Source: an uncultured Planctomycetales bacterium (GTDB lineage: Bacteria; Omnitrophota; Gorgyraeia; Zapsychrales; Fredricksoniimonadaceae). From it: a DNA stretch of 64,000 nt. How positions within the stretch are numbered: the stretch's first letter is position 1; every line of letters begins with the position of its first letter. A program made the translations under genes and the position numbers. The stretch is taken from positions 20,559 through 84,558 of the forward strand of contig CAZACW010000003.1 of the NCBI GenBank assembly GCA_964483785.1, in the 5' to 3' direction. Under the pieces are notes generated by a model, which ran no database searches, was not told the DNA's origin, and was given only the letters and a program-made list of their open reading frames with translations. Below, one piece after another: positions 1 to 64,000 of this stretch.

Positions 1-3000
1 GGCGCCCTGGATAAAATCCAGGATCCATGAGGCTGTTAAAGCAGCGGCCCCCGCGCACAATAAGCCGGTATTTTGTACAACTTGCTGCATGAGCGTATGG
101 ACGATCACCTGGCTTCCTGTGGAAATAGATAAGGATTCCGGGAGGAGAAAATTAATTTGATAATCTCCGATAAAACCCATCAGCCAGGATGCCCCGAGCC
201 CAAGCCCTCCCAAGGCCAAAAGGCCCCTTGTCCATTTTGCTATGGGTGAGAGGACCGGGTTTTTTGTTTCAGGGACCATATAAACCATCATTATCAAGCC
301 AATGCCTGCAGCCAGCAGGCCCCAGGTCGATGATCCTGCGAACTGATGGATATAGGAAAACAGCACATTATTATACAAATGATCATGAATCATCGATTGA
401 ATATGGGTTATTTCCGCACGTCCGAATGCCGCCGCGATGAATATCCAATACACTAAAAATAAGTTTCTGGCGGCCCCGATCAATAAAGGATGGCGGGCTT
501 CCTTGGCCTTGGTCTGGGCCCAGGTTCTAAATTGGCCTTCATTGTTTAGAATTTCGAGCGATCGCCCGACTTGTTCTTTGACTCCCTGCTTATCAGCCTC
601 GGCCTGCCTGATTCTTTTGACTTCATCCCACATGTAAAGATTGATCAGGGTCATGGGATGGTAGCGGGGATTGGTGTAGGTATCCTCTTCATTATTGCGG
701 AATCTTATGCCTATGATCCTTCTGAGGCTTTTTAATATTGATCCCCGCGTTTTCCAATAAGTGGCCTGTTTTTCAAATTCTTCATAAAAAATTTGTGACC
801 ATTTGTTGATGATGGCCTTGATTTGATCATCGTTGATGACCGTGGGGTCCTTGGCTTGGATGTTTTTGAGCAATGCGATCAAGGCCGTAAAACCGTTGGC
901 TGAAAGAATATCCAGGGAGCGGGGCCCCTGAATGTCTTTTCGCAGGACATGCACACGATCTTGATGGGGATTTGGAATCGGGTTTCCATATTGATCAGTC
1001 ATTTCAATGGTCTGGGCGATCAGGTCATAAGCCGCGCTGATATCCTTCATGTCAAAATCAGGTATGCTGGCCTTGACCTTGCCGATCAGATAAAATTTCC
1101 TGACTTGAAGCAAATTTTTGGTCACGGCCCCGGTCAACAAATTGATAAAAGGCGCCAAAAGAATGCTGGCTAAAGGCAAATAAGCCATGGCAACCCAGAA
1201 TAGGCTGTGGGCGGCAGGAGCGGCAAAAGAAAGCTGTGCCCTGTCCTTGGGTGCCGGATTATAGACACTCGCCCCTCCTTGTTGGGCCATCAGCCAATCA
1301 GCGCCGGCTGTTAAAGATGGTGCCCAGCTTGGGGATGGTCCGTCCGTCCTCGGATAAAACCGTCTCATATCTCCTGAATCAAGTCCTTGTCGGGGATCCA
1401 CGGCGGACGCGTTTATACCGATTAATTCCGGGAACATATTTTCCGGTGTGCGCGGATAAGCGGCTAAGGCCCTTCTGAAGCCATCTTCAGCTTGCTGATA
1501 ACCAAGCAATCTCGCCGTTCTTAACCCATTAACGGTTGAATCCACAGCAATGACCCTTTGCCTGGGGCCGATGGCTATATCTAACCCCACCTGACCGTCT
1601 GTTTTAACTTCAAAAGGCCTATCCATCATGTCTAAAAGCTGGATGCCTTTTGCATCATCTATCCGCCCCATGGCCTTGGCGGCTTCAATAAAATAAAACC
1701 ATGTGTCGGATGAGGACCCCGGGATTTCGCCAAATTCGATGGCCCCGTTTTGCCTTCGGTAAAATCCATAAGGGACAATCGATTCATCCTTGACCCTGCC
1801 CATCACATAGGTATCAAAAAATTTCTGCAAAGACTCTATTCTGGGACCGAGGAATTGCCTAAAGTCCGCATCCAGCGTTGTATCTTGGCGCATGGCATTC
1901 AACAGAAGAAATATTTTGGAATTTGTCCGCGTGAGGTAATTATTGGGCCGCCCAAGAAAATTGAGGCCTAAGGTTTTGACTTGCGGAACAAATTTTTCTT
2001 CCGCAAAGGCCCCGATCTCATCATCGGAAGAATAGAAGGTCTCTACCAAGGTCCTGGCCATGGCCATGGCCATGGTGCGGGCATAAGGATTGCCATTGGC
2101 TTTCCAAAGTTGGTAGACCGCATTGGTAATGGCCGCCTGGCTGTCGGCTTTGGGAGTGGAATAGGTCGGATTATTTAAATCCGGAGTGGTGCGCTGAGGC
2201 GCCCCGGAATTGATGTTTAAAAAATTGACGACTGGGACCTTCCCTTCCCCTGTGCTGTCCCAGAAGCTGAAAGGCCGCTTATCTGTTTGATATAACAAAA
2301 TATCCTGGGCTATTTGGATCCCTTCTTGATCTCCAGATAAAATGAGCGCGGCCAGAAGGTCGCCTTGCTTGGCCACATCAAGGCTCTGCTCCTGGGTCCC
2401 ATGGGTCAATGGGATCAATCCTGTATGGCTGTTCCTCCATGCTTTGGCAATTTGTATCAAATCAGCTGTTGCGGGGATTGGATGATCGGGAAGATCATGG
2501 AGTTTCCAGAACGGCGTATTGTAAACAAATGCGCCCACTGGATGGGGTTTGGTTTCACGGTTATTTCTCATGCGGTCCAATACTACATTATCTATGGCTT
2601 CATGGTCCGCATTTGGATTGAATTTCGGAAAATAGCTCCTTGCAAAAGTCATGTAAAGATCGTTAAAGGTCAGTTCCCTGAATGCTTTGGCTGCGCCGCC
2701 TCCATAATTATTAGGAACAATAATAGGGGCATCGCCTTGCCAGGTGGTTTGGGACGGCCTGTTTCCTGCATGAGCAAAGGGGAATAATTGAATGGATGGA
2801 ATGCCGACGCCGTTGGACAATAAGTACATCCTTGAATAACCATTTTCCACAATGCTGATCTCTTCAGCCACTGTAAAACCGGGGTAGCCGGAATAAACAT
2901 TGGCTGTCGGCTGATTTTTTTCGTTTAAGTCATCGAAAGTATAAATGGTCGTTAAAGGCGTCCATTGGCCCAGCTTTTCATCGCGGTCGTAGCGGGACAT

Positions 3001-6000
3001 CAAGGCTTGCCCATCTCCCAGGATTTCAAATTGGACCCTGTCCCTTTCTTCATGGGTGCTTTTCATCTGCTGTAAGAACTCTCTTGTTTTGGCCCAAACG
3101 CCTTGCCTGGCTTTCATGTTTTGCAAATTGGCGACAGCCTCTCCGAAGTTCCATCCCAAATCAGCCGTGACCGTGTCATTGGAATTAAACTGGATACGGG
3201 CATCCGCTATATAGCGTTTTAACTCACCCAGCAAGACCGTCTCATCCTGTCTTTTTGTGATCTGGATTTCATTTTGCTGTTGGGTAGTTTTTAAAGCAGA
3301 TACGCCGACAGGGACGTCTTTATTGCCCTTATAATGGACAACCACAGAATTTATTTTGCTTGGATCGATCCCGGCATCGGCCATCCACTGCACCGGCATG
3401 ACAAATGGGTTTCTGCCCTTTAATGATCTTACATTGACCACGGCTGAACTTTCCCTGGTCGGAGATTTTTGGTCAGGGGTGGAAATGACGGTAAAATTGT
3501 AAGGATAAATAAAGGGTAATTCATGGATTTGACCCGAGGCCAACAGGTTCTCAAAATAATTTGATTTATCCATTTTGGATGTAAATGTGACCTGATGGCC
3601 GAGCGCATCCGTAACCAAGACTTCGATATCATCATACATCTGCCCATCCTTGGAATCTGCGAAGAAATACCAATAATCCTGTTTACTGGCGTCTTGAGGA
3701 GGAGCTCCTGCCAATAAATCGATCCTCCGGTCATTCTCCGAGGTCAAGCCAAGATAGGTCTCATGTTCCGGGGCATAAATATAGTAGGCAAATTTACGGT
3801 CCTGTTCACCCTGTTGATTGACCAGATTCGCGATACTGGATTGAATATCGCCCTTGGTTGACATGGTGATCATTTCAGTCCAGGTTTTGTCCTGGTTATT
3901 CCCAAAATAATGCGTGATCAGCATGGTGAGAGTGCCGTCATTCGGATTGTAGTCCTTGGCAGCAGCGGAATACAGGGGCCTCACCTGTTCCCCTTGATCA
4001 TTGATTTCAAAAACATCGACGGTATCAGCAATGCCGTGGGCCACGGAATAGGAGCCGGGTTCATTTCTCCAATTGAAAACGACTTTTTTATGGCCAATGA
4101 TTTTCCATTGGATGCGTTCAAGCCCGTAACGGTAGGCCAATTGGATGGTCTTGGCCACCTGCTGATTGTCTGCGATGACCTCCTGATTCACCACCGTGGT
4201 GCTGCCATTGCTGAGGGCCTCATCCAACTTAATCTTGAAAGTCCCCTGCAGTCTGGATACGTCATAAGACCCTAAGACCGGAATTCTGTTGACCGGCTTG
4301 CCGTTTTGATAGTTGGTGTTTTCAGAATCCGGTATAAGATCAAGATCGAATATATTATCTGCTGTAGGCTGCCGGAATATGTTTTGGGTCCTGTGCTCCC
4401 AGAGGGCCTGGGCCATAGGAACATTTTGACTGGAACTGTCAAAAAAGGCGCGCGTCGCAGATACCCTTCCGCGATGTTTCGGGTCTGTGTCTTCATAGAA
4501 GATTTTGTGGTCCGCGCCTTGGATTTGCCAGGTCAGCAAGGATGAGTTTAGGCCGCTGAATCTCCTTGTTTCTCCTCTATTGTTGACCACGGTTTGCGGC
4601 ACCAAGGCCAGAGGGCCATTATAGGCATAGCGGCTTGTGACAAGGCCTTCAAAACTGATGCCCAGAGGGCTTTTGTAAACGCCTTGAGGTGCTGATTCCG
4701 CAAGCAGCAGGCCTGTGGCCATATCATCCATTTGGGTGGATGGTTTTTGATGGCCAAGGTCCATGACATCCCGTATCCTTTGTCCACGCGCAAAACGGTA
4801 ATGGCTGAAATCAAATTGGTGTACCCATTGATGGGTGGCTGGATTAAAAAGGTCCATGGTTGCGCCTGTTTCAATGCCGTCTCGGTCATGACGGGGTAAA
4901 TACCGTTGATTGATCCCGTCATCGGAGGCGGTCAACACATCCAGGGTCCTTCCAAAAGGTGATTGATACACCGTGCTGCTTGCCAAAGCCAGGCCCTGGC
5001 CCACCTGCTCAGCCCATTTGGTCACATTCAATTCCCAGCGCATGTGATTGCGGTCATAGGTGCTGGTGGTGGTGACACCGCCTTTTTGCTGACCGATTGT
5101 GGTCGTTGAAGATTGATGGGTCTCATCGCGGTCCATGTCTGTCCTGGTTACGACCCAGCGGTCCAAGCTGTCCTTGCCGGCCACCAGGATCGGCTGTGTC
5201 CATCTTGGATCAAATAATCTGAATGATCCTTGGCCATGCTCATCCAAATGGTAAATCCAGCTTCTTCCCGTGGTTTGATCATAGTTGAATAACCGGTCTG
5301 AGGCCAAGGTGGTGCCTGAGCCGCTTTTGGTTTCCGATGCCAGGGGCACCACGCCCGAGAATTTGCTGCGGTCATAATCAAGCTGCGTATTTTGGGTTAC
5401 TGTATTTCCCCCTATTTGGTCCGCGTCCCTGTTCGATTGAACGACGCCCGATGCATTGATGACAAGGGAATGCGTTATGTTGGTCGACAGATTCAAGGAT
5501 TCAACGGGCAAGGTAAACCCTGATCTTTGCAGGTTTCTGTCCTGGCCCATGATAGGCGATGTGTTGGAGGTGCGAAGCGCCCCCGGGACAGGCCGGAGTA
5601 AACGCTGGGCGATTTGCTCAACATCCAAGGGCCCTGTCATGTCATCGCCGTTAAAGAAAACTTCTGAATGTGGAGGCAGGCCATAGGCGTTTCTCTGGTA
5701 TTCCGTAATTTCATTCAGGGTCACTTCAGAGTCCGGATATTCATGGTCGGTAAAAATTTGCAGCCTGCGTTCATTGTTGGTGCGGCCGATGTAAACTACC
5801 TTTTTGGTGATATGATGGTCTCCGGCCTTTCTTTCAAAGTTGGCATAGAGGGTGATGGTCACAGCTTCAGCTTGGGCTTTGCCCTGGGGTGTTTTGGCCA
5901 GTTCAGCCACGGCATTGGCTTGGGCCATGTATTCCGTCACGCCGGCTAATCTCTGGACATGGGTTGACCTATAGGGATTAGGATAAATATAGGTCCCGAC

Positions 6001-9000
6001 TTCCAGGTGGAGTTTCATATCATAGGCAGGAACAATGATATGTTCTTCATCAACGCTGTATTTTAATAAACCATTGCGGTACACCTTTAATACGGGTTTT
6101 CCAGTTGTTGGGCTTGGGGTGATTTTATGGACATCCGTATCTAAAGGATAGATAATCGTCGTAAATGGTCCTGTGGTCATCTGTAAATCTGCATAACCTT
6201 GCAATTGTGCATTGGCTTTTTGTTCATCTGTCCATTGTTCGAACTGAGGATCAAAGACCCCCCTGACCCAGGTCGAATTACGGATGTTTGCGCCTGTGGT
6301 GGGCTCAGGAATGATTCTTCCTGGGACAATGCCCCAGGGCATTTTTCTGACTTGGGAGACGATCCCGGCACCGCCTTCAAATCCAGGGTCCCCGCGGATG
6401 GCATGGCCCATGTTTTCGGCGTTGATTCGACCAATGGCGGCATTGATTTCTCTTTGCTGTAAATAAGCCAGCGACCTGGTCAAATGCAGATAAACAGTGG
6501 TCCCGTCCGCCTTGCTTTCAATGGTGGCCTCTGTATTTCCGCTTGGCCTGATATAACGCCCATTTTGGGCTTGGATGATCCTTCGGTAATGGTCGACCTC
6601 TTTGTCGCCGATATGGATGTCCACGCGTGTCATTTCATCCGTGACCACCTTGGCCGGCAAGGGGATAATGGACGGCGGCTTGAGGGTAGGCCTTCCGATC
6701 CTGAAAATATTGATCTGATGTTCTGACAAAGATTTTTGCAGAAGAGGCGCTGTGGCCCTTGTGCCTTCTTGAGTGTTATACCCAAAACCCGTTGGAATGT
6801 TCGAATGTGCGGCTTGAGGCAAATTACCGTCATTGGCATCGGCAACGATTCTTAACGTTTTCAAATAACCGTCGCGGATCTTGGAGGCTTTTTCAACGAT
6901 TTCCGGATGTTGGTGGGTGTAAGCGTAGTTGATGATTTCATTGAGGACTTGCACGGCTTCGGAGGTGACCTCAAACATGACGGCCTTTCCGAAACCGTGG
7001 GCACGGGCATCGGCATCAGCCAAACTCAATCCCCTGATCTCAAAACGGCGGCCGTTAGCGATATAATAATCATTGATCCCGAATTCTGCATCCACCCTTA
7101 ACCACCAGGCCATGACATCCTCGATGGTCATTTTATTGGATTGCATGAACAGTTCCATGCCCTTGCTTAAGAAGGTACGCGTATTAGCGTCAGAGGAGAG
7201 ATAGCTGTTGATGCCGGGTTTTTGCTGGCCGCCGGCCTTATACAATCCTTTTTGGGGATCGTAACGAGTATCTAAGGCTTCTGACATTTGACGGTACTGT
7301 TCGTCCAATTGACTTCCGATGCTTCCATTGAAAAGCCGGTTGAATCCGCTTTGCTGCTGTTGAAGCCCTGGGAGCATGATGTGCCTATATTCCCCCATCG
7401 CCCCCACGGTCAAGGCCAGTGGCTCGGTGCCGTTTTCATTTTTCCAATTATTGCCAAGCCATACGGCCAGGGCATTGATGATATCGTCATTGCGGGTGTA
7501 GGTGTTGTCGCCTTTTAAATAAAGGGCATTTCTTAAATTCAGCAAGGACATGAGGATTGAGGCATTGGGGCCTGGCCCGGGCGCGCCATCGCCTTGGGCG
7601 CGGCGGAAATCATACACATCGTAATATTCCGCGAAGCCTTGAAATCCCGTTTTTTGGGCATTAAAGATGGTGCGGATGAAAGCCTCCAGGGGCTGGATTC
7701 GGTTCCAATCATTGGCATACACCGCGAATGTCAGCCCCAGGGATTGATCGAACATATAGCCGCGGCGGTTGGATTGGCCGGCATGGATATAATCCATGCT
7801 TTGTAAAGCGCCGCTGGCTGTCCTTTGATGAAACGGATCCCCTCCAAGGGCGGCTTGGTAGATTTCAACGCCCCCCTGCTGCATCACGCTTGTAATCTTA
7901 TCATAAGTCTTCAAGTCCCTCTCCACCTGTTCGGCGTTCTCTTCAACGCCGTTGATGGTCGGAAAAAACAGCCTGTAGCTTTCCCTGCCCTTGGCATCAC
8001 GCTCTACGATGGCAAAAACCGGACGGTTGTTTTCCGTCATACCGATCACAAAACCTTTCATCATCTGGGCATGGGCCTCGGCCTTGGTATAGGTATGCAC
8101 CTTGCCGCTGAACCACCCATTATCGAAAGCATACCCGCTGATGCCGGAACCCCGGACATTGGCCTTGTTGATCGTGGTGATTTCCTCGAGCTGGGTCCTT
8201 AATTTAGTGTCATAGAGGCCCCAAAAATTAACGGATATAATTGGACCGTCGACATGGGGAAATGGCGCCCGCAGTGGATTGCCGCTGCCGGTTTCCTGTT
8301 CTATTTTGTTGGCCAATTGGTAAAAATTGATTTCTATGCCTGGTAACAAGGAACGGAAAACAACCGGCGCGTTGGGGCCTGCGATGTCTCTTAAGGCAAC
8401 AGCATCTTGCGGGCCGTGGTTCAAGGCCCAGGCCGCTGCGTAATTCACATTAAATGCGCCGCTTAAGGGATTAAACGGTATATTCCTGGCAGCCCTGCTC
8501 AAGGGGCTGTCTTTTAAGGTGGTGGTGGCGGCGTTAAGTACCCTTAAAGCATCGCCCATTTGGCGGGCGATTTTGTCATAGCCATATTTGCCTTCGATAT
8601 AATGTTGTAATTGTGTCATCTGTTCCTGGCCCAATTCTCCATTAATCATGCGGCGGGCTTGCTGGCGGAAAATATCCTTTTCAGGATCAGGCATCTGGTC
8701 CCAATTGGCCGTAGAACCGGATTGATGATAAACATATTGCGCGACAAAATCCATAAATTGGGTTTCGGTCGGCATGGTCATGAGGTCAGGACGGTTAAAA
8801 ATGTCCCAGCCGAAATCGAGGATGCTGCCTACCGGTACCTTCATGTTAGGCACAAAGGAAAGGCCGAGATTTACCAAAAAAACGGCCCGGTTGAAACGCT
8901 GTTTATTTTGTAAATAGACTTGGTAACGTTGATTTTGTTTGTTTTCAACTTCCGCCAAGAAACGGTCCGCGAAGGCCTCAGACCGTAATTGAACAAGATA

Positions 9001-11889
9001 ATTTCGGCCTAAAATGATTTTATGCGTGTTGTTGGGCTCATCTACGAATACAAAGGTCATGGTTTCTGAATCTGTGGTCGGTACGTATTTCAATTTATGC
9101 CATTGACCGTTGATCTGGACGACCCTTAATACACCTTCTTTCGGGTCTTCTGCATTTCTCCACTGGGTCCGGCTGATGAATCGTATTGGTTTGTAAGAGG
9201 GGCCTTGATGCGCGCTTTCGGCATTTTCGACCTCTACACCCAAAAGAAGATCATTGCCTTTGGGCAGTTCGGCATTCGGATAAAATTTATGCGCCAGGGT
9301 CCTGGCCTGGGTGCCGTCCAGTTCTGCCAAGATTGAACGAAAACCAATGACGTTTTCCCGGGTGATCCTTTGGTTTCTGGCCACATCCAGCATGGTCTGG
9401 GCCATGGTCTCATTGGTCATCATCAGCCCTTCCCTGACCTGGCCATTGATTTCGCCCTGGTACCAAACTACAAACGGGTTCATGTTGAAGTCGAAATCCT
9501 CCGCTTCGATGACGGACAAGCGTTGAAATAGCTTTGGGTCCTTGATATGCGCCCATTGCAAGGGGTCGGTAATACGTATCTTGGGTACATAGATGGCGAT
9601 CTGCAGATTATTTTTGATGGCATCCAGGAAAATTTTGGGATCGTTAAACCTGACCAGAGGAGAAAATAAGGCTTTTTCATTCAAATTGGCCAGAATGGCC
9701 ACTGGCCCGCCTTTTTTAAAAAATAATTCGCGTTGAATATTGTCCCTATTCTCTTGGGCTTGGACACTCAGAAGTCTCTGTGGTTCGCTGACTAACTGCG
9801 GCCTGACATTGGAACGAAAATGATTTTCAATAAGGTTCGCTGGAACCATGGTCATGGGAGGTGTGGCCATGGCCTCAAATCGTTGCATCTCAGATTGAGG
9901 AAATGACGGAAAACTGTTTTCATCCATCTGTGTTCTTGTAGTTGTGGGGAGAAACGGCAAAGGAACAGCGGAAGGCTGTACCGAAGCGGGAACCACCCTT
10001 GCAGGAATTGTTGCTGGAGCTGTCCCGATGGCCGCCGCGGGCATATGGAAATTTGCCGTTTCATTGGGATGGACGATCGTATTGTCAGGTGTGATGGTCC
10101 TGGTACCTTGAGGCCCGGTGACAGTCACCCGGCCTTCCTGGATCAGACGGTTGATCGTCATGCGTTGGGATTTGGCTAGGGTATTGTTATAGGCTTGGAT
10201 TTCTGCGGAGCCCATGAAGGTCGTATACAATGATCCCTGGATGCCGGCATTGATCACATGTTCCGGCGGCGGCGCACTGCCGCCGGCCGCTGCAGGTCCA
10301 TGGGCAGGCAGGACCGCGGCCGGCGCTGGAAGCTCTTCGGAACGCACTCCCCCGGCTGCTGCTGTGCGGACAAGGTCCAAATTAAGGACGATTTTATGCG
10401 GCGCTTGATTGGGCAATGACCGCAAATGATAATTGGGCACATCGGTGACAATATCACCGTCAATGCTCAATACGCCTTGGCGGGCCAGCACATCAATGGC
10501 TTTTTTCCAAACATTCAGGTCCTGGCCGGTCTCTTTATACAGCGTGCTGTTGATCAGTCCATACACGCTCCCTGCCCTGCCTTCGGCGTTGATGGCATGC
10601 AGGTCGGAATGATTCTCGGCGTATTGCTGGACAGCGGCAGCCGGCGTATTTAAAAACGGGTTTTCCGCGGCAGATGCCGTGTACATCCCGGCCAAACTGA
10701 CAGGAATGCTCAACAAGGCGCCAAATGCCAAGGCCTTTTTAGCCAGCTGTGCCGAATCCGGACCCTTGACGATCACCATGGCCGCGTTTTGCCAGGACAC
10801 ACCGCCTGAGAAATATTTTCTCGCCACGGTCTCATTGCTCGGCGTCACTTCTTCCTTGATGTAGTTGTACACGCCTTTTTTGTAAGACACCAGATACTGC
10901 CGGAAGATTTCCTCATCCACGTTTTTGTCCGTGACTTCAATGCCGTTGATTTTGCGGCGGTTGACATATCCTTTGGCCATGAGGCTTTCCTTTAATTTGT
11001 TTTTGTACCAAAGGGCCAGGACCAGCGAATTGTAGACCTGCCTTAAATTGGCGAAATTCTCCCCTGTGTTGACTTCTTTTTCCAGGATGGGCAGAATGAC
11101 CTGGCGGATAAGTTGATTGCTTAATTGATGGGCGTCCGGGGTTGGGTGTTTGGCATCAAGGTTTATGTTCTGATCACTGCTCACTGAGCGCTGATCAAGC
11201 GCATGATGCTTATGCATGGACAGATAATCTTCTTCCAACATCACCTTTAATTTGCTTTTGATGATCACGGCTGTATTGGCAGCGGCATTTTCATACACCA
11301 CGGCCTTCTCCGGGACGATCCACACCTTATTGAAGGTGTTCACCGGAATATCGGTGCTGCCCAATTTTTCATAGGCCTGCTGATAGATGGCGCGCCAGAA
11401 GGCACGGCCTACCTTGCCGTCCGGATACATCACAGAAGCCGTAACTTGTTTTAAGAGATAATCCTGGGCCAAGAGTTCCTTGCCCATTTCCGTGATCCCG
11501 AATTCCTTAGGGACGATATGCTCTTTTTCATAGGGGGATAAATTCACCCACATGTCTTTTTGGGGGATGGTCAAAGAGGCGAGAAAATATTTGATCAATC
11601 TTTCCGCTTCATGCTTGAGAAAGACTTTTTTCATCAGGGAGTCATCATCAAATTTAAGTGTGCTGTCCCCTTGCGAAAGCACGAATTCGAATTTGAAGGG
11701 ATTGTTTTTGTAAATTTTAAGGCCGCGGATGAGAGGCGGTGAAAAGCGCGGGGTCAGTGCGACCATTTGACCGGGCGCAGGCAGAAAAGGCACATTGGCC
11801 AAAACAGGTTCAGAGACCAGGGTATTGACCAGGAAGGTGGTAAGAACAGTCCATAAAATAGGTCTATTTATATACTTGTTTTTCAACAT
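1..11889 (-). CDS. Giant secreted protein, 5' end of gene present (ATG at 11889). The ORF runs off the window start, at least 3963 codons. N-terminal signal peptide MLKNKYINRPILWTVLTTFLVNTLVSEPVLA. Hydrophobic TM-like stretch near the window edge. No domain recognised by eye.
   Basis: Hand translation of the minus frame (codon first base at plus coordinates divisible by 3) gave no stop in about 25 sampled 60-nt lines. These were 1-480, 2041-2100, 5821-5880, 7381-7500 and 10681-11889. A TAA lies immediately upstream of the ATG at 11889-11887. The six-frame track lists no minus ORF in this frame across 1-11889, which fits a single open frame lacking an in-window stop. All listed minus ORFs here share the other frame. 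Confidence 0.6.
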   Translation of the reverse strand, partial: MLKNKYINRPILWTVLTTFLVNTLVSEPVLANVPFLPAPGQMVALTPRFSPPLIRGLKIYKNNPFKFEFVLSQGDSTLKFDDDSLMKKVFLKHEAERLIKYFLASLTIPQKDMWVNLSPYEKEHIVPKEFGITEMGKELLAQDYLLKQVTASVMYPDGKVGRAFWRAIYQQAYEKLGSTDIPVNTFNKVWIVPEKAVVYENAAANTAVIIKSKLKVMLEEDYLSMHKHHALDQRSVSSDQNINLDAKHPTPDAHQLSNQLIRQVILPILEKEVNTGENFANLRQVYNSLVLALWYKNKLKESLMAKGYVNRRKINGIEVTDKNVDEEIFRQYLVSYKKGVYNYIKEEVTPSNETVARKYFSGGVSWQNAAMVIVKGPDSAQLAKKALAFGALLSIPVSLAGMYTASAAENPFLNTPAAAVQQYAENHSDLHAINAEGRAGSVYGLINSTLYKETGQDLNVWKKAIDVLARQGVLSIDGDIVTDVPNYHLRSLPNQAPHKIVLNLDLVRTAAAGGVRSEELPAPAAVLPAHGPAAAGGSAPPPEHVINAGIQGSLYTTFMGSAEIQAYNNTLAKSQRMTINRLIQEGRVTVTGPQGTRTITPDNTIVHPNETANFHMPAAAIGTAPATIPARVVPASVQPSAVPLPFLPTTTRTQMDENSFPSFPQSEMQRFEAMATPPMTMVPANLIENHFRSNVRPQLVSEPQRLLSVQAQENRDNIQRELFFKKGGPVAILANLNEKALFSPLVRFNDPKIFLDAIKNNLQIAIYVPKIRITDPLQWAHIKDPKLFQRLSVIEAEDFDFNMNPFVVWYQGEINGQVREGLMMTNETMAQTMLDVARNQRITRENVIGFRSILAELDGTQARTLAHKFYPNAELPKGNDLLLGVEVENAESAHQGPSYKPIRFISRTQWRNAEDPKEGVLRVVQINGQWHKLKYVPTTDSETMTFVFVDEPNNTHKIILGRNYLVQLRSEAFADRFLAEVENKQNQRYQVYLQNKQRFNRAVFLVNLGLSFVPNMKVPVGSILDFGWDIFNRPDLMTMPTETQFMDFVAQYVYHQSGSTANWDQMPDPEKDIFRQQARRMINGELGQEQMTQLQHYIEGKYGYDKIARQMGDALRVLNAATTTLKDSPLSRAARNIPFNPLSGAFNVNYAAAWALNHGPQDAVALRDIAGPNAPVVFRSLLPGIEINFYQLANKIEQETGSGNPLRAPFPHVDGPIISVNFWGLYDTKLRTQLEEITTINKANVRGSGISGYAFDNGWFSGKVHTYTKAEAHAQMMKGFVIGMTENNRPVFAIVERDAKGRESYRLFFPTINGVEENAEQVERDLKTYDKITSVMQQGGVEIYQAALGGDPFHQRTASGALQSMDYIHAGQSNRRGYMFDQSLGLTFAVYANDWNRIQPLEAFIRTIFNAQKTGFQGFAEYYDVYDFRRAQGDGAPGPGPNASILMSLLNLRNALYLKGDNTYTRNDDIINALAVWLGNNWKNENGTEPLALTVGAMGEYRHIMLPGLQQQQSGFNRLFNGSIGSQLDEQYRQMSEALDTRYDPQKGLYKAGGQQKPGINSYLSSDANTRTFLSKGMELFMQSNKMTIEDVMAWWLRVDAEFGINDYYIANGRRFEIRGLSLADADARAHGFGKAVMFEVTSEAVQVLNEIINYAYTHQHPEIVEKASKIRDGYLKTLRIVADANDGNLPQAAHSNIPTGFGYNTQEGTRATAPLLQKSLSEHQINIFRIGRPTLKPPSIIPLPAKVVTDEMTRVDIHIGDKEVDHYRRIIQAQNGRYIRPSGNTEATIESKADGTTVYLHLTRSLAYLQQREINAAIGRINAENMGHAIRGDPGFEGGAGIVSQVRKMPWGIVPGRIIPEPTTGANIRNSTWVRGVFDPQFEQWTDEQKANAQLQGYADLQMTTGPFTTIIYPLDTDVHKITPSPTTGKPVLKVYRNGLLKYSVDEEHIIVPAYDMKLHLEVGTYIYPNPYRSTHVQRLAGVTEYMAQANAVAELAKTPQGKAQAEAVTITLYANFERKAGDHHITKKVVYIGRTNNERRLQIFTDHEYPDSEVTLNEITEYQRNAYGLPPHSEVFFNGDDMTGPLDVEQIAQRLLRPVPGALRTSNTSPIMGQDRNLQRSGFTLPVESLNLSTNITHSLVINASGVVQSNRDADQIGGNTVTQNTQLDYDRSKFSGVVPLASETKSGSGTTLASDRLFNYDQTTGRSWIYHLDEHGQGSFRLFDPRWTQPILVAGKDSLDRWVVTRTDMDRDETHQSSTTTIGQQKGGVTTTSTYDRNHMRWELNVTKWAEQVGQGLALASSTVYQSPFGRTLDVLTASDDGINQRYLPRHDRDGIETGATMDLFNPATHQWVHQFDFSHYRFARGQRIRDVMDLGHQKPSTQMDDMATGLLLAESAPQGVYKSPLGISFEGLVTSRYAYNGPLALVPQTVVNNRGETRRFSGLNSSLLTWQIQGADHKIFYEDTDPKHRGRVSATRAFFDSSSQNVPMAQALWEHRTQNIFRQPTADNIFDLDLIPDSENTNYQNGKPVNRIPVLGSYDVSRLQGTFKIKLDEALSNGSTTVVNQEVIADNQQVAKTIQLAYRYGLERIQWKIIGHKKVVFNWRNEPGSYSVAHGIADTVDVFEINDQGEQVRPLYSAAAKDYNPNDGTLTMLITHYFGNNQDKTWTEMITMSTKGDIQSSIANLVNQQGEQDRKFAYYIYAPEHETYLGLTSENDRRIDLLAGAPPQDASKQDYWYFFADSKDGQMYDDIEVLVTDALGHQVTFTSKMDKSNYFENLLASGQIHELPFIYPYNFTVISTPDQKSPTRESSAVVNVRSLKGRNPFVMPVQWMADAGIDPSKINSVVVHYKGNKDVPVGVSALKTTQQQNEIQITKRQDETVLLGELKRYIADARIQFNSNDTVTADLGWNFGEAVANLQNMKARQGVWAKTREFLQQMKSTHEERDRVQFEILGDGQALMSRYDRDEKLGQWTPLTTIYTFDDLNEKNQPTANVYSGYPGFTVAEEISIVENGYSRMYLLSNGVGIPSIQLFPFAHAGNRPSQTTWQGDAPIIVPNNYGGGAAKAFRELTFNDLYMTFARSYFPKFNPNADHEAIDNVVLDRMRNNRETKPHPVGAFVYNTPFWKLHDLPDHPIPATADLIQIAKAWRNSHTGLIPLTHGTQEQSLDVAKQGDLLAALILSGDQEGIQIAQDILLYQTDKRPFSFWDSTGEGKVPVVNFLNINSGAPQRTTPDLNNPTYSTPKADSQAAITNAVYQLWKANGNPYARTMAMAMARTLVETFYSSDDEIGAFAEEKFVPQVKTLGLNFLGRPNNYLTRTNSKIFLLLNAMRQDTTLDADFRQFLGPRIESLQKFFDTYVMGRVKDESIVPYGFYRRQNGAIEFGEIPGSSSDTWFYFIEAAKAMGRIDDAKGIQLLDMMDRPFEVKTDGQVGLDIAIGPRQRVIAVDSTVNGLRTARLLGYQQAEDGFRRALAAYPRTPENMFPELIGINASAVDPRQGLDSGDMRRFYPRTDGPSPSWAPSLTAGADWLMAQQGGASVYNPAPKDRAQLSFAAPAAHSLFWVAMAYLPLASILLAPFINLLTGAVTKNLLQVRKFYLIGKVKASIPDFDMKDISAAYDLIAQTIEMTDQYGNPIPNPHQDRVHVLRKDIQGPRSLDILSANGFTALIALLKNIQAKDPTVINDDQIKAIINKWSQIFYEEFEKQATYWKTRGSILKSLRRIIGIRFRNNEEDTYTNPRYHPMTLINLYMWDEVKRIRQAEADKQGVKEQVGRSLEILNNEGQFRTWAQTKAKEARHPLLIGAARNLFLVYWIFIAAAFGRAEITHIQSMIHDHLYNNVLFSYIHQFAGSSTWGLLAAGIGLIMMVYMVPETKNPVLSPIAKWTRGLLALGGLGLGASWLMGFIGDYQINFLLPESLSISTGSQVIVHTLMQQVVQNTGLLCAGAAALTASWILDFIQGA

Positions 11890-12098
11890 TTATCCAGTAC
11901 CTTTAAATAAACCTCTTCACTTCTTCATCAAAACTGTTCTCTATATCTAAAGTATATCCCGTTAATAAGGGCTTTGGGCCCCTGAAAGGCCTTTCAAGAG
12001 AAAGCGCTTTCCCGGTTAAACCCCGACGGAGATTAGAGATAATAGAAAAATTTAGATTAAATTTTTAAAAATTAGGGATCGAGGGTTGCTGCGGGAAA

Positions 12099-12512
12099 CT
12101 AAATCGAGGGCGTTTCGGATTTCTGCAGGATCTTCTTGATGAGCTTGAGCGAATTCTCATCGATGCTGGTAAAATAAATCACAAAGCCTTCGCCCGGCAC
12201 CATGCGGGAGATGCGGGCAAGGCCTTGGATCACTTCTGTATCGTTAACGGCACATTGGATGCTGATGCCGATTTCGTCGTTCACGCTCAAATAAAGATTA
12301 TTTTTGATCCTGACAAAGGCGCTGTTTAAGGACAGGTCCTTGATCTGCGCTTTCACGGACAATTGCGACCCGACGCTGACCGTGGCCGGAAATTCCACGT
12401 TGACGCGCGGCTGGCCGCGCTGGTCGCTGTTGCCCAAATAAGCCGTCATAACATTCCTCGATTCATCTAATGATTCAACGGGAGTAATCATCCTGAATCC
12501 GGATGATATCAT
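12099..12512 (-). CDS. PilZ-like domain protein (putative c-di-GMP binding). A more likely start is the internal Met (MTAYLG...) near 12449.
   Basis: 137 aa ORF. It has an RGQPR (RxxxR) motif followed about 25 aa later by a DLSLNS (DxSxxG-like) motif. It is co-directional with the hem operon. Confidence 0.35.
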   Translation of the reverse strand: MISSGFRMITPVESLDESRNVMTAYLGNSDQRGQPRVNVEFPATVSVGSQLSVKAQIKDLSLNSAFVRIKNNLYLSVNDEIGISIQCAVNDTEVIQGLARISRMVPGEGFVIYFTSIDENSLKLIKKILQKSETPSI

Positions 12513-12813
12513 CTTCTCCCAGGTATTTCCCGCAGGCCACTTCGATTAAAACCAAATGCTCAGGGCCTGTATTGCCTATGCGGTGGACGGCGCCTAAAGG
12601 CACATCCACCACGACACCGGGGTTGACAGGGATTTCCTTGCCGTTGACAATGGCCATGCCTTGCCCTGCCACCACGACCCATTTTTCCGACCGGTGCTGG
12701 TGCTTTTGCAGGCTTAACCTCGCTTGAGGGTTGACCTCAATGCGTTTCACCCAAACGCCGGGTTCCTGATGGAACTTGTGATATTGGCCCCACGGCCTTT
12801 TGGTGATTTCCAC
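12475..12813 (-). CDS. Cupin domain protein (mannose-6-phosphate isomerase type II / RmlC-like cupin)
   Basis: 112 aa. The core QKHQHRSEKWVVVAGQGMAIVNGKEIPVNPGVVVDVPLGAVHRIGNTG is typical of the cupin two-His motif 1 and motif 2. Confidence 0.55.
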   Translation of the reverse strand: MEITKRPWGQYHKFHQEPGVWVKRIEVNPQARLSLQKHQHRSEKWVVVAGQGMAIVNGKEIPVNPGVVVDVPLGAVHRIGNTGPEHLVLIEVACGKYLGEDDIIRIQDDYSR

Positions 12814-12818
12814 GACAG

Positions 12819-14081
12819 TTATTTTAGGAAAAAACCCGCGATTTGACCAGATAAATAGTTTAATTCTTTCGCGCTGTGGGCCATGGAAACAAAAAATGTT
12901 TCCAATTCAGCCGGCGGCCAGTAAATCCCCTTCCCTAATAAATAGTGGAAAAGGCGGGCGTATTGCTTTTGGTCCGAGGCTTTCAGGGCCTGCGCGTAAT
13001 TATTCACGGGCCCGGATGAAAAACGGAGGCAGACCATGCTGTGATGATAGGCCAGATGGGCCTGGATGCCGTTGGCCTGCAAAAGGGCATTGGTTTGGAT
13101 GACAAAATTTCTGCTTAGATCATTGAGTTTTTTATAGGCCGGCGGCGTCAATTGATGCAAGACCGCCAGGCCTGCCTGCATCACCACGGGATTGCCTGAA
13201 AAGGTCCCGGCTTGGTAAACGCCGCCTAAAGGCGCCAAATGCCGCATGATGTCCTTGCGTCCGCCATAGGCGCCGACCGGAAAACCGCCGCCGATGATTT
13301 TGCCCAGGCAGGTCAAGTCCGGAATAATGCTAAGCTCCGATTGGGCGCAGCCTAAATTGGACCTGAACCCGCTCATCACTTCATCAAAAATCAGGATGAT
13401 CCCATATTTTTTGGTCAAGGCCCGCAGGCCTTGCAGGAATTCCTTGTGAGGGTTGACCAGGCCCATATTGCCCGGTACAGGTTCAATGATCACGCAGGCG
13501 ATGTCGCGGTGATGGCGTTCAATGGTTTTGGATAAAGTTTGAATATCATTAAACGGCAGGCTTAAAGTGTCCTGCATATGCGCTTGCGGAATGCCCTGGC
13601 TCGAGGAAGCCGGCAAAAAGGCCAGGCCGGAGCCGGCCTTACTTAATAAATCATCGCTGTGCCCATGATAACAGCCGTCGAATTTGATGATTTTGGCGCG
13701 TTTGGTAAAACCGCGGGCTAAGCGCACAGCGCTCATCGTGGCTTCCGTCCCGGAATTGACAAAACGCACCCTGTCGATCGACGGGACATGACGGCAAATG
13801 AAGCGGGCGATTTCAATTTCAGCTTTGGTGGTGGTGCCGAAGCTGGTGCCGTTCTTGAGGGCTTTTTGAATGGCTTTGCGGACTTCACGGTTGTCGTGGC
13901 CCAAGATCAAGGCGCCCCAGGAAAGGCAATAATCAGCATAGCTTCGGCCTTGGATATCATAAAGCCGAAAGCCCCTGCCCCTGGCCATCAGCAGAGGCTT
14001 GCCGCCCACGGCCAAAAAAGCGCGGACCGGGCTGTTGACCCCTCCCACCAATACTTTTTGAGCTGAGTTTAAGAGATCCAT
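12819..14081 (-). CDS. hemL: Glutamate-1-semialdehyde 2,1-aminomutase
   Basis: 420 aa. N-terminal GGVNSPVRAF signature, PLP-dependent class III aminotransferase fold motifs, and a 13-nt overlap with hemB. Confidence 0.95.
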   Translation of the reverse strand: MDLLNSAQKVLVGGVNSPVRAFLAVGGKPLLMARGRGFRLYDIQGRSYADYCLSWGALILGHDNREVRKAIQKALKNGTSFGTTTKAEIEIARFICRHVPSIDRVRFVNSGTEATMSAVRLARGFTKRAKIIKFDGCYHGHSDDLLSKAGSGLAFLPASSSQGIPQAHMQDTLSLPFNDIQTLSKTIERHHRDIACVIIEPVPGNMGLVNPHKEFLQGLRALTKKYGIILIFDEVMSGFRSNLGCAQSELSIIPDLTCLGKIIGGGFPVGAYGGRKDIMRHLAPLGGVYQAGTFSGNPVVMQAGLAVLHQLTPPAYKKLNDLSRNFVIQTNALLQANGIQAHLAYHHSMVCLRFSSGPVNNYAQALKASDQKQYARLFHYLLGKGIYWPPAELETFFVSMAHSAKELNYLSGQIAGFFLK

Positions 14082-15031
14082 TTCAGGGCAGATTTGGCGT
14101 GATAAGAAATGATGATGTCTGCGCCGGCGCGCTTCATCGCGGTCAGGGTTTCCAGGACAATTGATTTTTCATCGATCCATCCGTTTTGCGCGGCGGCCTT
14201 GACCATGCTGTACTCACCGCTGACATTGTAGCCTACGATGGGCACGGTCAATTCCCGGCGAAGTTGGGCGATGATGTCCAAATAAGCCAAGGCAGGTTTC
14301 ACCATGATCATGTCAGCGCCCTCGTTAACGTCTTTTTTGGCTTCTTTCAAGGCCTCGCGGCTGTTGGCAGGGTCCATTTGATAGGATTTGCGGTCGCCTG
14401 ATTTGGGTGTCGAATGGGCGGCATCGCGAAACGGGCCGTAATAAGCCGAAGCATATTTGACTGCATAGGATAAAATGCCCACGTCCTGAAATCGGGCCTG
14501 GTTTAAGGCCTGGCGGATGGCGCTAACGCGAAAATCCATCATGTCCGAAGGAGCGACCCAATCCGCGCCGGCCTGGGCCTGGGCCACGGCCATTTTGCCA
14601 AGCACAGGCAGGGTCTTGTCGTTGTCGATTTTTTCGTTAACGATCAGGCCGCAATGCCCATGGCTCATGTACGCGCACAGGCACACGTCTGTGACGATCA
14701 AAAAATCCGGAAAATGTTTTTTTAAGGCCTTGATGGCCGACAAAACAGGGTTGCCGGCGGCATAGGCGTATTGGCCGGTATTATCTTTGCGGGCCGGCAC
14801 GCCAAAGAGCATGCATCCTTTGCCGCCTTCCCGGATATAATCATCAATATCTTTAAGCAGATAATCCAGGGAAAAGCGGAATATGCCGGGCATGCTGGGG
14901 ATGGCTTCCTTTTTGTTTTTGCCCGCGACGACAAAATAAGGCTGGAGAAGATCATAGGCATTTAAGCGGGTCTCGCGGACAAATTCCCTGATTGCGGGCG
15001 TGGCCCTTAATCTACGATAACGATACGGCAT
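14069..15031 (-). CDS. hemB: Porphobilinogen synthase (delta-aminolevulinic acid dehydratase)
   Basis: 320 aa. Starts MPYRYRRLRATPAIREFVRETRL and carries an active-site lysine region typical of HemB. Overlaps the upstream fusion gene by 20 nt. Confidence 0.95.
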   Translation of the reverse strand: MPYRYRRLRATPAIREFVRETRLNAYDLLQPYFVVAGKNKKEAIPSMPGIFRFSLDYLLKDIDDYIREGGKGCMLFGVPARKDNTGQYAYAAGNPVLSAIKALKKHFPDFLIVTDVCLCAYMSHGHCGLIVNEKIDNDKTLPVLGKMAVAQAQAGADWVAPSDMMDFRVSAIRQALNQARFQDVGILSYAVKYASAYYGPFRDAAHSTPKSGDRKSYQMDPANSREALKEAKKDVNEGADMIMVKPALAYLDIIAQLRRELTVPIVGYNVSGEYSMVKAAAQNGWIDEKSIVLETLTAMKRAGADIIISYHAKSALKWIS

Positions 15032-17084
15032 CTTGATATCCTGAGGCTTGCAAGGTTTGTAAGGTCACCGGCCCCTTGGCCAGGATTTTCCAGGAATTCG
15101 GTATTATACCATAATCCGTCAGGAAATTCCGGACGGTCGAGGGGCTGGTAAAAATGACTCCGTCTATCTTGATCTCGGGCAAAGCGCGCTTGGCCGGCTT
15201 GGTATTTTCATAAATGGTGATTTCCGTGACCTCGGCCCCCTGGGCTTGTAAGGCTTCTTTCAAAAAAGGATTGGGCAGATTTGAGCGCGGCCATAAAATG
15301 GATTTTCCTTTAAGTGTCCATCGCAAAGACATGGCCTTGAACAGGCCTTGCGCGGTTTCTTCCGGAGAGACCAGATCAGCTTCAATGCCGGATTTTTCAA
15401 GCGCCATTTGGGTGCGGCGGCCGATCACTGCAAATTTTTTAGTTTTGAAATCCGTGTTTGGATCAAGGGCCCGTATGGCTTTGATAAAATATTCGCCCGC
15501 ACTCCAGCTGGTGCAGACAATGATCTCGGCCTGCTTAAAACTTTCTTGCAGTGCTTTTGTCTGGGCCTGATTCATGGCCGCAGGCGTGATTTCGATCATG
15601 GGCCAGGACACGATATTCCCCCAGGGTTGATAAGCCTGGGGATGTGTCCCGCAGTGAAGCAGGGTCGGCTTCATTGCAGGTTTATAAAAGTCAATGGTCC
15701 GGCCGGCAAGAATCAGCGCCGGCGGTTTAAGGCCAAGGGCTTTGGCTTCAATGCTCTCAAGGGTGCCTTTGACAATCTGCTCCTTGGCCTTGGTGCCGTT
15801 GGCGATGATCATCATCGGCGTATCCTTGCTCCATCCTGCCTTGCGCAAGGATTGGACGATGGTATTTAATTTGGTCAAGCCCATCAAAAAGACCAGGGTA
15901 TCTGCCTGGGGAAGATGGATGTCCTTGGGATGCTTTTGGTCTTCCTGTTCTTCATGGCCGCTGATAAAGGCCACCGAGGAAGAGATGCCTCTGGCTGTCA
16001 AGGGAATGCCTAAGGCCGAGGGAATGCCGGTGGCAGAACTGACACCGGGAATAATTTCAACTTCAATATGATAGGAGCGCAGATATTGGATCTCATCCGC
16101 TCCCCGGCCGAAAATCAGAGGGTCCCCGCCTTTTAAGCGCACCACATTTTTGCCGGCCATGGCCTTCATTTTAAGCATCCGCGAAAGTTCTTCCTGGGGC
16201 AGCGCCTGCTCACCCTTGCGTTTACCCGCGTAGATGGTTTCAGCTTGAGGCGCGAATTTGAGAAGTTCGGGATCAACCAGATAATCATAGAAAACACAAT
16301 CAGCCGTTTTTAGCGCGTCCACCCCTTTAAGGGTGATCAGGCGGCTGTCCCCTGGCCCGGCACCGACCAGGCTGACCTTGCCGTAATGCCGCCGCACATC
16401 AATGTCCTGAAATAAAACTTCCAAATGCAAATCTTTCCTGCGGCCCACCACAGCCAGCTGGCCTTGCAAAGGCATGGCTTCCCAAGGCAAAAAATCCTTG
16501 ATCCGATGCTCGAGTTTAAGGCGTTTGAGCGCGCAGGCAGCCATCACCAGGCCGTCCAGCTTGCCTTCATCTAATAAGAGCAGGCGTTCCTGGATGGTGC
16601 CGCGGATATGGACAATATCCGCATCGGGCCGCATATGCAGGACCTGATGCTGACGCAAGACGCTGCTGGTGCCGATTTTGGCCCCTGGTTTTAAATCCTG
16701 CCAGGCCATGCGGCTGACCCAGGCGTCCCTGCCATCCATGCCCTTGGTCAAGGCAAAAATTTTCAAGCCCTCCGGCATATTTTGCGGCAGGTCCTTGGCG
16801 CTGTGCACGGCCAGATCAGCCTTATTGCCAAGCAGGGCCTGGTCAATGGCGTCGGTAAAAAAATCATCGCGGCTTTCCGTCAAGGGCGTATGCTTGTCTT
16901 TGTCGCCGCTGGTTTCCATGGTGATCAGCTGAAAATCCAAGGCCCTGCCCTGGATTTTAAGCTCCTGGACAATTTCTTCGACCTGGGCCAAGGCCAAGGG
17001 GCTGAAACGGGAAGCGATTCTAATAGGTTGATTCATAGAGGATATTATACAACGTGAGTTCGACATATTGAGAAAGGCATGCAA
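15012..17084 (-). CDS. hemC/cobA/hemD: Trifunctional fusion of porphobilinogen deaminase (domains 1-2 only), uroporphyrinogen-III C-methyltransferase (CobA/SUMT) and uroporphyrinogen-III synthase (HemD). The likely true start is the Met of MNQPIRIASR near 17036.
   Basis: N-terminus IRIASRFSPLALAQ ... GTSSVLR ... LQGQLAVVGRRKD is HemC-like. Middle VSLVGAGPGD ... VRLKGGDPLIFGRGADE ... IPGVSSA is SUMT. C-terminus KKFAVIGRRT ... GVIFTSPSTV is HemD. The HemC part is about 210 aa and stops where the E. coli domain 3 (Cys242 cofactor loop) would begin. Confidence 0.85.
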   Translation of the reverse strand: MHAFLNMSNSRCIISSMNQPIRIASRFSPLALAQVEEIVQELKIQGRALDFQLITMETSGDKDKHTPLTESRDDFFTDAIDQALLGNKADLAVHSAKDLPQNMPEGLKIFALTKGMDGRDAWVSRMAWQDLKPGAKIGTSSVLRQHQVLHMRPDADIVHIRGTIQERLLLLDEGKLDGLVMAACALKRLKLEHRIKDFLPWEAMPLQGQLAVVGRRKDLHLEVLFQDIDVRRHYGKVSLVGAGPGDSRLITLKGVDALKTADCVFYDYLVDPELLKFAPQAETIYAGKRKGEQALPQEELSRMLKMKAMAGKNVVRLKGGDPLIFGRGADEIQYLRSYHIEVEIIPGVSSATGIPSALGIPLTARGISSSVAFISGHEEQEDQKHPKDIHLPQADTLVFLMGLTKLNTIVQSLRKAGWSKDTPMMIIANGTKAKEQIVKGTLESIEAKALGLKPPALILAGRTIDFYKPAMKPTLLHCGTHPQAYQPWGNIVSWPMIEITPAAMNQAQTKALQESFKQAEIIVCTSWSAGEYFIKAIRALDPNTDFKTKKFAVIGRRTQMALEKSGIEADLVSPEETAQGLFKAMSLRWTLKGKSILWPRSNLPNPFLKEALQAQGAEVTEITIYENTKPAKRALPEIKIDGVIFTSPSTVRNFLTDYGIIPNSWKILAKGPVTLQTLQASGYQDAVSLS

Positions 17085-17135
17085 GGATATGTTTTTGATA
17101 AAGCGATGTGCTTTTCCCCCCAGGCGCGCAGAGAC

Positions 17136-17163
17136 CCATCACAACCCCCGGGGGTTGTGATGG
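17136..17163. repeat. 28-bp perfect GC-rich palindrome CCATCACAACCCCCGGGGGTTGTGATGG, copy 1 of 3
   Basis: Read directly. Intergenic, about 50-100 nt upstream of the hemC-fusion start on the minus strand. Near-identical copies lie at 18599-18622 and 47311-47337. Confidence 0.8.
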
Positions 17164-17372
17164 TATCCATGCGTACCGTCGGGTGGCCGAGGGAGGGGCA
17201 TCGCCCGTTGAGCGAGGCTTTTGCGAGCGAAACGGGGATACCCGAGGCCAGGACCCGACGGTCTGCTAAACATGTCCTTGCGTGCCTATAGATAGCGTTA
17301 TGTCGAACTGACGTTATACAAGAATTGGGAGGACACAATACTGAATTCAATCGTCGGGCCTTTAGGAGCCCC

Positions 17373-18566
17373 CTAAGGCGCTACATACTTATCGACCACA
17401 TAGCTTGCGAAAGGCAGGGAACAGGTCAGGGCCGGCGAGACAGCATTGAGCACATGGACGCTTTGTCCATCGCCCTCCACCACGAAATCCTGGACCAAAT
17501 TTAAAGTTGTGCGGTTAAGCAATTGGGCCCGGATCCCGGGCTTGGTCCAGTCCGTGAAGCCTTCAGGGTCAATGCGCTTGACCATGGATTGGGCCAGGCC
17601 GATGAAATATTTTTTGTCGTATTTGCGCATTTCTTCATGGGCCAGGGCGCGGAAATTAAAGGCATTGCTTGCGTACAGCTTGGTTTCGTAGAAAAGCACT
17701 TCGGACATTTCTTTAAAATCGAATCCGTGCCGGATATCGTAATTTTCGCGCCAAAACGCCGGGATCGCGGTGGGGCCGATTTTAATGTCGCCATTGACGG
17801 TCTTGGTAAAATGCACGCCTAAAAAAGGGTTTTTTAAATTTGGGACCGGATAAACATGGACGGAAACATCGTCCTTATTTTTAGTGTATTTCAGATAAAG
17901 GCCTTTGAAAGGGACCATGGTGTAACGTTTTCCAAATCCGAAATCCTGGGCCACCTTGTCCGCGTAAAGCCCGGCGCAATTGATGATCTTATCGCCCAAG
18001 AAATCGCCTTGCCGGGTATGGATGAGATTACGGGTATGTCCCAAATATTTGGTATTGAATGAGAATTCCACATCCTTTTGCATTAAATCCTCTTTGAGGC
18101 TGGCGCAGACCTGCACAGGGTCAATGCTGGCCGTATCCGGGGAATACAAGGCCTGCTTAAAGGTTTTGACATTAGGGTCTATGGCTGACACCTCTTCTTC
18201 TGTGATCAACCGCACATTGGAACCATTGGCCTTGCCCCGGCGCAAAAGCTCCTGCAGTTGGGACAATTCTTCCTCATTTTGGGCGACCACTAATTTTCCG
18301 CACGCATTCAGGCTCAAGCCCTTGGATTGCACATAGGCCCGCAGGGCCTTGTTGCCTTCCACGGTGAATCTGGCTTTCAGGGAATCAGCCGTATAATAAA
18401 AACCGGCGTGCAGAACACCGCTGTTGCGGCCTGAGGCATGCATGGCCTGGGCCTCTTCTTTGTCCAGAATGAGGATTTTGGCCATGGGCTTGCGCGCCTT
18501 AAGGGCACGCGCCATGGCCAGTCCTATGATGCCGGAACCAATGATGATAAAATCATAATTTTTCAT
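17373..18566 (-). CDS. FAD-dependent oxidoreductase, L-2-hydroxyglutarate oxidase (LhgO/YgaF)-like
   Basis: N-terminal MKNYDFIIIGSGIIGLAMARAL dinucleotide-binding motif. RNSGVLHAGFYY and overall collinearity with the LhgO family as recalled. The ORF track starts at 18605 inside the palindrome. Start at 18566 is more plausible. Confidence 0.65.
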   Translation of the reverse strand: MKNYDFIIIGSGIIGLAMARALKARKPMAKILILDKEEAQAMHASGRNSGVLHAGFYYTADSLKARFTVEGNKALRAYVQSKGLSLNACGKLVVAQNEEELSQLQELLRRGKANGSNVRLITEEEVSAIDPNVKTFKQALYSPDTASIDPVQVCASLKEDLMQKDVEFSFNTKYLGHTRNLIHTRQGDFLGDKIINCAGLYADKVAQDFGFGKRYTMVPFKGLYLKYTKNKDDVSVHVYPVPNLKNPFLGVHFTKTVNGDIKIGPTAIPAFWRENYDIRHGFDFKEMSEVLFYETKLYASNAFNFRALAHEEMRKYDKKYFIGLAQSMVKRIDPEGFTDWTKPGIRAQLLNRTTLNLVQDFVVEGDGQSVHVLNAVSPALTCSLPFASYVVDKYVAP

Positions 18567-18598
18567 ATGTGAGGTTAATTTTGCTAAAATAACGTCGA

Positions 18599-18622
18599 CC
18601 ATCACAACCCCGGGGGTTGTGG
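18599..18622. repeat. Palindrome copy 2 (CCATCACAACCCCGGGGGTTGTGG, right arm degenerate)
   Basis: Read directly. It lies in the divergent region between the LhgO-like gene (minus) and the plus-strand small-protein gene. Confidence 0.75.
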
Positions 18623-18668
18623 AGGTTAAAATGAGAAAACAAATTATATCATTAAGAGGGAGGATTCG

Positions 18669-18944
18669 ATGAATAAATTAACTTTTGGCTTAAGTTCGAT
18701 CATCGTGGCCCTGAGTTTTTGTTTGGGGACTGCCATCAACAGCCGGGCCCAGGACAAAAGCTTCTCAGGCGTTATACCCTTTGTGACCAGCAATGACCGG
18801 GTCGGGTTTTTAGACCAAAACAACGGCAAGGTCTATGTCTATGACAATAATCTGGGATCGTGCGTGTTCACCGGCCAGATCCAAACCCTGGGGGCACCGA
18901 TCCAAGTGATATCTTCACCTGCGGTAAACACCGTCAATCCATGA
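18669..18944 (+). CDS. Small secreted protein (signal peptide, cleavage around SRA-QD), hypothetical
   Basis: 91 aa with a strong SD (GAGGGAGG) 6 nt upstream. The stop TGA overlaps the ATG of the next gene (ATGA). One of only two plus-strand genes in the window. Confidence 0.5.
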   Translation: MNKLTFGLSSIIVALSFCLGTAINSRAQDKSFSGVIPFVTSNDRVGFLDQNNGKVYVYDNNLGSCVFTGQIQTLGAPIQVISSPAVNTVNP

Positions 18945-19168
18945 GCCGCAAACATCCCTTTACCATGCGGGTCAAGCCGGGCCGTTACGTTTGGTGCAGC
19001 TGCGTTGAATCCAAGCGACTGCCTTTTTGCGACGGGTCCCATGTCCGGACCGGCAGTACGCCGATGTTTGTCGAGATCACGCAAGAGCAGGAAGTTTCCT
19101 GGTGCGGCTGTAAGATGAGCGCCAAAAAACCGTTTTGCGACGGGACCCACGAACGCGCGGGATCATAG
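18941..19168 (+). CDS. CDGSH iron-sulfur domain protein (two CDGSH-type motifs)
   Basis: From ATG 18941 the sequence is MSRKHPF ... CSCVESKRLPFCDGSHV ... CGCKMSAKKPFCDGTHE. That gives two C-x-C-x(n)-CDG(S/T)H motifs, about 75 aa. It is translationally coupled to the upstream gene. Confidence 0.65.
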   Translation: MSRKHPFTMRVKPGRYVWCSCVESKRLPFCDGSHVRTGSTPMFVEITQEQEVSWCGCKMSAKKPFCDGTHERAGS

Positions 19169-20134
19169 CAGGCTGTGGGCGGTTGATGAGGCAATGTCTT
19201 TAAGGGCTTTAAGCAATTGCCGGCCGTGGGTGTTCAGGCGGCTGTGGGTGCTGCGGGTAGAAAGATTCATCACTCCTAAAATTTCTTTGTTGTTTCTGAT
19301 GATGGGCACAATCAGCGCACATTTTAATTCCGGCTTAATCATCAAATGACGGATGCGGTTATTTTGACCTTGGGCCTGGACCATCATCGGCTTTTTGCTT
19401 TGGGCCGCCAAACCTGCGATACCCTCCCCTAATTTGATGCCCACGCCCTGGGCCTTGCCCAGATTCATGCCCTTGACCATTTGAACATTCAGCTCATCCG
19501 TGCGTTTGTTAAACACCATCAGCGACCCGCATTCAGCCTGGGTCAAGGCCATGGACAATTCCAATAAATTTTTGAACACGGATAAGGACGCCGGGGATGG
19601 TTTGAAGGCAGTGACAGGCGCATCGGTTTCCTTGGACATGATCCTTAAGGCATACTGGGACAATTCCGCAAAAAGATCGAGCATGGATTTCAAGCCGTTA
19701 AAGGTCACGGCCCTGATCTCATTTAAAGAAGCCAGAAATTCCGCGGGATCAGCCCCAAGATCTTGGGCCATGGCCTTGTATTGGGCATGTTCCAAGGGTT
19801 TGTTGATGATCACCGGGCCTATAATCAAATAGGCCAAATGGTCCAGGCCGGCCGCGGCCATGGGAACAGCGAAATAATGCAGGCCAAGCTGGTCCGCGGC
19901 CTTTAAATAAGGGCCCTCTTTTTGGAATTGGGAAAGAAAACCGGATCCTCCAAGGCCCTGAAAAGCGCCCCAGCGCAAGGCCGCCTGTATGCCGTGGCCG
20001 CTGTTTTGCGGTGCTAAGATCGGCCTGCCTTCAGAGTCCGTCATCATGATATGGATGCGCAGCACATCCATAAAATTCACAAGGATCTGGCCTAATTGGG
20101 GACTGGCCTGGATTTTATCAATGATCATTTTCAT
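19163..20134 (-). CDS. GAF-domain protein (C-terminal GAF, N-terminal uncharacterised sensor-like domain). Last gene of the HK-RR-GAF operon.
   Basis: 323 aa. The C-terminal LGEGIAGLAAQSKKPMMV ... ILGVMNLS is GAF-like. Its start overlaps the end of the response-regulator gene by 17 nt. Confidence 0.55.
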   Translation of the reverse strand: MKMIIDKIQASPQLGQILVNFMDVLRIHIMMTDSEGRPILAPQNSGHGIQAALRWGAFQGLGGSGFLSQFQKEGPYLKAADQLGLHYFAVPMAAAGLDHLAYLIIGPVIINKPLEHAQYKAMAQDLGADPAEFLASLNEIRAVTFNGLKSMLDLFAELSQYALRIMSKETDAPVTAFKPSPASLSVFKNLLELSMALTQAECGSLMVFNKRTDELNVQMVKGMNLGKAQGVGIKLGEGIAGLAAQSKKPMMVQAQGQNNRIRHLMIKPELKCALIVPIIRNNKEILGVMNLSTRSTHSRLNTHGRQLLKALKDIASSTAHSLL

Positions 20135-21503
20135 CGGTCAGCGGTATCCCGTATTTTTTCATATTATTGTAAAGCGTGGTGCGGTTGATCCCCAGTTTTT
20201 GCGCGGTCTTGCTGCGGTTGCCATGGCAGTCTTTCAAGGCCTTAAGAATAATGTCCTTGGCCGGACCCTTTAATCCTTCCTGAAGTGATTTAGGCTCAGC
20301 CTTGATTTTGCTGTTGACGAAATTTTTAGGTAAATCTTCCTTGCCGATCATTTTCTTTTTGGCGATAATGGCCGCCCCTTCAATGACGTTTTCCAATTGG
20401 CGCACATTGCCGGGCCAGGCATGGGTCTCAAACAAGGCCTGGACTTCCTCATCAATGCCGGTGATGCTTTTATGGTTTTTGTGGTTGGAGGCTTCGATGA
20501 AATGCTTGACCAGCAGGGAAATATCTTCCCGGCGCTCCCTTAAAGGAGGCATGTGCAAAGGCAGGACATGGATGCGGTAATACAGGTCTTCCCGGAAAGA
20601 GCCTTCTTCAACGAGCTGTTCTAAGTCCTGATTGGAAGCCACGATGACCCGGGCATTGGTCTTTAACGTCTGGGTGTCCCCCACCCTTTCAAAACCGCCG
20701 TCCTGCAGAATGCGCAGCAATTTCACCTGCAGATTGGGCGAACAGGAATTGATTTCATCTAAGAAGATGGTGCCGTTTTGGGCCATTTCAAAGCGGCCTT
20801 TTTTGTCCTTGATGGCGCCGGTAAAGGCCCCTTTGACATGGCCGAACAATTCGCTCTCCAGCAAGGTCTCGGAGAGGGCGCCGCAGCTGACCTCCACAAA
20901 GGGCATGCGGCGGCGTTTGGAGTCATTGTCGTGCACAGCCCTGGCTGCCAGGCCCTTGCCCGTGCCGCTTTCTCCGGTGATCATGATGGTCGCGTTGGTA
21001 TCAGCGACGGATTCGATAAGGCTGTACACCGATTGGATGGCACTGCTGCGGCCGATCATGCCGAAAAAAGAGCCGGCCTTGGCCTTGGGGCCGTGCTGAC
21101 GCAGCTGCTGGCTTTCCTGCAGCAGGCGCTTCTTCTCGATGATTTTGGCCATCAGGTCCTTGACCTGGTCATCCACGATCGGCTTGGTGATGTAATCAAA
21201 GGCGCCCATTTTCATGGCTTCCACCGCCGAAGCGATGCTGCCGTAGCCGGTGATCAGGACCACCTCGGTCAAGGGCGAGGTCTTCTTAATGAAGGCCAAA
21301 AGGTCAAGCCCGCTTTTATCCGGCAATTTCATGTCCGTCATAACAATGTCAAAGGAGCGCTGGGCCGCAAGATGCGAAGCTTCCTGGACGCTGGAGGCCA
21401 TGGCCGCGTCAAAGCCCGCGATCTTCATGGTTTCATACAAGGACTTGCGGATCAAAGGCTCATCATCGACGATCAGGATGGAGTAGGGGTTTAGGCTCAT
21501 CAT
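20118..21503 (-). CDS. Sigma-54-dependent response regulator, NtrC family (REC + AAA+ sigma-54 activator + Fis-type HTH). PrsR-like by context.
   Basis: REC domain (ILIVDDE ... D ... K). Walker A GESGTGKG, GAFTGA sigma-54 contact motif, ESELFGH, and a C-terminal HTH RSKTAQKLGINRTTLYNNMKKYGI. Confidence 0.9.
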   Translation of the reverse strand: MMSLNPYSILIVDDEPLIRKSLYETMKIAGFDAAMASSVQEASHLAAQRSFDIVMTDMKLPDKSGLDLLAFIKKTSPLTEVVLITGYGSIASAVEAMKMGAFDYITKPIVDDQVKDLMAKIIEKKRLLQESQQLRQHGPKAKAGSFFGMIGRSSAIQSVYSLIESVADTNATIMITGESGTGKGLAARAVHDNDSKRRRMPFVEVSCGALSETLLESELFGHVKGAFTGAIKDKKGRFEMAQNGTIFLDEINSCSPNLQVKLLRILQDGGFERVGDTQTLKTNARVIVASNQDLEQLVEEGSFREDLYYRIHVLPLHMPPLRERREDISLLVKHFIEASNHKNHKSITGIDEEVQALFETHAWPGNVRQLENVIEGAAIIAKKKMIGKEDLPKNFVNSKIKAEPKSLQEGLKGPAKDIILKALKDCHGNRSKTAQKLGINRTTLYNNMKKYGIPLTDENDH

Positions 21504-22756
21504 GGGGCCTCGGCCAGGGGCAGTTTGATGCTGAAGGTCGTCCCTTCCTTCAAACGGCTTTTGACCTTGATTTTTCCATTATACAATTTGACGATTTCAT
21601 TGACCACGGTCAAGCCTAAGCCGCAGCCTTTGTCAATGTCCTTGGTGGTAAAAAACGGCTCGAAAATTTTGTCTAAATCAGCGGCCGTGATGCCGTGCCC
21701 GGTATCGGTGATGGCAATTTTGATAAACCCGTCTTCCGTCAGGGTGCGGATTTCGATGCAGCCGTTTTTGTCAATGGCATCAATGGCGTTTTTGATCAAA
21801 TTGCTGAAAACGCGCTCCAGGCCCCAGTCCGTTATTTCAGGGACATTGTGCGCGAAATGCTTGACGAGCTTGATGTTTTTGGCGGCCAGGTACGGATAAA
21901 GTTCCTTAAGGGCACCCTCGATGGTTTTATGGATATCGGCCTTGCGGGCGCTTTCAGGGGATTGGCGCGCGCAGGCCAGCAGGTTTTTGACGATATTGGC
22001 CATGCGTTTAAGGCCCATCTGCACCTCGGTCAAGTATTCTTTTAAGACCTCATCGTTTTGAGCGTGAGACATGCACAGATGATTGTAGCGCATCACCCCG
22101 TCTAAAGGATTGTTGAATTCATGGGCGATCCCTCCTGCCAATTTGCCGAGGGAGACCAGCCGCTCCTGCGATTCGATCTGCTTTTTCAATCCGCTGGTCT
22201 CCTCGCGGGCATGGCCCAATTGATGGGCCATCACGATGCGCTGATAATTAAGCGCAATTTGGTTCGACAAAAAATCCAACAGCTGGTGTTCCCGGTGGGT
22301 AAATGGTTTGGGAGGATTTTTGGCGTAAATGTGCACACTGCCCGTCAGCTTGTCCTTGATCATCAAGGGCGAAGCTATCGCGGTTTTGCTTCTATAGCCT
22401 TTGCCCGGGCCTAAGGTTTTAAGCAATTCCTCTTGATCGTTGTCTTTAAGGCCCACCGAGGCCTTAAGAAGCATCTGGTGGGTCTGGGGATCCAGCAGAA
22501 AAATGGCCCCGCGCCGGGCCTTGAAGACCGGCAAGGTGCTTTGTAAGGCGTCTTTGAAAAGATGCTGGGTGTCGATGGATTCTGAACACAGCACACAGAC
22601 CGCATTGATTTTTTCAAGAAGATTCGACAGCGGAGACGGCGCTTTGTGCTTTTTGAGGGGCATAATCCTGGCTGAGGCAGTCAATGTGTCTATCATATTA
22701 TCGTCAAATGAAAGGATCGTCAAACATCGAATGCATAAAAAAAGCAGACCTTTCAC
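21500..22756 (-). CDS. Cytoplasmic sensor histidine kinase with GAF domain (HisKA + HATPase_c). The GTG start at 22756 is doubtful. ATG at 22696 is more likely.
   Basis: H-box LAGGIAHEFNNPL. N-box and G-boxes NLIKNAIDA ... DTGHGI ... GLGLTVV. No TM segments. Overlaps the RR gene by 4 nt. Confidence 0.85.
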   Translation of the reverse strand: MKGLLFLCIRCLTILSFDDNMIDTLTASARIMPLKKHKAPSPLSNLLEKINAVCVLCSESIDTQHLFKDALQSTLPVFKARRGAIFLLDPQTHQMLLKASVGLKDNDQEELLKTLGPGKGYRSKTAIASPLMIKDKLTGSVHIYAKNPPKPFTHREHQLLDFLSNQIALNYQRIVMAHQLGHAREETSGLKKQIESQERLVSLGKLAGGIAHEFNNPLDGVMRYNHLCMSHAQNDEVLKEYLTEVQMGLKRMANIVKNLLACARQSPESARKADIHKTIEGALKELYPYLAAKNIKLVKHFAHNVPEITDWGLERVFSNLIKNAIDAIDKNGCIEIRTLTEDGFIKIAITDTGHGITAADLDKIFEPFFTTKDIDKGCGLGLTVVNEIVKLYNGKIKVKSRLKEGTTFSIKLPLAEAP

Positions 22757-22768
22757 AAGGACTGCTTT
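22737..22768 (-). terminator. Putative intrinsic terminator or attenuator between the sugar-transferase gene and the histidine-kinase gene
   Basis: Minus-strand RNA is AAAGCAG(U)CC-UUGUGAAA-GG(U)CUGCUUU followed by UUUUUUU. It ends at the GTG/ATG region of the kinase ORF. Confidence 0.35.
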
Positions 22769-22819
22769 GCATCACAGGTCTATAGGGTAAAATCAGGGGT
22801 TGTGTAGTGTATTAAAGGG

Positions 22820-23623
22820 TCACCGGGCGCCGAAGCCGGTCAAAATGACCCGGAATGTGCGCAAGATGATCCTGATATCGGTCAGGAAGCTGATGTTCTT
22901 GATGTAGAGGATATCGTATTTGACTTTTTTGCGCACATCCGCGATGGTCTCATCGTAGCGGTGGTGCACTTGGGCCAGGCCGGTGATGCCGGGTTTGACT
23001 CTCAGGCGTTTTTTGTAATCACCGATTTGGCCTTCCAATTGCTTGACAAATACCGGGCGCTCAGGCCTGGGGCCGATAACGCTCATCTCCCCTTTTAACA
23101 CATTGATAAATTGAGGGATCTCATCCAGACGGCTTTTGCGCAAAAATTGGCCGATGGGTGTGATTCTTTTGTCCTTGGCCTTGGCCCAAACAGGCCCTGA
23201 ATCTTTTTCCGCATCGATATTCATGGTGCGGAATTTATAGATTTCAAAATTTTTGCCGTCCTTGCCGGAGCGGATCTGGCTGTAAAAAATCGGACCTTTG
23301 GAGCTGAGCTTAATCAAAGCCGCAACCAACAGGCAGATAGGAGATAAAAGCACCAGACAAACGCAGGAAATGAGGATATCCATGATTCTTTTGGAGACAT
23401 GATAGGCCCTTCTTAAAAAAGCCACGATCATGGTCAAGACGCCGCTGCCGAAAAGCAGAAAGCTGGAAGGTTCAGGGGCCCGGGAATGGGGCTGGGCGAG
23501 CAAGGCATTGGCCTTATGCACGGCAACCGTGGCGGCCCAGGCATGGGCGTCCATGCCAAGCACAGCGATTAAGGCTGCTCCGAAACAAATAAAAGCCATG
23601 GTTTTAGAGGTCGATTTCATCAT
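22820..23623 (-). CDS. PglC/WbaP-C-terminal-like polyprenyl-phosphate sugar phosphotransferase with an about 80-aa N-terminal extension containing a signal-peptide-like helix and a PEP-CTERM-like motif
   Basis: Core KRIMDILISCVCLVLLSPICLLVAALIKLSSKGPIFYSQIRSGKDGKNFEIYKFRTM ... GPRPER ... PGITGLAQV are small sugar-transferase signatures. The extension reads MMKSTSKTMAFICFGAALIAVLGMDAHAWA-ATVAV ... RAPEPSSFLLFGSGVLTMIVAFLRRAYH, that is PEP, a hydrophobic stretch, then RR. No in-frame stop between the extension and the core. Confidence 0.8.
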   Translation of the reverse strand: MMKSTSKTMAFICFGAALIAVLGMDAHAWAATVAVHKANALLAQPHSRAPEPSSFLLFGSGVLTMIVAFLRRAYHVSKRIMDILISCVCLVLLSPICLLVAALIKLSSKGPIFYSQIRSGKDGKNFEIYKFRTMNIDAEKDSGPVWAKAKDKRITPIGQFLRKSRLDEIPQFINVLKGEMSVIGPRPERPVFVKQLEGQIGDYKKRLRVKPGITGLAQVHHRYDETIADVRKKVKYDILYIKNISFLTDIRIILRTFRVILTGFGAR

Positions 23624-23671
23624 TTTTGCTGTTTTTAGAGATTAAAAATTTGGCTTACATTAGGGTATAGC

Positions 23672-23688
23672 AGCAATTACCGTGCCAA
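23672..23688 (-). promoter_or_regulatory. Sigma-54 (-24/-12) promoter TTGGCACGGTAATTGCT upstream of the PEP-CTERM/sugar-transferase gene
   Basis: On the minus strand: TGGCAC-GGTAA-TTGCT. This is an exact match to TGGCAC-N5-TTGCW with correct 5-nt spacing. It lies about 50 nt upstream of the start codon at 23623, inside an AT-rich 240-nt gap. Confidence 0.65.
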
Positions 23689-23862
23689 ACCGCTAAAATC
23701 GCGCAAAATATTTAAATTTTTATAACTTGATTATTTCCAGTATGATAGAGAATAAATATAAAAATAAGATTAAAATCCCATAAAAAATACGTTCAAATAA
23801 GCAAAATAGAGGTATTTAAATGTATAAGTTTTTCAACACCCTATGTCTGATTTGACTTTATA

Positions 23863-24495
23863 TTAAGGTAGGTATTGCGATAATTTTGGACCTAACATGC
23901 TGGCAAATGCATCGATACGTTTTGAGGCCTCATTTTGACGCCCATCAATAATGTCAGCAGAAATCCTAATTAGAGCAGTACCTGTTCTCTTACCGGTCAA
24001 GGTATTATAGGCTGATAAGGTCTGCTGTTTCCAATAGCTGTGGGTGTACAAATTACCCACCTTAAACCAATAATAGACAATTTGCTGGTTTTGGTCATTA
24101 TCCAGCAAAAGCCAGTTGACCTTGATCTTGGGCCGAGAAGGGTTAATTATAATAGTATTCTTGCCCTTGTCAAGGATAGAAAATCCTGAATCCTTGTAAA
24201 AAATATCCGGCGGATTGGCGGCTTTGGGATTGCTTTGGGAATAGGCAATATATAAATAAATCCGCCCATGTCTGGCAGAATCATAACGCCTCAGAAAGGC
24301 GTTCTTGGTTTCCAAAATAGACACGTCCACCCTGCCCAAAGGCAGTTCCTGCGCAGTCCAGGGGCCGATGGTGGCGGGGAATTTTTCAACGCTGATGGAG
24401 TCCGGGTGATTAAAAGAAGTGGAATAATATTCCCATGAAATGAACATGGTGAAGATGGCCAGGGTCAGAATAAAAAAATAGTAGCGTGAGGGCAT
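23863..24495 (-). CDS. EpsI-family exosortase-associated protein
   Basis: 210 aa, N-terminal TM, IGPWTAQELP motif, periplasmic domain. It sits immediately downstream of the exosortase gene. Confidence 0.55.
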   Translation of the reverse strand: MPSRYYFFILTLAIFTMFISWEYYSTSFNHPDSISVEKFPATIGPWTAQELPLGRVDVSILETKNAFLRRYDSARHGRIYLYIAYSQSNPKAANPPDIFYKDSGFSILDKGKNTIIINPSRPKIKVNWLLLDNDQNQQIVYYWFKVGNLYTHSYWKQQTLSAYNTLTGKRTGTALIRISADIIDGRQNEASKRIDAFASMLGPKLSQYLP

Positions 24496-24496
24496 T

Positions 24497-25375
24497 TTAG
24501 GTCAATAGTTTTTTAACGGTAAAAAGCATCAAAAAAGCAAAAATAAAGACCATGTACCCTGATAATCCATGGAGAAAGCCCTGGGTGTATTGCGTTCCCC
24601 AGATCTCCCCTACCGCAGCCAAGAACACGATGCGCAGGGCATTGGTGACCACGGCAATGGGGATGGCCGAGGCAAAAAGCAGGATTTTTTTCGACAATCT
24701 CAATTTCAAGCGGTAGGCAAAGATACTGCCTAAGGCAGCCAGGGAGATCAGGGACCTTAAGCCGCCGCAGGAATCCTCCACTTCCACGTAACTATGGGAC
24801 ATCATGATCAAACTGCTCTGCTGCAGCGCGGGAAGGCCCATGAGATTGAGGACCAAGGTGGCCAGGTGCGCGGCGATGATTTTCAATTTAAAACACACAA
24901 AAGCGACCAGGATGATGGGCATGGGCACCATGAAGGCCAGAAACAATACCGGAAAACGGATTTCCTTGAGCGTCCTTTCCCCGTAAAAATACAGGATAAG
25001 GCCAGCGAGGATGATGATCATGGCGAAACCTGAGGTGAAATACACATGCAGAATGGCGCTGGCCCAATAGAGGATGACGCCTGCGCTAAATAGTTCAAAT
25101 CCCCAATGGGAGGGTTTAACCGGGATTTTTTTAAGGACAGCCCTTTTTTTCCAAATCAAAAATGCGGAGATGACGGGGATGAGAATGCCGTGGCTGTAAT
25201 AGGAATTGTCCGCGAACCAGCGGTCCCACATCCACAGCATGGTCGGGAAAAACGCGGCCAGCAAAAAGACAAATACCAGCAATTCCCGTTGATGGTCCCT
25301 GATCAGGGCCTTGGTCTGGAGCATATCATGGGTGCCGCGCCTTTGTCCAGGCGGCCTGCTGTTGGGCCGTGACAA
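24497..25375 (-). CDS. Exosortase (EpsH/Xrt family transpeptidase)
   Basis: 292 aa polytopic membrane protein. Conserved Cys in VEDSCGGLRSLISLAALG and Asn/Arg in VVTNALRIVFLA match the exosortase catalytic signature. Genomic context is EpsI, GT2, deacetylase. Confidence 0.75.
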   Translation of the reverse strand: MSRPNSRPPGQRRGTHDMLQTKALIRDHQRELLVFVFLLAAFFPTMLWMWDRWFADNSYYSHGILIPVISAFLIWKKRAVLKKIPVKPSHWGFELFSAGVILYWASAILHVYFTSGFAMIIILAGLILYFYGERTLKEIRFPVLFLAFMVPMPIILVAFVCFKLKIIAAHLATLVLNLMGLPALQQSSLIMMSHSYVEVEDSCGGLRSLISLAALGSIFAYRLKLRLSKKILLFASAIPIAVVTNALRIVFLAAVGEIWGTQYTQGFLHGLSGYMVFIFAFLMLFTVKKLLT

Positions 25376-26477
25376 AACGCCAAAAGCCGGCCAGCGCTGA
25401 GAAATTCAAAAGACAGAACACATACGGCACGTAGCAAACTTTGGAGATGTATTTCAAAAGGCCCTGGCGGCCCTCCCGCGTCAGATGCCCGATGAGGGCC
25501 GCCAGATAAAAGGCGGATTGAAGGACAAAGAAAAATCGGAAAACAGCATCATAAATTAGCACAAGATTGATCAAAAATAAAGCGATAAGGCAAAACGGGA
25601 CCATGACTCTCAGGAATTTATGGGAGATCAAGGGCCAGGCAATGGGGCTTTTCAAGGGGATGAACATGTCCGGAAAAAGGAAAAAAATCTGGTAATTGCC
25701 AAACAGGGTCCTGGTCTTGCGGCGGTATTCTTCCTTGGGGGAAGCTGCTACCTCATCAAAGGCCAGGGCACTGCCGTCGAAGACGGCCCGAAAACCCTGG
25801 CGGATGATGGCCAAGGGAATGTACATATCATCCAGGACAATGTCCAAAGGCCCGGGGACAAACAGATTTTTACGGATGGCGTAAATGGCGCCGGTCGAAC
25901 CCAGCATGGAATGCAGGGCGCTTTCCTGGCGGCGGATGAATTTTTCATAGGTCCAATACAGGCTGACCCCCTGGGCCGTGCTCCCTTGCTTGGGCGCGAA
26001 GACCAATTCCCCGCTGACACAGCCGATCTTGGGGTCGGCGAAATTGGCGGTCAATTGCTTCAGCGCGCCGGGGTCGATGTTTTGCCTGGCATCATTGAAA
26101 AAGATGATCTCATGGCCGGCATGCTCCACCAGGCTGTTGAGGGTGGCCATTTTTCCCTGGCGCTTTGGATTGACAAAGAGTTTGACCCGCGGGCTTAAAT
26201 AAGGGCGGATGATCTCATGGGTCAGGTCGCTGGAGCCGTCGGAGCCGATCAAAATTTCCAATTTGTTTTCGGGGTAATCGAGTTTAAGGAGATTTTGGAT
26301 TTTGGGACCGATCACATCTTCTTCATTGTAGACCGAGATGAGCAGAGAAACCGTCGGCTCATAGGAGGATTTATGCACCGGGTTTTTCAAAAGCCTGGCC
26401 AGCGCAAAGACCAGGCAGGGATAAAGAAAATAACAATAAACGACGAGCGACAAAATCGTCCAGAAGAGGATGGTCAT
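25326..26477 (-). CDS. Family 2 glycosyltransferase with C-terminal TM helices (processive synthase-like)
   Basis: LISVYNEEDVIGPKIQNLLKLDYP ... ILIGSDGSSD ... DAR, plus multiple C-terminal hydrophobic helices. Confidence 0.75.
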   Translation of the reverse strand: MTILFWTILSLVVYCYFLYPCLVFALARLLKNPVHKSSYEPTVSLLISVYNEEDVIGPKIQNLLKLDYPENKLEILIGSDGSSDLTHEIIRPYLSPRVKLFVNPKRQGKMATLNSLVEHAGHEIIFFNDARQNIDPGALKQLTANFADPKIGCVSGELVFAPKQGSTAQGVSLYWTYEKFIRRQESALHSMLGSTGAIYAIRKNLFVPGPLDIVLDDMYIPLAIIRQGFRAVFDGSALAFDEVAASPKEEYRRKTRTLFGNYQIFFLFPDMFIPLKSPIAWPLISHKFLRVMVPFCLIALFLINLVLIYDAVFRFFFVLQSAFYLAALIGHLTREGRQGLLKYISKVCYVPYVFCLLNFSALAGFWRFVTAQQQAAWTKARHP

Positions 26478-27256
26478 TGGATGAGTTTAATGAAGAGGCT
26501 GCGCAGTCCATTGTATCCGTTTTCGCGCAGCAGGATTTTCAAGGTCCTTTTGACCGCGTCCCCCGTCCTTTCCAGGAAAGGGGTCTTGCCATGCATGGCC
26601 AGATCGAAACGGGCCAGGTTCCAATGGGACTTGACCGCGATGCGGCTGATGCATCCTGATTTAAGCCAGGCCTGGGGTTCAGAAATGAAAATGGTCTTAT
26701 ACCCCAGCCCATAGGCGGTCTCGATGATTTTTTCGTTGCAAAACCCCCTGGGGATGGACAGGGCATCAATGCTGATCCCCAAATTTTTTTCCAGGTTTTT
26801 TTTGGAGGCCCGCAATTCCTCCTCCATTTGGGAATCCAGCAAATTGGTGAGGATCTCATGGCTCAAGCCGTGGGAGCCGATCACCATGCCGGCCTCATGC
26901 AGTTCTTTGAGCTCCTTCCAGCCCATATAGCCGTCCCTGCCCACCCTTTTGATGATGATGAAAAAATAAGCCTTCCATCCCATGCTTTTTAAGACCGGCA
27001 GGGCCTGCTTGTGATTGTTCATTTCCCCGTCGTCAAAGGTGATGATCACGGGTTTGGGGCCCATCAGCGCTGCGGTGTTTTCATACAGCGTTGGTTCAAA
27101 TCCCTGCTCTTTGAGCCAGTTCATCTGGGTGACGAAATTATCCAGGGACACATCATACAGGTGCGCCCCTGTTTCGCGGTCATCCGGCAGACGGCCCGGC
27201 TCATTGGCACTGATGCCGTGGTACATCAGGGTGATGGGATTAAGTCCTTGAGGCAC
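26474..27256 (-). CDS. Polysaccharide deacetylase (NodB homology domain), exosortase-locus type
   Basis: IITFDDGEMNNHKQALPVLKSMGWKAYFF ... GSHGLSHE are NodB motifs 1-3. Confidence 0.8.
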   Translation of the reverse strand: MPQGLNPITLMYHGISANEPGRLPDDRETGAHLYDVSLDNFVTQMNWLKEQGFEPTLYENTAALMGPKPVIITFDDGEMNNHKQALPVLKSMGWKAYFFIIIKRVGRDGYMGWKELKELHEAGMVIGSHGLSHEILTNLLDSQMEEELRASKKNLEKNLGISIDALSIPRGFCNEKIIETAYGLGYKTIFISEPQAWLKSGCISRIAVKSHWNLARFDLAMHGKTPFLERTGDAVKRTLKILLRENGYNGLRSLFIKLIQ

Positions 27257-27275
27257 AAGGCCGCTCCTTGAAATT

Positions 27276-27809
27276 TTACGATTCCATTAAACTCATGCGC
27301 GCCACCACAATGCGGCCGCGCAAGGACCCCGACGCATCGGAGTATTTTTCCAGGTTGAGCGCATTGATAAAGTAAAAGTTGGGCGGGTCCTGCAAGGCGC
27401 GCAAAAACTGCACGATGTCCAGCCATTGCCCGTCGATTTCCAGCTCCACCGGGAAAAAACTGGCCTCTTTCTGGATGAAGGACCTTTGCGGCTGGATATT
27501 GGCGATATGGATATTGCTTTCCCTGGCCGCGGCCTCGATTTTGGAGATGATCGCAGGGGCCTGGGTCTCTTCTGACCCGGCCAGGCCGATGGCATCCGCC
27601 AGATTATGGTACCTGGTTTCGATCATGCCCCCCTGGCCCAAGACCTGGCGGCTCTTTAAAAGTCTGGCCTTGGTGACCCGCAGTTGATCGTCGATGTCCG
27701 CGGCCCCTTCCTTAACGGGCCTGATCACCCAGAGGTAAACAAGAAAAACAGCCGAAAGCCCCAGGGTGATGCTCAGGATGATGGTTTCGCGTTGGCTAAG
27801 CTTTTTCAT
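27276..27809 (-). CDS. gspM: T2SS protein M-like (GspM/PilO fold)
   Basis: 177 aa with a short N-terminal cytoplasmic segment, one TM and a periplasmic domain. Last gene of the gsp-ordered operon. Confidence 0.5.
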   Translation of the reverse strand: MKKLSQRETIILSITLGLSAVFLVYLWVIRPVKEGAADIDDQLRVTKARLLKSRQVLGQGGMIETRYHNLADAIGLAGSEETQAPAIISKIEAAARESNIHIANIQPQRSFIQKEASFFPVELEIDGQWLDIVQFLRALQDPPNFYFINALNLEKYSDASGSLRGRIVVARMSLMES

Positions 27810-29235
27810 GCGGTGCGCTCATGGGTTTAAAGGCGCAGGTGATCTTGAAATAATCCACTTCTCCCTGCTGGGTCACCCGTTTATTGACATAATCCAAATT
27901 CACATTGGAAAATTTTTGGTAATTGGCCAGGTCTTTTTGGAATTGGTTGACATCGACGGGGTTTGAGGCCACCCCTTGAAACGAGAGGCTGTTGTTTTCA
28001 TTCAGGGCCATGCTGACCAGATACACCTGGGCCGGCAGGACACGGTAAATTTCCAAGGCCAAATCAGAAAAGACCAGGCGGTTTTTGACCATCGATTCAA
28101 TATCATGGATTTTTTTCAGCCGCTCCTCCACCTTCTGGGCCGCTTCTTTGGTGGTGCGCAGCTGGTCCTTAAGCTTGGCCAGCTGGATATTTTTTTTGAC
28201 ATAGCCCATGCTTAAAGAGAGCCCCAGGGCGGCCAGGGCCGCGGCCAGCCAAAGGCCGCAGATGATCAGCTGGCGCTGATGCATCTTTTGTTCCTGGGAT
28301 TGCCGCACAGCTGTTGGGACCAAATTGATGGGCGGTGTTTGACTGCTTAAGGCAATGCCGGCCAGCGGCGCCAGGGACATGCCCTCTTGCGTGCATAAGG
28401 AGGGTATGCGCACATCACGGGCCAATTTTAAGAATTTTGTCAACAGCACATCCTGAATGTTTAAGGCATTTTGGGTTTTGGTCAGTTCCTGGCCAAGGGC
28501 AAAAGCCCCTTCCCAGCAGCTGATGATATACACCGTGTCCAAGGCCTGGGCCGCCTTTTCGCCGCCGATATTATGCTGGGTCAGTTCCCATTGTTTTAAT
28601 ATTTCCCCATAACCGTCCTGAGCGATCTGGGTGAGACCCGACGGCAATTCTCTCGATGCAGACCAGTGCGCGGGATGGCAGACGCAGATTTCGCTTTTGT
28701 CAAGGTCAAGGTCAAAGACCGCCGCAGGCTTGTCCCCTGTATTGGGCCATTGGGTGTAAAGGTTCCAGAGGCCGATGGAGGAGAGCGTGATGCTGTGCAC
28801 CCTGACCTTGGCCTCCGCGAAGATTTTCCAATAGCGCATGGCGGTTTCCTGCGGGATGATGACCACAGCCACCTTGGCGTATCCGTCGGGAGATTTGGCC
28901 AGGACTTGAAAATCCATCTGCACTTCTTCCAATTCATAGGGAATGCTGCTGCTAACCTGCAGTTCGATCATGGAACGGATCTCGCTGTCCTGATGGGAAG
29001 GCACGGACATCAAACGCAGGATCACCCGCGAGCGCGGGATCACCACGGTCACCCTGGCCTCGTTCAAATTTAATCTGCGCCTTTTAAGAAAGGTCCAGAG
29101 GCCCTGGCTGATTTGAGCTTCGCTCTGGCCTTTGATCAAAAGCACATCCAGGGCCGTAACGAGCTTGGAGCTTGTCAGGACCTGTAAAAATTTGATGCGT
29201 TCCTCGTCGATATAAAACACGGCGTTGGATTTCAT
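27796..29235 (-). CDS. gspL: T2SS protein L-like (cytoplasmic actin-like domain + TM + periplasmic PilN-like domain). The true start is MKSNAVFYIDEERIKF. The upstream 52 codons in the ORF track are an Arg-rich read-through.
   Basis: Architecture is cytoplasmic domain, TM (LIICGLWLAAALAALGLSL), periplasmic domain. Position between gspK-like and gspM-like genes. Confidence 0.5.
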   Translation of the reverse strand: MKSNAVFYIDEERIKFLQVLTSSKLVTALDVLLIKGQSEAQISQGLWTFLKRRRLNLNEARVTVVIPRSRVILRLMSVPSHQDSEIRSMIELQVSSSIPYELEEVQMDFQVLAKSPDGYAKVAVVIIPQETAMRYWKIFAEAKVRVHSITLSSIGLWNLYTQWPNTGDKPAAVFDLDLDKSEICVCHPAHWSASRELPSGLTQIAQDGYGEILKQWELTQHNIGGEKAAQALDTVYIISCWEGAFALGQELTKTQNALNIQDVLLTKFLKLARDVRIPSLCTQEGMSLAPLAGIALSSQTPPINLVPTAVRQSQEQKMHQRQLIICGLWLAAALAALGLSLSMGYVKKNIQLAKLKDQLRTTKEAAQKVEERLKKIHDIESMVKNRLVFSDLALEIYRVLPAQVYLVSMALNENNSLSFQGVASNPVDVNQFQKDLANYQKFSNVNLDYVNKRVTQQGEVDYFKITCAFKPMSAPHEKA

Positions 29236-29237
29236 CT

Positions 29238-30254
29238 TTAATCCCTTTGCCGGGACACCAGAACGGCCGGCGCGCCGGGCACGCGATGGATCACCGCTTC
29301 GATGATGGATCGCGCACCGCTGACAGCGTCGATGCCGATGACCCTGGCCCGGTAATAATTGGAGACCCCTTCCTGCAGGGCCGCGGGCCAATTGGGGTCA
29401 GCCACGCTGGCCAAGGACCCTGCCCCGTCGTCCAAGGTAAAAGACCGGCTGTCCGCGCCGTCGCGCAGGGCATAGGCTTGGCTGATCACCTCATCGGCGT
29501 TGACAGACGGATTAACGCGGGCCGCGGCATGGACAACGGCCTGGATCACGTCATTGTCGGCCGTGTCCACATTGACTCTAAGGCCGTTTTGGATGTCCCC
29601 ATAAACAGTCACATCGTCTTTTATTTTAGCAAAAATTTCCTTGGTCATGCCATTTACTTCCAATAATTCCAGGAGATTTTCATAGGGCCTGTTTTTGGTC
29701 TTCAACAGCGCATCATCCAGGTTTTTGAAAGACTGATTGTTGCTGGCCTGCGCGTTTAAGCCCGTGTAATTGACGATGGCCAGGGCCAGCCTGTCCCCTT
29801 CTGCCAATGAAAGGCCATAGACCTGCAGCAAGGCGCTGAGGACCTGGTAATTGGAAATCCCGATGGCATTGATATTGATGCGCCCCCCTTCATCCCTGAT
29901 GCCGTATTGCATCTGCCCGTCGTCCACACCGTTGAAATGCGCTGCCGGCCAGGCGATGATGGCGTAGTTACGGGGGCCGGTGTCGACATGGGAAAATAAT
30001 GTTTCAGGGCTTTGGGTGGCGCTGATCAGAATGCCGTCGGAATATAAACAGTCCTTGGCCGCGGGCGCTTTTTGCAGAAGATCCAGGACCTGATTGAGCC
30101 CGGAGCGCGCGGCTGCCAGGGAGCGCAGTTTTCCCCGGTAGGTGTCGACCAGGGACACTTCCAGCGCGGCGCGCCGGCCAAGGCCCCAGGCGATCAAGGC
30201 CAAAATGATCAGGACCCATAAGGCCACGATCAAGACAGCGCCTCTATTGTTCAT
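29238..30254 (-). CDS. gspK: Minor pseudopilin GspK-like (start at MNNRGAVLIVALWVLIIL, no Glu+5)
   Basis: Prepilin-like N-terminus lacking the conserved glutamate. About 338 aa. Position after gspJ-like. Confidence 0.5.
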   Translation of the reverse strand: MNNRGAVLIVALWVLIILALIAWGLGRRAALEVSLVDTYRGKLRSLAAARSGLNQVLDLLQKAPAAKDCLYSDGILISATQSPETLFSHVDTGPRNYAIIAWPAAHFNGVDDGQMQYGIRDEGGRININAIGISNYQVLSALLQVYGLSLAEGDRLALAIVNYTGLNAQASNNQSFKNLDDALLKTKNRPYENLLELLEVNGMTKEIFAKIKDDVTVYGDIQNGLRVNVDTADNDVIQAVVHAAARVNPSVNADEVISQAYALRDGADSRSFTLDDGAGSLASVADPNWPAALQEGVSNYYRARVIGIDAVSGARSIIEAVIHRVPGAPAVLVSRQRD

Positions 30255-30972
30255 TGTACAGGCCCTCCACCGGCGGCAAGTAAAAATCACGTTTAAACAC
30301 CGGGCCTCCTGCGCGGCTGGACGGATCAGACAGCACAAAGGCGCAGGACACGGCCAAAGGGAGCCCTTTTTCGTCCCAGCTTTCGGCAAAATTCAGCTCC
30401 TGCGCCCCGCCTGTATGCAGGTTTTTGGTAAAAGGCGCAAAGCGGCAGTTGAAGCTTCCTTTTTTTAAACCAGCGGCGATGATTTGGGTGGACGCATCAT
30501 GGTTCGTTTCATTAAGCCAGTCCGCCAAACTGCTTTCCTGCCTCAGCAAAAACTCATCCGGCGATGACCCTGAATTTGCGCTGCCGCCGTGATTGACCAC
30601 GCGGCCGATCATGGCATAGGCCAGGCCTCCTGGCGGCGGAAGGCCGGCATAATAACGGACATGTTTAAGGCCCGATGGGGTCTGGGTCATGAAGGAGAAT
30701 TCCTGCGCCTGGCCTTCAAAGACCGCGGCATCGGGATAGGAACCGGACAGATCGAGGCTGACCGCATTGTCCAGGTCGCGGGTCATGGCTTGATCCGCCA
30801 GCAGGATTTCCATCCAATGGTCATGGCTGTGCCTCAAGCGTTCATCGAGTTTCATGGAAGACCAAAAGAGATTGTAAACGCTGACGCCGATGATGGCGGC
30901 GATGGCCAGCCCCAGCAGAACTTCGACGAGGGTAAAGGCCCGGGGTGAATGTTGGAGTCGTTTAATTCTCAT
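30244..30972 (-). CDS. gspJ: Minor pseudopilin GspJ-like
   Basis: N-terminus RAFTLVEVLLGLAIAAII is a prepilin cleavage/methylation motif. 242 aa. Confidence 0.5.
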   Translation of the reverse strand: MRIKRLQHSPRAFTLVEVLLGLAIAAIIGVSVYNLFWSSMKLDERLRHSHDHWMEILLADQAMTRDLDNAVSLDLSGSYPDAAVFEGQAQEFSFMTQTPSGLKHVRYYAGLPPPGGLAYAMIGRVVNHGGSANSGSSPDEFLLRQESSLADWLNETNHDASTQIIAAGLKKGSFNCRFAPFTKNLHTGGAQELNFAESWDEKGLPLAVSCAFVLSDPSSRAGGPVFKRDFYLPPVEGLYNEQ

Positions 30973-31336
30973 CGAGGCTGTACAGGATTGAGCTTACGGC
31001 CATGCGGTTTGCACCTGACCCGGCGGGCCATTGCAAGGTCAGGTCCACTTTTTTCAAATGCGCATTGACCCTGCTGGTTTGGGCGCTTGTGGTCATGAGC
31101 TCATAGGGCTTGTCCATGGGCCGCGCCGCGCTCTCCAGCTGGTCCGGTGCGCCGCTGCTGGCCCACAGGAGCCCCAATTGGTTTTCCATGGCGAGCAAAG
31201 CCCTGACTGTTTCCTGAAACCTGAGGCCGGTGCGGTAATTGGTCCAGAGCGATTCGACGATGAAGGTCAGGACAATGCTGACAATGACAATGGTCAGCAC
31301 GGCCTCCAAGAGCATAAACCCGTTTTTATTCTTCAT
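30962..31336 (-). CDS. gspI: Minor pseudopilin GspI-like
   Basis: N-terminus NGFMLLEAVLTIVIV. 124 aa. Confidence 0.5.
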   Translation of the reverse strand: MKNKNGFMLLEAVLTIVIVSIVLTFIVESLWTNYRTGLRFQETVRALLAMENQLGLLWASSGAPDQLESAARPMDKPYELMTTSAQTSRVNAHLKKVDLTLQWPAGSGANRMAVSSILYSLDEN

Positions 31337-31823
31337 GGTCTTCCTTGATCATCATGCCCCGCACCGTGGATGAGCTTAAGGTGGTTTTGAAAGCGGATGA
31401 ATCCAGGACAATGGACGCGGGATCAATGGTCCCGTCCGGATGAAACTGAATGCTTGAGGGTTGCACATCGACCCGCACAGCCTCTGGCACAGGGTGCGGC
31501 CTGCCTAAGGAGCCGTTGACCGGCTCAAAACTGTCCTCTTCATCCTCTGCCTGGCCTTCCTTGGCGCGCATCAGTTTATACGCGCGGCCGTCCTCGGCAA
31601 AGCGCAAGGCATAGGCCCTTTGCTGGCCGATGGCCATGGCCTGCGCCCAGCGGCTGATGTGAAGCAAATCATCCGCGGTCTGGTTCAACTGAAAATGCGC
31701 GTAACCTTTGGAAAAATTGGGCGCGCTAAGCGCCAGGACGATCCCCAGCACGATGATGACCAAAAGCAATTCCACAAGCGTCAGGCCGCTATTTGCCTTC
31801 GGTGCCCCAATTGGTGATATCAT
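31326..31823 (-). CDS. gspH: Pseudopilin GspH-like (start near MISPIGAPKANSGLTLVELLLVII)
   Basis: GLTLVELLLVIIVLGI prepilin motif. The ORF-track start at 31910 overlaps gspG. Confidence 0.5.
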   Translation of the reverse strand: MISPIGAPKANSGLTLVELLLVIIVLGIVLALSAPNFSKGYAHFQLNQTADDLLHISRWAQAMAIGQQRAYALRFAEDGRAYKLMRAKEGQAEDEEDSFEPVNGSLGRPHPVPEAVRVDVQPSSIQFHPDGTIDPASIVLDSSAFKTTLSSSTVRGMMIKEDHEE

Positions 31824-32226
31824 CGCCGCTTTCCACCCCGTCAGGGCCCGGGGACGATAGATCATAGCTTTCCGGATTGTGCTGGCCCGGAGCTGTGTAC
31901 ACATAATCATGGCCCCAGGGGTCCTTGGGGATTTTTTTCTTTTTCAAATAAGGGCCGCTCCAATTTTCCGGGACCGGAGAGGCCGTGGGCTGTGCGATCA
32001 GGGCGGCAAGGCCCTGTTCCGTGTTGGGGTATTGGCCCACGTCCATCTTGTAAAGGTCCAAGGCCGTGCTTAAGTTGGATTCGAGGTCTGTGCGGGCCGC
32101 GGTCTTGCGCGCCTGCTCGCTGCGGCCGGCGATATTGGGGACCAGCATGGCCACCAGGATCCCGATGATGATCACCACCAGCATGATTTCGATGAGCGTA
32201 AATCCCCGTCTGGATGAATCGAACAT
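31789..32226 (-). CDS. gspG: Major pseudopilin GspG
   Basis: RGFTLIEIMLVVIIIGILVAM prepilin motif plus the GspG-specific DPWGHDYVY (DPWGNPY-like) signature. 145 aa. Confidence 0.85.
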   Translation of the reverse strand: MFDSSRRGFTLIEIMLVVIIIGILVAMLVPNIAGRSEQARKTAARTDLESNLSTALDLYKMDVGQYPNTEQGLAALIAQPTASPVPENWSGPYLKKKKIPKDPWGHDYVYTAPGQHNPESYDLSSPGPDGVESGDDITNWGTEGK

Positions 32227-32238
32227 ACAGCTCTCCCG

Positions 32239-33453
32239 TCAATTAATGATCATATTCATTTGGAACATCGGCAAAAGCATGGCCACCACCATGAAGCCCA
32301 CAATGCCAACGACCACAACCAGGACCGCCGGCCCCAGGATGGTCACAAAGGTCTGGGCCAGGGCCTGTGAGCGGCGTTCGCAATGGTCAGCCAATTTGTA
32401 CAGCCCTTTTTCCAGTTTACCACTTTCCTGGCCCACGGCAATCAAATCCACGGCCATTTCAGGAAACAAGGTGCTTAATTTGATGGCTTGGGTCAGGCTC
32501 ATGCCGGACTTGACCCTGAGGGCCATTTTTTTGACTTCTTCCTGCAAGATGACATTGTCCATCACCTGGGTCACAGACTCCAGGGCCGTGACAATGGGTA
32601 CCCCGCTCTCTAAAAGCATCCCCAGGGTCCTGGCTAAGCGGCTTAATTGCGTATCTTCAATAAAGGTTTTAAGCAATGGGATTTTTAAACACAGGCCGTC
32701 CAGCCAGGCCTTGCCCGGCGCGGATTTGATGGAACGCATCAGTCCATAGGTTGCGGCCGCCGTCGCTGCGGCAATCAGCCACCAAAAGTGCGCAAAAAAT
32801 TGGCTGAGCGCAACGACGATCCGGGTGATCAAGGGCAGTTGGGCGTTTAAGTCGTCGAACATCAAGGTCAGGCGCGGCAACACAAAAGACAAGAGCACAT
32901 AAAGGGTCAAAAGCCCGACGGCCAAGATGATGGCAGGATACAACAGGCTTGAAGTGACCCTGGAGCGCATGCGCATATCCGCATCCAACAATTGGGCCAG
33001 CCTGTCCATGACTAAGGGCAGCTGGCCGCTGCTTTCCGCGGCCTTCACGGTATGGACATAAATAGGCAGAAATATTTTAGGAAATCTGGACAAGGCAAAG
33101 GAGAAACTCCCCCCTTGCTGCAGGCTCATATTCAAGGAGGCGATGATCAGCTGCATGAGCGGATATTGGCGCTGTTTGGACAAAATTTCCATGCACCGCG
33201 CCAAGGGGATCCCCGCTTCCAAAAGGTCCGCCAATTGCCGGGTAAATTGATAAAGGGCGGCCTGGGTGGTCTTGGTGGTGGTGATGGTGTCACCGGCATC
33301 GGGCAGGTCTATTTTTAAGTATTGTTTGACATCTAAGGGGACCTGGCCGGCATGGGTCAGTTTGGCAACGGCCTCAGCCAGGGTGTCTGCTTCGATCATG
33401 CCGTTGACCACATTTTGGGGACCGCTTTTGGCTGTGTAGGAAAATTGCGGCAT
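32239..33453 (-). CDS. gspF: T2SS inner-membrane platform protein GspF
   Basis: 404 aa with two GspF-type repeats and three TM segments. Position between gspE and gspG. Confidence 0.85.
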   Translation of the reverse strand: MPQFSYTAKSGPQNVVNGMIEADTLAEAVAKLTHAGQVPLDVKQYLKIDLPDAGDTITTTKTTQAALYQFTRQLADLLEAGIPLARCMEILSKQRQYPLMQLIIASLNMSLQQGGSFSFALSRFPKIFLPIYVHTVKAAESSGQLPLVMDRLAQLLDADMRMRSRVTSSLLYPAIILAVGLLTLYVLLSFVLPRLTLMFDDLNAQLPLITRIVVALSQFFAHFWWLIAAATAAATYGLMRSIKSAPGKAWLDGLCLKIPLLKTFIEDTQLSRLARTLGMLLESGVPIVTALESVTQVMDNVILQEEVKKMALRVKSGMSLTQAIKLSTLFPEMAVDLIAVGQESGKLEKGLYKLADHCERRSQALAQTFVTILGPAVLVVVVGIVGFMVVAMLLPMFQMNMIIN

Positions 33454-33459
33454 AGGGCT

Positions 33460-35148
33460 TTAGATGTCTTCGGTGACGCGCAGCACCTCGCTGGGGCTGG
33501 TCAGGCCCGCGGCCACCTTTTCCCAGCCGTGCTGGCGCAGGGTCTTCATCCCGTCGGACACGGCCCGGTGCTTGATTTCCCGGCTGGTGGCGCGCGATGT
33601 AATGAGGCCGCGGATTTTTTCATTCAGGAGTAGAAATTCGCAAATGGCCTGGCGGCCGCTGTAGCCGGTCATGCGGCAGGCCTTGCACCCGGTGGCCTCG
33701 TAGATCAGCGGGTCAACGATGGTGTTGTTCAGGTCGAATTTATATTTGATATTGTCCGTCAGGGTGGTGGCTTTTTTGCACGCGGGGCACAATAGGCGCA
33801 CCAGGCGCTGGGCCAGGAAACACTCGACGGAAGAGGCGATGAGGTAGGGCTCGATGCCGATGTCGATCAGGCGCGTGACCCCCGAGGCGGCGTCATTGGT
33901 GTGCAAGGTGGAAAAGACCAGATGGCCGGTCAAGGACATTTGGATGGAAATCTGGGCGGTCTCAAAATCGCGCACCTCCCCCACCATGATCACGTCCGGA
34001 TCATTGCGCAGGATGGTGCGCAGGGCCGCGGCAAAGGTCAAGCCTATGAGAGGATTGGCCTGCACCTGGATGGCCCCCTGCAGCTGGTATTCAATGGGGT
34101 CTTCCACGGTGATGATCTTGGTGTCCTTGGAGTTGATCGCCGCCAGGCAGGAATAAAGCGTCGTGGTCTTGCCGCTGCCCGTGGGGCCGGTCAAAAAAAT
34201 AATGCCGTGCGGCTTGTTGATCAGGACATTCAGGGTCTTGATCTCATCGCCGGTAATGCCCAATTCTTCAAAATCATAGAGCCTAAAGGCGTTTAACAGG
34301 CGGATCACACAACTTTCCCCGTAGGTGGTCGGCAAAAAGGACACGCGCAAATCCATTTCCGCGCCTTCCACCTTCACCTTGAAACGGCCGTCCTGCGGCA
34401 GTCTTTTCTCGGCGATGTTGAGATTCGAAAGGATCTTGATGCGGGAGATCAGGGCGTCCTTGAAGTAGCGGATGTTTTCCGGGACCTGGGCGTCATATAA
34501 TTCCCCGTCGATGCGGTAGCGGATGCGCAGTTCATGGCCGAAGGGCTCGATATGGATGTCCGTGGCCTGGTCCCGGTGGGCATGGAAGAGGATCTGGTTT
34601 AAAAACTGGCTGATGGAGGCTTCCGATGATGTCCCGTCGATGGTTTCCGTGGCCGGGGCCTCGGCGCTCATCATCTCCTTGTCGGACATCATGCGCTCGA
34701 TGGTCTCGGCGCCAAGCCCATAATGCTCGCGGATGGCTTCGTTGATGTCTTTTTCTTCGGCCAAAACCGGCTGGATGGGTCCGCGGGCCACCATGGCCAG
34801 ATCATCCAGGACATTGAGCTTCCAGGGATTGGTCATGGCCACGGTCAAGAGGCCGTTTTCGAATTTGACGGGAAAGACCTTGTAATGGTTGACTGCCTTG
34901 GCCGGAAGCCGGCTGATGGCCTCGGCCGAAGCTTCGACGGATTTCAAGGATACAAAACCGATGTCGAATTTTTCGGCCAGGAGCGGGAACACCGTTTTTT
35001 CATCGGTGATCAGGCCCATGTGGACCAGGGTCAGGCCTAAGGGCTGGCCGGTTTTTTTTTGTTCTTCCAGGGCTTGCTGCAGCTGTTGGGCGGTGATGAT
35101 CCCTTTTTGGACCAGCAATTCTCCCAATAATTTGTTGCGGTTTGACAT
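33460..35148 (-). CDS. gspE: T2SS/T4P secretion ATPase GspE (N-terminal MshEN/T2SSE_N domain)
   Basis: Walker A GPTGSGKTTTLY, Asp box, His box, C-terminal tetracysteine (CPACKK ... CKAC), N-terminal LGELLVQKGIITAQQLQQAL. Confidence 0.9.
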   Translation of the reverse strand: MSNRNKLLGELLVQKGIITAQQLQQALEEQKKTGQPLGLTLVHMGLITDEKTVFPLLAEKFDIGFVSLKSVEASAEAISRLPAKAVNHYKVFPVKFENGLLTVAMTNPWKLNVLDDLAMVARGPIQPVLAEEKDINEAIREHYGLGAETIERMMSDKEMMSAEAPATETIDGTSSEASISQFLNQILFHAHRDQATDIHIEPFGHELRIRYRIDGELYDAQVPENIRYFKDALISRIKILSNLNIAEKRLPQDGRFKVKVEGAEMDLRVSFLPTTYGESCVIRLLNAFRLYDFEELGITGDEIKTLNVLINKPHGIIFLTGPTGSGKTTTLYSCLAAINSKDTKIITVEDPIEYQLQGAIQVQANPLIGLTFAAALRTILRNDPDVIMVGEVRDFETAQISIQMSLTGHLVFSTLHTNDAASGVTRLIDIGIEPYLIASSVECFLAQRLVRLLCPACKKATTLTDNIKYKFDLNNTIVDPLIYEATGCKACRMTGYSGRQAICEFLLLNEKIRGLITSRATSREIKHRAVSDGMKTLRQHGWEKVAAGLTSPSEVLRVTEDI

Positions 35149-35162
35149 AGGTTCACCGGTCT

Positions 35163-36746
35163 TTAAGGCACCGGGGTGGTGGATTCATCTCTGGGGAAGG
35201 GGTCGTAATAGGTCTTGTTGCCTTTGATGGTCGGAGTTGTTTCCATGTATTCCTGGGGGCTGATATGCACGTCCCCGTTGATGATATGCGGCGTTAAAAA
35301 GATCACGATTTCCGTTTTTTTCATGTTACGGTTTTCCGTGTTAAAGGCCTTGCCCAAAAACGGCAAGTCGCCCAAGACCGGGATCTTGGTCTTATTGTTG
35401 ACCAGCTCATCGGTCATCAGCCCGCCGATGATGATGGTGATCCCGTTTTTGATGCGCACCGTGGTCTGCACCTCGGAGGTGTCCACGATGGGGATCACCG
35501 TGCCGTCAGAGGCCGTGAAAGGCTTAGGCTCCTCATTGGAGATCTCCGGCTTGATCTTCATGGTGATGTAGCCGTCATCGTGGATGGTCGGCGTCACGTG
35601 CAATTTCACGCCGGTATCGATAAAGTTGACGGCCTCCGCCGTGGTGGAGGCCCCTTGCGCCGGGGTCGTGGTGGTGCTGGTCGTATAGGGAATGGTGGTC
35701 CCGATTAAAATGCTGGCTTCCTGGTTGTTGACCACGGCCAGGCGCGGATCAGAAAGGGTGCGGGACTTGCCAAAGGTGTCTAAGGCCTGCAGGAGCATGT
35801 AATACGAGGTCGCGTTGAGCGTCCCGATGGAGGCTGTGCCCACTCCGGTGGTGATATTGCCCGGGATGGGGAAATTGCTGATCAAGGTCAGATTGGTGTC
35901 TCCGGTCACATGATGCAGGACTTTTTCCCAGTTGATGCCCATTTGGTACTGGTCGCCCAGGGTGATCTGCACGATCTTGGCTTCAATGAACACTTCCTTG
36001 TCGTTTTTGTCAATGGCCCTGATCATGGTGCCGATTTCCTCAATTTTAGGCGGAATGTCCATGACCACCAGGGTGTTGGAGCGGGCGTCGAATTCAATGC
36101 TGCCCACGTCCTTAGTCAGCATGGGCCCGATGGTCTTGGCCAATTCCTCGGCCTTGGCGTAATTGATGTTAAAGACCTTGGTCTTTAACGGGATGTCGAT
36201 TTGGTGGATATATTTCATGATGTCCACCAGCTTGCTGTCCGCAACGTCCTCGACGATGATGCTGTTGGATTTGCTGTCCGCGATCACCTTGCCGCTGAGG
36301 CTTTTGATTTGAGTGAGCACAGCCACCACGTCCGCGGCCTTGGCCGACTGCAGGGAAACGATGGTGCTTTGCATGTTGACCCCGAATTTATGGCCGGTGG
36401 CCTGCTCATAATCCGCGGCCGTCATGATCTGGGTCACCCCATGGCTCTCGATATAGGCTAAGTCATTGGCCTTAAGGATAATTGTCAGCGCATCATGCAC
36501 GTCCACATTCTGCAGGAAGATGGTCACCCGGCCGGTGATGCTTTTGCCGGCGATGATGTTTAAGCCTGACTTGGAGGACAAAAGCTTAAGCACATCATTG
36601 ATGTCCATGTCCTTGATTTCCAGGGTGTCCAACATGGCAGGCTTTTGCAATTCTTCCTGGGCCAAGCCCCCGGAGGGGACAAAACAGACGCCCCCTGCCA
36701 GAAGCAGGAAAGCAGACAAGGCTGCAGAGCGCATGGAGATGCTCAT
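35163..36746 (-). CDS. gspD: Secretin (GspD/PilQ family)
   Basis: Signal peptide, N0/N1-like domains, C-terminal secretin core (VVNNQEASILIGTTIPY ... IIIGGLMTDE ... IPVLGDLPFLGKAF). Confidence 0.85.
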   Translation of the reverse strand: MSISMRSAALSAFLLLAGGVCFVPSGGLAQEELQKPAMLDTLEIKDMDINDVLKLLSSKSGLNIIAGKSITGRVTIFLQNVDVHDALTIILKANDLAYIESHGVTQIMTAADYEQATGHKFGVNMQSTIVSLQSAKAADVVAVLTQIKSLSGKVIADSKSNSIIVEDVADSKLVDIMKYIHQIDIPLKTKVFNINYAKAEELAKTIGPMLTKDVGSIEFDARSNTLVVMDIPPKIEEIGTMIRAIDKNDKEVFIEAKIVQITLGDQYQMGINWEKVLHHVTGDTNLTLISNFPIPGNITTGVGTASIGTLNATSYYMLLQALDTFGKSRTLSDPRLAVVNNQEASILIGTTIPYTTSTTTTPAQGASTTAEAVNFIDTGVKLHVTPTIHDDGYITMKIKPEISNEEPKPFTASDGTVIPIVDTSEVQTTVRIKNGITIIIGGLMTDELVNNKTKIPVLGDLPFLGKAFNTENRNMKKTEIVIFLTPHIINGDVHISPQEYMETTPTIKGNKTYYDPFPRDESTTPVP

Positions 36747-37237
36747 GGATTTTTACTTACAGGCAAACGGATCTCCTGTCCTTGATAATTGATGATCATG
36801 ACCTTGCTATCGGCGCTGACGATCTTGATCCCGTCCTGCGGGTGGTCCTGGTCGATGAAAAAGGTCTGTTTGGCAAAAGCGTCCTCAACGATAAGCTGCG
36901 GCTCCTGCGCAATGACAATGCCGACCACCTTCAAATGGGCCGGAAGCTCTCCTTTGGGCGTATTTTCGATCATGCCCGACGGGCTGACATAGCTCAAGGA
37001 AAAGATGTCCCTGGGCTGGACCGCCGGGAGCGCCTCATTGGCCTTCATCTCCAGCAAGGGCGTGGACAAAGCCAGGCCCTCTTCTTTGGAGGCGGCTGCA
37101 TGATGATCTTCGGCGTTCACAGTTTCATGCCCTTTGACGGTCCAAAAAAAGGCCAAATAGGCACAACAGCCCAAGGTCAAGGCCATGGACAGCCGTTGGA
37201 CCCATTGAATCATCGGCCATGCTATGCGGGGATTCAT
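36743..37237 (-). CDS. gspC: GspC/PilP-like protein (TM + HR beta-sandwich domain). The ATGA overlap with the secretin gene suggests translational coupling.
   Basis: 164 aa. TM LSMALTLGCCAYLAFFW. C-terminal LKVVGIVIAQEPQLIVED ... IKIVSADSKVMIINYQGQEIRLPV resembles the secretin-binding HR domain. Confidence 0.45.
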   Translation of the reverse strand: MNPRIAWPMIQWVQRLSMALTLGCCAYLAFFWTVKGHETVNAEDHHAAASKEEGLALSTPLLEMKANEALPAVQPRDIFSLSYVSPSGMIENTPKGELPAHLKVVGIVIAQEPQLIVEDAFAKQTFFIDQDHPQDGIKIVSADSKVMIINYQGQEIRLPVSKNP

Positions 37238-37314
37238 ATCTTTTTTTTAATTATACTCTTTAAATTTTATTTCAAAAGGAAAAGATAAACTTTTTGGGAG
37301 GCTTGCACCCTCTT

Positions 37315-37348
37315 TTAAGGAAGCAGGGGTGGGGCCCTGCTTCCTTAA
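37315..37348 (-). terminator. Strong hairpin: 14-bp perfect stem (TTAAGGAAGCAGGG / CCCTGCTTCCTTAA) with a 6-nt loop, 13 nt downstream of the 1110-aa gene stop. It has no U-tract.
   Basis: Read directly. Probably a transcript 3' end or stabiliser between the adhesin-like gene and the AT-rich gspC promoter region. Confidence 0.4.
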
Positions 37349-37360
37349 GGTGTTCAGCAA

Positions 37361-38820
37361 TTACTTCACTACAATTTTATTGCCGTTGGACATCGTTGTC
37401 CATCCGGAGCTGTCCGTGGCCTTGGCGCTGATGCTATAGGTCCCTGGACGGACATTGTACCAGACCATCTTATAAGAAGGGCCGCTGTAGGCAGATCCTA
37501 AATACAGCCATCCATTGGCATAATAATCCACCTTGGCAATATAGCCGCCATGGGCTGTTACGCTTGAGCTCAAGGACAAATTGCTGTAGGCCCTGACCGT
37601 GGCATTATTGGCCGGACTCAGCATGGAGACGCTGGGCGCCATGTGCGCATTCACAGTGATGTTCACTGCGGGTGCGAAGAACACATTGCCGTTGGTATCC
37701 GTGGCCTTGGCCGTAATGCTGTAGGTGCCGGCCTGGGCTGAGTTCCAATTCACGTTATAGGGGCTGCTGGTGGCCTCGCCCAAATAAATGGAACCCGCAT
37801 AATAATCGACCCTGGCTGGCGCGCTGTCCGTCACATTGGCCGTTAAGATGATGTTGGACGGTATGGTGAAGGAAGCGTTGTTAAGCGCAGCTGTAATGAC
37901 GATGGTCGGCGCGACAACAGGCGCTGTTACCGTAATGCTGACAGCGGCTGAAGTAACGCTGACTCCGCCATTGTCCGTGGCGATAGCCGTTAAGCTGTAG
38001 CTGCCGGCTGTTGGATTCTGCCATGACAAGGCAAAGGGGCTGGCTGTGGCCGTGCCCAGCAGGCTTGACCCGCTGTAAAAAGCCACCTTGGAGATGATGC
38101 CGTTATTTTCAGAAGCTGAAGCGGCCAGGTTGATCGCAGAACCTGCCGTAAAATGACTTCCTCCGGCCGGGCTGGTGATGGAGACCTGCGGCAAAGACGG
38201 GACCACAGGCACCACGGGCGCAGCTTTGACCGTGACGGTCACCGGCACAGATGAAGCGGTCATGCCGTTGGCGTCCTGGGTCTGGGCCGTGAAGGTATAG
38301 GGCCCGGCCTGGATATTAGTATTGATGAAGTTTAAGGAATTACCGTTGGCTGAATTCAACAGAACGCCTGCCCCGTTAAAAAGGGAGACCTTGGCAATGC
38401 TTCCGTTGGCCTCTGAAGCCGCGGCTGTGACCGTGACATTATCGCCGGCTGTAAAGCTGCTGCCATCGGCCGGGCTGGTGATGGCCACGGTCGGCAAAGA
38501 AGGAAGCAGCGGCGGTGCGGTCACTGTCACCGTCACCGGCGCGGATGTTGCCAAAATGCCGTTGGCATCCGTGGCCGTAGCGGTCAAGGCATAACTGCCC
38601 GCAGCGATATTGTTCATGACCATGCTATAAGAAGAAAGCCCGCTGGATCCAAGCAGGGCTGTTCCATTGTAGATGGAGATATTGGTAATGGTCCCATTGG
38701 CTTCGGAAGCGGAAGCTGTGATGGTCAGATTGGTCCCGGCGGTGATGGAAGAGCCGCTGACCGGACTGGTGATGGCCACGGTCGGTGTTGCCAGGACACT
38801 GCCGCTGCAGATCCCGTTGG
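37361..38820 (-). repeat. Tandem Ig-like domain repeats (5 copies, about 290 nt each) inside paralog A
   Basis: Periodic protein repeats. Antisense plus-strand ORFs 38322-38594 and 38673-38891 echo each other (MLPLASEAAAVTVTL / MVPLASEAEAVMVRL). Confidence 0.7.
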
Positions 38821-40693
38821 AACACATGACGCTTAAGCATTCTGCATTAAAAAAGCAGGTGCCGCCGTTGGCGACCAGGGAACCGTGCTGATAGGCGCCG
38901 ATGTCCCATGAAGTCCCGCGGGCATTGTTATTGTAATCATTGGATGTTCCGTTTAACGTGATGACCCCGGCCGTACCGATCAAGGGGCTGTTGGCCGTGG
39001 GATAAAACTGGTCTGCCAGGCCGGTGCCGGTATATACAAAGGAACTGTTGAGATTGAAATTGCCGCTGACGCCGGCATTGGCCGGATTGCTGCAGATATC
39101 ATGACTGCCGGCGCAATCCTGGGGATCATAAACATGATAGACCAGATTATTATTTTCAACCACGTGGGCGCAGCTGCCCGCGTCATTTTCCCAGAACCTG
39201 GTTTGCTGGGCATCGCCGTTGGTGTAATCCGGCGCGCCGATGACTAAGCTGTTGTTGACATTCAGGGCCACATTGCCGCCGCCGCACCAGGATGTGGTCA
39301 GCTCAATATTGGTGCCGCCGTTGGAATACAGCGTTGAGTTGGACACATTAAAGGAAGTGGTGGTATTGGGCACGGCAAAGACCAGGCCGTCGCCGGCTGC
39401 GCGGCAGAAATCATGGCCGTTGACCGGCGGGCAATTGCCGTAAGAATCGCAGACTGCCGTAAAACTCTGGCCCTGGAAGAAATTGCAGTCATTGATGATC
39501 TGGGAATTTTCAATGTTCACCGCGCCGTAGTTCAGCTTCAATTGCTGGCTTTCATTGCCTTCGGCCCTGACACGGTAGGCATTGAAGGTCCCGGTGCCGT
39601 TGCAATGCAGATTATCGATGCCTCCCTTGGTGTTATAGGAGACATTGGTATTGCTCATGTTCACCAAATTGCAGATTCCGCTGCCGGCTTCCATGCCCCA
39701 GCCGTCGGCCAGGATAGAGCCGTTGCTGCTGCTGTCATCAGCGCAATCGTGATAATTTAAGGTGTCAAAGGGATTGCTCGAATGCAGCGGATACACCGAA
39801 CCGCAGCCGTTAAAGACAATGGTCTCGCCATTGACCGTGGTGGTGCCGGCCAAGCTCATGGTCCCGCTGTTGCTGATATTCTGGCCCAGGCCCACCCCGC
39901 CGGCCCCGTTGCCGTTGATGATATTATTGGTTTCCGTAAAATTGCTTAAATTTCCGGTTGTGACCCCCCAATAGGACATGCCGTGGATCCAGTTGTTTTG
40001 CAAGTTGATATTGGAGCCGGTCAAGCTGACACCGGTAAGGCCGTAATTGCCGTAAGGTGAGGAAAATCCATTGTTGGGCTTATGGCAGGCGTTGGGAAAG
40101 CCGTTGATCGAGCCTGCAGGATTGGCGCCGTTGGTAACGCAGGATGAATGCTGGGTGATTTCCAGGTTATTGATGACCGTGTTAGCGCTGTTATTGTCAT
40201 TCAGGACCTGGACCACTTGTTCACGTCCCCACAGTTGCGGCCTGTGCGCGCCAATGCCGATCACTGAAGCATTGGACGGTATATTGGCCATGGTGCAGTT
40301 TTCAGGCACAGGTGCGTAACAATTACTGCCGTTGGTGGGGGTGATCACTCCGGTCACGTCCAGACCAATGGGATACTGGGCCTGGGTGCCGGGATTCATA
40401 TCGCTGTCGCCCACTATATAAAGGGTGTCCCCGTCTGCCATGACGCCTGGACGGTCGCAGGTGTTCCAGCCGGTATTACCGCAGCCGGCCCCCAGCACAT
40501 ACATGGGATTGGACAAGGCGCAGGGTTGATTCAAGCCGCTTCCAGGATAAACTGCATTGGTGGTTCCAGTGCATTGGACAGGTGTTCCGCCGCCGTCTCT
40601 TACGTACCAGGTTGCTGCGGAGGCGTTCACTGCACCCATAGCCCAGAAGCCCAAGACCATTGTGATGCTGATTGCCAAATTTGTTTTTTTCAT
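37361..40693 (-). CDS. Large secreted protein: Cys-rich N-terminal module + right-handed parallel beta-helix + 5 tandem Ig-like repeats (paralog A)
   Basis: Signal peptide. N-terminus ATWYVRDGGGTPVQCTGTTNAVYPGSG ... PMYVLGAGCGNTG. Repeated NNxI/NG beta-helix rungs. Five roughly 97-aa repeats of the form ITSPxxGSxFTAGxN ... SENNGxIxKVxFY ... PYxxxW ... GxYxLTAxATDxxG. No PEP-CTERM or LPXTG at the C-terminus. Confidence 0.8.
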   Translation of the reverse strand: MKKTNLAISITMVLGFWAMGAVNASAATWYVRDGGGTPVQCTGTTNAVYPGSGLNQPCALSNPMYVLGAGCGNTGWNTCDRPGVMADGDTLYIVGDSDMNPGTQAQYPIGLDVTGVITPTNGSNCYAPVPENCTMANIPSNASVIGIGAHRPQLWGREQVVQVLNDNNSANTVINNLEITQHSSCVTNGANPAGSINGFPNACHKPNNGFSSPYGNYGLTGVSLTGSNINLQNNWIHGMSYWGVTTGNLSNFTETNNIINGNGAGGVGLGQNISNSGTMSLAGTTTVNGETIVFNGCGSVYPLHSSNPFDTLNYHDCADDSSSNGSILADGWGMEAGSGICNLVNMSNTNVSYNTKGGIDNLHCNGTGTFNAYRVRAEGNESQQLKLNYGAVNIENSQIINDCNFFQGQSFTAVCDSYGNCPPVNGHDFCRAAGDGLVFAVPNTTTSFNVSNSTLYSNGGTNIELTTSWCGGGNVALNVNNSLVIGAPDYTNGDAQQTRFWENDAGSCAHVVENNNLVYHVYDPQDCAGSHDICSNPANAGVSGNFNLNSSFVYTGTGLADQFYPTANSPLIGTAGVITLNGTSNDYNNNARGTSWDIGAYQHGSLVANGGTCFFNAECLSVMCSNGICSGSVLATPTVAITSPVSGSSITAGTNLTITASASEANGTITNISIYNGTALLGSSGLSSYSMVMNNIAAGSYALTATATDANGILATSAPVTVTVTAPPLLPSLPTVAITSPADGSSFTAGDNVTVTAAASEANGSIAKVSLFNGAGVLLNSANGNSLNFINTNIQAGPYTFTAQTQDANGMTASSVPVTVTVKAAPVVPVVPSLPQVSITSPAGGSHFTAGSAINLAASASENNGIISKVAFYSGSSLLGTATASPFALSWQNPTAGSYSLTAIATDNGGVSVTSAAVSITVTAPVVAPTIVITAALNNASFTIPSNIILTANVTDSAPARVDYYAGSIYLGEATSSPYNVNWNSAQAGTYSITAKATDTNGNVFFAPAVNITVNAHMAPSVSMLSPANNATVRAYSNLSLSSSVTAHGGYIAKVDYYANGWLYLGSAYSGPSYKMVWYNVRPGTYSISAKATDSSGWTTMSNGNKIVVK

Positions 40694-40727
40694 AACCCAC
40701 CTCGCCGTTGGGGCATTACATTAAATT

Positions 40728-40767
40728 AAAAAACCTATTCCTCGTTTGCACAAAGAATAGGTTTTTT
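40728..40767. terminator. Bidirectional rho-independent terminator AAAAAACCTATTC-(14 nt loop)-GAATAGGTTTTTT, located 33 nt upstream of the paralog-A start codon
   Basis: 9-bp stem flanked by A6 and T6. On the minus strand it follows the 688-aa gene by about 300 nt and precedes the RBS GAGGTGG of the 1110-aa gene. Confidence 0.6.
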
Positions 40768-40876
40768 AATGGTGAATATGGCAACTGGCTACCTGTCCGG
40801 GCTACGGCCCGGGGTAAGGCCCTATAGCTTTGTGCCCCACCCTTTCGGGTGGTTTACCTTTTACATATCTAAGCGA

Positions 40877-40905
40877 AGCATAACACGTAATTCTTGTGTT
40901 GTCAA
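40877..40905 (-). promoter_or_regulatory. Sigma-70-like promoter TTGACA-17nt-TATGCT on the minus strand, about 175 nt upstream of the paralog-A start
   Basis: Minus-strand read aaacTTGACAacacaagaattacgtgtTATGCTtcg. Perfect -35, 17-nt spacer, 4/6 -10. Confidence 0.3.
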
Positions 40906-41062
40906 GTTTACTAAAAATCAAATATAATTTGATATTAGGTATATTATTTGCCTAATAATCAAAGTATATTTTTGCGGTCAAGATTAAAAAGATCGATGTC
41001 AAATTCGACAGAAACAGGTTTTTATCCTAAAAAATTATTGTAAACCTTAGATAGATATTGAA

Positions 41063-43129
41063 TTAAGATTGTGGTGAAGAGGATTTGGCAGGAGGCAGTT
41101 TTTGGTCGGAAACGGTTATCAGCACAGGTTTTGAGACAGTTGTCCTGCCTTCCGTGTCCGTGGCTGTGGCGATAATGGAATAGGTCCCTAAAGCGACTTT
41201 TTCAGCCATATATTCATAGGGAAGCCGGCTGACCGTTCCCAAAAGATTCATTCCATTGTAATAAAAATTGACATGGGCAATGGTGCCGTTGATCTCTGAA
41301 GCAGCGGCTATAATGGCCACGTTCGACCCGGCCGGGAACATCGTATCTTTAACCGGCCTGGTGATAACGATTTCAGGATTATATTTAATCTGGGGCAAGG
41401 CCGCAGCCGGCTTGCCGCTGGTGATATTCTTGGACAAAGCGTTGAACGGATTGTTTTTAAGGCCAAGCAGGCTGTTGGCTGATGTTCCTTGATAATAGGT
41501 ATCTGCCCTGCCCCCTGCCTGGCCCATGGGTATTTTATCGGCAAAATCAGGTTTTTTGCCGCATGCGTTTAAAAATCCGCTGCAGCCGTGATTATTGTTT
41601 CTGGTGTGGTACACCGTATTGCCCAGCTGGTCCCATTTCAGGTTTCCACAGCTTCCTGCGCCATCGCCGTTGCTTCCCGCATTGTAAATATAGCTGGTCA
41701 AGGCATTGCCGCCGGCGCTGTTGAAGGAAGTATCATCGATCCAGGCATAGCCGCCCAGCACCACATTATTTTTCAAAGATATGGAGGTGGAACCGTCACA
41801 GCCGCTGCCGTTAATATCCGATGATTCCAAGCTTATATTCCCATTGCTTAAAATCGTGTTATTTTCCAAAGAGGTATGGCTGTGATTGGTCACGTTAAAG
41901 ACCACTGCGTCTCCCAGGGCCCGGCAAATGTCCCCGCCTTTAAAACCCGGCGAAGAGACCGCAGCGCCCAGCCACCAGCCGCAATCACCGATTACAACAC
42001 TGTTGGTCATGCGGGAGTTTAAGGCATTCATCTTCACCTGATTGCCGGCATTGCCCTCAAAGAGCATCTTGTCAATGAAGATGTTCCCGTCCCCATTGCC
42101 GTGCAGGGTGTCTAAGCCGTCCTGGGTGTTAAAACTGATGGAGCCTGGGCCCTGGATGCTCCAGTTGCCCGCTCCTCCGTGTCCCACATTGCCGAAGGCC
42201 AGGCCGTCCCCGTAACCGCTTTGGTTTTGGCCGAAACAATCCGTGAGATTGGAAGGGCTGTCCATCACCAGATCATTATTTAAGGGATAGGACTCGACAC
42301 AGCCGTTGTATTCGATCACCGGCTGATCAAAGGTCAAGGTGCCGGAAATCACGGCATTGGTCCCGGTCGTAAATCCGCCATATCCGTTGCCGATGATCCT
42401 CAAGCGCGTAAAGACAGCACTGCCTAAATTGTCCGTGTTGATGCCGTAGCGCCCCATCCCATGCACATAGACATCAATGATATGGACATCATCCCCTCCT
42501 ATATTTAATCCATCCAGCGCCCAGGGTCCGTAGGGATAAGGGCCGTCGTAATTACAGCCTTTGTCCGGGGAATTATAAGCGCAGCTGGCGTGGTCGGTGA
42601 TGTCCAGATTTTGAAGCACAAGATGGTTGTTGTTGGCATTGAGGATTTGCCATAATCTTTGCGTGCCCCATAATTGCGGCTTGTGCTGGCCCGTGCCGAT
42701 GATGGAGCTGGGCTGTAAAGCGCTAAGGCCGGCAGGCAGATTGCCCAGGGTGCAGTCATAGGGGTAGGACTCGGCACATCCCGGCGTCGCGTTATTCTCC
42801 CCGTCATCATATCCGATTTCATATTGGGCCTGGCCTCCGTTTGCCGGATCATCGCCGCTGATGTACAAGGTGTCCCCCGCATGCATCACACCGGCATTGG
42901 CGCAATTGTTTCCGGCATTGCCGCAGCCCCAGCCTAAGGCATAGCGCGGATGATTAAAGGCGCAGTCAACAGCACTGCCGGAGCCGGGATAGGCTGCATC
43001 CGCTGTGCCGGAGCATTCTTCCGGCGTCCCCCCATCCGGGCGGACATAATAGGCCGCGGCCAGGGCAAGGGTCTGGGAAAACACGGCCAGACCGAGAAAC
43101 AGGATGAATATGAAAATGGGTTTGTTCAT
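41063..43129 (-). CDS. Secreted beta-helix protein with one C-terminal Ig-like domain (paralog B, divergent)
   Basis: Signal peptide. N-terminus AAYYVRPDGGTPEECSGTADAAYPGSG ... RYALGWGCGNAG has the same Cys-rich module. Beta-helix rungs and one Ig-like repeat before a low-complexity tail. Confidence 0.8.
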   Translation of the reverse strand: MNKPIFIFILFLGLAVFSQTLALAAAYYVRPDGGTPEECSGTADAAYPGSGSAVDCAFNHPRYALGWGCGNAGNNCANAGVMHAGDTLYISGDDPANGGQAQYEIGYDDGENNATPGCAESYPYDCTLGNLPAGLSALQPSSIIGTGQHKPQLWGTQRLWQILNANNNHLVLQNLDITDHASCAYNSPDKGCNYDGPYPYGPWALDGLNIGGDDVHIIDVYVHGMGRYGINTDNLGSAVFTRLRIIGNGYGGFTTGTNAVISGTLTFDQPVIEYNGCVESYPLNNDLVMDSPSNLTDCFGQNQSGYGDGLAFGNVGHGGAGNWSIQGPGSISFNTQDGLDTLHGNGDGNIFIDKMLFEGNAGNQVKMNALNSRMTNSVVIGDCGWWLGAAVSSPGFKGGDICRALGDAVVFNVTNHSHTSLENNTILSNGNISLESSDINGSGCDGSTSISLKNNVVLGGYAWIDDTSFNSAGGNALTSYIYNAGSNGDGAGSCGNLKWDQLGNTVYHTRNNNHGCSGFLNACGKKPDFADKIPMGQAGGRADTYYQGTSANSLLGLKNNPFNALSKNITSGKPAAALPQIKYNPEIVITRPVKDTMFPAGSNVAIIAAASEINGTIAHVNFYYNGMNLLGTVSRLPYEYMAEKVALGTYSIIATATDTEGRTTVSKPVLITVSDQKLPPAKSSSPQS

Positions 43130-43141
43130 GATTTGGAGAAT

Positions 43142-46100
43142 TTAATTGACCGAAGAATTCGTCACGGTATTGGAAGAGGTCAGGACTCCGTCGGCTTGGT
43201 CTGTCTGTGCGGCATCATCCGCAGCCACAACCACGGGTGCGGCTGCAACGCTCGGCCCAACAACAGGCGGCGCAGGAGTATTGGTGGCTGGCAGCGGCGG
43301 CGGAGTAAGGTTGCTTGCCACATTAATGCTGACCGGTGTTGAGGTGGAAGACCAACCGTAACTGTCCGTGGCCTTGGCCGTTAAGGTGTAATTGCCGGGC
43401 TGGACATTGTTCCAGGTCACGGTATAAGGGCTGTTATAGGCTGTTCCTAAATACAGCCAGCCATTGCTGTAGAAATCAACCTTGGTGATACTGCCTCCTG
43501 TGACCGCGGCATTGGCAGTCACAGGAATATTGGCGAATGAGCCAAAGGAGGCGTTATTGGCCGGGGCCGCGATGCTGATGGTGGGGGCTTTATGGGCGCT
43601 GACCGTGACGGTCACAGGCGATGCATAAAACACATTGCCGTTGCTGTCCACTGCCTTGGCCGTAAGATTATAGCTTCCCGGCTGGGCGCTGTTCCAATTG
43701 ACCTTGTAGGGAGGCCGGTTGGCTTCCCCTAAATAGAGCGATCCCGCATAATAATCCACCCTGTAAATGATGGCCCCTTGATCGGAAACATCGGATTTCA
43801 AGACGATATTGGCAGGGAGCGTAAAAGAAGCATTGCTGCCGGGTGATGTCAGGCTGATGGAGGGCGCATTAACAGCAGCTTGGCTCGGCGGCGCGCTGAC
43901 CGGAGCATTGACGGTAATGCTTATAGGCGCTGAGGTCACGGTTTGATTGTTGGCATCCGTGGCCACTGCGGTAATGGTGTAAGTACCTGCAGGCACATTG
44001 GTCCAGATGAAACTATAGGGGCTGTTGGCATCTGTACCCAAGAGATTATTGCCGTTAAAAAACGCGACCTGGGTGATGCTCCCGTTGTTTTCAGAAGCGG
44101 CAGCATTTAAGGTGATATTATTCCCTGCCGTAAAGGCGGCATTGTTGGACGGAGAACTTATACTGACTACCGGCGGTGAACTCGGCACGGATACGATTAT
44201 GTTGACAGCGCCGGAGGTTGAGGACCAGCCATAACTGTCCGTGGCCTTGGCCGTCAGAATGTAATTGCCGGGCTGGACATTGTTCCAGGTCACGGTATAA
44301 GGGCTGTTTTCTGCGGAACCTATATATAAGGACCCGCTGTAAAAATCAACCTTGGTGATGTTTCCGCCCGAAGATGAGGCGCTGGCTGTCAGCGTAATGT
44401 TCGCGGGCGTATTAAACGATACGCCGGCAGAGGGCGATGTCAGGGAAACTGCAGGCGCTGCATGGGCGCTGACCGTGATATTGATTGGCGTGGAATAAAA
44501 AACCGCCCCATTGCTGTCCGTGGCCTTGGCTGTGACGCTGTAATTGCCGGCCTGCGCGCTGTTCCAGGCCACGGAATAAGGGCTGAAGGTCGACTCCCCT
44601 AAAAACACCGGGCCCGCGTTATAATCGACCCTGTACACCTGGGCGCTGTCTGTCACCGTGGCGTTAAAGGTAATGGCCGCAGGCACGGTAAAGGAAGCAT
44701 TGTTTCCCGGAGAGCTGATGCTGATATTCGGGGCGGCATTGTTCGTTGGGATGTTTTGGGCGGTGACTGTCAAAGCCACGGGTGCCGAGGTCGTTGTGGC
44801 CCCATTGGCATCTGTGGCCACGGCTGTGATGGCATAGGTTCCCGCAGCCACATTATTCCAAGTATAGCTGTAGGGGCTATTGCTAAGTGCAGCCAGCAGA
44901 TTTGTCCCGTTATAATAAGAGACCTGGGTGATGGTGCCGTTGCTCTCCGAGGCGGTTGAGGTGAAGGTGATATTGGAGCCTGAAGCAAAGGTGCTGTTAT
45001 TCGGGGGTGTGGCGATCATCACAACCGGCGCAGCCTGCAGCGCCGGCGCTGTCACTATGATCGTCACCGGCGCCGAGGTCGCGGTGGCGCCGTTGGCATC
45101 TGTGGCCACGGCCGTCAATGCGTCTGTGCCCGGCGGCAGATTGACGGCGATCCATTGATAAGGTGCTGCCAAGGAAGTCCCTAAAAGGTCCGTGCCGTTA
45201 TAGAAGGCCACCTGGGTAATACTGCCGTTGTTTTCCGAGGCCGTGGCTGTAATGGTGACGCTGGCTGTGCTTAAGACGCTGCTGCCGTCGGCCGGAGCCG
45301 TGATGCTGACTGCCGGCTGTCCAGGTGCCGGGGCCGGCGGGTTCTGGATGGGCGGCGGGCTATTTTGGCTTACCGGATTGCTTGGCAGCGTTGTCTGCGG
45401 ATTCACGCATACGGCATTGGAGCAATCATTGTTGGTACATTCCGCGTTGAAAAAGCAGGTGCCGCCGTCAGCCACGGTTGATCCGTATTGATAGGACCCA
45501 ATGGCCCAGGCCGGACTGCGGGGGTTATTGTTGTAATCACTGGACGTGCCGCTTAGGACCAGGCTGCTGTTGCCTGCGCCGATCAAGGGAGAATTGGCCG
45601 CCGGATAAAATTGGTCAGCCAGGCCGACATTGGTATACTCATGGGAACTGTTTAAGGCGAAGTTTCCAGCCACGCCGGCATTTGCCGGATTATTGCAGAT
45701 ATCATGGCTGCCTGCGCAGTCCTGGGGATCATTCACCTGATAGACCAGATTATTGTTCTCCACCACATTGGCGCAGGAGCCGGCATCATTTTCCCAAAAC
45801 CTGGTCTGCTGGGAAAAGCTGCTGGTATAATCCGGCGCTCCCACAATTAAATTGTTGTTGACGTTGACAGTGACCTTGCCGCCGCTGCACCAGGACGTTG
45901 TCAGTTCAATGTTGGTGCCGCCGTTGGAATAAAACGTCGAGTTGGACACATTAAAGGCCGCGGTATTGTTGGGGATGGCAAAGACCAGTCCGTCGCCGGC
46001 AGCCCGGCAAAAATCATAGCCGTTGATGGGCGGGCAATTGCCGTAAGAATCGCAGGAGGTGGTAAAGGGCTGGCCCGCGAAAAAATTGCAGTTATTGATG

Positions 46101-47299
46101 ATTTGGGAATTTTCGATATTAACGGCGGCGTAATTGAGCTTCATCTGCTGGCTTTCATTGCCTTCGGCCCTGACGCGGTAGGCATTGAAGCTCCCGGTGC
46201 CGTTGCAGTGCAGATTGTCCACCCCTCCCTTGGTATTATAAGCAATGATGGAATTGCTCATGGTGATATTGTTGCAGATGCCGGTGCCGGCTTCCATGCC
46301 CCAGCCGTCGGCTAAGATGCCTCCGTTGCTGCTGCTGTCATCGGCGCAATGGTGGTAGTTTAAAGCATCAAAAGGATTGCTGGAATGCAAAGGATAAACC
46401 GAGCCGCATCCGTTAAAGACAATGGTGTCTCCGTTGACCGTGGTGATGCCGCCTAAGGACATGGTCCCGGAATTGCTGATGTTTTGGCCCAGGCCCACCC
46501 CGCCTCCGCCGTTGCCGTTGATGATATTGTTGGTTTCCGTAAAATTGCTTAAATTTCCGGTGGTGATGCCCCAGAAAGACATGCCGTGGACCCAATTGTT
46601 TTCCAGGGTAATGTTGGCGCCGGTGAGGCTTATGCCTGCCAATCCATAATCACCATAGGGGGAATTAAAGCCATTGTTCGGTTTATGGCAGGCATTGGGA
46701 AATCCGCCGGTCTGTTCGGCCGGGTCAGCGCCGTTGGTCACACAGGATGAATGCTGGGTGATTTCCAGGTTATTGATGATGGTATTGGAACTGTTATTGT
46801 CATTGAGGACCTGTACTACTTCTTCCCTGCCCCATAATTGCGGCCTTTGCGAGCCGATCCCGATGACGGAAGAATTGGACGGCATATTGGCCATGGTGCA
46901 GTCTTCGGGCGCCTGGGCCACGCAATGGCGGCCGTCCACAGGTGTAATTACGCCGCTGGTGTCAAGGCCGATGGGATATTGGGCCTGGGCGCCGGGCACC
47001 AGGTCGCTGTCTCCCACAATATAAAGCGTGTCTCCGCTGGACATGAGACTGGGCCTGTCGCAGGCATCAAAGCCGGTATTGCCGCATCCGGCGCCCAGCA
47101 CGTACATGGGATTTGAAAAGGCGCAGGGTTGATTGGTGCCGTTGCCGGGATAGACCGCGTTGGCCGTGCCTGTGCATTGCGTGGGATTGCCCCCGCCGTC
47201 ACGTACATACCAGTTGGCGGCACAGGCAGGCGCTGACCAAAGCACGGCCCAGCCAAAACAGCTTCCTAATATTATGGGGGAGGAAAAAATGAACCGCAT
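43142..47299 (-). CDS. Large secreted protein: Cys-rich module + beta-helix + 7 tandem Ig-like repeats + Pro-rich tail (paralog C). Likely start MRFIFSSPIILG at 47299. The ORF track begins at 47317 inside the palindrome.
   Basis: About 90% identical to paralog A over the sampled beta-helix core (NNW[IV]HGMS[YF]WG ... GWGMEAG[ST]GICN). Seven roughly 100-aa Ig-like repeats. 12-nt gap to paralog B. Confidence 0.8.
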   Translation of the reverse strand: MRFIFSSPIILGSCFGWAVLWSAPACAANWYVRDGGGNPTQCTGTANAVYPGNGTNQPCAFSNPMYVLGAGCGNTGFDACDRPSLMSSGDTLYIVGDSDLVPGAQAQYPIGLDTSGVITPVDGRHCVAQAPEDCTMANMPSNSSVIGIGSQRPQLWGREEVVQVLNDNNSSNTIINNLEITQHSSCVTNGADPAEQTGGFPNACHKPNNGFNSPYGDYGLAGISLTGANITLENNWVHGMSFWGITTGNLSNFTETNNIINGNGGGGVGLGQNISNSGTMSLGGITTVNGDTIVFNGCGSVYPLHSSNPFDALNYHHCADDSSSNGGILADGWGMEAGTGICNNITMSNSIIAYNTKGGVDNLHCNGTGSFNAYRVRAEGNESQQMKLNYAAVNIENSQIINNCNFFAGQPFTTSCDSYGNCPPINGYDFCRAAGDGLVFAIPNNTAAFNVSNSTFYSNGGTNIELTTSWCSGGKVTVNVNNNLIVGAPDYTSSFSQQTRFWENDAGSCANVVENNNLVYQVNDPQDCAGSHDICNNPANAGVAGNFALNSSHEYTNVGLADQFYPAANSPLIGAGNSSLVLSGTSSDYNNNPRSPAWAIGSYQYGSTVADGGTCFFNAECTNNDCSNAVCVNPQTTLPSNPVSQNSPPPIQNPPAPAPGQPAVSITAPADGSSVLSTASVTITATASENNGSITQVAFYNGTDLLGTSLAAPYQWIAVNLPPGTDALTAVATDANGATATSAPVTIIVTAPALQAAPVVMIATPPNNSTFASGSNITFTSTASESNGTITQVSYYNGTNLLAALSNSPYSYTWNNVAAGTYAITAVATDANGATTTSAPVALTVTAQNIPTNNAAPNISISSPGNNASFTVPAAITFNATVTDSAQVYRVDYNAGPVFLGESTFSPYSVAWNSAQAGNYSVTAKATDSNGAVFYSTPINITVSAHAAPAVSLTSPSAGVSFNTPANITLTASASSSGGNITKVDFYSGSLYIGSAENSPYTVTWNNVQPGNYILTAKATDSYGWSSTSGAVNIIVSVPSSPPVVSISSPSNNAAFTAGNNITLNAAASENNGSITQVAFFNGNNLLGTDANSPYSFIWTNVPAGTYTITAVATDANNQTVTSAPISITVNAPVSAPPSQAAVNAPSISLTSPGSNASFTLPANIVLKSDVSDQGAIIYRVDYYAGSLYLGEANRPPYKVNWNSAQPGSYNLTAKAVDSNGNVFYASPVTVTVSAHKAPTISIAAPANNASFGSFANIPVTANAAVTGGSITKVDFYSNGWLYLGTAYNSPYTVTWNNVQPGNYTLTAKATDSYGWSSTSTPVSINVASNLTPPPLPATNTPAPPVVGPSVAAAPVVVAADDAAQTDQADGVLTSSNTVTNSSVN
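43309..45397 (-). repeat. Tandem Ig-like domain repeats (7 copies) inside paralog C
   Basis: Periodicity seen in the protein. Antisense ORFs 44025-44234, 44928-45158 and 45228-45491 repeat the same motif (LPLFSEAAAFKV / VPLLSEAVEVKV / MFSEAVAVMVTL). Confidence 0.7.
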
Positions 47300-47310
47300 A
47301 TTTCTTACAA

Positions 47311-47337
47311 CCATCACAACCCCGGGGGTTGTGATGG
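47311..47337. repeat. Palindrome copy 3 (CCATCACAACCCCGGGGGTTGTGATGG), 12 nt upstream of the paralog-C start codon
   Basis: Read directly. Extends to A ... T at 47310/47338. Confidence 0.8.
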
Positions 47338-47373
47338 TGTTAAAATATATATTGAACAGTTATGGGGCGATAG

Positions 47374-49098
47374 TCAATAGTTTTGAGTAATTTTATTGAA
47401 TTCTTCGATTTTGGCGGCCAGGGCCTTGCGCCGGCTTTCCAACGCATGGGCCTCATGGGTAAATTGGGACATGGAGCTTGCAATGGCCTTATCAATGGCC
47501 AGCAGTGCGCGGCTTTGTTCCAGCCAATTCCTTGAAATTTTATCCAGGCCCTTGCTTTGAAAGATTTTGATGTCTCTGGAAAGCTCGTTTAAGTATTCAT
47601 AATCTTCCATGCCTTCGCGAAACAGCTCCACGCGCAGGGACGGCCAGGGCCCGTTGTCACCGGGATAAAACAAAAGGCCGTTGCCGTTTTGCTCCCATTT
47701 CGAGTTTTTAGCGCTTTCAAAAGGATCAACCAGCGGCCACCAGTTCACGCACCAATACAAAAATCCCTTGATGCCGTATTTCCAGCAGAGCCAGGGGATG
47801 ATGCGGTAATCCATGGCATCAAAGTCCATGGCCAAATTCGGGGTCCCTGTGCCTGAAGGTCCGGAAATATACATCCAGATTTCCTTGCCCTTGTCCTGCA
47901 AGGCCCGCATTTTGGCCTCCTGAAAATCATCGATTTGAAAGCTCCAGATATCAATGTCCTTGATCCAATCCGCTCCGTCAGCCATGTCCCAAAGCCCGTG
48001 ATAACAGACCATATTTTTAAACCCTTGATCAGCTTTATGGAGCATGGCTGCGATTTTAGCGGCCTTGGGGTTGCCCATGTCCCCTTCATCCCAGGCATAA
48101 ATATAATTGTAATCAAAAAGATTTCGGCGCTTGAGGATTTGCGCATAGCTTGTGTATTGCGCTTGCAATGAACTTAAAGAAACATCATCCCCAGGCCAAT
48201 TATTATCAAAGGTCCCGCCTTTTTTGCCGATCGAGAAATTATTCAGGCCGTAGGCCATGTACCGGTTTAAATCCGACACATCGTCTTTGTTGGAGGGATC
48301 CACATTGAGGATCGGGTCCATCCGGTAAAGCAGCATGGTCAGGATAAATTGGTCCTTGATTTTTTTAATCCGTTGATCATAGGCATCCTGACCTTCGTTT
48401 GGTTTTTGCGGAAATCTTAATTTAGTCAAGTGGCCGTAAAAATCAAAGGCGGTTTTTAAATGGCTGACCGCGGGCAGGACGAAATCATAGACATGGATGG
48501 ACAAGTCAACAGCCTGCAATTTTTCCTCCTTGGCCATGACCAGGATTTTGCCTGTATAGTCTCCGGCCTCTGCATACGCAGGCGCATAAACAGTCACCCA
48601 GAAAGGCTGGGTCCGGTTGGCTGGAATCTTAATAGGATGCGGCGGCAGTAAAGGATCAGGCCATGGCCCGACATAGGCCGTCGGATAATAGGGCTTTTGG
48701 GTTGGGACATAACCTACGACTTTCCAGGTCATGTGTTTTTTATGGATGGTTTTTCCGTTTTGCTGATTCATGAGATCGTCCAGGACCAAATGCACATCTT
48801 CCAGAGGCCTGTCCTTGGTTTGAAGAACGATTTGAAAGGAACGGTATTCATTTTTGGCCATTGCCATCGAAGCGTTTGAGCCAAAATCAGGTTTTTTGAG
48901 TGTCCCGCCGTCCTGAAAAATCCGGTCTAAGCTGGAAGCGGTAAAAACCGCCACCCCATTTTGAAAAGCCGTGGGCGTTTTGGAAAAATAACGGCCGTGC
49001 TTCGGCTTGAATTTTTTAAGAAAAAAAAGTCCGCCGGCACCAAGGCACAGGCAAAAAAGAATAATGAAGAATTTATATTTGGGGAGTGCGCAGAACAT
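47374..49098 (-). CDS. Membrane-anchored hypothetical protein, possibly a DUF4091-like glycoside hydrolase
   Basis: 574 aa with an N-terminal TM (FFIILFCLCLGAGGLFFL). The function guess rests only on W/Y-rich acidic motifs such as YNYIYAWDEGD and EIWMYISG. Weak. Confidence 0.4.
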   Translation of the reverse strand: MFCALPKYKFFIILFCLCLGAGGLFFLKKFKPKHGRYFSKTPTAFQNGVAVFTASSLDRIFQDGGTLKKPDFGSNASMAMAKNEYRSFQIVLQTKDRPLEDVHLVLDDLMNQQNGKTIHKKHMTWKVVGYVPTQKPYYPTAYVGPWPDPLLPPHPIKIPANRTQPFWVTVYAPAYAEAGDYTGKILVMAKEEKLQAVDLSIHVYDFVLPAVSHLKTAFDFYGHLTKLRFPQKPNEGQDAYDQRIKKIKDQFILTMLLYRMDPILNVDPSNKDDVSDLNRYMAYGLNNFSIGKKGGTFDNNWPGDDVSLSSLQAQYTSYAQILKRRNLFDYNYIYAWDEGDMGNPKAAKIAAMLHKADQGFKNMVCYHGLWDMADGADWIKDIDIWSFQIDDFQEAKMRALQDKGKEIWMYISGPSGTGTPNLAMDFDAMDYRIIPWLCWKYGIKGFLYWCVNWWPLVDPFESAKNSKWEQNGNGLLFYPGDNGPWPSLRVELFREGMEDYEYLNELSRDIKIFQSKGLDKISRNWLEQSRALLAIDKAIASSMSQFTHEAHALESRRKALAAKIEEFNKITQNY

Positions 49099-50275
49099 GG
49101 GCGTAAACGGATTTTAATTGCCGGCCGATGATGTCCCAACTGTAACTGCCGCAGACGAGCCTGCGGCCTTCCTGGGCCAGGGCCTTGGCAAGATTCTTGT
49201 CATGCAATACCCGGACAATGGCTTGCGCAAAGTCAGCGGGCCCATCCGCTAAAAGGATATTGGCGCCGGCGGTATGCTGGATGCCTTCAGCGCCTATAAA
49301 GGTCGAAACCACCGGCCTGGACATGGACATGGCCTCCAGGATTTTAAGCCTGGTGCCGCCGCCGATGCGCAAAGGGACAATGAAAACTTCACAACGCTGA
49401 ACATAGGGCCTGACATCATCAACGCGGCCGGTGACAATCACCCGCGGGTCCTTGCCCGCCAGACTTTTGACCAGGCCCGAAGGTGATTTGCCCACCACGT
49501 ACAGTTTGGCGGAGGGCTGCCTGGCCCAGATCAGGGGAAGAATTTCAGCGCAAAAATAGGAGACCGCGTCCTCATTGGGCAGCCAATCCATGGAACCGGT
49601 AAAAACCATGGCCCCTTCTTCCTTATTATCATCGGCGGATTGGAAATATTCCGTATCCACTCCGTTGGGAATCACCTGCACCGGCGTCTGGCTTAAGACA
49701 AGGTTTTCTAAAATTGAGCGGTCCTCTTGGGAGCAGGCCAGGATGCTTTGGGCTGTTTTGGCCTGACGTACTTCATAGGTTTTCATTTTGCCGGCCTGCT
49801 GAAGGTAGAGCATTTTTTTGATTGGATTCGCTTCCACCTGGGCACAGCGCTCGAGGATTTTGAATTCCACGTTATGTTCATCCAAAATTTTGGGGACCCC
49901 AGGACCTGTCCCGCTATAATGGGCCATATGCAGATGGTCGATATGTACGGCATCAAAAGATTCGGCCTTGATCAAGGCCTCCATGGCCGAGCGCATGGCC
50001 AAGGATTGGTATTTGATGATCGCATGAGGCAGATCACCTGTGAGCACGTTCCAAACTTTTTGCGCCGAGGAAGATTCCAGGGCAGGCACCAGGGTGATGC
50101 GCAGGCCCAATTGTTTGAGTTCTTCCTTGAGTTGGGCATCTGCCGGGTCATAGGAAAAACTGAGCAAATGCACCTGGGCGTATTTTAAAAGCTGTTTTAA
50201 GATATTAAGGGTACGGATTTTTCCGCCGGTATCAGCGGGCAAAGGAAATCTGGGAGAAAGGAAAAGTATTTTCAT
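49073..50275 (-). CDS. Glycosyltransferase family 4 (GT-B, retaining)
   Basis: 400 aa. C-terminal EX7E-like region VVSTFIGAEGIQHTAGANILLAD. Confidence 0.8.
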   Translation of the reverse strand: MKILFLSPRFPLPADTGGKIRTLNILKQLLKYAQVHLLSFSYDPADAQLKEELKQLGLRITLVPALESSSAQKVWNVLTGDLPHAIIKYQSLAMRSAMEALIKAESFDAVHIDHLHMAHYSGTGPGVPKILDEHNVEFKILERCAQVEANPIKKMLYLQQAGKMKTYEVRQAKTAQSILACSQEDRSILENLVLSQTPVQVIPNGVDTEYFQSADDNKEEGAMVFTGSMDWLPNEDAVSYFCAEILPLIWARQPSAKLYVVGKSPSGLVKSLAGKDPRVIVTGRVDDVRPYVQRCEVFIVPLRIGGGTRLKILEAMSMSRPVVSTFIGAEGIQHTAGANILLADGPADFAQAIVRVLHDKNLAKALAQEGRRLVCGSYSWDIIGRQLKSVYAHVLRTPQI

Positions 50276-52507
50276 TTAGATCTCAACCGCTGCCCTGTAC
50301 ATTTGATGGTAGTCATCTGCCATGCGGGTATCGCTGTATTCCCGCTCAACATCTTGATAAGCCTGGTCAGCCAATTGCCTGCGCAAGGATGGATTTTGGA
50401 AAAGTTCCCCAATGGCCCTGGCCAATGCTTGAACATCCCCGGCTTCAAGTAAAAGACCATTGACATGGTCCTTGATCAATTGGCCCACCCCTCCGGTTTT
50501 AGTCGCTATCACAGGCACGCGGCTGGCCATGGCTTCTAAAATGGTCATGGGCAGACCTTCGCTGAAGGAGGCGTTGACCAGCGCGTCCATGGACCTGTAT
50601 ATTTCAGGCATGTCCTTGCGCAAGCCGGTTAAAATGATGTTTTGGGACACATTGAATTGTTTGATCTGCGCCTTGATTTGAGGCTCCAAAGGCCCTTCGC
50701 CGACGATCAACAATTTTATCCGCGGGGCTTGCTCAACCGCCCTGGCCATGGCCTCGATTAACACCTTATGCCCTTTTTCCAGGGCCAGGCGCCCTACGAT
50801 GGCCAGGACAAAATCATCCGCCGCAAGTCCGAATTCTTCCCTTAAATGCCCTGCAGTCAGGGAAGGCGAAAATTGCCGCAGATCAATGCCGTTGGCAATC
50901 ACGGATAATCGGCCGGCCGGATAATTTTTTTTCAGCAGATTCTGGTAATTGTTCTGCGACACGCAGACCACATGGTCTGCGAATTTCAAGACAAAGGCAT
51001 CCATGCGTTCATACCCTTTGAGTTTGGCGTCGGTGCCGATCCAGCCATGGATGGTGGCTGCCCATTTTTTGCCGGCCAAACGGGCGGCCCGTCCGCCCAA
51101 GAGATTGGCCTTATAATTGTGCGTATGCACCAGGTCAATGTGATGCTCCAAAATATATCTTTTGATTTGATCGATGGTTGTCAAATCAAAACGCCCCGAG
51201 GCCTCAAACACAGCATAGGCAAGCCCCATGCGCCTGGCTTCCTCAATGATCTCCAAATGCGGATTATGCGCATTATGAACAGCGCCCACGGTTTGTTGGG
51301 CGTTTTTCGTATGCGCGGCCAAATTTAAGATCACCCTTTCCGCTCCAAATAAGCCCGAGGAGCTGACTAAATGCAGGACCTTGATTTGAAACAGCCCTTC
51401 GTAGGCTGCCATCATTGCTTCCATGGAAAATTGGGACCTGACCCTCTCAAGCCCGTTTTGGCCCATGCTCTGCCTTTCTTGAGGGTTTTGGATCAAACGT
51501 TCCAAAGCTTGGGCCAGGGCCTCTGCATTTTCTTGATCGACGAGAAGGCCGTTATAACCATCCTTAACCAGTTCCGGATTTCCGCCGACCTTGGTGGCGA
51601 TCACGGCCTTGCCATGGGACATATATTCCAAAATGGCATTGGACATCCCCTCGCTTAAAGAAGGCAGGACGCACAGATCCGCCGCATCCAGTAATGCCGC
51701 GGCATCCTTGCGCTGGCCGAAGAAAAGCACCTTGTCCTTGATGTTCAAAGCATCGGCCATGGACTGGATGGCGCCGTTTAATTCATCCTTGCCGACGAGG
51801 ATCAATTTTACGAAAGGGTGCTGTTGGGATATTTTGGCAAAGGCCTGGATCAAATGAGCATGGCCTTTGACCGGCCTTAGATTGGCCACATGCATGATGA
51901 CCAAATCCCGGGGCAAGAGCCCTAAATCTTTTTTTTGCACGGCGCTGTCTAAGGGTTTTGCGTTAAACTCAACCCCATTATAAATGACCTTGATCTTCTG
52001 TGGCGGCACAGCTTCGGTGTCCCTGACCATGGCTTTGATGGATTCCGTCACTGTAACAATGGTCTGCACCCACGGATTGATGAGGCGATAGGCCCAGATA
52101 TGCAGAGGCCCGCGCCAGTACCCCATGTCCCTGCGGTTGGAAATGATGGAAGGCACCTTGGCCCAATGCGCCCACCAGGCGCCCCAGATATCCGAGCCGA
52201 AATGATAGGTCATTAAAATATGGATGGAATTGCGGCGCAGGAAATGATAAAAGCGCCAGCCTTGAAGCAGGCCTGAAAGGCCGTAAATCCTTTTGACACG
52301 GAAAATTTCAAAACAACAGCCGATGGCCTGGATCAAGGCCGGCGAGGTCTCTCCCTGCGCCTCCATGCTGATGATCCAAACATTGTAACGGTCCTTGGGC
52401 AGGCGCTTGGCAAGCTCAATGATCTGTTTTTCCGCCCCGCCGGTCACATCCCCCAGGCAATCCGTCAGCAGGGCTATATTGGTTTTCAATTGCGGCTGTG
52501 TCATCAA
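50276..52507 (-). CDS. Tandem fusion of two GT4 glycosyltransferase domains
   Basis: 743 aa. Two complete GT4 signatures: ... SLSEGMSNAILEYMSHGKAVIATKVGGNPELV ... and ... SFSEGLPMTILEAMASRVPVIATKTGGVGQLI ... Confidence 0.8.
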   Translation of the reverse strand: MMTQPQLKTNIALLTDCLGDVTGGAEKQIIELAKRLPKDRYNVWIISMEAQGETSPALIQAIGCCFEIFRVKRIYGLSGLLQGWRFYHFLRRNSIHILMTYHFGSDIWGAWWAHWAKVPSIISNRRDMGYWRGPLHIWAYRLINPWVQTIVTVTESIKAMVRDTEAVPPQKIKVIYNGVEFNAKPLDSAVQKKDLGLLPRDLVIMHVANLRPVKGHAHLIQAFAKISQQHPFVKLILVGKDELNGAIQSMADALNIKDKVLFFGQRKDAAALLDAADLCVLPSLSEGMSNAILEYMSHGKAVIATKVGGNPELVKDGYNGLLVDQENAEALAQALERLIQNPQERQSMGQNGLERVRSQFSMEAMMAAYEGLFQIKVLHLVSSSGLFGAERVILNLAAHTKNAQQTVGAVHNAHNPHLEIIEEARRMGLAYAVFEASGRFDLTTIDQIKRYILEHHIDLVHTHNYKANLLGGRAARLAGKKWAATIHGWIGTDAKLKGYERMDAFVLKFADHVVCVSQNNYQNLLKKNYPAGRLSVIANGIDLRQFSPSLTAGHLREEFGLAADDFVLAIVGRLALEKGHKVLIEAMARAVEQAPRIKLLIVGEGPLEPQIKAQIKQFNVSQNIILTGLRKDMPEIYRSMDALVNASFSEGLPMTILEAMASRVPVIATKTGGVGQLIKDHVNGLLLEAGDVQALARAIGELFQNPSLRRQLADQAYQDVEREYSDTRMADDYHQMYRAAVEI

Positions 52508-53889
52508 AGATCGTAATAGCGGACTTTTTTCTTAGGTCTGGCGGCAAAGGTCCTGGGTTTAAGCACCGCCTTGGCCGCTTGCGGGGCTTCTTCAACCGTC
52601 TGCGGCTTGGGCAGCCTGGTCATGGCATTCAACCTGCAGACCAAGGCCCCGAAAATCCAAAGATAGGCATTGGGTTCCATGTAGGACCAGCGGTCGCCGA
52701 AAAAATTATTGAAGGCCAAGATCACGATGCATATGCAAAGGCCTAAGCCCAGGGCCTTTTCCAACTCATCTTCCCCTTTTTGATACAGATAAAATCCTTC
52801 CCGGATAAAACAGAAAAGTGCTAGGACCAGGATCAAAAGGCCCACCAGGCCCTGTTCCGTCAGGATCTTGACATAGATATTGTGCGTATCCCCAAGGTCA
52901 AGGCCCAGGTAGCGGAAGGCGCCGTACCCGATGCCGACGACGGGGTTCTTTTGAAACAAGGCCATGGCCTGCTGCCAGATATTGATCCTGCGCTGGGAAG
53001 ATTCATCGAGCTGGCCGCTTTCGTTTTTAGTACCCTTGATGCGCTCCACCGCTTTTTCCGGCAATACGGCCTGCCACAAAGCCACGACCAAGATCAAGGG
53101 AATGAGCAATTTTTTGTTTTTGAGCAAAAATAAGATCATCATGCCGATGGCCATGCCGCCGTACGCCCCCCGGGAATAGGTAAAAACAATCGAATAAAAA
53201 TTCCAATAGATCAGGATGGTCAAGAGGATCTTGATCCTGCCTTTTTTAAGGGCGAATAAAAGGCTGAGCAATATGATGGTGTATTCATTGAAAAAGGCGG
53301 CCACCTCATTGGGCCCTAAAAACTGGAACGTGGCGGAGATTTTGCTGCGGGATTCCAGCGACGAGTACCAAAGCACCTGGTTAAAGGTGTAGTAATCCAT
53401 GATGCACATGGCAACACACATGGCGGCCACAATCTCCCAGATTTCTTTTTTGGTGTGCACACTGTTAAGGATGATGAAGTACAAAAGCGGCAGAACGCAG
53501 AAATTTTTCCAGTCCTGGACCCGTGAATCATGGATATCAAAGACGAATTGGCCGAAGATATAAAACCCGCCGATAATCAGGGAAATAAAGAGATAAAAGA
53601 CGAGCATCACCGAGATGCCGTTTAAGGATGAGGACTCGAAGAGTTTGCGGCCCTTGGTGCCGGATTTGGAAAACCAGCCGACGATGAGCGAAACAAGCAG
53701 AATGTCGATGAATTGGGTCCCGCCGGGGAAATCCTGCACCTTTTCCAGGATATTGCGCAGGGGCATCATGAAGGTGATGAGCAGGATGGCCCAGCGGCTG
53801 TTGCCGCCCAGCGCGGACAAGGCGCAAAACAGCCCGAAAAGATAGATCGTCAACGGCAGGAAATTTTTTAAGAGGATTCCAAGATGCAT
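52504..53889 (-). CDS. O-antigen ligase / Wzy_C-family polymerase-like membrane protein
   Basis: 461 aa, about 10 TM. A conserved TYSRGAYGG block and a periplasmic loop with His/Arg typical of the Wzy_C domain. Confidence 0.7.
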   Translation of the reverse strand: MHLGILLKNFLPLTIYLFGLFCALSALGGNSRWAILLITFMMPLRNILEKVQDFPGGTQFIDILLVSLIVGWFSKSGTKGRKLFESSSLNGISVMLVFYLFISLIIGGFYIFGQFVFDIHDSRVQDWKNFCVLPLLYFIILNSVHTKKEIWEIVAAMCVAMCIMDYYTFNQVLWYSSLESRSKISATFQFLGPNEVAAFFNEYTIILLSLLFALKKGRIKILLTILIYWNFYSIVFTYSRGAYGGMAIGMMILFLLKNKKLLIPLILVVALWQAVLPEKAVERIKGTKNESGQLDESSQRRINIWQQAMALFQKNPVVGIGYGAFRYLGLDLGDTHNIYVKILTEQGLVGLLILVLALFCFIREGFYLYQKGEDELEKALGLGLCICIVILAFNNFFGDRWSYMEPNAYLWIFGALVCRLNAMTRLPKPQTVEEAPQAAKAVLKPRTFAARPKKKVRYYDL

Positions 53890-53894
53890 ATCAG

Positions 53895-54413
53895 TTATTC
53901 ATTGAGGGTTTTGGCAGGAATGCCCACGGCCGTGGCCCCCGCGGGGACATCGTTTAAGACCACGGCATTGGCACCGATCTTGGCCCTGTCTCCGATCTTG
54001 ACGGCTCCCAGGATCTTGGCGCCGACGCCGATATACACATCGTTGCCTATTTCCGGCGCGCCCTTGCTGCCGTTGCCCCTGGTGCCGATGACGACCCCGG
54101 GACCTATGGAACAATGCTCCCCCATCTTGACATCGCTGTGCAGGATGATGCCGCCAAAATGCCCGACGTAAAATCCCTTGCCGATCTGGGCGCTGGCAGG
54201 CAGGGAAATGCCTGTCATCACCTCGGTCATTTTAAACAACAGGAAGGCGAGCAGTCTCAAAACCCAGGAAAGCAGCGGAATCTGGAAACTTCTGGCCCAT
54301 CGCCCCAATCTATAGACCGCGATGGCCCAAAGCCCTTGCTCAAAAATAAGGTAAAACGCGTGGCTTTCCAGGCCCCGGTATCTTTGGATATCTTCTTTAA
54401 AATGATTGAACAT
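53895..54413 (-). CDS. Hexapeptide-repeat acetyltransferase (serine O-acetyltransferase-like)
   Basis: 172 aa. Left-handed beta-helix hexapeptide repeats (IGPGVVIG ... IGNDVYIGVGAKILGAVKIGDRAKIGANAVV). Confidence 0.75.
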   Translation of the reverse strand: MFNHFKEDIQRYRGLESHAFYLIFEQGLWAIAVYRLGRWARSFQIPLLSWVLRLLAFLLFKMTEVMTGISLPASAQIGKGFYVGHFGGIILHSDVKMGEHCSIGPGVVIGTRGNGSKGAPEIGNDVYIGVGAKILGAVKIGDRAKIGANAVVLNDVPAGATAVGIPAKTLNE

Positions 54414-54425
54414 AAGCCGGTTATT

Positions 54426-55535
54426 TTAAGCCAAAGCGTAGACCTTTTGCATGGCTTGGGCAAAATTGTCCCAACTGAAGCGTTTGGCCTGGCCAAACCC
54501 TTTTTGGACCAGGTCCTGCCTTAACTGGTTATTTTGACATATTTCATTGATGGCGGCGGATATTTCTTGAATATTATTAGGATCGACCAGGACCGCCGCG
54601 TCCCCTGCCACTTCCGGGCAGGACGAGCCATTGGAAGTGATCACCGCCGCGCCGCATTGCATGGCTTCCAAAATCGGCAGGCCAAAGCCTTCATAGAGCG
54701 AAGGAAAAACAAAGGCATGGCAGCAGGAAAACAAGGCCACCACATCCTCATCCGTCAAATGGCTTAGGATTTTGACCTGCGGCTCCACCCCCCATTGCCG
54801 GGCCCTCTGCCGGTATTTGTCCGTGTCCATATTACTGCCTAAGACCAGGGTAAAATTTGTTTTGGCCTTGCTGGCGGCAAAGGCACGGATGATGCCGTCG
54901 ATATTTTTGCGCGGCACCGAGCCTACGGAAAACAAAAAAGGCTGATGCAGATCATATTTCGATTTTACCGCTTCCTGGGCCTTGGCCTCGGCCGGCTTGA
55001 AGCGCTCGTCCGCGCCCAAATGAATGACCTTGATCTTCTCTTCCTTAATGGCAAAATGCCTTAAAATGTCCTGCTTGGTGCATTCCGAGACCACCACACA
55101 GGCATCCAGGCTGTTGACGGTTTTTTGATAATTCCCTATGTTCTGCGCCCAAAATCCGTCCTTGATGGTCAGGGTCCTAAGATCATGGATGGTCAAAACT
55201 TTAAATATTTGGCTGGCCTGCGGCATGGTGTACCCCGCGGGGCGGTGAAAGACCCTGATTTTATGCGCTTTAAAAAATTGGGGCAGAAGAAAAGCATCAA
55301 TGAGCTGTTGGCGCATCCAAAAATCCCTGTCAGCCACGCGCAGGACATGTTTTTGAAAACGCTCTCCCTCAGGCCCGGGCATGTCCTGGGGGCTTCGCCG
55401 GAGCGAATAATAAGCCAGGTCAAAATGATTGACCTTGTCGTTTTTAAAAAGCCCGTTGACCAAACCTTCGGTATAGGTCATAAGGCCTGAACGGCGCGGA
55501 TGATTAAGGACAAAGGATTCAATGCAGATATTCAT
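54426..55535 (-). CDS. Glycosyltransferase family 4
   Basis: 369 aa. C-terminal FPSLYEGFGLPILEAMQCGAAVITS EX7E motif. Confidence 0.8.
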   Translation of the reverse strand: MNICIESFVLNHPRRSGLMTYTEGLVNGLFKNDKVNHFDLAYYSLRRSPQDMPGPEGERFQKHVLRVADRDFWMRQQLIDAFLLPQFFKAHKIRVFHRPAGYTMPQASQIFKVLTIHDLRTLTIKDGFWAQNIGNYQKTVNSLDACVVVSECTKQDILRHFAIKEEKIKVIHLGADERFKPAEAKAQEAVKSKYDLHQPFLFSVGSVPRKNIDGIIRAFAASKAKTNFTLVLGSNMDTDKYRQRARQWGVEPQVKILSHLTDEDVVALFSCCHAFVFPSLYEGFGLPILEAMQCGAAVITSNGSSCPEVAGDAAVLVDPNNIQEISAAINEICQNNQLRQDLVQKGFGQAKRFSWDNFAQAMQKVYALA

Positions 55536-55537
55536 AT

Positions 55538-56461
55538 TCAGGATTTTACCAGGGACAATAACAAAAGTCCGTAGGGTTTCATTAAGGTGATGATTTTGCG
55601 GCCCGCATGATCTGACTTTTTAAAGAAATACGAGCCTAATAAAGGATACCTCAAAATGGCTTTCCATGCATGTTGGAAGGCGTTTGGATAAGACCCTTGA
55701 TCATAGAAGGCCTTGGCCAGCAGGTACTGGTTTTCCGTAATGCGGCGCAGCATTAATTTTGGGGGCGCTTGAGGATAATTGGCCTGGATTTTGGTAAAAA
55801 TTTTAACCAAGCCCTCATACACCTTGACCATGTTTTGGGTGATCTGCTGGCCGTGGCGTCGGTAATAGGCCAGGACCTTGTGTTCGATTTCATAAAGATC
55901 ATAATGTTCCGCGATACGGATCCACATATCAATGTCTTCCATGGATTCAAGCTGGGTGTCAAATAACCCGGCTTGATCAAAACAGGCTTTTCTGGCTAAG
56001 ACCGTGGAGGTCGGGATATCGCCCCAAAGCTCCAGAAGCTCTTTCAAATTTTTTCCGGAAACACCGGCTGGCTTCATGCCGATGGTTTCGCCTTTCTCAT
56101 TGATAATGGGCATACGGCCATAAACAATGCCGACCCGGGGGTTTTGGTCAAGGACCTTGACCTGCTCCTGCAGTTTCTCCGGCGTCCAAAAATCATCGGA
56201 GTCCAAAAAAGCAATATAGCTCCCCTGGGCCTGCCTGATCCCCTGGTTGCGGGTCTGGGCAATGCCCTGATTGGCCTGGCATATGGTGTTGATCCTGCCG
56301 TCGAATTTTTTCCGGATTTCCTGGGTATTGTCCGTGGAGCCGTCATCAATCACGATGATTTCATAATCCTTGAAGGTCTGGGCCAGGACGCTGTCAATGG
56401 CCTGGCTGATCAAGGAAGCGCGGTTATAGGTGGGGATGATAACGCTGACCCTGGGCGCCAT
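55538..56461 (-). CDS. Glycosyltransferase family 2
   Basis: VSVIIPTYNRASLISQAIDSVLAQTFKDYEIIVIDDGSTDNT ... DSDD. Confidence 0.8.
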   Translation of the reverse strand: MAPRVSVIIPTYNRASLISQAIDSVLAQTFKDYEIIVIDDGSTDNTQEIRKKFDGRINTICQANQGIAQTRNQGIRQAQGSYIAFLDSDDFWTPEKLQEQVKVLDQNPRVGIVYGRMPIINEKGETIGMKPAGVSGKNLKELLELWGDIPTSTVLARKACFDQAGLFDTQLESMEDIDMWIRIAEHYDLYEIEHKVLAYYRRHGQQITQNMVKVYEGLVKIFTKIQANYPQAPPKLMLRRITENQYLLAKAFYDQGSYPNAFQHAWKAILRYPLLGSYFFKKSDHAGRKIITLMKPYGLLLLSLVKS

Positions 56462-57381
56462 TAGATTTGACCTGCCTTTCCCATCCTGCGGTATTCCTGG
56501 ATCATGCCCCAGGTGCGGAAAAAACGGCGGCAGGCATCATACCGGCCCAAGGCGTCAAATGATCCCGGCACAAAACGCAGGGCATTCTTCACAAGCTCTT
56601 TCCAAAGGTATCTGGGTACTGCCCCCCACAAAGGAAGGCCTTGGGCCCCTTCTTCCTTTTCTCTGAGGGCCGCGTATCCTCCCAAGGCCGTGTTCCAGCG
56701 CGCCGCGTGTTTTAAGGTCAGGCGGTTTAAATACACCGGATGTTGGACCAAGGCCGTGCCGCAATAAAAAAGTTTTTTCTGCTGTTTCATGAAGCGCTCG
56801 ACAATTTCCGTATCCTCGCCGATGTGGATGCGGTTGTTAAAAATCAAATCTTCGCGAAACAAGCCGCAGCTTTCAAAGAGCTCTTTGCGGAAAGCGAAAT
56901 TGGCGCTGATAAAACGAAAATAGGACAAATCATAGACAAAGGTTTTAAGGCCCTCATCATAAATCACCACCCCGCCGGAAATTTTTTTGGGATTGGTTTT
57001 GGCCCACGGCGGCGTGCCTTCCGGAAAGATGGGCAGGACCCTGCCGCCCACCCCGTCGCATTGGTTCTGCCCGAAACAGGCATCGATCTCCTGCAGCCAT
57101 CGGGGATCTGCAATAATATCATCGTCGGTAAAAGCCAGATACGCGCCCTTGGCCTGGCGGATGCCGTAATTACGCGCCGCGGCAGCGCCTTGATTGTCCT
57201 GGTAATAATAACGGATCCGATTTTCAAAAGGCTTTAATACAGTCCTGGTACCGTCGCTGGATCCATCATCAACAACAATGATTTCAAAGTCCTTGAAGCT
57301 TTGGGCCAAAAGGCTTTGAATGGCTTTGCCGATCCAGGAGGCGCGGTTATAGGTGGGGATGATGACACTGAATTTAGGCAT
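56461..57381 (-). CDS. Glycosyltransferase family 2
   Basis: FSVIIPTYNRASWIGKAIQSLLAQSFKDFEIIVVDDGSSDGT ... DDD. Confidence 0.8.
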   Translation of the reverse strand: MPKFSVIIPTYNRASWIGKAIQSLLAQSFKDFEIIVVDDGSSDGTRTVLKPFENRIRYYYQDNQGAAAARNYGIRQAKGAYLAFTDDDIIADPRWLQEIDACFGQNQCDGVGGRVLPIFPEGTPPWAKTNPKKISGGVVIYDEGLKTFVYDLSYFRFISANFAFRKELFESCGLFREDLIFNNRIHIGEDTEIVERFMKQQKKLFYCGTALVQHPVYLNRLTLKHAARWNTALGGYAALREKEEGAQGLPLWGAVPRYLWKELVKNALRFVPGSFDALGRYDACRRFFRTWGMIQEYRRMGKAGQI

Positions 57382-58333
57382 GCTGGTCCCTGTATACTTT
57401 GCGGATTTGCATGGCCTTGCCCCAATTCCTGTTTAATTCAATCCAGGCCATCAGGAATTCCCGCCGATTAAACAGATGCGCCAGCAAGCGTTTGATGTTG
57501 CGCAGAAAGACCGGAAACATATACCTTGGGACCCCCAGCCAATAAACCCAGGCAGGGTTGGCATGATTATGCTCATCCACCATGAACCGGTATTTGCCAA
57601 GCCCCGAGTTCCAGGCGCCAATATAGGAGAGGCTCATGCGGTTTTTTTCCACGGGATGCCAAACCACGGCCCTGCCGCAATAATAGAGTTTTTTGCCGGC
57701 TTTAAAAAATCGGTTGACGATTTCCGTATCATCGCCGAAACTGCCAGTGCCTGGGCCGATGGTCTCGGAAAAAAGGCCGTATTCCTTAAACAGCTCTTTT
57801 TTAAAGGCGAAATTCGAGCCCAAAAATTCAAACATAGGTTTTTCGTACGGCTTATGGTCCTGGCCGTAATCATACATGACGATAGGGCCTGATAAGATAT
57901 CGGCATTGGCCTTGACCCAGGACGGTGTTTCTTCAGGGTACTGCGGCAGCACCCGTCCGCCCACCCCGTCGCAGGCAAAGCGGGTAAAACAATCCGCGAT
58001 GTTCTGCAGCCAAAATTTGTCTGCGATAATATCATCATCCGTAAAAATCAGATGCCTGCCCACGGCCTGCTCAATGCCCAGATTCAGGGCCTTGCATTTG
58101 CCTGGATCAGGCTCAAAGCCATACCTTAAAGGGACAGGAGTTTGGGAGGCCAGTGATTTGATCATGTCCTTGGTATCATCCGTGGAATGATTGTCAACGA
58201 CCAGGATTTCCCAGGAAAATTTTCCGGTTGTGTTTTGGGCCCAGAGGCTTTCCAAACAGGCCTTCAGCTGTCGGCTGCGGTTGCGGGTCGCTATGATGAT
58301 GCTGAAATCCATATCCTGTCCTAACTTTTCCAT
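57374..58333 (-). CDS. Glycosyltransferase family 2
   Basis: FSIIIATRNRSRQLKACLESLWAQ ... EILVVDNHSTDDT ... DDD. Confidence 0.8.
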   Translation of the reverse strand: MEKLGQDMDFSIIIATRNRSRQLKACLESLWAQNTTGKFSWEILVVDNHSTDDTKDMIKSLASQTPVPLRYGFEPDPGKCKALNLGIEQAVGRHLIFTDDDIIADKFWLQNIADCFTRFACDGVGGRVLPQYPEETPSWVKANADILSGPIVMYDYGQDHKPYEKPMFEFLGSNFAFKKELFKEYGLFSETIGPGTGSFGDDTEIVNRFFKAGKKLYYCGRAVVWHPVEKNRMSLSYIGAWNSGLGKYRFMVDEHNHANPAWVYWLGVPRYMFPVFLRNIKRLLAHLFNRREFLMAWIELNRNWGKAMQIRKVYRDQHA

Positions 58334-58914
58334 TGAATACCGTTTTTAATCACCCTGGCCGGCACACCGGCTGCGAGGCTGTGAGGCGGGACACTCTTGG
58401 TCACCACAGACCCGGCGGCAATCACCGAGCCCTCCCCGATCGCCACTCCTTTTAAAATAATGGCCCGCATGCCGATCCAGACATTGTCCTCGATGACAAT
58501 GGGTTTGCTTAATTCATAGCCTTCATAGCCCATGTGATGGGCGTCCGCATCATTGAGGACCACCTCGCTCGATATGTAGACATTGCGGCCGATGGTGATT
58601 TTATTATTGCAGAACATTTTGGAATCAGTCCAGATATATCCGCTGCCTAATTCCACAATCCCGCCCTTGTTAAGGGTGATCACATTCCCGGCATAGACCG
58701 TAAAATGGCCCCGGACAATGACCTTGCTCTCGCCGAATATGTTGATCTGGGTCGGCTGATGGGTGGGGTAATTGCGGTCTTTATTGCCCAGTTCAAGTTT
58801 TGCGCCCCGATGAATGATCAGGGATTTGCGCAGGCCGTTGATTTTGGCCGGCGGGCAAATGGTCAAGCCCGGCATGGTGATGATCTTGTCCTTAATTTTC
58901 TTCAATAAGGTCAT
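58321..58914 (-). CDS. Hexapeptide-repeat O-acetyltransferase (maltose/galactoside acetyltransferase-like)
   Basis: 197 aa. ... DNVWIGMRAIILKGVAIGEGSVIAAGSVVTKSVPPHSLAAGVPARVIK. Confidence 0.8.
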   Translation of the reverse strand: MTLLKKIKDKIITMPGLTICPPAKINGLRKSLIIHRGAKLELGNKDRNYPTHQPTQINIFGESKVIVRGHFTVYAGNVITLNKGGIVELGSGYIWTDSKMFCNNKITIGRNVYISSEVVLNDADAHHMGYEGYELSKPIVIEDNVWIGMRAIILKGVAIGEGSVIAAGSVVTKSVPPHSLAAGVPARVIKNGIQWKS

Positions 58915-60242
58915 GGCTGGGGCCCTGCGGTGCCGTCTTTTTTAAATTCATTGATCCATGTCTTGATTTCAGCTAATTCTTCGGGATATTGCTTGATATA
59001 TCGCTGATGGTCCAAATGCATCCGGGCGATATTGGCTTCCACATTGTCCTTGGTTAAGAGCATGCCGAAATCCTTAGGGCATGGATGTTGAGGATCATCG
59101 GTTTCGAACAACCGGTTTAAGATCATGTCTCCGATCTGTTCCTTGAAATGCGAGGTATCCCAATAATTGGCCATTTCTTCATGGCTGCCTTCCGGGGGCA
59201 ATGGTTCTGTAGTGACGGAGGAATATCCGTAAAAATCATAAAGGGGAATGGGTTTTTGATCAGGGTGCCGGCTTGCCTCCAGGGCCAGGATCTTGACCAA
59301 GCGCCGTTTTTCGTTATCTATGGGACCCAGCCCCCCTTCCACCTTGATGGCAATTTCAAGCAGGCGGGCATGGGATGGTGTGGTGAAAATCTTCAAGGCG
59401 ATGTGATGATAGCGGCAATACTCAATGATTTTATAAAGATAATCAAAAGAACTCAGCGGGTCTTGCTCGACCGCCACCACGTCATGATAGGGCTTGATCT
59501 CCTTGACCGGAGGAGCTTCTTCGATCAGCAAATTTTTGATCAGGGCATGGTCCAGCCTGTCCATGTATTCTTCCGGGCCTAATTTTTCAAAGTCCCAACT
59601 TTTTCTCCGGTAAAATTTGTCCCCGATCCTTTGCCCGTCAGCGGCGATCCAAGATGCCGCGGCGGATTTTTGCTTTAAGACGGTGTTCCAGCTGGATTTG
59701 AGGGCATCCATGCTCGTTAATATCTTGATATCGGCCAAGGCCAGCTTGACCTTAGACCATAAAGAAGCGTCGGACATTAAAATGTCCGGGTCAAAATCGA
59801 TTTCAGGCTTATCCGGCTTGTCGAGCCTCGGATAAAGGTCCAGGCCCAAAAGGACCAATTTCTGCGGACGCACATTACCGGCATGGATCAGGTAACGGTA
59901 CATTTCTTCGACCGAGGCGCTGTCTATGCCGAGATTGTAGCGATGCCCGGCATTGCGGCCCCAAGCCGGATGATTTGTCCGCAAGCCGAAATAACAACGG
60001 GAGCTGCCTAAAAGGACCGAATCGGGTTTAAGCCTTCGGATATCATAGGCCTTTAAAAGACGTCCGCGCTCATAGGTCGAAGGTTTTTTGGCATTGAAAT
60101 TTTTAATGGTCAAAAGGTCAAACATGCCGAAAGGATCAACCAATAGATTCCAAAGCGCCGCAGTTCCCATGAGAAGAACAACGGTCAGGACCATGGCCCA
60201 CAGATATTGGGAAGATGTTGTCTGGGATTTAAATTTTGACAT
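58911..60242 (-). CDS. Hypothetical single-pass membrane protein with a large periplasmic domain. Start at MSKFKSQTTSS. Possible SGNH/AlgJ-like acyl-transfer partner (speculative).
   Basis: TM YLWAMVLTVVLLMGTAALW. A DSVLLGSSRCYFG block reminiscent of an SGNH block I. No other recognisable motif. Confidence 0.45.
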   Translation of the reverse strand: MSKFKSQTTSSQYLWAMVLTVVLLMGTAALWNLLVDPFGMFDLLTIKNFNAKKPSTYERGRLLKAYDIRRLKPDSVLLGSSRCYFGLRTNHPAWGRNAGHRYNLGIDSASVEEMYRYLIHAGNVRPQKLVLLGLDLYPRLDKPDKPEIDFDPDILMSDASLWSKVKLALADIKILTSMDALKSSWNTVLKQKSAAASWIAADGQRIGDKFYRRKSWDFEKLGPEEYMDRLDHALIKNLLIEEAPPVKEIKPYHDVVAVEQDPLSSFDYLYKIIEYCRYHHIALKIFTTPSHARLLEIAIKVEGGLGPIDNEKRRLVKILALEASRHPDQKPIPLYDFYGYSSVTTEPLPPEGSHEEMANYWDTSHFKEQIGDMILNRLFETDDPQHPCPKDFGMLLTKDNVEANIARMHLDHQRYIKQYPEELAEIKTWINEFKKDGTAGPQP

Positions 60243-62118
60243 AGGCCGATAAAATGAAATCTTCCTTGCTTTTGGCAAACCAAAATTGATTGAATTGGGC
60301 CCCCTGCATGGAGATAATCCTGGGAGGGTTTTCCTCAATGGCCAGCAAGGCGCAGGGAGTAAAATGACCCAATGGATATTTCAATCCGGAGGAAATATTA
60401 CTGACTTGAACATGCTCGATCCTTAAATCCGCATCAGGATGTGCCTCCCGTAACAAGAGCCAGACGGGATATTCCCAGGAATCCACACCCATGATAAGAC
60501 CAATAAAGCGGCAATGGGTTGATTTGATCTTTTGGGCCGCCTGCTCGAAATAAGGCTGTTTTTCCGGGCTGATGGCAAAGTATTGCGGGATGATGGGGCT
60601 GGTCAAAATATTCCGGCGGCCCGGGGTCCACGGATGGTAATGATTGCTAAACAGCCAGGGCATGGAACAGACAAAGAAAATCAGGCTTGCCCACACCATG
60701 GCCCGGGGGACCAGCCGCTCCATAAAAACCGCGCAGGGCGCGCAAAACATCAAAAACAGCCAGAGATGAAAGCGGCTGATCCACGGCTGCCAGCGGATGA
60801 TCCAGCAAAACAGGATAAAGGACGCCAGCAGGGACAACAGGTAGGGCCAAAGCCCCCCGCTTTTTTGGGGCAAAACGAGCATCACGGCCAAGATCAGCGC
60901 GAAGAAAATAAAATGCATGAAATTACCGGCCCTGTCTTCGTCCGTATTCATGGCTGCGACGGAAAATTGACGGTTTAAAAAGGTGATGTCACGGTCATTG
61001 CCTGAAGCGCCTAAGGCATGTTCCGCAGAAAGAATAATTGTTTCGAACATATGATTAAGCCGTTGGGAAGGCGTTCCTAAGTGAGGGCCGGCCGCGCGCA
61101 GAACATTGCGCAGTAAGGTATGTACATCATGGGAAGCATTGACCAGGGTCGGCGTTTGCGGCGTTAAAGAGCCGGACATCTGATGATTACGCTGAAAATA
61201 TCCGGCGCTTAAGGACAGCGCTATCAGGACCATGATAATCCCGGGCCCAATTCTTTCAGCGGAGCTTTTAAACGGCTGAAACAAATAATTTAAGAAAAAA
61301 GGGATGATGTAAATATAGGCATAGCCCTTGGTCAAAAACGCAAGCCCCATGCCTATCCCGGCGCCCAGAATATTCGAGGCCTTTGGCACGCTTCTGAGCC
61401 GCAAAAGAAAATAGACAGCAGATAAAAGCCAAAAACTGACTAAATAATCGGTTTGAGTACTAACGGACTGCAAAATACCCATGGGCAAGGAAACGGCCAG
61501 CAAGCAGGCAAAAAGCTGGGCCTTGCGCGAGGCAGATAATTCTTGGGCGATCAAGGATATGGCTGTCAGGGAACCGAGCATGGCCCCCCATTGCAAGGCA
61601 TTGGCCGCTGTATCCGGGGCTTTTAAAGCCAAAAGATTGGCCAGGGCATATTCACCCCAGGGCGGATATATATTTTGCCGGTCTATGGCGCAAGGATAAA
61701 AGGCAACGGTCTTGTTTTGCAGCCAATGTTCGATGCGGGCAAGATGGTACACCAAGGAGTCCCAGGAATTGGGGGCGCCAAGCAGCGCGGTGATGAGGGT
61801 GATCAAGGCGATGAATTTGATCATCAAGATCAGGATTTTTTCATCACGGGGAAACCCCTTCCAATCTAAATCATTTAAAGGAAGGAGCTGCCATCTGCCC
61901 ATGCTTCCCACGATCAAGACAGCCAGGGACCAGCAGATGGATAACGGCCAAAAGCTAAAGGCATGGAACAAGCTCAAAATTTCCGTAAACAGCAATACCG
62001 CAAGGCCGCTGCCGCAGGCGGATAAGAGCAAGGCATGCCTTAGGCCTGAGCCATTCCATTTTGTCCTGGCCAGGGCAGCCAAAAAATAGAAAAACAGTAC
62101 GGGAAGAATAGCCAGCAT
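60229..62118 (-). CDS. Polytopic GT-C-fold membrane glycosyltransferase (ArnT/PMT/COG1807-like), putative
   Basis: 629 aa, at least 11 predicted TM in the N-terminal two-thirds and a periplasmic C-terminal domain. It is immediately downstream of an ArnC/GtrB-like GT2. Confidence 0.5.
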   Translation of the reverse strand: MLAILPVLFFYFLAALARTKWNGSGLRHALLLSACGSGLAVLLFTEILSLFHAFSFWPLSICWSLAVLIVGSMGRWQLLPLNDLDWKGFPRDEKILILMIKFIALITLITALLGAPNSWDSLVYHLARIEHWLQNKTVAFYPCAIDRQNIYPPWGEYALANLLALKAPDTAANALQWGAMLGSLTAISLIAQELSASRKAQLFACLLAVSLPMGILQSVSTQTDYLVSFWLLSAVYFLLRLRSVPKASNILGAGIGMGLAFLTKGYAYIYIIPFFLNYLFQPFKSSAERIGPGIIMVLIALSLSAGYFQRNHQMSGSLTPQTPTLVNASHDVHTLLRNVLRAAGPHLGTPSQRLNHMFETIILSAEHALGASGNDRDITFLNRQFSVAAMNTDEDRAGNFMHFIFFALILAVMLVLPQKSGGLWPYLLSLLASFILFCWIIRWQPWISRFHLWLFLMFCAPCAVFMERLVPRAMVWASLIFFVCSMPWLFSNHYHPWTPGRRNILTSPIIPQYFAISPEKQPYFEQAAQKIKSTHCRFIGLIMGVDSWEYPVWLLLREAHPDADLRIEHVQVSNISSGLKYPLGHFTPCALLAIEENPPRIISMQGAQFNQFWFAKSKEDFILSAYVKI

Positions 62119-62125
62119 GGTCTGC

Positions 62126-62815
62126 CTATGATGTAAACCTGTATTTGATGATCGGCCAATACATTTGCAGGGCCGTGCCCCAACGGATTTTCTTGCCTTG
62201 TGCGCGGGTGCGCGCGGTATAGCCGATGGGAAGCTCCTTGATCCTAAGCCCTTTTTTCAGGAATTTGATCGTGACTTCCGTCTCAAAGGCGAAATTCTGG
62301 GCGGTGATGGTGATGCCTTCAAAGGCCTTGCGCGTGAAAATTTTGTAACAGGTATTGATGTCCGTGATCCTGACGCCCCAGAGGGCGGAAAAAGTCCAGT
62401 TGGAGACCACGTTGGCGAAGCGGTTGATCCCCTCCATGTTCTGAATATGGCCTAAAAATCGGGAACCGTAAACAACCTGATATTCCTCTTTCAAGATGGG
62501 TTCAAGCAGTTTGGGATATTCATAAGGGTCATATTCCAGGTCCGCATCCTGGATGAGCAGGATATCTCCCTGGGCCTTGCTGAAACCCGTCAAGAGGGCC
62601 GATGTTTTGCCTCCGTTGGGTTTTTCAAAGACCTTGATAAGCGGTTGGGAAGCATATTTTTTCAAAACATCCGCGGTCCTGTCCTTGGAGCCGTCATTGA
62701 CAATGATGATCTCCTTGGTCAGGCCGGAAGGCAGCTGCACGGACAAGACCCTGTCAATCAGGGAAGCCACGGATTTTTCTTCGTTGTACACAGGTATGAT
62801 AATGGAAACCAGCAT
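62126..62815 (-). CDS. Polyprenyl-phosphate sugar synthase, GT2 (ArnC/GtrB/DPM1-like)
   Basis: MLVSIIIPVYNEEKSVASLIDRV ... IIIVNDGSKDRTADV ... LIQDADLEYDP. 229 aa and soluble or peripheral. Confidence 0.8.
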   Translation of the reverse strand: MLVSIIIPVYNEEKSVASLIDRVLSVQLPSGLTKEIIIVNDGSKDRTADVLKKYASQPLIKVFEKPNGGKTSALLTGFSKAQGDILLIQDADLEYDPYEYPKLLEPILKEEYQVVYGSRFLGHIQNMEGINRFANVVSNWTFSALWGVRITDINTCYKIFTRKAFEGITITAQNFAFETEVTIKFLKKGLRIKELPIGYTARTRAQGKKIRWGTALQMYWPIIKYRFTS

Positions 62816-62837
62816 CGAATGCTCCTTTGGTTTTTGT

Positions 62838-64000
62838 TTAAAATTGAAAATAAATAAACTCTGAGACCTTAGACAACATCATAAGGGAACAGGCGAATAA
62901 AAAACCGGCATACAAGGCCCAACTGAGCGTTGGCCTCCAGGGCCCCTGCAGGGCCGGTGATTGCTTTTGTTTTTGAACATGACTGCTGTATTCCGGGCCG
63001 CTGTAATGCATCAAGGTCTGCGTATTGGGCGCAAACCAGGTGACCGACAGCAGGACCAGGGCCAGGACCAGGGTCACGGCCGGGTCCACCGGCGATCGCG
63101 AGAATTGCGCGTGATGGTCCCAATGGGCCAGGGACGGCGGCAGTAAAAAGCCGTGAAGGCCCATCATGCTTTTGAGTATGTCCCAGGCAATGGACACATC
63201 CGCGGCCCGGAAAAAGACCCAGCCGACGAGCACGGCCAAAAAAGTCAGGGCCTGGGAACAAAGATTGGCGCCTGCATTGTTTTCTGGTACAGAGATGTTC
63301 AGGCGCGCCAACAGGGCCCTCCATCCGTGGTTGATGATTAAGTAGGTCCCGTGCAAGGCGCCCCAGACCACAAAGGTCCAGCCCGCGCCATGCCAGATCC
63401 CGCCTAAGAGCATGGTCAAAAGCAAATTGACATATCTGCGCACCGGGCCTTTGCGGTTGCCTCCCAGTGGAATGTAAAGGTAATCTCTTAAAAAGCGAGA
63501 AAGCGTCATATGCCAGCGTTGCCAGAATTCGATGATGCTTTTAGATTTGTACGGGGAATTGAAATTCACAGGCAGATGGATGCCAAACAAGAGGCCGATG
63601 CCGATGGCCATGTCCGAGTAAGCTGAAAAGTCAAAATACAGCTGGACCGCGTAGCTCAAGGCCGCACTCCAGGCCGCCAGAAAATCCAGGTGCTGGCCTT
63701 TGGCGCAAACGTTAAACTGCAGTGTGGCAAATTTGGCGATGGTGTCCGCCACCATCACTTTTTTGGAAAGGCCGATGGCAAAGATCGTCATGCCCCAGGA
63801 AATCGAATCCAGGGTAACGGGTTTGGACTGCTTGAATTGGGGGATCACCTCGCTATGGTGTGTGATAGGCCCGGCAATAAGTTGAGGGAAAAAGGTCACA
63901 AATAAGGCATAATCCAAAAGGTCCAGGGAAGCGACCTTGTTCTGGTAAATGTCGATCAAAAGCCCGATTTTTTGGAAGGTAAAGAAAGAGATCCCGATAG
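62838..64000 (-). CDS. MBOAT-family membrane O-acyltransferase (AlgI/DltB-like). The 5' end lies beyond the window end.
   Basis: FFPQLIAGPI ... WQRWHMTLSRFLRDYLYIPLGGNRKG ... GIWHGAGWTFVVWGALHG with the conserved His. The frame stays open upstream to position 64000. Confidence 0.8.
   Translation of the reverse strand, partial: IGISFFTFQKIGLLIDIYQNKVASLDLLDYALFVTFFPQLIAGPITHHSEVIPQFKQSKPVTLDSISWGMTIFAIGLSKKVMVADTIAKFATLQFNVCAKGQHLDFLAAWSAALSYAVQLYFDFSAYSDMAIGIGLLFGIHLPVNFNSPYKSKSIIEFWQRWHMTLSRFLRDYLYIPLGGNRKGPVRRYVNLLLTMLLGGIWHGAGWTFVVWGALHGTYLIINHGWRALLARLNISVPENNAGANLCSQALTFLAVLVGWVFFRAADVSIAWDILKSMMGLHGFLLPPSLAHWDHHAQFSRSPVDPAVTLVLALVLLSVTWFAPNTQTLMHYSGPEYSSHVQKQKQSPALQGPWRPTLSWALYAGFLFACSLMMLSKVSEFIYFQF

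Follow-up and report, generated by a model that had tools for sequence, protein, structure and literature searches.

A predicted sigma-54 promoter conserved among Omnitrophota upstream of the priming sugar-transferase gene of an exosortase locus

The locus lies in a 64,000-nt stretch of DNA from an uncultured Omnitrophota bacterium (positions 20,559-84,558 of contig CAZACW010000003.1, assembly GCA_964483785.1), which we will call the window. The sample SRR12313480 contains a contig identical to this one. The gene of interest (22820-23623, minus strand) encodes a small monotopic polyprenyl-phosphate sugar-phosphate transferase of 267 residues, which scores 312 bits against TIGR03025, above the cutoff, and has its catalytic domain at residues 78-261 (PF02397, 1e-69). 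Directly upstream on the same strand are the genes for EpsI (23863-24495; TIGR02914, 98.7 bits, cutoff 42.8) and the exosortase (24497-25375; TIGR02602, 171.9 bits, cutoff 105.55). This synteny is conserved, with EpsI found immediately 5' of the transferase in most relatives and the exosortase just beyond it where the contig reaches that far. Both genes are part of a long, closely packed operon on the same strand, which also contains a riboswitch and secretion genes. The 239 nt that separate the stop codon of EpsI (23865-23863) from the transferase ATG (23623) are truly intergenic (23624-23862). The first 12 kb of the window belong to a giant ORF on the minus strand that extends past the window start; an alternative genetic code, tested for this ORF-poor region, was rejected, as the giant ORF explains it.

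On the downstream side the transferase gene is followed by an intrinsic terminator (22737-22765, minus strand), a stem-loop GCAGUCCUU-GUGA-AAGGUCUGC with one mismatch in the stem and a trailing U7 (-18 kcal/mol, z -3.35). An equivalent hairpin with a T-run follows the gene in the orthologous loci L002, L005, L006 and L025 and is apparently missing in L001 and L003; where the terminator is present, including the window, it makes the transferase gene a one-gene unit. Next comes a sigma-70-like promoter, TTGACG-17-TAATAT (22695-22723, minus strand), assigned by consensus match only (9 of 12 positions), with comparable TTGAC-type boxes before the same unit in L002, L003, L005 and L025. The unit that it precedes, also on the minus strand, starts with a soluble GAF-HisKA-HATPase histidine kinase (21500-22663), recognised by its domain matches and devoid of transmembrane segments (387 residues by an independent gene call; the longest ORF begins at 22756), and continues with a sigma-54 enhancer-binding response regulator (20118-21503) and a co-conserved PocR + GAF sensory protein (19163-20134), whose gene overlaps that of the regulator by 17 nt. 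The regulator consists of a REC domain with the predicted acceptor Asp57, an AAA+ domain with GAFTGA at residue 225 (Sigma54_activat, PF00158, 6e-66) and a Fis-type HTH_8 domain. It remains below the cutoffs of the named families (AtoC 422 vs 714, NtrC 393 vs 559 and PrsR 377 vs 502.6 bits). Orthologues, among them one-component versions of the GAF type, share with it the conserved recognition helix LG(I/V)(N/D)RTTLY. In 11 loci the 6 kb downstream include a gene for an activator orthologue; three further loci have a kinase orthologue that runs to the contig end. No rpoN was found in the 64-kb window. It adjoins the activator gene in L021 (Pfam Sigma54_CBD 1e-55, Sigma54_DBD 4e-50), and L025 has a partial match some 2 kb downstream of that gene; given the GAFTGA activator and the presence of rpoN in these relatives, we infer that this genome has it as well.

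The intergenic gap contains, on the minus strand, the sequence TTGGCACGGTAATTGCT (23672-23688), which has no mismatches to the extended sigma-54 consensus YTGGCACGrNNNTTGCW and which we assign as a promoter core on the basis of this match and of its conservation, described below. The GG dinucleotide (-25/-24, 23686-23685) and the GC dinucleotide (-13/-12, 23674-23673) have the canonical spacing of exactly 10 nt, and the ATG of the transferase gene follows on the same strand 49 nt from the final base of the motif, or 50 nt from the -12 C. The 174 nt upstream of the motif have a GC content of 20-23%, against 45-57% in the flanking genes. The exact consensus at this position, its distance of about 50 nt from the ATG and the extreme AT-richness of the remaining ~170 nt had all been called in an earlier note on this DNA, and our re-examination bears them out, coordinates included. 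From the geometry of sigma-54 promoters transcription would start about 12 nt past the -12 C, at 23660-23662 on the minus strand, leaving a predicted leader of ~38 nt without a Shine-Dalgarno sequence.

The exact form TGGCAC-N5-TTGC occurs only here on both strands of the 64 kb. By chance 0.13 such matches are expected, and at least one appears in 13 of 100 shuffles; a single exact match per window, taken alone, is weak, non-significant evidence. Weighted by position, for the gap and the correct strand, the chance expectation is about 0.13 x 239/128000, or roughly 2e-4. There is no second convincing sigma-54 site in the window, where matches with up to two mismatches are not enriched (69 vs 92 expected). 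In the gap, neither a sigma-70-like site on the minus strand nor a terminator-like site was found. A riboswitch or other structured RNA in the gap was considered and rejected, since the Rfam search of the gap gave no significant match and no RNA structure was detected (z = -0.06).

Conservation is, at the level of sequence, the decisive test that a putative promoter of this kind is real. In 20 of the 23 assessable Omnitrophota loci the orthologous gene has, upstream and on its own strand, a -24/-12 element matching at 8 or more of 10 positions, and in 18 of these 20 the match is 9/10 or better, while the background at that stringency is 10 matches in 471 kb, that is about 0.005 expected per upstream region. 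In the anchored alignment, information content peaks over TTGGCAC and TTGCT only, and the flanks have diverged. The element is altogether absent in three orthologous loci (L007, L014 and L023). The earlier proposal that a sigma-54 promoter drives the PEP-CTERM/sugar-transferase gene thus gains strong support from phylogenetic footprinting, orientation and distance, and the element can be regarded as an evolutionarily conserved predicted sigma-54 promoter, in itself an ordinary kind of switch. We consider it likely that it functions as an RpoN-dependent -24/-12 promoter, providing enhancer-dependent off/on transcription of a single gene, the priming transferase of the exopolysaccharide/exosortase locus.

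A promoter of this class would need an activator site, and the earlier note had suggested searching the AT-rich region for shared inverted repeats. Repeats inside the gap alone are just AT-rich low-complexity pairs and uninformative, so that a comparison across loci was needed. It revealed a recurrent imperfect dyad, in the window TGTTGA-AAAACT-TATACA (23821-23838, minus strand). The stop codon of EpsI is 25 nt away from it, the distance from the start of the dyad to the T in TGGCAC is 151 nt, and its centre is near -168 from the predicted start. With up to two mismatches to TGTTKA-N6-TMAACA, a consensus derived from the very sequences then counted and from which the window copy differs at two positions, the dyad is present, for the most part between -137 and -178, in 14 of 21 loci, compared with a rate of 1.8% per shuffled sequence. 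The spacer between dyad and promoter is about 115-135 nt, the distance fits the range of sigma-54 activator sites (roughly 80-200 bp from the start), and the dyad is missing in all three of the loci that have no promoter. It is our best enhancer candidate, and the search for shared inverted repeats was in this respect fruitful. In other clades the dyad is flanked by arrays of TGTC repeats or by repeats of the TTGCAGCAA type, which could be the real activator sites. Between dyad and promoter in the window lies an IHF-like site, AATCAAGTTATAA (23720-23732, minus strand), with one mismatch to WATCAANNNNTTR; the exact consensus was not found in the gap. With up to one mismatch allowed, such sites are present in 13 of 21 loci, against 32% in shuffles, and many of them fall between -45 and -66. 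IHF involvement is thereby weakly suggested, and of the IHF-assisted looping proposed earlier there remains a near-consensus site with weak enrichment across relatives.

Dyad and promoter together also retrieve PEP-CTERM genes. A metagenome scan for the pair returned 44 sites, with the share due to chance bounded at about 9/44 or less. Of these sites, 20 are in the same SugT/EpsI context as in the window and seven lie upstream of genes for canonical PEP-CTERM-type proteins, four of the five tested proteins reaching the Pfam gathering score. Homologues of the MerR-like and REC-like targets from the scan are absent from the window and from loci L001-L042. The combination therefore appears, from its sequence context, to characterise a small regulon connected with protein sorting by the PEP-CTERM/exosortase system, and since it also precedes canonical PEP-CTERM genes elsewhere, the activator would probably co-induce glycan initiation and exosortase cargo.

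We propose the following mechanism. RNA polymerase with sigma-54 would form a closed complex at 23688-23672, and the conserved dyad at 23838-23821 would be bound by an NtrC-type activator, most likely the REC-AAA+(GAFTGA)-HTH regulator, whose gene lies 1.3 kb downstream and which would be phosphorylated by its neighbour, the soluble GAF kinase. The AT-rich spacer (~125 bp) may bend intrinsically or with the help of an IHF/HU-like protein, and ATP hydrolysis by the activator would open the promoter, with the start near 23661. The kinase/regulator unit, with its own predicted sigma-70-type promoter, would ensure that activator is already present before induction. As the terminator and the sigma-70-like promoter place the regulator in a separate unit, the link between promoter and regulator is one of neighbourhood and not of a shared transcript. 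For the same reason autoregulation via a transferase-kinase-regulator operon was dropped for this genome, and read-through feedback on the kinase/regulator unit is possible. The earlier note had tied the promoter to an adjacent NtrC-type regulator: the link is plausible in view of the GAFTGA motif, the Fis-type HTH and the synteny in many relatives, while strict adjacency did not hold, the regulator being two genes downstream.

What are the alternatives? The motif could be a functionless chance match in an AT-rich spacer, as an exact match does turn up in ~13% of 64-kb shuffles. However, recurrence in 20/23 orthologous regions against the ~0.005 expected for each, as the only conserved block, effectively refutes this, and we regard it as extremely improbable. 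Another question is how much transcription the promoter contributes. Upstream, genes on the same strand follow each other closely, and no terminator-like structure separates the EpsI stop codon from the promoter, so the transferase may be mainly read through from the long operon, with the sigma-54 site serving as a minor or conditional internal promoter. We find this quite unlikely, since a 239-nt gap of 20% GC has been kept with promoter and dyad in ~20 species, the transferase gene has a terminator of its own and the same module precedes stand-alone PEP-CTERM genes.

The identity of the activator and of its site is less secure. The promoter may be real and yet respond to another enhancer-binding protein encoded elsewhere, with the neighbouring kinase/regulator pair controlling other targets: L011, L015 and L016 have the promoter but no activator gene within 6 kb downstream, the window regulator is under the curated cutoffs of every named family, and it belongs to a separate transcription unit. 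The regulator can nevertheless be shifted past the 6 kb examined by gene insertions such as those of L013 and L019, and the 11 loci with a downstream activator orthologue, together with the three in which the kinase orthologue ends the contig, speak for the neighbour. So does L021, where the activator is of the GAF type: with this exchange of the sensory domain its DNA-binding helix is retained, and so are dyad and promoter. Altogether, a different activator seems unlikely to us. Somewhat easier to imagine, though still improbable, is that the dyad is not the enhancer but a repressor or nucleoid-bending site, or a weak end-of-operon hairpin, with the activator sites elsewhere in the AT-rich DNA. 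The TGTC repeats adjoining the dyad in other clades would fit this, as would the TTGCAGCAA/TTGCTGCAA repeats, which in GC-rich metagenome sites are arranged symmetrically around the dyad as activator sites would be around a bend, and the likeness of the half-site TCAACA to part of the IHF core. Against it, the dyad is an 18-bp palindrome at a typical enhancer distance and the gap contains no other conserved block within the window clade. Its stems are A/U-rich 6-mers without a T-run, and thus it is not a terminator. We therefore retain the dyad as the candidate enhancer and the neighbouring regulator as its most probable ligand.

The proposed arrangement can be compared with known systems. Classical promoters of the NtrC/AtoC/ZraR type, such as glnAp2, are activated by DNA looping with or without IHF. 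The locus resembles them in the YTGGCACGrNNNTTGCW core, in a dyad-symmetric upstream site more than 100 bp away and in the REC-AAA+(GAFTGA)-HTH_8 activator, and looping would be expected here too, but its best NCBIfam matches (AtoC and NtrC) are far under the equivalog cutoffs and the exact IHF site is missing. In Vibrio fischeri, the polysaccharide operons of the syp locus are preceded by syp enhancer sequences, and the sigma-54 activator is SypG. Shared with syp are a sigma-54/response-regulator switch before exopolysaccharide genes and an enhancer repeated at several promoters of the regulon; in contrast, neither the phylum nor the enhancer sequence is related, an exosortase/PEP-CTERM component is missing from syp, and the window promoter would control one gene only.

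The closest precedent is the proteobacterial PEP-CTERM box, in which sigma-54 and PrsK/PrsR control PEP-CTERM genes, most of them single-gene units, and whose DNA motif was found in Proteobacteria only (Haft et al., 2006; PMC1569441). For Aquincola pepA, RpoN dependence was established and the start mapped (PMC9850573). As in the PEP-CTERM box, a -24/-12 promoter here follows an activator-type motif in a long non-coding region, before mostly single-gene PEP-CTERM units, and the exosortase/EpsI and glycosyltransferase genes have in their vicinity those of an NtrC-type regulator (REC-AAA+-Fis) and its partner kinase. TPR proteins are encoded in the same operon in the relatives L019 and L021, and the regulated genes encode PEP-CTERM-bearing proteins (the PEP-helix-RR segment of the window transferase and the PEP-CTERM proteins of the metagenome sites). 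However, the features that define PrsR, PrsK and motif 1 are not found. The host belongs to Omnitrophota; the regulator does not reach the PrsR cutoff (TIGR02915, scores given above); and the kinase, which scores 88 bits against the cutoff of 300 for the transmembrane PrsK (TIGR02916), is soluble, with a GAF sensor and no hydrophobic segment. Motif 1, as far as its published description goes, is 17 nt long, ends in TTTACA and is separated from the sigma-54 site by a spacer of ~63 nt (PMC1569441); set against that description, the gap has no TTTACA and contains an 18-bp dyad with a spacer of ~115-135 nt. The window target also differs in being an enzyme, with the PEP-CTERM-like segment N-terminal to the catalytic domain.

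This N-terminal PEP-CTERM-like module of the transferase is more unusual than the promoter, which is itself routine. The protein is laid out as a signal peptide, a PEP-CTERM-like helix (residues 49-72), a PglC-type reentrant helix and the catalytic domain. The segment, APEPSSFLLFGSGVLTMIVAFLRR, contains the PEP motif, the hydrophobic helix and the basic cluster, and at residues 49-72 of 267 it precedes the cytoplasmic catalytic domain instead of forming the extreme C-terminus as PEP-CTERM domains do. P50-E51-P52, K78-R79 and P95 are invariant in 48 homologues. PF07589 scores 19.4 bits on the window protein, just under the gathering score of 20.7, and matches 47 of the 48 homologues at E 0.01 or better (best 6.5e-6), several of which carry a precomputed PF07589 annotation. 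In PglC the reentrant helix contains Lys7-Arg8 and Ser23-Pro24 (PMC6133551), and in the window transferase, which shares the PF02397 domain, K78-R79 and S94-P95 are likewise 16 residues apart. Unlike PglC, the window transferase carries three further elements ahead of this domain: a signal peptide, a variable periplasmic linker and the invariant PEP-helix-RR segment. The literature searched contained no co-mention of PEP-CTERM with phosphoglycosyl transferase or monotopic, and, in those parts of the texts that the search covered, only passing mentions of Omnitrophota together with exosortase, sigma-54 or PEP-CTERM.

A tentative reading, which we hold to be possible and no better than that, is that the sigma-54/dyad module corresponds to the proteobacterial PEP-CTERM box and is centred on Omnitrophota. 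Its foremost target would be a priming transferase with an acquired exosortase recognition signal, namely the invariant periplasm-facing PEP, the helix and the cytoplasmic RR, immediately ahead of the PglC-type reentrant helix. In that case the neighbouring exosortase would clip the N-terminal peptide or dock the transferase, and glycan initiation would be physically coupled to the sorting of PEP-CTERM cargo, with one activator co-inducing both. Variants that start directly at MPEP, without signal peptide or cargo (L051 and L060), would favour docking over cargo release.

For the biology of these organisms, the findings would mean that PEP-CTERM/exosortase systems are controlled by sigma-54 and enhancers not only in Proteobacteria but also in Omnitrophota, an uncultured phylum, and the pair of cis-elements (the dyad and the -24/-12 box) can be used for finding further regulon members in metagenomes. 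The proposed tight off/on switch would act where synthesis of a surface polymer is first committed, at the step that consumes undecaprenyl phosphate. Since the upstream secretion and exosortase genes appear to be under a separate c-di-GMP riboswitch, while the transferase would be under sigma-54, the arrangement suggests two-signal control of one surface structure. The PEP-CTERM-like module fused before a monotopic priming transferase is a widespread, undescribed architecture, and this fusion offers a testable handle on what exosortases, experimentally still poorly defined, recognise and do.

The minus-strand sequence of 23688–23672, TTGGCACGGTAATTGCT, lies in the 239-nt gap (23624–23862) between the EpsI stop codon and the ATG (23623) of the priming sugar transferase gene, both genes being on the minus strand. 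All 17 nt agree with the extended consensus YTGGCACGrNNNTTGCW, the GG at 23686–23685 and the GC at 23674–23673 being in canonical spacing, which confirms the exact −24/−12 motif claimed in the earlier note; as sigma-54 promoters go, the predicted core is a textbook one. The −12 C and the ATG lie 50 nt apart, and transcription is predicted to start near 23661, giving a leader of ~38 nt. No Shine-Dalgarno sequence is present in this predicted leader, and such sequences are generally missing from the genes of this locus. GC content is 20–23% over 23700–23850, against 45–57% in the flanking genes. Within the gap, a consensus scan found no minus-strand sigma-70-like sites, a pattern scan no terminator-like sites and an Rfam search no meaningful match, and RNA structure was not above shuffled controls (z = −0.06).

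Taken from the window alone, the motif appears only weakly above chance: exact TGGCAC-N5-TTGC occurs once with 0.13 expected, 13 of 100 shuffles of the window contain it, and with two mismatches allowed there is no enrichment (69 found, 92 expected). What we regard as the decisive evidence for a promoter is conservation. Scanning the transferase protein against one genome per species gave 41 loci, the 25 closest of which come from MAGs of Candidatus Omnitrophota, which gives the source phylum (submitters had named some of these MAGs “uncultured Planctomycetales”); two of the 25 are cut off upstream, leaving 23 assessable. A GG-N10-GC element matching 8 or more of the 10 specified bases is found in 20 of the 23 (at least 9/10 in 18), in every case upstream of the transferase orthologue and on its strand, against a background of 10 matches at ≥9/10 in the rest of the 471 kb on both strands, or ~0.005 expected per upstream region. 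In a gap-free alignment of 21 promoter regions with the motif as anchor, only TTGGCAC and TTGCT carry high information content, and the flanks are unrelated. The element is absent from the 16 non-Omnitrophota loci, whose transferases have the ordinary ~470-aa form, and from three Omnitrophota loci (L007, L014 and L023), among which L023 encodes a transferase without the N-terminal extension and L007 has no EpsI neighbour. The proposal of a sigma-54 promoter for this gene is thereby supported across orthologous loci, and we consider it likely that the element is a functional promoter of the transferase gene with enhancer-dependent activation, a real but ordinary one in a little-studied phylum.

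Of all hexamers, TCAACA/TGTTGA is the most enriched in the 21 upstream regions (13 of 21 versus 3.6 expected); it resolves into an 18-bp dyad, TGTTKA-N6-TMAACA. The search for shared inverted repeats suggested in the earlier note was fruitful: with up to two mismatches the dyad recurs in 14 of the 21 regions, versus 1.8% of shuffled regions, counted in the same regions from which the pattern was derived. In most loci it starts at −137 to −178 relative to the T of TGGCAC, most often near −150, and several deeper-branching loci have two dyads 20–21 bp apart. The window copy, TGTTGA-AAAACT-TATACA (23838–23821, minus strand), lies at −151 from that T and 25 nt past the EpsI stop codon, its centre being about 168 nt upstream of the predicted start. 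Across the loci, dyad density is ~29-fold higher in this 290-nt upstream zone (17 in 5.8 kb versus 23 in 230 kb elsewhere), and the three promoter-less loci have none. Because the pattern came from these same sequences, we scanned metagenome data, independent of the motif definition, for TGTTKA-N6-TMAACA-N(110-140)-TTGGCAY-N5-TTGCT. Downstream of the 44 dyad-plus-promoter sites found are a transferase/EpsI context (20 sites), proteins ending in a PEP-CTERM signal (7), small MerR-type HTH proteins (5), receiver-like proteins (3) and other or unassignable contexts (9), the chance rate of the scan being bounded only by these last nine. Of five PEP-CTERM-group proteins tested with Pfam, four score at or above the gathering threshold; one has an ice-binding-like domain as well. 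Since PEP-CTERM genes were not used in defining the motif, their recovery is independent support for the dyad plus promoter as a putative functional regulatory module of a PEP-CTERM-related regulon. In L047, L065, L066, L069 and L073 the module precedes a conserved 62–87-aa MerR-type HTH protein (...TITEVAE.IG..PKTLARWEK.GKI..PKRDWRGWR.Y...), with a TGTCC..GGACA palindrome just upstream in four of the five; homologues of this protein were found neither in the window nor in loci L001–L042.

The regulator encoded at 20118–21503 (minus strand) comprises a receiver, a Sigma54_activat AAA+ domain (6e-66), an AAA lid and a Fis-type HTH_8 domain. At residue 225 is a GAFTGA loop, the part of activators of this family that touches sigma-54; because the regulator carries it, the organism must, on this reading, use sigma-54. 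The rpoN gene is not in the 64-kb window; tblastn with E. coli RpoN matched two related loci. In L021 (11616–12698, minus strand) rpoN directly adjoins the activator gene, both sigma-54 domains being confirmed by Pfam, and in L025 a partial match (10528–10794, minus strand) lies on the far side of the PocR/GAF gene, ~2 kb downstream of the gene for the activator. The recognition helix LG(I/V)(N/D)RTTLY is kept in all activator orthologues, including those of L021 and L022, whose alignment to the window regulator begins only past the receiver domain; the L021 activator is a one-component GAF-AAA+-HTH protein, not a response regulator, with GAF replacing the receiver (Pfam). The tie drawn earlier to an adjacent NtrC-type regulator is plausible except in its exact placement, as a kinase gene lies between regulator and transferase. 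Given an enhancer-dependent sigma-54 promoter, we lean towards the neighbouring regulator as its activator, and the chances are about even that the dyad is this activator's own site.

Other repeats accompany the dyad in other clades and could be the true activator sites in its place. Tandem TGTC-containing repeats with a period of ~10–11 nt, e.g. TGTCTAGGCTTGTCATAGACTGTCC, stand alongside it in deeper-branching relatives, ~60–130 nt upstream of the −24 box (L008, L009, L011, L013, L016, L018 and L019), and also occur at metagenome sites L043, L046, L078 and L082; the window's clade has none. A second regulator might bind these repeats, or they may be where the activator truly binds. In the GC-rich metagenome loci L054, L058, L059 and L077 the dyad has TTGCAGCAA/TTGCTGCAA-type repeats on either side, which are also candidates for the activator site, upstream of small receiver-like proteins in L054, L058 and L077 and of a PEP-CTERM-like protein in L059. 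The GC content of these contigs is 51–56%, and another phylum is their probable source; therefore, the AT-rich dyad may be more widely shared, or may have a role in bending DNA. As to the IHF-assisted looping proposed earlier, the exact IHF consensus WATCAANNNNTTR was not found in the gap, only a site with one mismatch (23732–23720). Such one-mismatch sites, present in 13 of 21 loci versus 32% of shuffles and often 45–66 nt upstream of the −24 box, are no more than suggestive of IHF involvement, and the intrinsic curvature of 20%-GC DNA would be equally able to serve.

A transferase-kinase-regulator operon, which would imply positive autoregulation, is argued against in this genome by a terminator and a sigma-70-like promoter. 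The intrinsic terminator (stem-loop 22765–22744, U7 22743–22737, minus strand; −18 kcal/mol, z −3.35, one mismatch in the stem) follows the transferase stop and has hairpin-plus-T-run equivalents in L002, L005, L006 and L025; after it, before the kinase gene, comes the sigma-70-like TTGACG-17-TAATAT (22723–22695, minus strand), with similar boxes in relatives. An independent gene call places the kinase start at 22663, downstream of both, and the longest-ORF start, a GTG at 22756, is probably incorrect, as it overlaps the terminator. Most likely, then, the sigma-54 promoter yields a monocistronic transferase mRNA of ~925 nt, and the kinase, regulator and PocR/GAF genes belong to a unit of their own, presumably a basal one. 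The terminator is seemingly missing in L001 and L003, so the two units may be coupled in some lineages.

The target transferase (267 aa, 22820–23623, minus strand) passes the TIGR03025 cutoff (exopolysaccharide polyprenyl glycosylphosphotransferase) with 312 bits, its PF02397 domain spanning residues 78–261. Ahead of this domain, a signal peptide (AXA-type site) is followed by a variable linker and then APEPSSFLLFGSGVLTMIVAFLRR. P50-E51-P52 is invariant in 48 homologues (56–78% identical to the window protein), as are K78, R79 and P95, and 47 of the 48 match the PEP-CTERM model of Pfam with an E-value of at most 0.01. The score of the window protein is 19.4 bits, the cutoff being 20.7. The spacing of K78-R79 to S94-P95 is exactly that of Lys7-Arg8 to Ser23-Pro24 in the PglC reentrant helix, both ends of which are cytoplasmic (PMC6133551). 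The topology would be self-consistent, with PEP periplasmic and RR cytoplasmic, followed by a reentrant helix and a cytoplasmic catalytic domain. The motif is the only PEP-CTERM-like one in the 64-kb window, and its gene is directly downstream of those for the exosortase and EpsI. In metagenome variants L051 and L060 the transferase begins at MPEPATITLLGTGF..., i.e. at MPEP with no signal peptide, and the promoter is 47–48 nt away, too near for a signal peptide or periplasmic peptide; therefore, the PEP-helix module exists without cargo to release. At least 120 clusters at 90% identity have the ~260–300-aa form, all annotated merely as generic transferases. In the literature searched, PEP-CTERM was never mentioned together with phosphoglycosyl transferase or monotopic, and the signal peptide-linker-PEP-helix-RR-transferase architecture was not found.

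On the minus strand, in the direction of transcription, a c-di-GMP-I (GGC variant) riboswitch (RF03167, 40776–40867; 60.8 bits versus a gathering score of 59) sits in a 370-nt gap upstream of the gene for a 1110-aa Ig-domain (Big_7) protein. This gene heads a long same-strand run of type II secretion/pilus-like and other genes: secretin, a GspE-type ATPase with an MshE-like c-di-GMP-binding N-terminus, GspF, pseudopilins, GspK, a PilM/GspL-like protein, GspM, polysaccharide deacetylase, GT2 glycosyltransferase, exosortase and EpsI. The promoter gap, the transferase, a soluble GAF histidine kinase, the sigma-54 activator response regulator and a PocR+GAF protein follow. Many more glycosyltransferases and an O-antigen-ligase-like protein are found further upstream, beyond the riboswitch, and at the other end of the window a single minus-strand frame stays open over 1–11889, for at least 3963 codons, as part of a giant gene extending past the window start. 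The order deacetylase-GT2-exosortase-EpsI-gap-transferase is kept across relatives, with kinase, regulator and PocR/GAF coming next, sometimes past 1–4.5 kb of inserted genes; in deeper-branching L019, L011 and L021 the inserts are canonical PEP-CTERM proteins and a TPR protein. The upstream secretion/exosortase genes appear to be under separate c-di-GMP control, via the riboswitch and the MshE-type ATPase.

Sequence and comparison establish the following parts of the mechanism: conservation of the −24/−12 element and of the dyad, the neighbouring GAFTGA activator with its kinase, the terminator behind the transferase gene, and sigma-54 in the phylum. A cytoplasmic ligand would be sensed by the soluble GAF kinase, possibly together with the PocR/GAF protein; the kinase would phosphorylate the regulator, which would oligomerise on the dyad, loop across the AT-rich spacer and remodel the closed sigma-54 complex, so that the priming transferase, and PEP-CTERM cargo genes at other loci, would be turned on. 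Among known systems, the nearest is the PrsK/PrsR/sigma-54 “PEP-CTERM box” of Proteobacteria (PMC1569441), which has experimental support in the RpoN-dependent pepA of Aquincola (PMC9850573). It works alike, but the window system is not a member: its proteins fall below the PrsR and PrsK model cutoffs, its kinase is soluble, and its upstream motif and the spacing of that motif differ from the PEP-CTERM box. What is added here is a defined dyad-plus-promoter module and, under its putative control, an unusual PEP-CTERM-tagged priming transferase.

Follow-up and report, generated by a model that had tools for sequence, protein, structure and literature searches.

What do three adjacent genes for large, cysteine-rich proteins with Ig-like repeats do for their cell, and are they rapidly changing surface antigens, as an earlier note on this DNA had suggested? 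In the window, the 64,000-nt stretch that was analyzed, the genes, here called A, B, and C, are flanked on one side by an exosortase-type exopolysaccharide (EPS) cluster and on the other by a complete type II secretion system (T2SS) operon. Our preferred reading, to which we give a probability of roughly 0.6, is that they encode Sec-exported beta-helix plus Big_7 accessory exoenzymes of an Omnitrophota exosortase-type EPS locus, which would remodel polysaccharide.

Domain architecture of the three paralogs

The three genes are present as described on one strand, the minus strand, with products of 1110, 688, and 1391 aa. Paralog A (37361..40693) encodes a signal peptide (aa 1-26, ASA/A), a beta-helix core (aa 27-634; nt 40615-38792) that ends in a small C-x5-C-x4-C-x4-C module (Cys 613, 619, 624, and 629), and five Big_7 units (aa 636-1110; nt 38788-37364). 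In paralog B (41063..43129), a signal peptide (aa 1-24) and core (aa 25-575; nt 43057-41405) are followed by a single Big_7 unit (aa 580-676; nt 41392-41102). Paralog C (43142..47317), counted from a GTG start with alternative ATG codons at residues 2 and 7, has a signal peptide to about aa 33, a core (aa 34-650; nt 47218-45368), seven Big_7 units (aa 664-1337; nt 45328-43307), and a Pro-rich/acidic tail.

The paralogous beta-helix plus Ig-like architecture proposed from the sequence is borne out. The repeat numbers of 5, 1, and 7 agree with a Pfam profile search, in which stretches of about 70 to 95 aa per unit matched Big_7 (PF17957) above the gathering score. Against a cut-off of 24.1 bits, A scored 213.5 (E = 4e-64), B 37.8 (E = 3e-09), and C 319.6 (E = 3e-97). 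Cysteines occur in even counts in the N-terminal region of about 600 aa (24 in A, 16 in B, and 26 in C), and there are none in the Ig tails. The signal peptides have AXA sites, and no PEP-CTERM, LPXTG, lipobox, or autotransporter barrel was found in the three proteins. Although EpsH/EpsI genes are neighbors, A, B, and C do not look like exosortase substrates, as they carry no PEP motif and their C-termini are hydrophilic.

Age of the duplication and divergence of the repeats

A recent duplication, with A and C about 90% identical over the core, had been proposed. Over about 640 aa the two cores are 75.6 to 76.5% identical (78.5% at the DNA level over 1793 nt), and 90% is reached only in some 30-aa windows. 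With a pS of 0.56, a saturated dS of about 1.0, and a dN/dS of 0.16, the A/C duplication is old and under purifying selection. B does keep the N-terminal motif and is divergent, as stated, sharing 35-37% identity with A and C. It is nearer to outside homologs: metagenomic proteins share 70-73% identity with it, and a protein from a phage tail module shares 55%.

The Ig repeats, described as near-identical, are also diverged. The 13 units, delimited and aligned across A, B, and C, share 28-68% identity at the protein level and 44-69% in codon-aligned DNA, which speaks against the supposed proneness to recombination or assembly collapse. Tandem Repeats Finder reported no tandem array, and the best DNA repeat spans 128 nt at 83%. 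Exact repeats reach 49 nt at most, in a pair at 43387 and 44260 between units C7 and C4, compared to 12-15 nt in shuffled sequence. Self-similar antisense ORFs do exist, but they are a trivial by-product of the paralogy. A, B, and C are old paralogs and not a fast-varying surface antigen family, and by-eye calls of repeat-rich surface antigens need a check of identity at the DNA level.

Fold and conserved residues of the core

The AF2 model of the A core (pLDDT 91.7, pTM 0.93) is a three-sheet right-handed parallel beta-helix of stacked coils, which corresponds at the fold level to the pectin-lyase-like superfamily; B gave a low-quality model (pLDDT 62). Outside the Big_7 region, A, B, and C gave no Pfam or NCBIfam match, the A core alone matched 0 families, and neither B nor the phage-context homolog matched a PHROG, in agreement with the remark that the N-terminal module was not recognizable. 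In a search of 1.84 billion proteins, 1449 cluster representatives fall within the core family at E <= 1e-3, and 864 still do so at E <= 1e-30. A search with B found 1984 proteins. Almost all members are metagenome-derived, and the named homologs are all labelled "hypothetical." The core is N-terminal in 158 of 190 members, 140 of which have a signal-peptide-like start.

Foldseek neighbors of the core are polysaccharide epimerases, lyases, and hydrolases as well as phage tailspikes, at the superfamily level only (9-18% identity, TMq <= 0.41). Because these matches mix lyases, epimerases, and hydrolases, the fold does not fix the reaction class. The core has no sequence similarity to any polysaccharide lyase (PL) family. 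AlgE4 (A-module, PDB 2pyg; 11% identity) is both the best structural match and the sole sequence-profile match, the latter (E = 0.012) confined to a generic coil region.

In the family alignment (A numbering), D360, K386, and R431 are 99% conserved in all clades, that of A and C included, and H237 is 97% conserved. Most members, 139 of 189, show the signature DHHEDDDKR. B carries its canonical form (D179, H180, H223, E279, D308, D337, D340, K366, and R403), and A a derived one (Q181, H182, H237, S299, D330, G357, D360, K386, and R431). A DSSP map of the A model places D330, D360, K386, and R431 at the same strand position in four successive coils, with D181, E299, and D357, present in 74% of members, on coils neighboring K386 and R431. 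Judging from sequence periodicity and this map, the conserved Asp, Lys, Arg, and His residues may line one groove. Beta-helix PLs (PL1/3/6/9, RbmB-like) use a groove-face Lys or Arg as Bronsted base, and as a rule acidic residues from adjacent coils form a Ca2+ site there as well. In the subclade of A and C, three conserved acidic residues are replaced (D to Q181, E to S299, and D to G357), which implies a different specificity or metal dependence. A, B, and C are probably polysaccharide-cutting enzymes.

Epimerization of a polyuronate EPS after polymerization, in paralog-specific patterns, is an improbable alternative. AlgE1 to AlgE7, the mannuronan C5-epimerases that Azotobacter vinelandii secretes, work on EPS made by the same cell. 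They form a set of secreted paralogs with a catalytic beta-helix and a varying count of C-terminal repeat modules, a plan that A, B, and C would share; AlgG and AlgE rank high in the Foldseek list, and an MBOAT (AlgI-like) gene lies in the window at 62838-63959. However, the AlgE/AlgG motif DPH[DE], YG(F/I)DPH(D/E) in AlgE, is absent from A, B, and C, in which Lys, Arg, and Asp are conserved rather than Tyr, His, and Asp. AlgE combines RTX R-modules with a T1SS, of which there are none here; the paralogs have Big_7 Ig domains and would use Sec and the T2SS. The low identity to AlgE4 argues in the same direction, and family members in phage tail modules suit depolymerases better.

The residue pattern also bears on the view that the proteins lack enzymatic activity and are adhesins, or variable surface antigens that gain and lose repeats by recombination. 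The Ig-like tails fit such a role, c-di-GMP riboswitches often control adhesins, and the exact C4/C7 repeat could in principle delete 3 units; A and C, short of three acidic residues, may by their sequence be non-catalytic binders. Yet the D360, K386, and R431 positions are kept in every clade and the polar-residue ladder at 97-99% family-wide, the fold neighbors are carbohydrate-active enzymes, and the genomic context is EPS biosynthesis and a T2SS. Low repeat identity without a detectable tandem array, the low dN/dS, and the missing anchoring signal count against it as well. In the protein collection, A, B, and two checked neighbors are singleton clusters with no variants seen; the exact C sequence is absent from it. 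We consider this explanation highly improbable.

Linkage to EPS genes and to the T2SS

In the window, glycosyltransferase (GT), Wzy, and acetyltransferase genes lead to a GH123-like gene, then to C, B, A, and the T2SS, past which follow a deacetylase, a GT2, the exosortase genes EpsH/EpsI, a priming transferase, and a sigma-54 two-component system. The GH123-like gene (PF13320; 47374..49098, minus strand) encodes a membrane-anchored protein and is the last of the glycosyltransferase/Wzy block. C starts 56 nt 3' of it and B 12 nt past the C stop, and both probably share a transcript with the EPS genes. A GC-rich hairpin with a 12-bp stem (37317..37346, minus strand), 15 nt past the A stop codon, is probably the end of the A transcription unit.

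The T2SS operon (27276..37237, minus strand) runs from orf164, a GspC-like protein with a TM and a small periplasmic domain, through the GspD secretin, GspE (with an MshEN N-domain), GspF, GspG, three or four minor pseudopilins, GspK, and a GspL-like PilM/PilN protein to GspM. A promoter-like element 5' of orf164 (TTGAA...TATAAT; 37250..37275, minus strand) is kept in five Omnitrophota T2SS loci, cargo-less ones included. Since the T2SS has its own conserved promoter, its linkage to the paralogs is facultative.

The order of EPS genes, GH123-like gene, beta-helix/Big_7 paralogs, and T2SS or exosortase recurs in independent metagenomic contigs. A 33-kb JGI contig has GTs, Wzy, GTs, GH123, two beta-helix/Big_7 paralogs, GspE, GspF, and pseudopilins, and loci L017 and L018 show the same EPS/GH123/beta-helix order. 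The GH123-like gene is immediately 5' of the paralogs in the window, in L017, and in the JGI contig, while GT2 and PMT_2 genes intervene in L018. In three further loci (L041, L032, and L071), riboswitch-led family or Big_7 proteins adjoin GH123, deacetylase, GT2, and EpsH/EpsI homologs, and L002 holds two family members within another EPS cluster. Family members also occur in phage tail modules, in L004 (with tail collar and wedge matches) and similarly in L001, as is typical of depolymerases. No gene of the beta-helix family flanks any of 12 T2SS loci from related Omnitrophota (L005-L016). In two of these, L008 and L013, a secreted sedolisin-like protease with fn3 repeats is encoded directly upstream of the same T2SS operon. 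No gene for uronic-acid or acidic-sugar synthesis was identified in the window.

An assembly artefact, or prophage remnant genes without a cellular role, is barely credible. Repeats can mis-assemble, and B resembles the phage-tail-module protein, but the units are too diverged for collapse, each of the three genes has an unbroken reading frame, a signal peptide, and a conserved core, the scanned part of the window (about 12-64 kb) holds no phage genes, and the gene order is repeated in independent assemblies.

Somewhat more weight, though still well short of the preferred reading, goes to weaponry for predation or attachment, that is, secreted depolymerases acting on a prey's or host's capsule, S-layer glycan, or cell wall rather than the cell's own EPS. 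To our knowledge, Omnitrophota is a phylum without cultured free-living representatives, and it is suspected of predation. The organism belongs to this phylum, and the three genes could belong to the T2SS-plus-giant-protein island that has been described in predatory Omnitrophota; West-Roberts et al. is cited in support. Downstream on the same strand, at 11889-1, there is a giant ORF of 3963 aa or more with a PilZ gene adjoining, the proteases upstream of the T2SS in relatives are digestive enzymes, and family members serving as phage tail proteins attack foreign cell surfaces. Against this, the recurrent, tight linkage is with GH123-like, GT, Wzy, deacetylase, and EpsH/EpsI genes, C and B follow closely on the preceding genes of the EPS cluster, and the T2SS and the giant ORF are about 15 kb apart, with EPS, regulator, and haem-biosynthesis genes in between.

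A predicted c-di-GMP-I riboswitch precedes paralog A

The 369-nt spacer between B and A contains a sigma-70-like promoter (TTGACA-17-TATGCT with an upstream TG; 40877..40905, minus strand), whose position is conserved in L017. Directly downstream lies a c-di-GMP-I (GEMM-I, clan CL00126) aptamer (40776..40867, minus strand), 83 nt 5' of the A start codon. The best model, RF03167 "c-di-GMP-I-GGC," matches over its full length with 60.8 bits against a gathering score of 59 (E = 7e-12 for the whole-window search). In the cmscan alignment, the junction "GA" of RF03167 aligns to "AA" in the window, so that the G of the GGC variant is not present and the aptamer reads as canonical class I, with G20/A47/C92 in the numbering of the Vc2 structure. 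A hairpin of 20-21 bp with a T-run (40726..40769, minus strand), 33 nt upstream of the A start, is the predicted expression platform and intrinsic terminator, followed by the Shine-Dalgarno sequence GAGGTGG (40703-40697, minus strand). The A leader yielded the stable terminator hairpin only and no convincing antiterminator.

An orthologous leader with aptamer, terminator, and Shine-Dalgarno sequence precedes a beta-helix/Big_7 paralog in L017, with one compensatory pair relative to the A aptamer. Related aptamers are found in L008, L013, and L016, and helices covary among four leaders; in L008 and L013, the riboswitch precedes the sedolisin-like protease gene adjoining the T2SS operon. The leader is predicted to place A under c-di-GMP control, and with its own promoter and a terminator platform, the dose of A would follow the cyclic-di-GMP level. 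In Vibrio cholerae, the Vc1 c-di-GMP-I riboswitch lies upstream of gbpA (PMC4545359), and GbpA is a T2SS substrate (PMC3578741). The gene gbpA combines a class I riboswitch in its 5' leader with a modular glycan-interacting product exported by a T2SS, as A would. However, GbpA is a lytic polysaccharide monooxygenase/chitin-binding protein and not a beta-helix, and gbpA adjoins neither a T2SS operon nor an EPS cluster.

Proposed role and closest known systems

In the proposed exoenzyme role, the signal peptides would direct A, B, and C to the periplasm, where 8-13 Cys pairs would oxidize, and the adjacent T2SS would export them. The beta-helix groove would bind polysaccharide, either EPS made by the cell itself or, with lower probability, a prey glycan, and cleave or remodel it via the near-invariant ladder of D330, D360, K386, and R431 with H182 and H237. 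The most likely class of chemistry would be lyase-type beta-elimination on an acidic sugar, with a lysine base and arginine. The Ig tails may act as spacers or as glycan- or surface-binding modules.

PulA of the Klebsiella pul system and SslE/YghJ of the Escherichia coli T2SS-beta are T2SS substrates encoded beside the secretion operon. In these systems, the gene for a large glycan- or mucin-degrading exoenzyme lies directly upstream of gsp in the same orientation, an arrangement that this locus, with its putative exoenzymes, shares; three paralogs, a riboswitch, and a slot with sedolisin-like proteases in related genomes are particular to the present case. Phage tailspikes and capsule depolymerases, as well as WceF of Pantoea stewartii (PDB 6tgf), are comparators for the fold. 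Tailspikes have N-terminal particle-binding domains, whereas the A, B, and C cores start right after signal peptides, and the family has no sequence relationship to any PHROG family.

The closest EPS-locus analogue is RbmB, the V. cholerae VPS polysaccharide lyase (PDB 9ozd; PMC12993940, PMC11637428). It differs in belonging to another sequence family (12% identity to the core), in its size of about 370 aa compared to about 600 aa for the core, and in having neither an Ig tail nor the Cys-rich framework; it is not known to have a riboswitch or a T2SS next to it. Since RbmB stays periplasmic (PMC12993940), export by the T2SS is not a given for A, B, and C.

More tentatively, and with odds against it, two linked readings may hold jointly, a new carbohydrate-active enzyme family and a c-di-GMP-riboswitch-gated Omnitrophota cargo slot. 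The family would possibly be a new polysaccharide lyase family, a disulfide-stapled beta-helix with a D-D-K-R catalytic ladder, and its core may be common to phage tail fibers and bacterial exosortase-type EPS loci. The slot beside the T2SS may be swappable, with sedolisin proteases there in sister genomes, and the second messenger would pick the exoenzyme released for matrix remodeling or prey attack.

There is practical interest in enzymes that cut the polysaccharides of environmental biofilms. If the interpretation is true, a testable function and candidate catalytic residues would become available for a family that counts at least 1,400 clusters, is missing from Pfam, NCBIfam, and PHROGs, and has until now come from uncultured organisms only; the family would also provide a concrete case of one depolymerase-type fold family common to phage tail modules and host EPS loci. 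It would also mean that Omnitrophota wire secreted enzymes to c-di-GMP through riboswitches beside the T2SS.

Gene order around the paralogs A, B, and C

From approximately 12 kb to 64 kb of the window, every gene lies on the minus strand. In the direction of transcription, this region starts with a block of exopolysaccharide (EPS) genes (MBOAT, GT2, PMT_2-like, acetyltransferases, three GT2 genes, GT4, Wzy, a double GT4, and GT4), followed by a gene for a GH123-like (PF13320) membrane protein (47374-49098, minus strand). The three paralogs come next, arranged head to tail on the same strand in the order C (43142-47317; 1391 aa), B (41063-43129; 688 aa), and A (37361-40693; 1110 aa). They are followed by the T2SS operon, consisting of orf164 (GspC-like), GspD, E, F, G, minor pseudopilins, K, L, and M, and then by genes for a polysaccharide deacetylase, a GT2, the exosortase EpsH, EpsI, and a priming sugar transferase, a histidine kinase with a sigma-54 response regulator (PrsK/PrsR-like), and haem-biosynthesis genes with a PilZ gene. 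Only 56 and 12 nt precede C and B, respectively, and these short gaps suggest that both are probably transcribed with the EPS genes. Based on this context and the evidence below, we interpret A, B, and C, with a probability of roughly 0.6, as secreted polysaccharide-processing enzymes that belong to an exosortase-type EPS system, with c-di-GMP tuning one of the three.

Several other features of the region deserve mention. In the EPS cluster, a 475-aa ORF (58911-60338, minus strand) between the acetyltransferase and PMT_2-like genes has no Pfam or NCBIfam match. Among the haem genes, a single 690-aa ORF (15012-17084, minus strand) encodes a HemC-CobA-HemD fusion of porphobilinogen deaminase, a uroporphyrinogen-III methyltransferase-type domain, and uroporphyrinogen-III synthase, with a homolog in the comparison locus L012 (51% identity). 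Downstream of the T2SS genes and on the same strand, a giant ORF of at least 3963 aa (1-11889, minus strand) runs off the window. This fragment has no Pfam match at an E value of ≤1e-3, and its position recalls an Omnitrophota pattern described as a "T2SS-like locus upstream of giant genes" (bioRxiv 10.1101/2023.11.21.568195).

An old duplication with diverged Ig-like repeats

A, B, and C each start with a Sec-type signal peptide, with an AXA site directly before a conserved W/YYVR motif (cleavage regions, with a slash at the cleavage site: A, ...NASA/ATWYVRDGGG; B, ...ALA/AAYYVRPDGG; C, ...ACA/ANWYVRDGGG). Pfam detects Big_7 (PF17957) stretches in their C-terminal parts only, numbering five in A, one in B, and seven in C, and an NCBIfam search adds nothing to this result. 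Cysteines (24 in A, 16 in B, and 26 in C within the first 650 residues, of which C20 and C32 of C are inside its signal peptide) are confined to the N-terminal ~640 aa, leaving the Ig tails cysteine-free. The architecture proposed in an earlier note on this DNA, a beta-helix core with one, five, or seven Ig-like units, is thus borne out.

The same note described a recent duplication with approximately 90% identity between the A and C cores. The actual identity is 75.6% over 643 aa (BLASTP) or 76.5% over 634 aligned codons (78.5% over 1793 nt of DNA); the higher, sampled value is explained by variation among single 30-aa windows, which range from 33% to 93%. Synonymous sites are essentially saturated (pS of 0.56, dS of ~1.0), with a dN of 0.16 and a dN/dS of 0.16 (Nei-Gojobori), pointing to an old duplication under purifying selection. 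B is 35 to 37% identical to A and C.

Nor are the Ig repeats near-identical, as had been stated: the 13 units share 28 to 68% protein identity and 44 to 69% codon-aligned DNA identity. They fall into three subtypes, alpha ("ASASE.NG"), beta ("VTDS..YRVDY"), and gamma ("KVDFYSNGWLYLG"), ordered alpha-alpha-alpha-beta-gamma in A and alpha-alpha-beta-gamma-alpha-beta-gamma in C, with one alpha unit in B. Numbering the units of C in order, C2/C5, C3/C6, and C4/C7 are 61%, 59%, and 68% identical, and DNA repeat families are spaced 870 to 873 nt apart, a pattern indicating that an ancient three-unit block duplication enlarged C. Tandem Repeats Finder identified no tandem array over 35 to 50 kb; the strongest repeat at the DNA level spans 128 nt with 83% identity, and the longest exact repeat, with copies at 43387 and 44260, is 49 nt, versus 12 to 15 nt in shuffled sequence. 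The self-similar antisense ORFs noted earlier do resemble each other, a likeness explained solely by paralogy of the sense genes.

Since the Ig units have diverged at the DNA level and form no tandem array, assembly collapse and fast copy-number change, both previously suspected, are unlikely. In a collection of 15 billion proteins, A, B, and two checked neighbors form singleton clusters, all on one 96,009-bp NCBI contig, and the exact sequence of C is absent. The closest secretin to the GspD of the window (81% identity) belongs to a Candidatus Omnitrophota MAG. An assembly or prophage artefact is hardly credible as an account of the locus. An adhesin role, in keeping with the recombination-prone surface antigens envisaged in the earlier note, would accommodate the Ig tails; we regard it as very improbable.

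A beta-helix family with a predicted D/K/R ladder

A word-indexed search with the A core retrieved 48 relatives (best identity, 63%), none named beyond "hypothetical." When 1.84 billion cluster representatives were searched exhaustively with a profile, 1449 matched at an E value of ≤1e-3 and 864 at ≤1e-30; using the B core as query retrieved 1984 proteins. PF13229 touches only 5 of 49 family members. No relatives emerged when back-translated A-type motifs were used to scan GTDB genomes, viral contigs, and metagenome contigs, as these patterns were too specific. Among 190 members examined, the core is N-terminal in 158, 140 of which have a signal peptide-like start; 25 carry an N-terminal extension of >100 aa, and only eight besides A, B, and C have Big_7 repeats.

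The AlphaFold2 model of the A core, built from a 49-sequence alignment, consists of short stacked strands (pLDDT of 91.7, pTM of 0.93). The model of B, from a 10-sequence alignment, was poor (pLDDT of 62) and was left out of the fold search. Fold matches of the A core, with sequence identities of 6 to 18%, include a phage pectin-lyase-like protein, Pel9A, an alginate lyase, GH87 and GH110 hydrolases, and dozens of phage tailspike depolymerases. GH136, Pel9A, AlgG, AlgE4, and GH110 rank highest in Foldseek (TMq of ≤0.41), and the viral structures in BFVD give generic beta-helix matches only (TM of ≤0.47). These results secure the fold class but not the reaction class. Apart from chance knottin-like hits, AlgE4 is the only PDB sequence-profile match, and a marginal one (E = 0.012). 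Activity as AlgE-like epimerases would agree with that match; however, the AlgE/AlgG motif DPH[DE] is missing from A, B, and C, making this an improbable assignment.

A module with the pattern C-x5-C-x4-C-x4-C closes the A core (window 38807-38857, A residues 613-629), with an equivalent in C. Its knottin-like PDB matches in the sequence-profile search were dismissed as chance. A few family members weakly match conotoxin/knottin-like models, and others have DUF4215 Cys-rich repeats at this position.

Conserved polar positions (A numbering) include R32, D89, T180, and N354. Across 189 family members aligned to the profile, conservation amounts to 87% for D181, 90% for H182, 97% for H237, 92% for E299, 94% for D330, 88% for D357, and 99% each for D360, K386, and R431. 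The nine-residue signature DHHEDDDKR occurs in 139 of the 189, including B. A, C, and four of their nearest relatives carry QHHSDGDKR, and three further close relatives retain the Glu (QHHEDGDKR); in the fully derived clade, three acidic residues are replaced, and D360, K386, and R431 are kept.

DSSP assignment of the model places D330, D360, K386, and R431 (core numbering 304, 334, 360, and 405) at the first-strand position in four successive coils, where they are predicted to form a ladder on one sheet. This predicted D/K/R ladder recalls the lysine-base beta-helix lyases and is the best mechanistic lead. PL6 enzymes pair a Lys base with an Arg acid and have acidic residues forming a Ca2+ site on the preceding coil. 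The ladder of A may also be likened to RbmB, in which K227, E253, and R282 lie on successive coils (PMC12993940). By this analogy, lyase chemistry is a tentative proposal for A, B, and C.

A facultative association with the T2SS

Export of A, B, and C by the adjacent T2SS appears somewhat better than an even bet. RbmB resides in the periplasm (PMC12993940), so secretion of A, B, and C should not be assumed. They could alternatively act as secreted depolymerases directed at prey, which would suit the biology of Omnitrophota and the T2SS/giant-gene pattern described by West-Roberts et al.; we consider this unlikely next to a role in processing the EPS of the cell itself.

Of 12 secretin loci retrieved (labeled Omnitrophota or "uncultured Planctomycetales"), 10 keep the orf164-GspD...M operon. 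A beta-helix family gene is missing from the flanks of all 12 related T2SS loci, showing that the link is facultative. In two of them (L008 and L013), the slot directly upstream of the orf164/GspC-like gene holds a sedolisin-like protease of 870 to 960 aa with a Pro-kumamolisin activation domain and fn3 repeats, positioned exactly as A; L008 has a second such paralog further upstream. In L006 and L015, the slot is empty. Ahead of the GspC-like gene, five genomes share a conserved AT-rich element (AAAAA..TTATCTTTTcCTTTTGAA ... TATAAT; window 37250-37300), with equivalents in L006, L008, L013, and L015; it is probably the promoter or operator of the T2SS operon.

A predicted c-di-GMP-I riboswitch upstream of A

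The 369-nt spacer between B and A carries, in minus-strand order, a sigma-70-like promoter (40905-40877), a full-length c-di-GMP-I clan aptamer (40867-40776), a 20- to 21-bp hairpin with a T-run (40769-40726), a Shine-Dalgarno sequence (SD), and the start of A. The earlier note had missed this riboswitch. The best aptamer model is RF03167 (60.8 bits, gathering score 59; whole-window E = 7e-12). Where the "GGC" variant is defined (Vc2 structure numbering), the aptamer has an A, and its binding-site nucleotides therefore look canonical. A search for an antiterminator that would distinguish ON from OFF switching found only a 5-bp alternative pairing in the leader.

A GC-rich hairpin follows the stop codon of A (37346-37317, minus strand), and the promoter-like element before orf164 is conserved in each of the five genomes, even where the slot is empty. 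Given these two features, control of the whole cargo and T2SS operon by the riboswitch was rejected as the primary reading, and the riboswitch most probably controls A alone.

An orthologous leader precedes the second beta-helix/Big_7 paralog in L017, matching in promoter position, aptamer, terminator, and SD, with one compensatory C-G to U-A change in the P1a helix. No riboswitch was found between the paralogs of L018, even at an E value of ≤0.1. Riboswitches of the c-di-GMP-I class also lie directly upstream of the T2SS-proximal sedolisin-like gene in L008 (region 6203-9230) and L013 (region 6343-9116). A metagenome scan with the aptamer core recovered 69 loci, 52 of which had a scorable downstream ORF: three encode family members, two other Big_7 proteins, one a sedolisin-like protein, four pseudopilins, and five multihaem-cytochrome-like proteins, and the rest are mostly other proteins with a signal peptide. 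The cytochrome-like genes (L024, L027, L036, L055, and L079) encode ~440 aa beginning with a signal peptide and the motif FHSGGVAECGGCHSMH; the pseudopilins (L053, L059, L075, and L084) are GspG-like. Both groups follow the same riboswitch subtype.

In the T2SS ATPase GspE (33460-35148), the N-domain is of the MshEN type, and its first motif (KLGELLVQKGIITAQQLQQALEEQ) agrees with the published c-di-GMP-binding consensus, with K replacing R. Together with the riboswitch and the PilZ-domain gene just upstream of the giant ORF (12099-12512, minus strand), this motif suggests several layers of c-di-GMP control within one 30-kb stretch.

Recurrence in EPS loci and phage-like modules

The combination of EPS genes and beta-helix genes recurs in other contigs. 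A 33-kb JGI contig encodes GTs, Wzy, further GTs, a GH123-like protein, two beta-helix/Big_7 proteins (P0233 and P0236, sharing 36% identity with B), GspE (MshEN), GspF, and pseudopilins. L018 is syntenic with the EPS block of the window (44 to 77% protein identity), followed by a B-like gene (70%) with Big_7 repeats and a second B-like gene. L017 contains GT4 and GH123-like genes with two paralogs, and L002 and L003 have two family members within another EPS cluster. In L041, L032, and L071, riboswitch-led family or Big_7 proteins adjoin GH123, deacetylase, GT2, and EpsH/EpsI homologs.

The membrane-anchored GH123-like protein (L017, 1324-3108; L018, 6059-7393; L041, 101-1669; L071, 4967-6538) is 53 to 59% identical across contigs and is encoded by the last gene of the glycosyltransferase block. 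This gene is immediately upstream of the beta-helix/Big_7 genes in the window, in L017, and in the JGI contig and is close to them in L018, L041, and L071; its product probably serves the same module as a second glycosidase that processes EPS.

Two relatives, P0022 (L004, 10001-12916) and P0009 (L001, 10001-12253), occur in phage-tail-like modules, with PHROG/Pfam matches to tail collar, tail fiber, and wedge proteins in L004. B is 55% identical to the L004 protein, versus only 35 to 37% to A and C. Both relatives have a Laminin_G_3-type N-terminal extension or adjacent gene and are surrounded by very large uncharacterized proteins (979 to 1452 aa). These modules look like unrecognized tail-fiber/depolymerase arrays of uncultured phages.

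Three elements are each already known separately: beta-helix enzymes that act on glycans and bear Ig-like tails in EPS loci, T2SS substrates whose genes adjoin gsp operons, and c-di-GMP riboswitches before genes for secreted proteins. The literature searched links Omnitrophota and riboswitches only in incidental mentions, and in the Omnitrophota genome papers searched, exosortase and pectate-lyase terms are absent and beta-helices are named only for other proteins. What is new is the beta-helix family itself, absent from Pfam, NCBIfam, and PHROGs; its dual distribution in phages and EPS loci; the derived predicted active-site signature of A and C; and the recurrent pairing of the family with a leader of the c-di-GMP-I (GEMM-I) class in Omnitrophota.

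Follow-up and report, generated by a model that had tools for sequence, protein, structure and literature searches.

In the minus strand of the window (the whole 64-kb stretch of DNA analysed here), a structured leader lies between a 688-aa gene, which ends at 41063, and a 1110-aa gene, whose ATG begins at 40693. This locus raises the question of whether the leader attenuates transcription of the 1110-aa gene, which signal it may sense and in which direction that signal would act. The initial annotation, made from the letters alone, had proposed an attenuator, naming a riboswitch first and a T-box or protein-mediated antitermination besides. The elements of the locus are the following:

40877..40905, minus strand: sigma-70-type promoter, with the -35 box TTGACA at 40905-40900, a 17-nt spacer and the -10 box TATGCT at 40882-40877
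40776..40868, minus strand: c-di-GMP-I (GEMM-I) riboswitch aptamer, from the RF03167 match and the contact residues
40837..40852, minus strand: P2 hairpin of the aptamer, CCACCC-GAAA-GGGUGG (CCACCCGAAAGGGTGG), the first GC hairpin of the initial annotation
40783..40829, minus strand: P3 helix of the aptamer, from the structure line of the Rfam match and from folds
40821..40835, minus strand: 5' half of the predicted antiterminator, GCACAAAG-CU-AUAGG, from the MFE of partial transcripts
40748..40761, minus strand: 3' half of the predicted antiterminator, CCUAU-U-CUUUGUGC, that is, the loop-proximal terminator 5' arm and loop
40726..40769, minus strand: intrinsic terminator (expression platform), with ~20 pairs, a 4-nt loop and a U-tract at 40733-40728
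40691..40703, minus strand: SD GAGGUGG (40703-40697) and ATG (40693-40691) of the 1110-aa gene
37361..40693, minus strand: gene of the 1110-aa secreted protein, the predicted regulated gene, from Pfam and its translation

The layout first proposed for this leader was recovered in all its elements. The promoter TTGACA-17-TATGCT is present where it had been placed, with 10 of 12 consensus matches and a TG extension in the promoter scan; the predicted transcription start at ~40870 lies 2 nt upstream of P1 and gives a leader of ~177 nt, close to the ~175 nt originally stated. Both GC hairpins are found, at 40852-40837 and 40812-40797, as are the U-tract terminator and the SD followed by the ATG. 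The position of the terminator stands, and its distance to the ATG at 40693, given as 33 nt, measures 34 nt. That the leader is structured is borne out by folding: 145 nt of it reach -61 kcal/mol (z = -6.35), a stability attained by none of 200 shuffles. Promoter-like and terminator-like sites are no more numerous in the region than in shuffles (3 vs 1.9 expected and 2 vs 1.4, respectively).

Several other features accompany this arrangement. In the full-length MFE fold, the linker UUCACC (40775-40770) pairs with the SD region GGUGGG (40703-40697) on the minus strand; because the terminator hairpin juxtaposes this linker and the SD, a secondary translational effect is possible. The linker UUCACC is missing from the closest relative, L117. 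An inverted repeat, ATCAAAT-TAT-ATTTGAT, is found in AT-rich surroundings at window positions 40917-40933, 12 nt ahead of the -35 box; a regulator may bind there, or the repeat may have arisen by chance. On the plus strand, a strong promoter-like site at 40899-40928 (TTGTCA-18-TATAAT, 11/12 matches) overlaps the riboswitch promoter and is directed antisense into the 688-aa gene.

The identity of the leader emerged from an Rfam scan, a check that had been suggested together with the attenuator. The scan returned one match, an aptamer of the c-di-GMP-I clan (CL00126) that fills the space between promoter and terminator, in keeping with the riboswitch named first: RF03167 (c-di-GMP-I-GGC), at 40776-40867 on the minus strand, with 60.8 bits against a gathering score of 59, an E-value of 7e-12 and the complete model aligned (1-80 of 80). 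It is the sole Rfam match in the 64-kb window, even at E<=1, and at the same cut-off no further aptamer copies occur there. A T-box or protein-mediated antitermination is unneeded to account for the leader, no other Rfam family being found in the window at E<=1. A second CL00126 family also exceeds its own gathering score at the aptamer site and is hidden by clan competition; most likely, this is RF01051, the gathering score of which is 35.

The match is folded into the three helices of the class. P1 is formed by AUAUG (40868-40864) and CAUAU (40780-40776). P2 is capped by a GAAA tetraloop of the GNRA type (40846-40843), and its base is closed by the pairs G21-C46 (40857/40832) and U22-A45 (40856/40833). 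P3 ends in a distal hairpin, CCGGGC-CGUA-GCCCGG (CCGGGCCGTAGCCCGG, 40812-40797), which is the second GC hairpin of the initial annotation and an insertion relative to the RF03167 model; the tetraloop-receptor region of P3 is divergent and has a low posterior probability in the model alignment. The leader is thus read as a GEMM-I aptamer followed by a terminator, and the aptamer class is near certain.

Which ligand the aptamer would bind depends on a handful of nucleotides. In the Vc2 riboswitch, c-di-GMP is contacted by G20, A47 and C92, and C44 and G83 form an interhelical pair (PMC4744006, PMC5888326). The equivalents of all three contacts are canonical in the window (G20 at 40858, A47 at 40831, C92 at 40781), and the interhelical partners are found at two bulge positions, C44 at 40834 and G83 at 40789. 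The U22-A45 pair is a compensatory swap for the consensus pair C22-G45.

The top-scoring model would nevertheless suggest a different reading, namely that the leader genuinely belongs to the c-di-GMP-I-GGC variant and responds to another ligand than c-di-GMP. This variant was reportedly defined by Weinberg et al. in 2017; the letters GGC presumably denote G20/G47/C92, judging from the family name and the model consensus; the reviews consulted give no definition. RF03167 is indeed the best-scoring clan member, and several related leaders carry the same label. The first J2/3 nucleotide, however, separates the two consensuses (GACGCAAAgC in RF01051 vs GACGCGAAgC in RF03167), and the window reads GGCACAAAGC, with an RF01051-like A at 40831 in place of the G at position 47 that marks the variant. 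The RF03167 threshold is cleared by just 1.8 bits, and orthologous leaders sharing this core receive the RF01051 label with 58-72 bits. In 13 related loci, each with the CACAAAGC core, either RF01051 (43-72 bits) or RF03167 (59.5-64 bits) is assigned. Membership in a variant with another ligand is therefore very improbable. A47, together with G20, C92, C44, G83 and the flipping labels, indicates that the GGC label reflects a near-tie between models, and we conclude that the aptamer is a canonical predicted c-di-GMP sensor, the label being an artefact of that tie. A preference for c-AMP-GMP is not suggested by the contacts either: c-AMP-GMP (GEMM-Ib) variants carry A at position 20, where the window has G (40858).

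The expression platform follows downstream of the aptamer. The terminator (40769-40726) lies wholly beyond P1 and the rest of the aptamer, the last nucleotide of which is 40776. Over 13 bp, the 5' arm and loop of the terminator (CCUAUUCUUUGUGC) can pair with the aptamer core (GCACAAAG..AUAGG), so that the leader has, as expected of an expression platform, a terminator between aptamer and ATG and a 13-bp helix that is mutually exclusive with it. The 5' half of this antiterminator spans J2/3 with C44 and A47, the P2 base pairs and the P3 5' strand. Since C44, A47, two P2 closing pairs and the P3 5' strand are consumed, the antiterminator and a bound ligand cannot coexist. The helix also ties up the loop-proximal half of the terminator arm, the site at which the hairpin has to nucleate. 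When the transcript is truncated at 40748 or 40740, its MFE fold is the antiterminator (-42.8 and -44.2 kcal/mol, respectively), compared to -37.7 kcal/mol for the aptamer-only fold. The duplex itself has -18.2 kcal/mol, a value that 9 of 2000 arm shuffles and 15 of 2000 aptamer shuffles attain, and the aptamer core is the only significant alternative partner of the terminator arm. As the full-length MFE fold strongly favours the terminator (-61 kcal/mol), read-through would depend on kinetics.

Relatives of the leader were collected from species-representative genomes by means of a DNA pattern requiring the U22-A45 subtype, which yielded more than 119 sites. Many of them, and likewise the closest leaders, come from MAGs of Candidatus Omnitrophota and of 'uncultured Planctomycetales'. 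About ten relatives share both the aptamer and the expression platform AACCUAUUCUUUGUG...GAAUAGGUUUUUU. In six MAG loci (L016, L073, L077, L047, L102 and L113), the leader precedes orthologs of the 1110-aa gene, the proteins of which begin with a signal peptide followed by ATYYVRxDGGTAxQCTG; these orthologs were found via the DNA pattern, exact peptide words of the N-terminal 605 aa having matched no genome contigs. In three other relatives (L119, L106 and L103), the downstream gene is prepilin-type. A GT and a GH123 gene are located upstream of the riboswitch in L047 and L113, as they are in the window, and GH123 is also found upstream of it in L117 and L073.

The initial annotation had held that the leader should be conserved and that homologous leaders should be inspected for covariation. 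The promoter-aptamer-terminator unit is kept upstream of the orthologs. Of 11 family leaders, 10 have an exact TTGACA followed 16-18 nt downstream by a -10 box, L106 with its weaker TTGCTT being the exception, and the -10 box ends 15-39 nt upstream of the conserved AAAGG in all 11; the retention of the promoter lends phylogenetic support to transcription beginning ahead of the aptamer. The family shows no conservation of the linker that joins aptamer and terminator. When seven leaders are aligned over the aptamer and the lower terminator stem, 94.4% of the positions expected to pair do so, compared to 30-48% when the strands are slid. Five pairs, mainly in P2, change on both sides, a covariation score reached by none of 500 shuffles. 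The P2 stem is 100% paired in the seven leaders, with both-sided changes at 3 of its 6 pairs; the P3 pairs are also 100% paired, and these and the P2 base pairs are invariant. The lower terminator stem (AACCUAUUC/GAAUAGGUU) is 100% paired as well.

All 13 pairs of the antiterminator hold in the seven leaders (100% paired vs 28-58% when slid). As 12 of the 13 pairs are invariant and the family was chosen in part by that very motif, covariation support for the antiterminator is thin: the one informative pair, at the end of the helix, is AU in three, GC in two and GU in one. In L103, ACAGG:CCUGU replaces the AUAGG:CCUAU of the family, and in L106 the same aptamer strand is paired over 9 bp in a shifted register. 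In two Bacillaceae leaders, the terminator arm complements their own, different P3 strand. CUUUGUG is invariant in the family, whereas terminator loops, 3' partners and linkers diverge. The UGUG part of the antiterminator is lost in the second copy of L106. Three further leaders (L091, L097 and L068) have CUAAAGG-type aptamers (AAAGG) and yet keep CCUAU in the terminator, which makes for a poor antiterminator fit. Such poor fits in distant cousins indicate that the CCUAUUC...GAAUAGG terminator may in part be an inherited lineage motif. Among 74 terminator-bearing leaders with the same aptamer subtype, the antiterminator is significant only in the subfamily of the window and in a few others.

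Two structural peculiarities were observed among the relatives. In L106 (4839-4929 and 5619-5709) and L091 (2968-3055 and 1833-1920), both from Omnitrophota/'Planctomycetales', c-di-GMP-I aptamers occur as two separate copies 0.8-1.1 kb apart, each with its own terminator, and the first aptamer of L106 precedes the prepilin-type gene; this pairing suggests serial riboswitch control. In L047 and L102, an insertion of ~55 nt with two extra hairpins is located inside the P3 5' strand, where it splits the antiterminator AUAGG and lowers the RF01051 score to 43-45 bits.

The 1110-aa protein consists of a signal peptide, an N-terminal right-handed beta-helix of ~600 aa and five Big_7 Ig repeats; a PEP-CTERM tail is not found on it. 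The AF2 model of the N-terminal domain is a right-handed beta-helix (pLDDT 88.8, pTM 0.90). Its nearest neighbours among solved structures are GH136 lacto-N-biosidases, the pectate lyase Pel9A, alginate epimerases and lyases, a Klebsiella capsule lyase, RbmB (a matrix lyase of Vibrio), phage tailspikes and the adhesin PfbA. As the TM-scores are low (0.2-0.4), this similarity speaks to the fold only. Three paralogs stand in tandem, of which this protein is the last; it is 60% identical to the 1391-aa protein and 34% identical to the 688-aa one. The genes of these two (window 41063-47317, minus strand) are located directly upstream in the same orientation without a riboswitch; only the 1110-aa gene is preceded by one. 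The 1391-aa gene follows GH123 after a gap of 56 nt.

In a search of 5.8 billion proteins, the closest homologs of the beta-helix domain, with 57-62% identity, were located in phage tail modules or on short phage-like contigs (L001 to L005); none of these phage-type homologs has the leader beside it. The homolog in L002 (5001-7133) is accompanied by Dit_like, Phage_TAC_15, E217 gp31 and gp41 neighbours. This distribution suggests that a depolymerase or receptor-binding domain has been exchanged between the bacterial lineage and its phages. An exact look-up of the 1110-aa protein retrieved no identical record, and that of its 164-aa neighbour retrieved only a 5.8-kb Logan contig ending short of the leader.

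The 1110-aa gene is embedded in a 50-kb co-directional cluster of the exosortase EPS/T2SS-like type. The EPS genes comprise many glycosyltransferases, Wzy, a deacetylase, the exosortase EpsH, EpsI and a priming sugar transferase; regulators are represented by a histidine kinase paired with a sigma-54 regulator; a type II secretion/type IV pilus-like set includes a secretin, an MshEN-domain ATPase, a platform protein, pseudopilins and PilMNO. Downstream of the stop codon of the 1110-aa gene, a GC-rich hairpin without a U-tract (AAGGAAGCAGGG...CCCCUGCUUCCUU, window ~37314-37350, minus strand) is found, and a TTGAAA-15-TATAAT-like sequence lies between this hairpin and the 164-aa gene. Co-transcription of the 1110-aa gene with the secretin and ATPase genes is possible.

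Other parts of the window were noted as well. At 20118-25375 (minus strand), EpsH, EpsI (DUF3485), a GAF histidine kinase and a sigma-54 response regulator form a set that resembles a PEP-CTERM/exosortase regulatory module. At 1-11889 (minus strand), at least 3963 codons stay open without interruption; they belong to a giant gene that runs off the left edge and, being cut there, was missing from the program-made list of open reading frames. The T2SSE-type ATPase (33460-35148, minus strand) carries its MshEN domain at the N-terminus. MshEN is a known type of c-di-GMP-binding domain, and the cluster may receive c-di-GMP input at the RNA and the protein level alike. Genes with GGDEF or EAL domains are absent from the 64-kb window.

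These elements could operate in the following manner: the dedicated sigma-70-type promoter would start the transcript ~2 nt before P1, and the first ~93 nt would fold as the GEMM-I aptamer with P1, the GAAA-capped P2 and P3. The terminator 5' arm and loop, once transcribed, could pair either with the 3' arm, forming the terminator, or with the aptamer core, forming the 13-bp antiterminator, which would destroy the ligand pocket. At low c-di-GMP, the antiterminator would form as the RNA emerges, permitting read-through into the 1110-aa beta-helix/Ig-repeat gene and possibly reaching the secretin and MshEN-ATPase genes beyond it. With c-di-GMP bound, the aptamer would be locked and the terminator arm free, and transcription would stop at 40733-40728. 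On this basis, the leader very probably is a transcriptional c-di-GMP class-I riboswitch, with ligand binding as predicted from the contact nucleotides and termination as its output. We infer with less assurance that the switch is probably of the OFF type.

The same riboswitch could act in the opposite sense, with the ligand preventing the terminator and c-di-GMP inducing the secreted protein and the secretion machinery. Some of the biology would fit such an ON switch: c-di-GMP usually induces biofilm and adhesion functions, the protein has Ig-like repeats and a beta-helix fold, the latter also seen in the adhesin PfbA, and an EPS/exosortase cluster with an MshEN-domain ATPase adjoins the gene. 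MshEN ATPases are c-di-GMP-activated in studied systems, and an OFF switch beside one is unintuitive in its direction; moreover, the distant cousins have a weak form of the antiterminator on which the OFF model rests. The architecture of the leader, in contrast, offers little to an ON design. The terminator lies outside the aptamer, and the formed aptamer therefore cannot exclude it sterically. The terminator arm has a single significant alternative pairing, which excludes ligand binding, and the linker is unconserved, so that no ligand-dependent antiterminator can be placed there. An overlap of P1 with the terminator and a conserved linker pairing were sought in the leader, and neither was found. 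We therefore consider the ON direction quite unlikely. The initial annotation had also offered a simpler explanation, in which the hairpin is a constitutive terminator of the upstream 1391/688 operon and a weak promoter overlapping the terminator (TTGTGC-17-TTTAAT) drives the 1110-aa gene; the aptamer-like sequence would then be a decayed relic. The hairpin is indeed very stable. One part of this explanation held: after the 688-aa gene, the strand has no terminator-like site besides this hairpin, none lying between that gene and the aptamer. For this reason, transcripts reading through from upstream would run into the riboswitch-gated terminator as well. As the main explanation, this reading did not fare as well, since the weak promoter fails the criteria of the promoter scan, the aptamer is intact, spanning the complete model and retaining every contact nucleotide, and promoter, aptamer and terminator are kept together in loci with other upstream genes; a purely constitutive role is hardly credible.

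The c-di-GMP-I riboswitch class has been well known since 2008. With its type example, Vc2 of Vibrio cholerae (RF01051), the window leader shares the three-helix aptamer, the GNRA tetraloop in P2, the core strings AAAGG-AAACC and CACAAAGC, the nucleotides G20/A47/C92 and C44-G83 (PMC4744006, PMC5888326, PMC7266159) and the position in a 5' leader before a surface or secretion gene. It differs by U22-A45 in place of the consensus C22-G45 and by a P3 with the extra distal hairpin and a divergent tetraloop-receptor region; its host, to judge by the closest leaders, appears to be an uncultured Omnitrophota-like bacterium. Cd1 of Clostridioides difficile is a terminator-type c-di-GMP-I OFF switch. 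Like Cd1 and Bc1 of Bacillus thuringiensis (PMC11218506), the leader uses a rho-independent terminator as its platform, with premature termination as the predicted outcome; Bc1 has two terminators (PMC11218506), whereas the window leader has one. In contrast to both Firmicutes switches, the candidate antiterminator is made from J2/3 and the P3 5' strand, not from the P1 3' strand; an antiterminator built from the ligand-binding core is unusual. The RF03167 variant, as the best-scoring model, is nearer to the window in overall sequence and P3 length of its seed, but differs at the distinguishing J2/3 position (A in the window, not G). The c-AMP-GMP (GEMM-Ib) riboswitches of Geobacter share the aptamer scaffold and also control extracellular or surface functions (PMC7266159), whereas the window has G at position 20. 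Our literature search found no paper on c-di-GMP riboswitches in Omnitrophota, the only two matching papers listed concerning ComFB receptor proteins.

The leader adds a member and a gene association to a known class, not a new principle, and a standard Rfam scan detects it. It also calls for some caution with family labels: the top 'GGC' label of Rfam can be a near-tie, as it is here, where the binding-site nucleotides are canonical. What had been an anonymous leader now carries a specific, testable claim, namely c-di-GMP control of a secreted beta-helix/Ig-repeat protein via termination, in an Omnitrophota-like lineage whose signalling is little known. How plausible the OFF direction is would depend on the protein: if it degrades matrix polysaccharide, repression by c-di-GMP would be sensible, whereas the OFF direction would be surprising for an adhesin. 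More speculatively, and in our view doubtful as it stands, the leaders may represent a lineage-specific, Omnitrophota-like OFF subfamily that releases a secreted, polysaccharide-degrading beta-helix enzyme at low c-di-GMP, possibly together with a type II-like secretion system. If both the OFF direction and the degradative activity were true, the 1110-aa protein would be a functional counterpart of the Vibrio matrix lyase RbmB or of a phage depolymerase, and the leader would constitute an RNA-level switch for matrix dispersal or host attack inside an EPS cluster.
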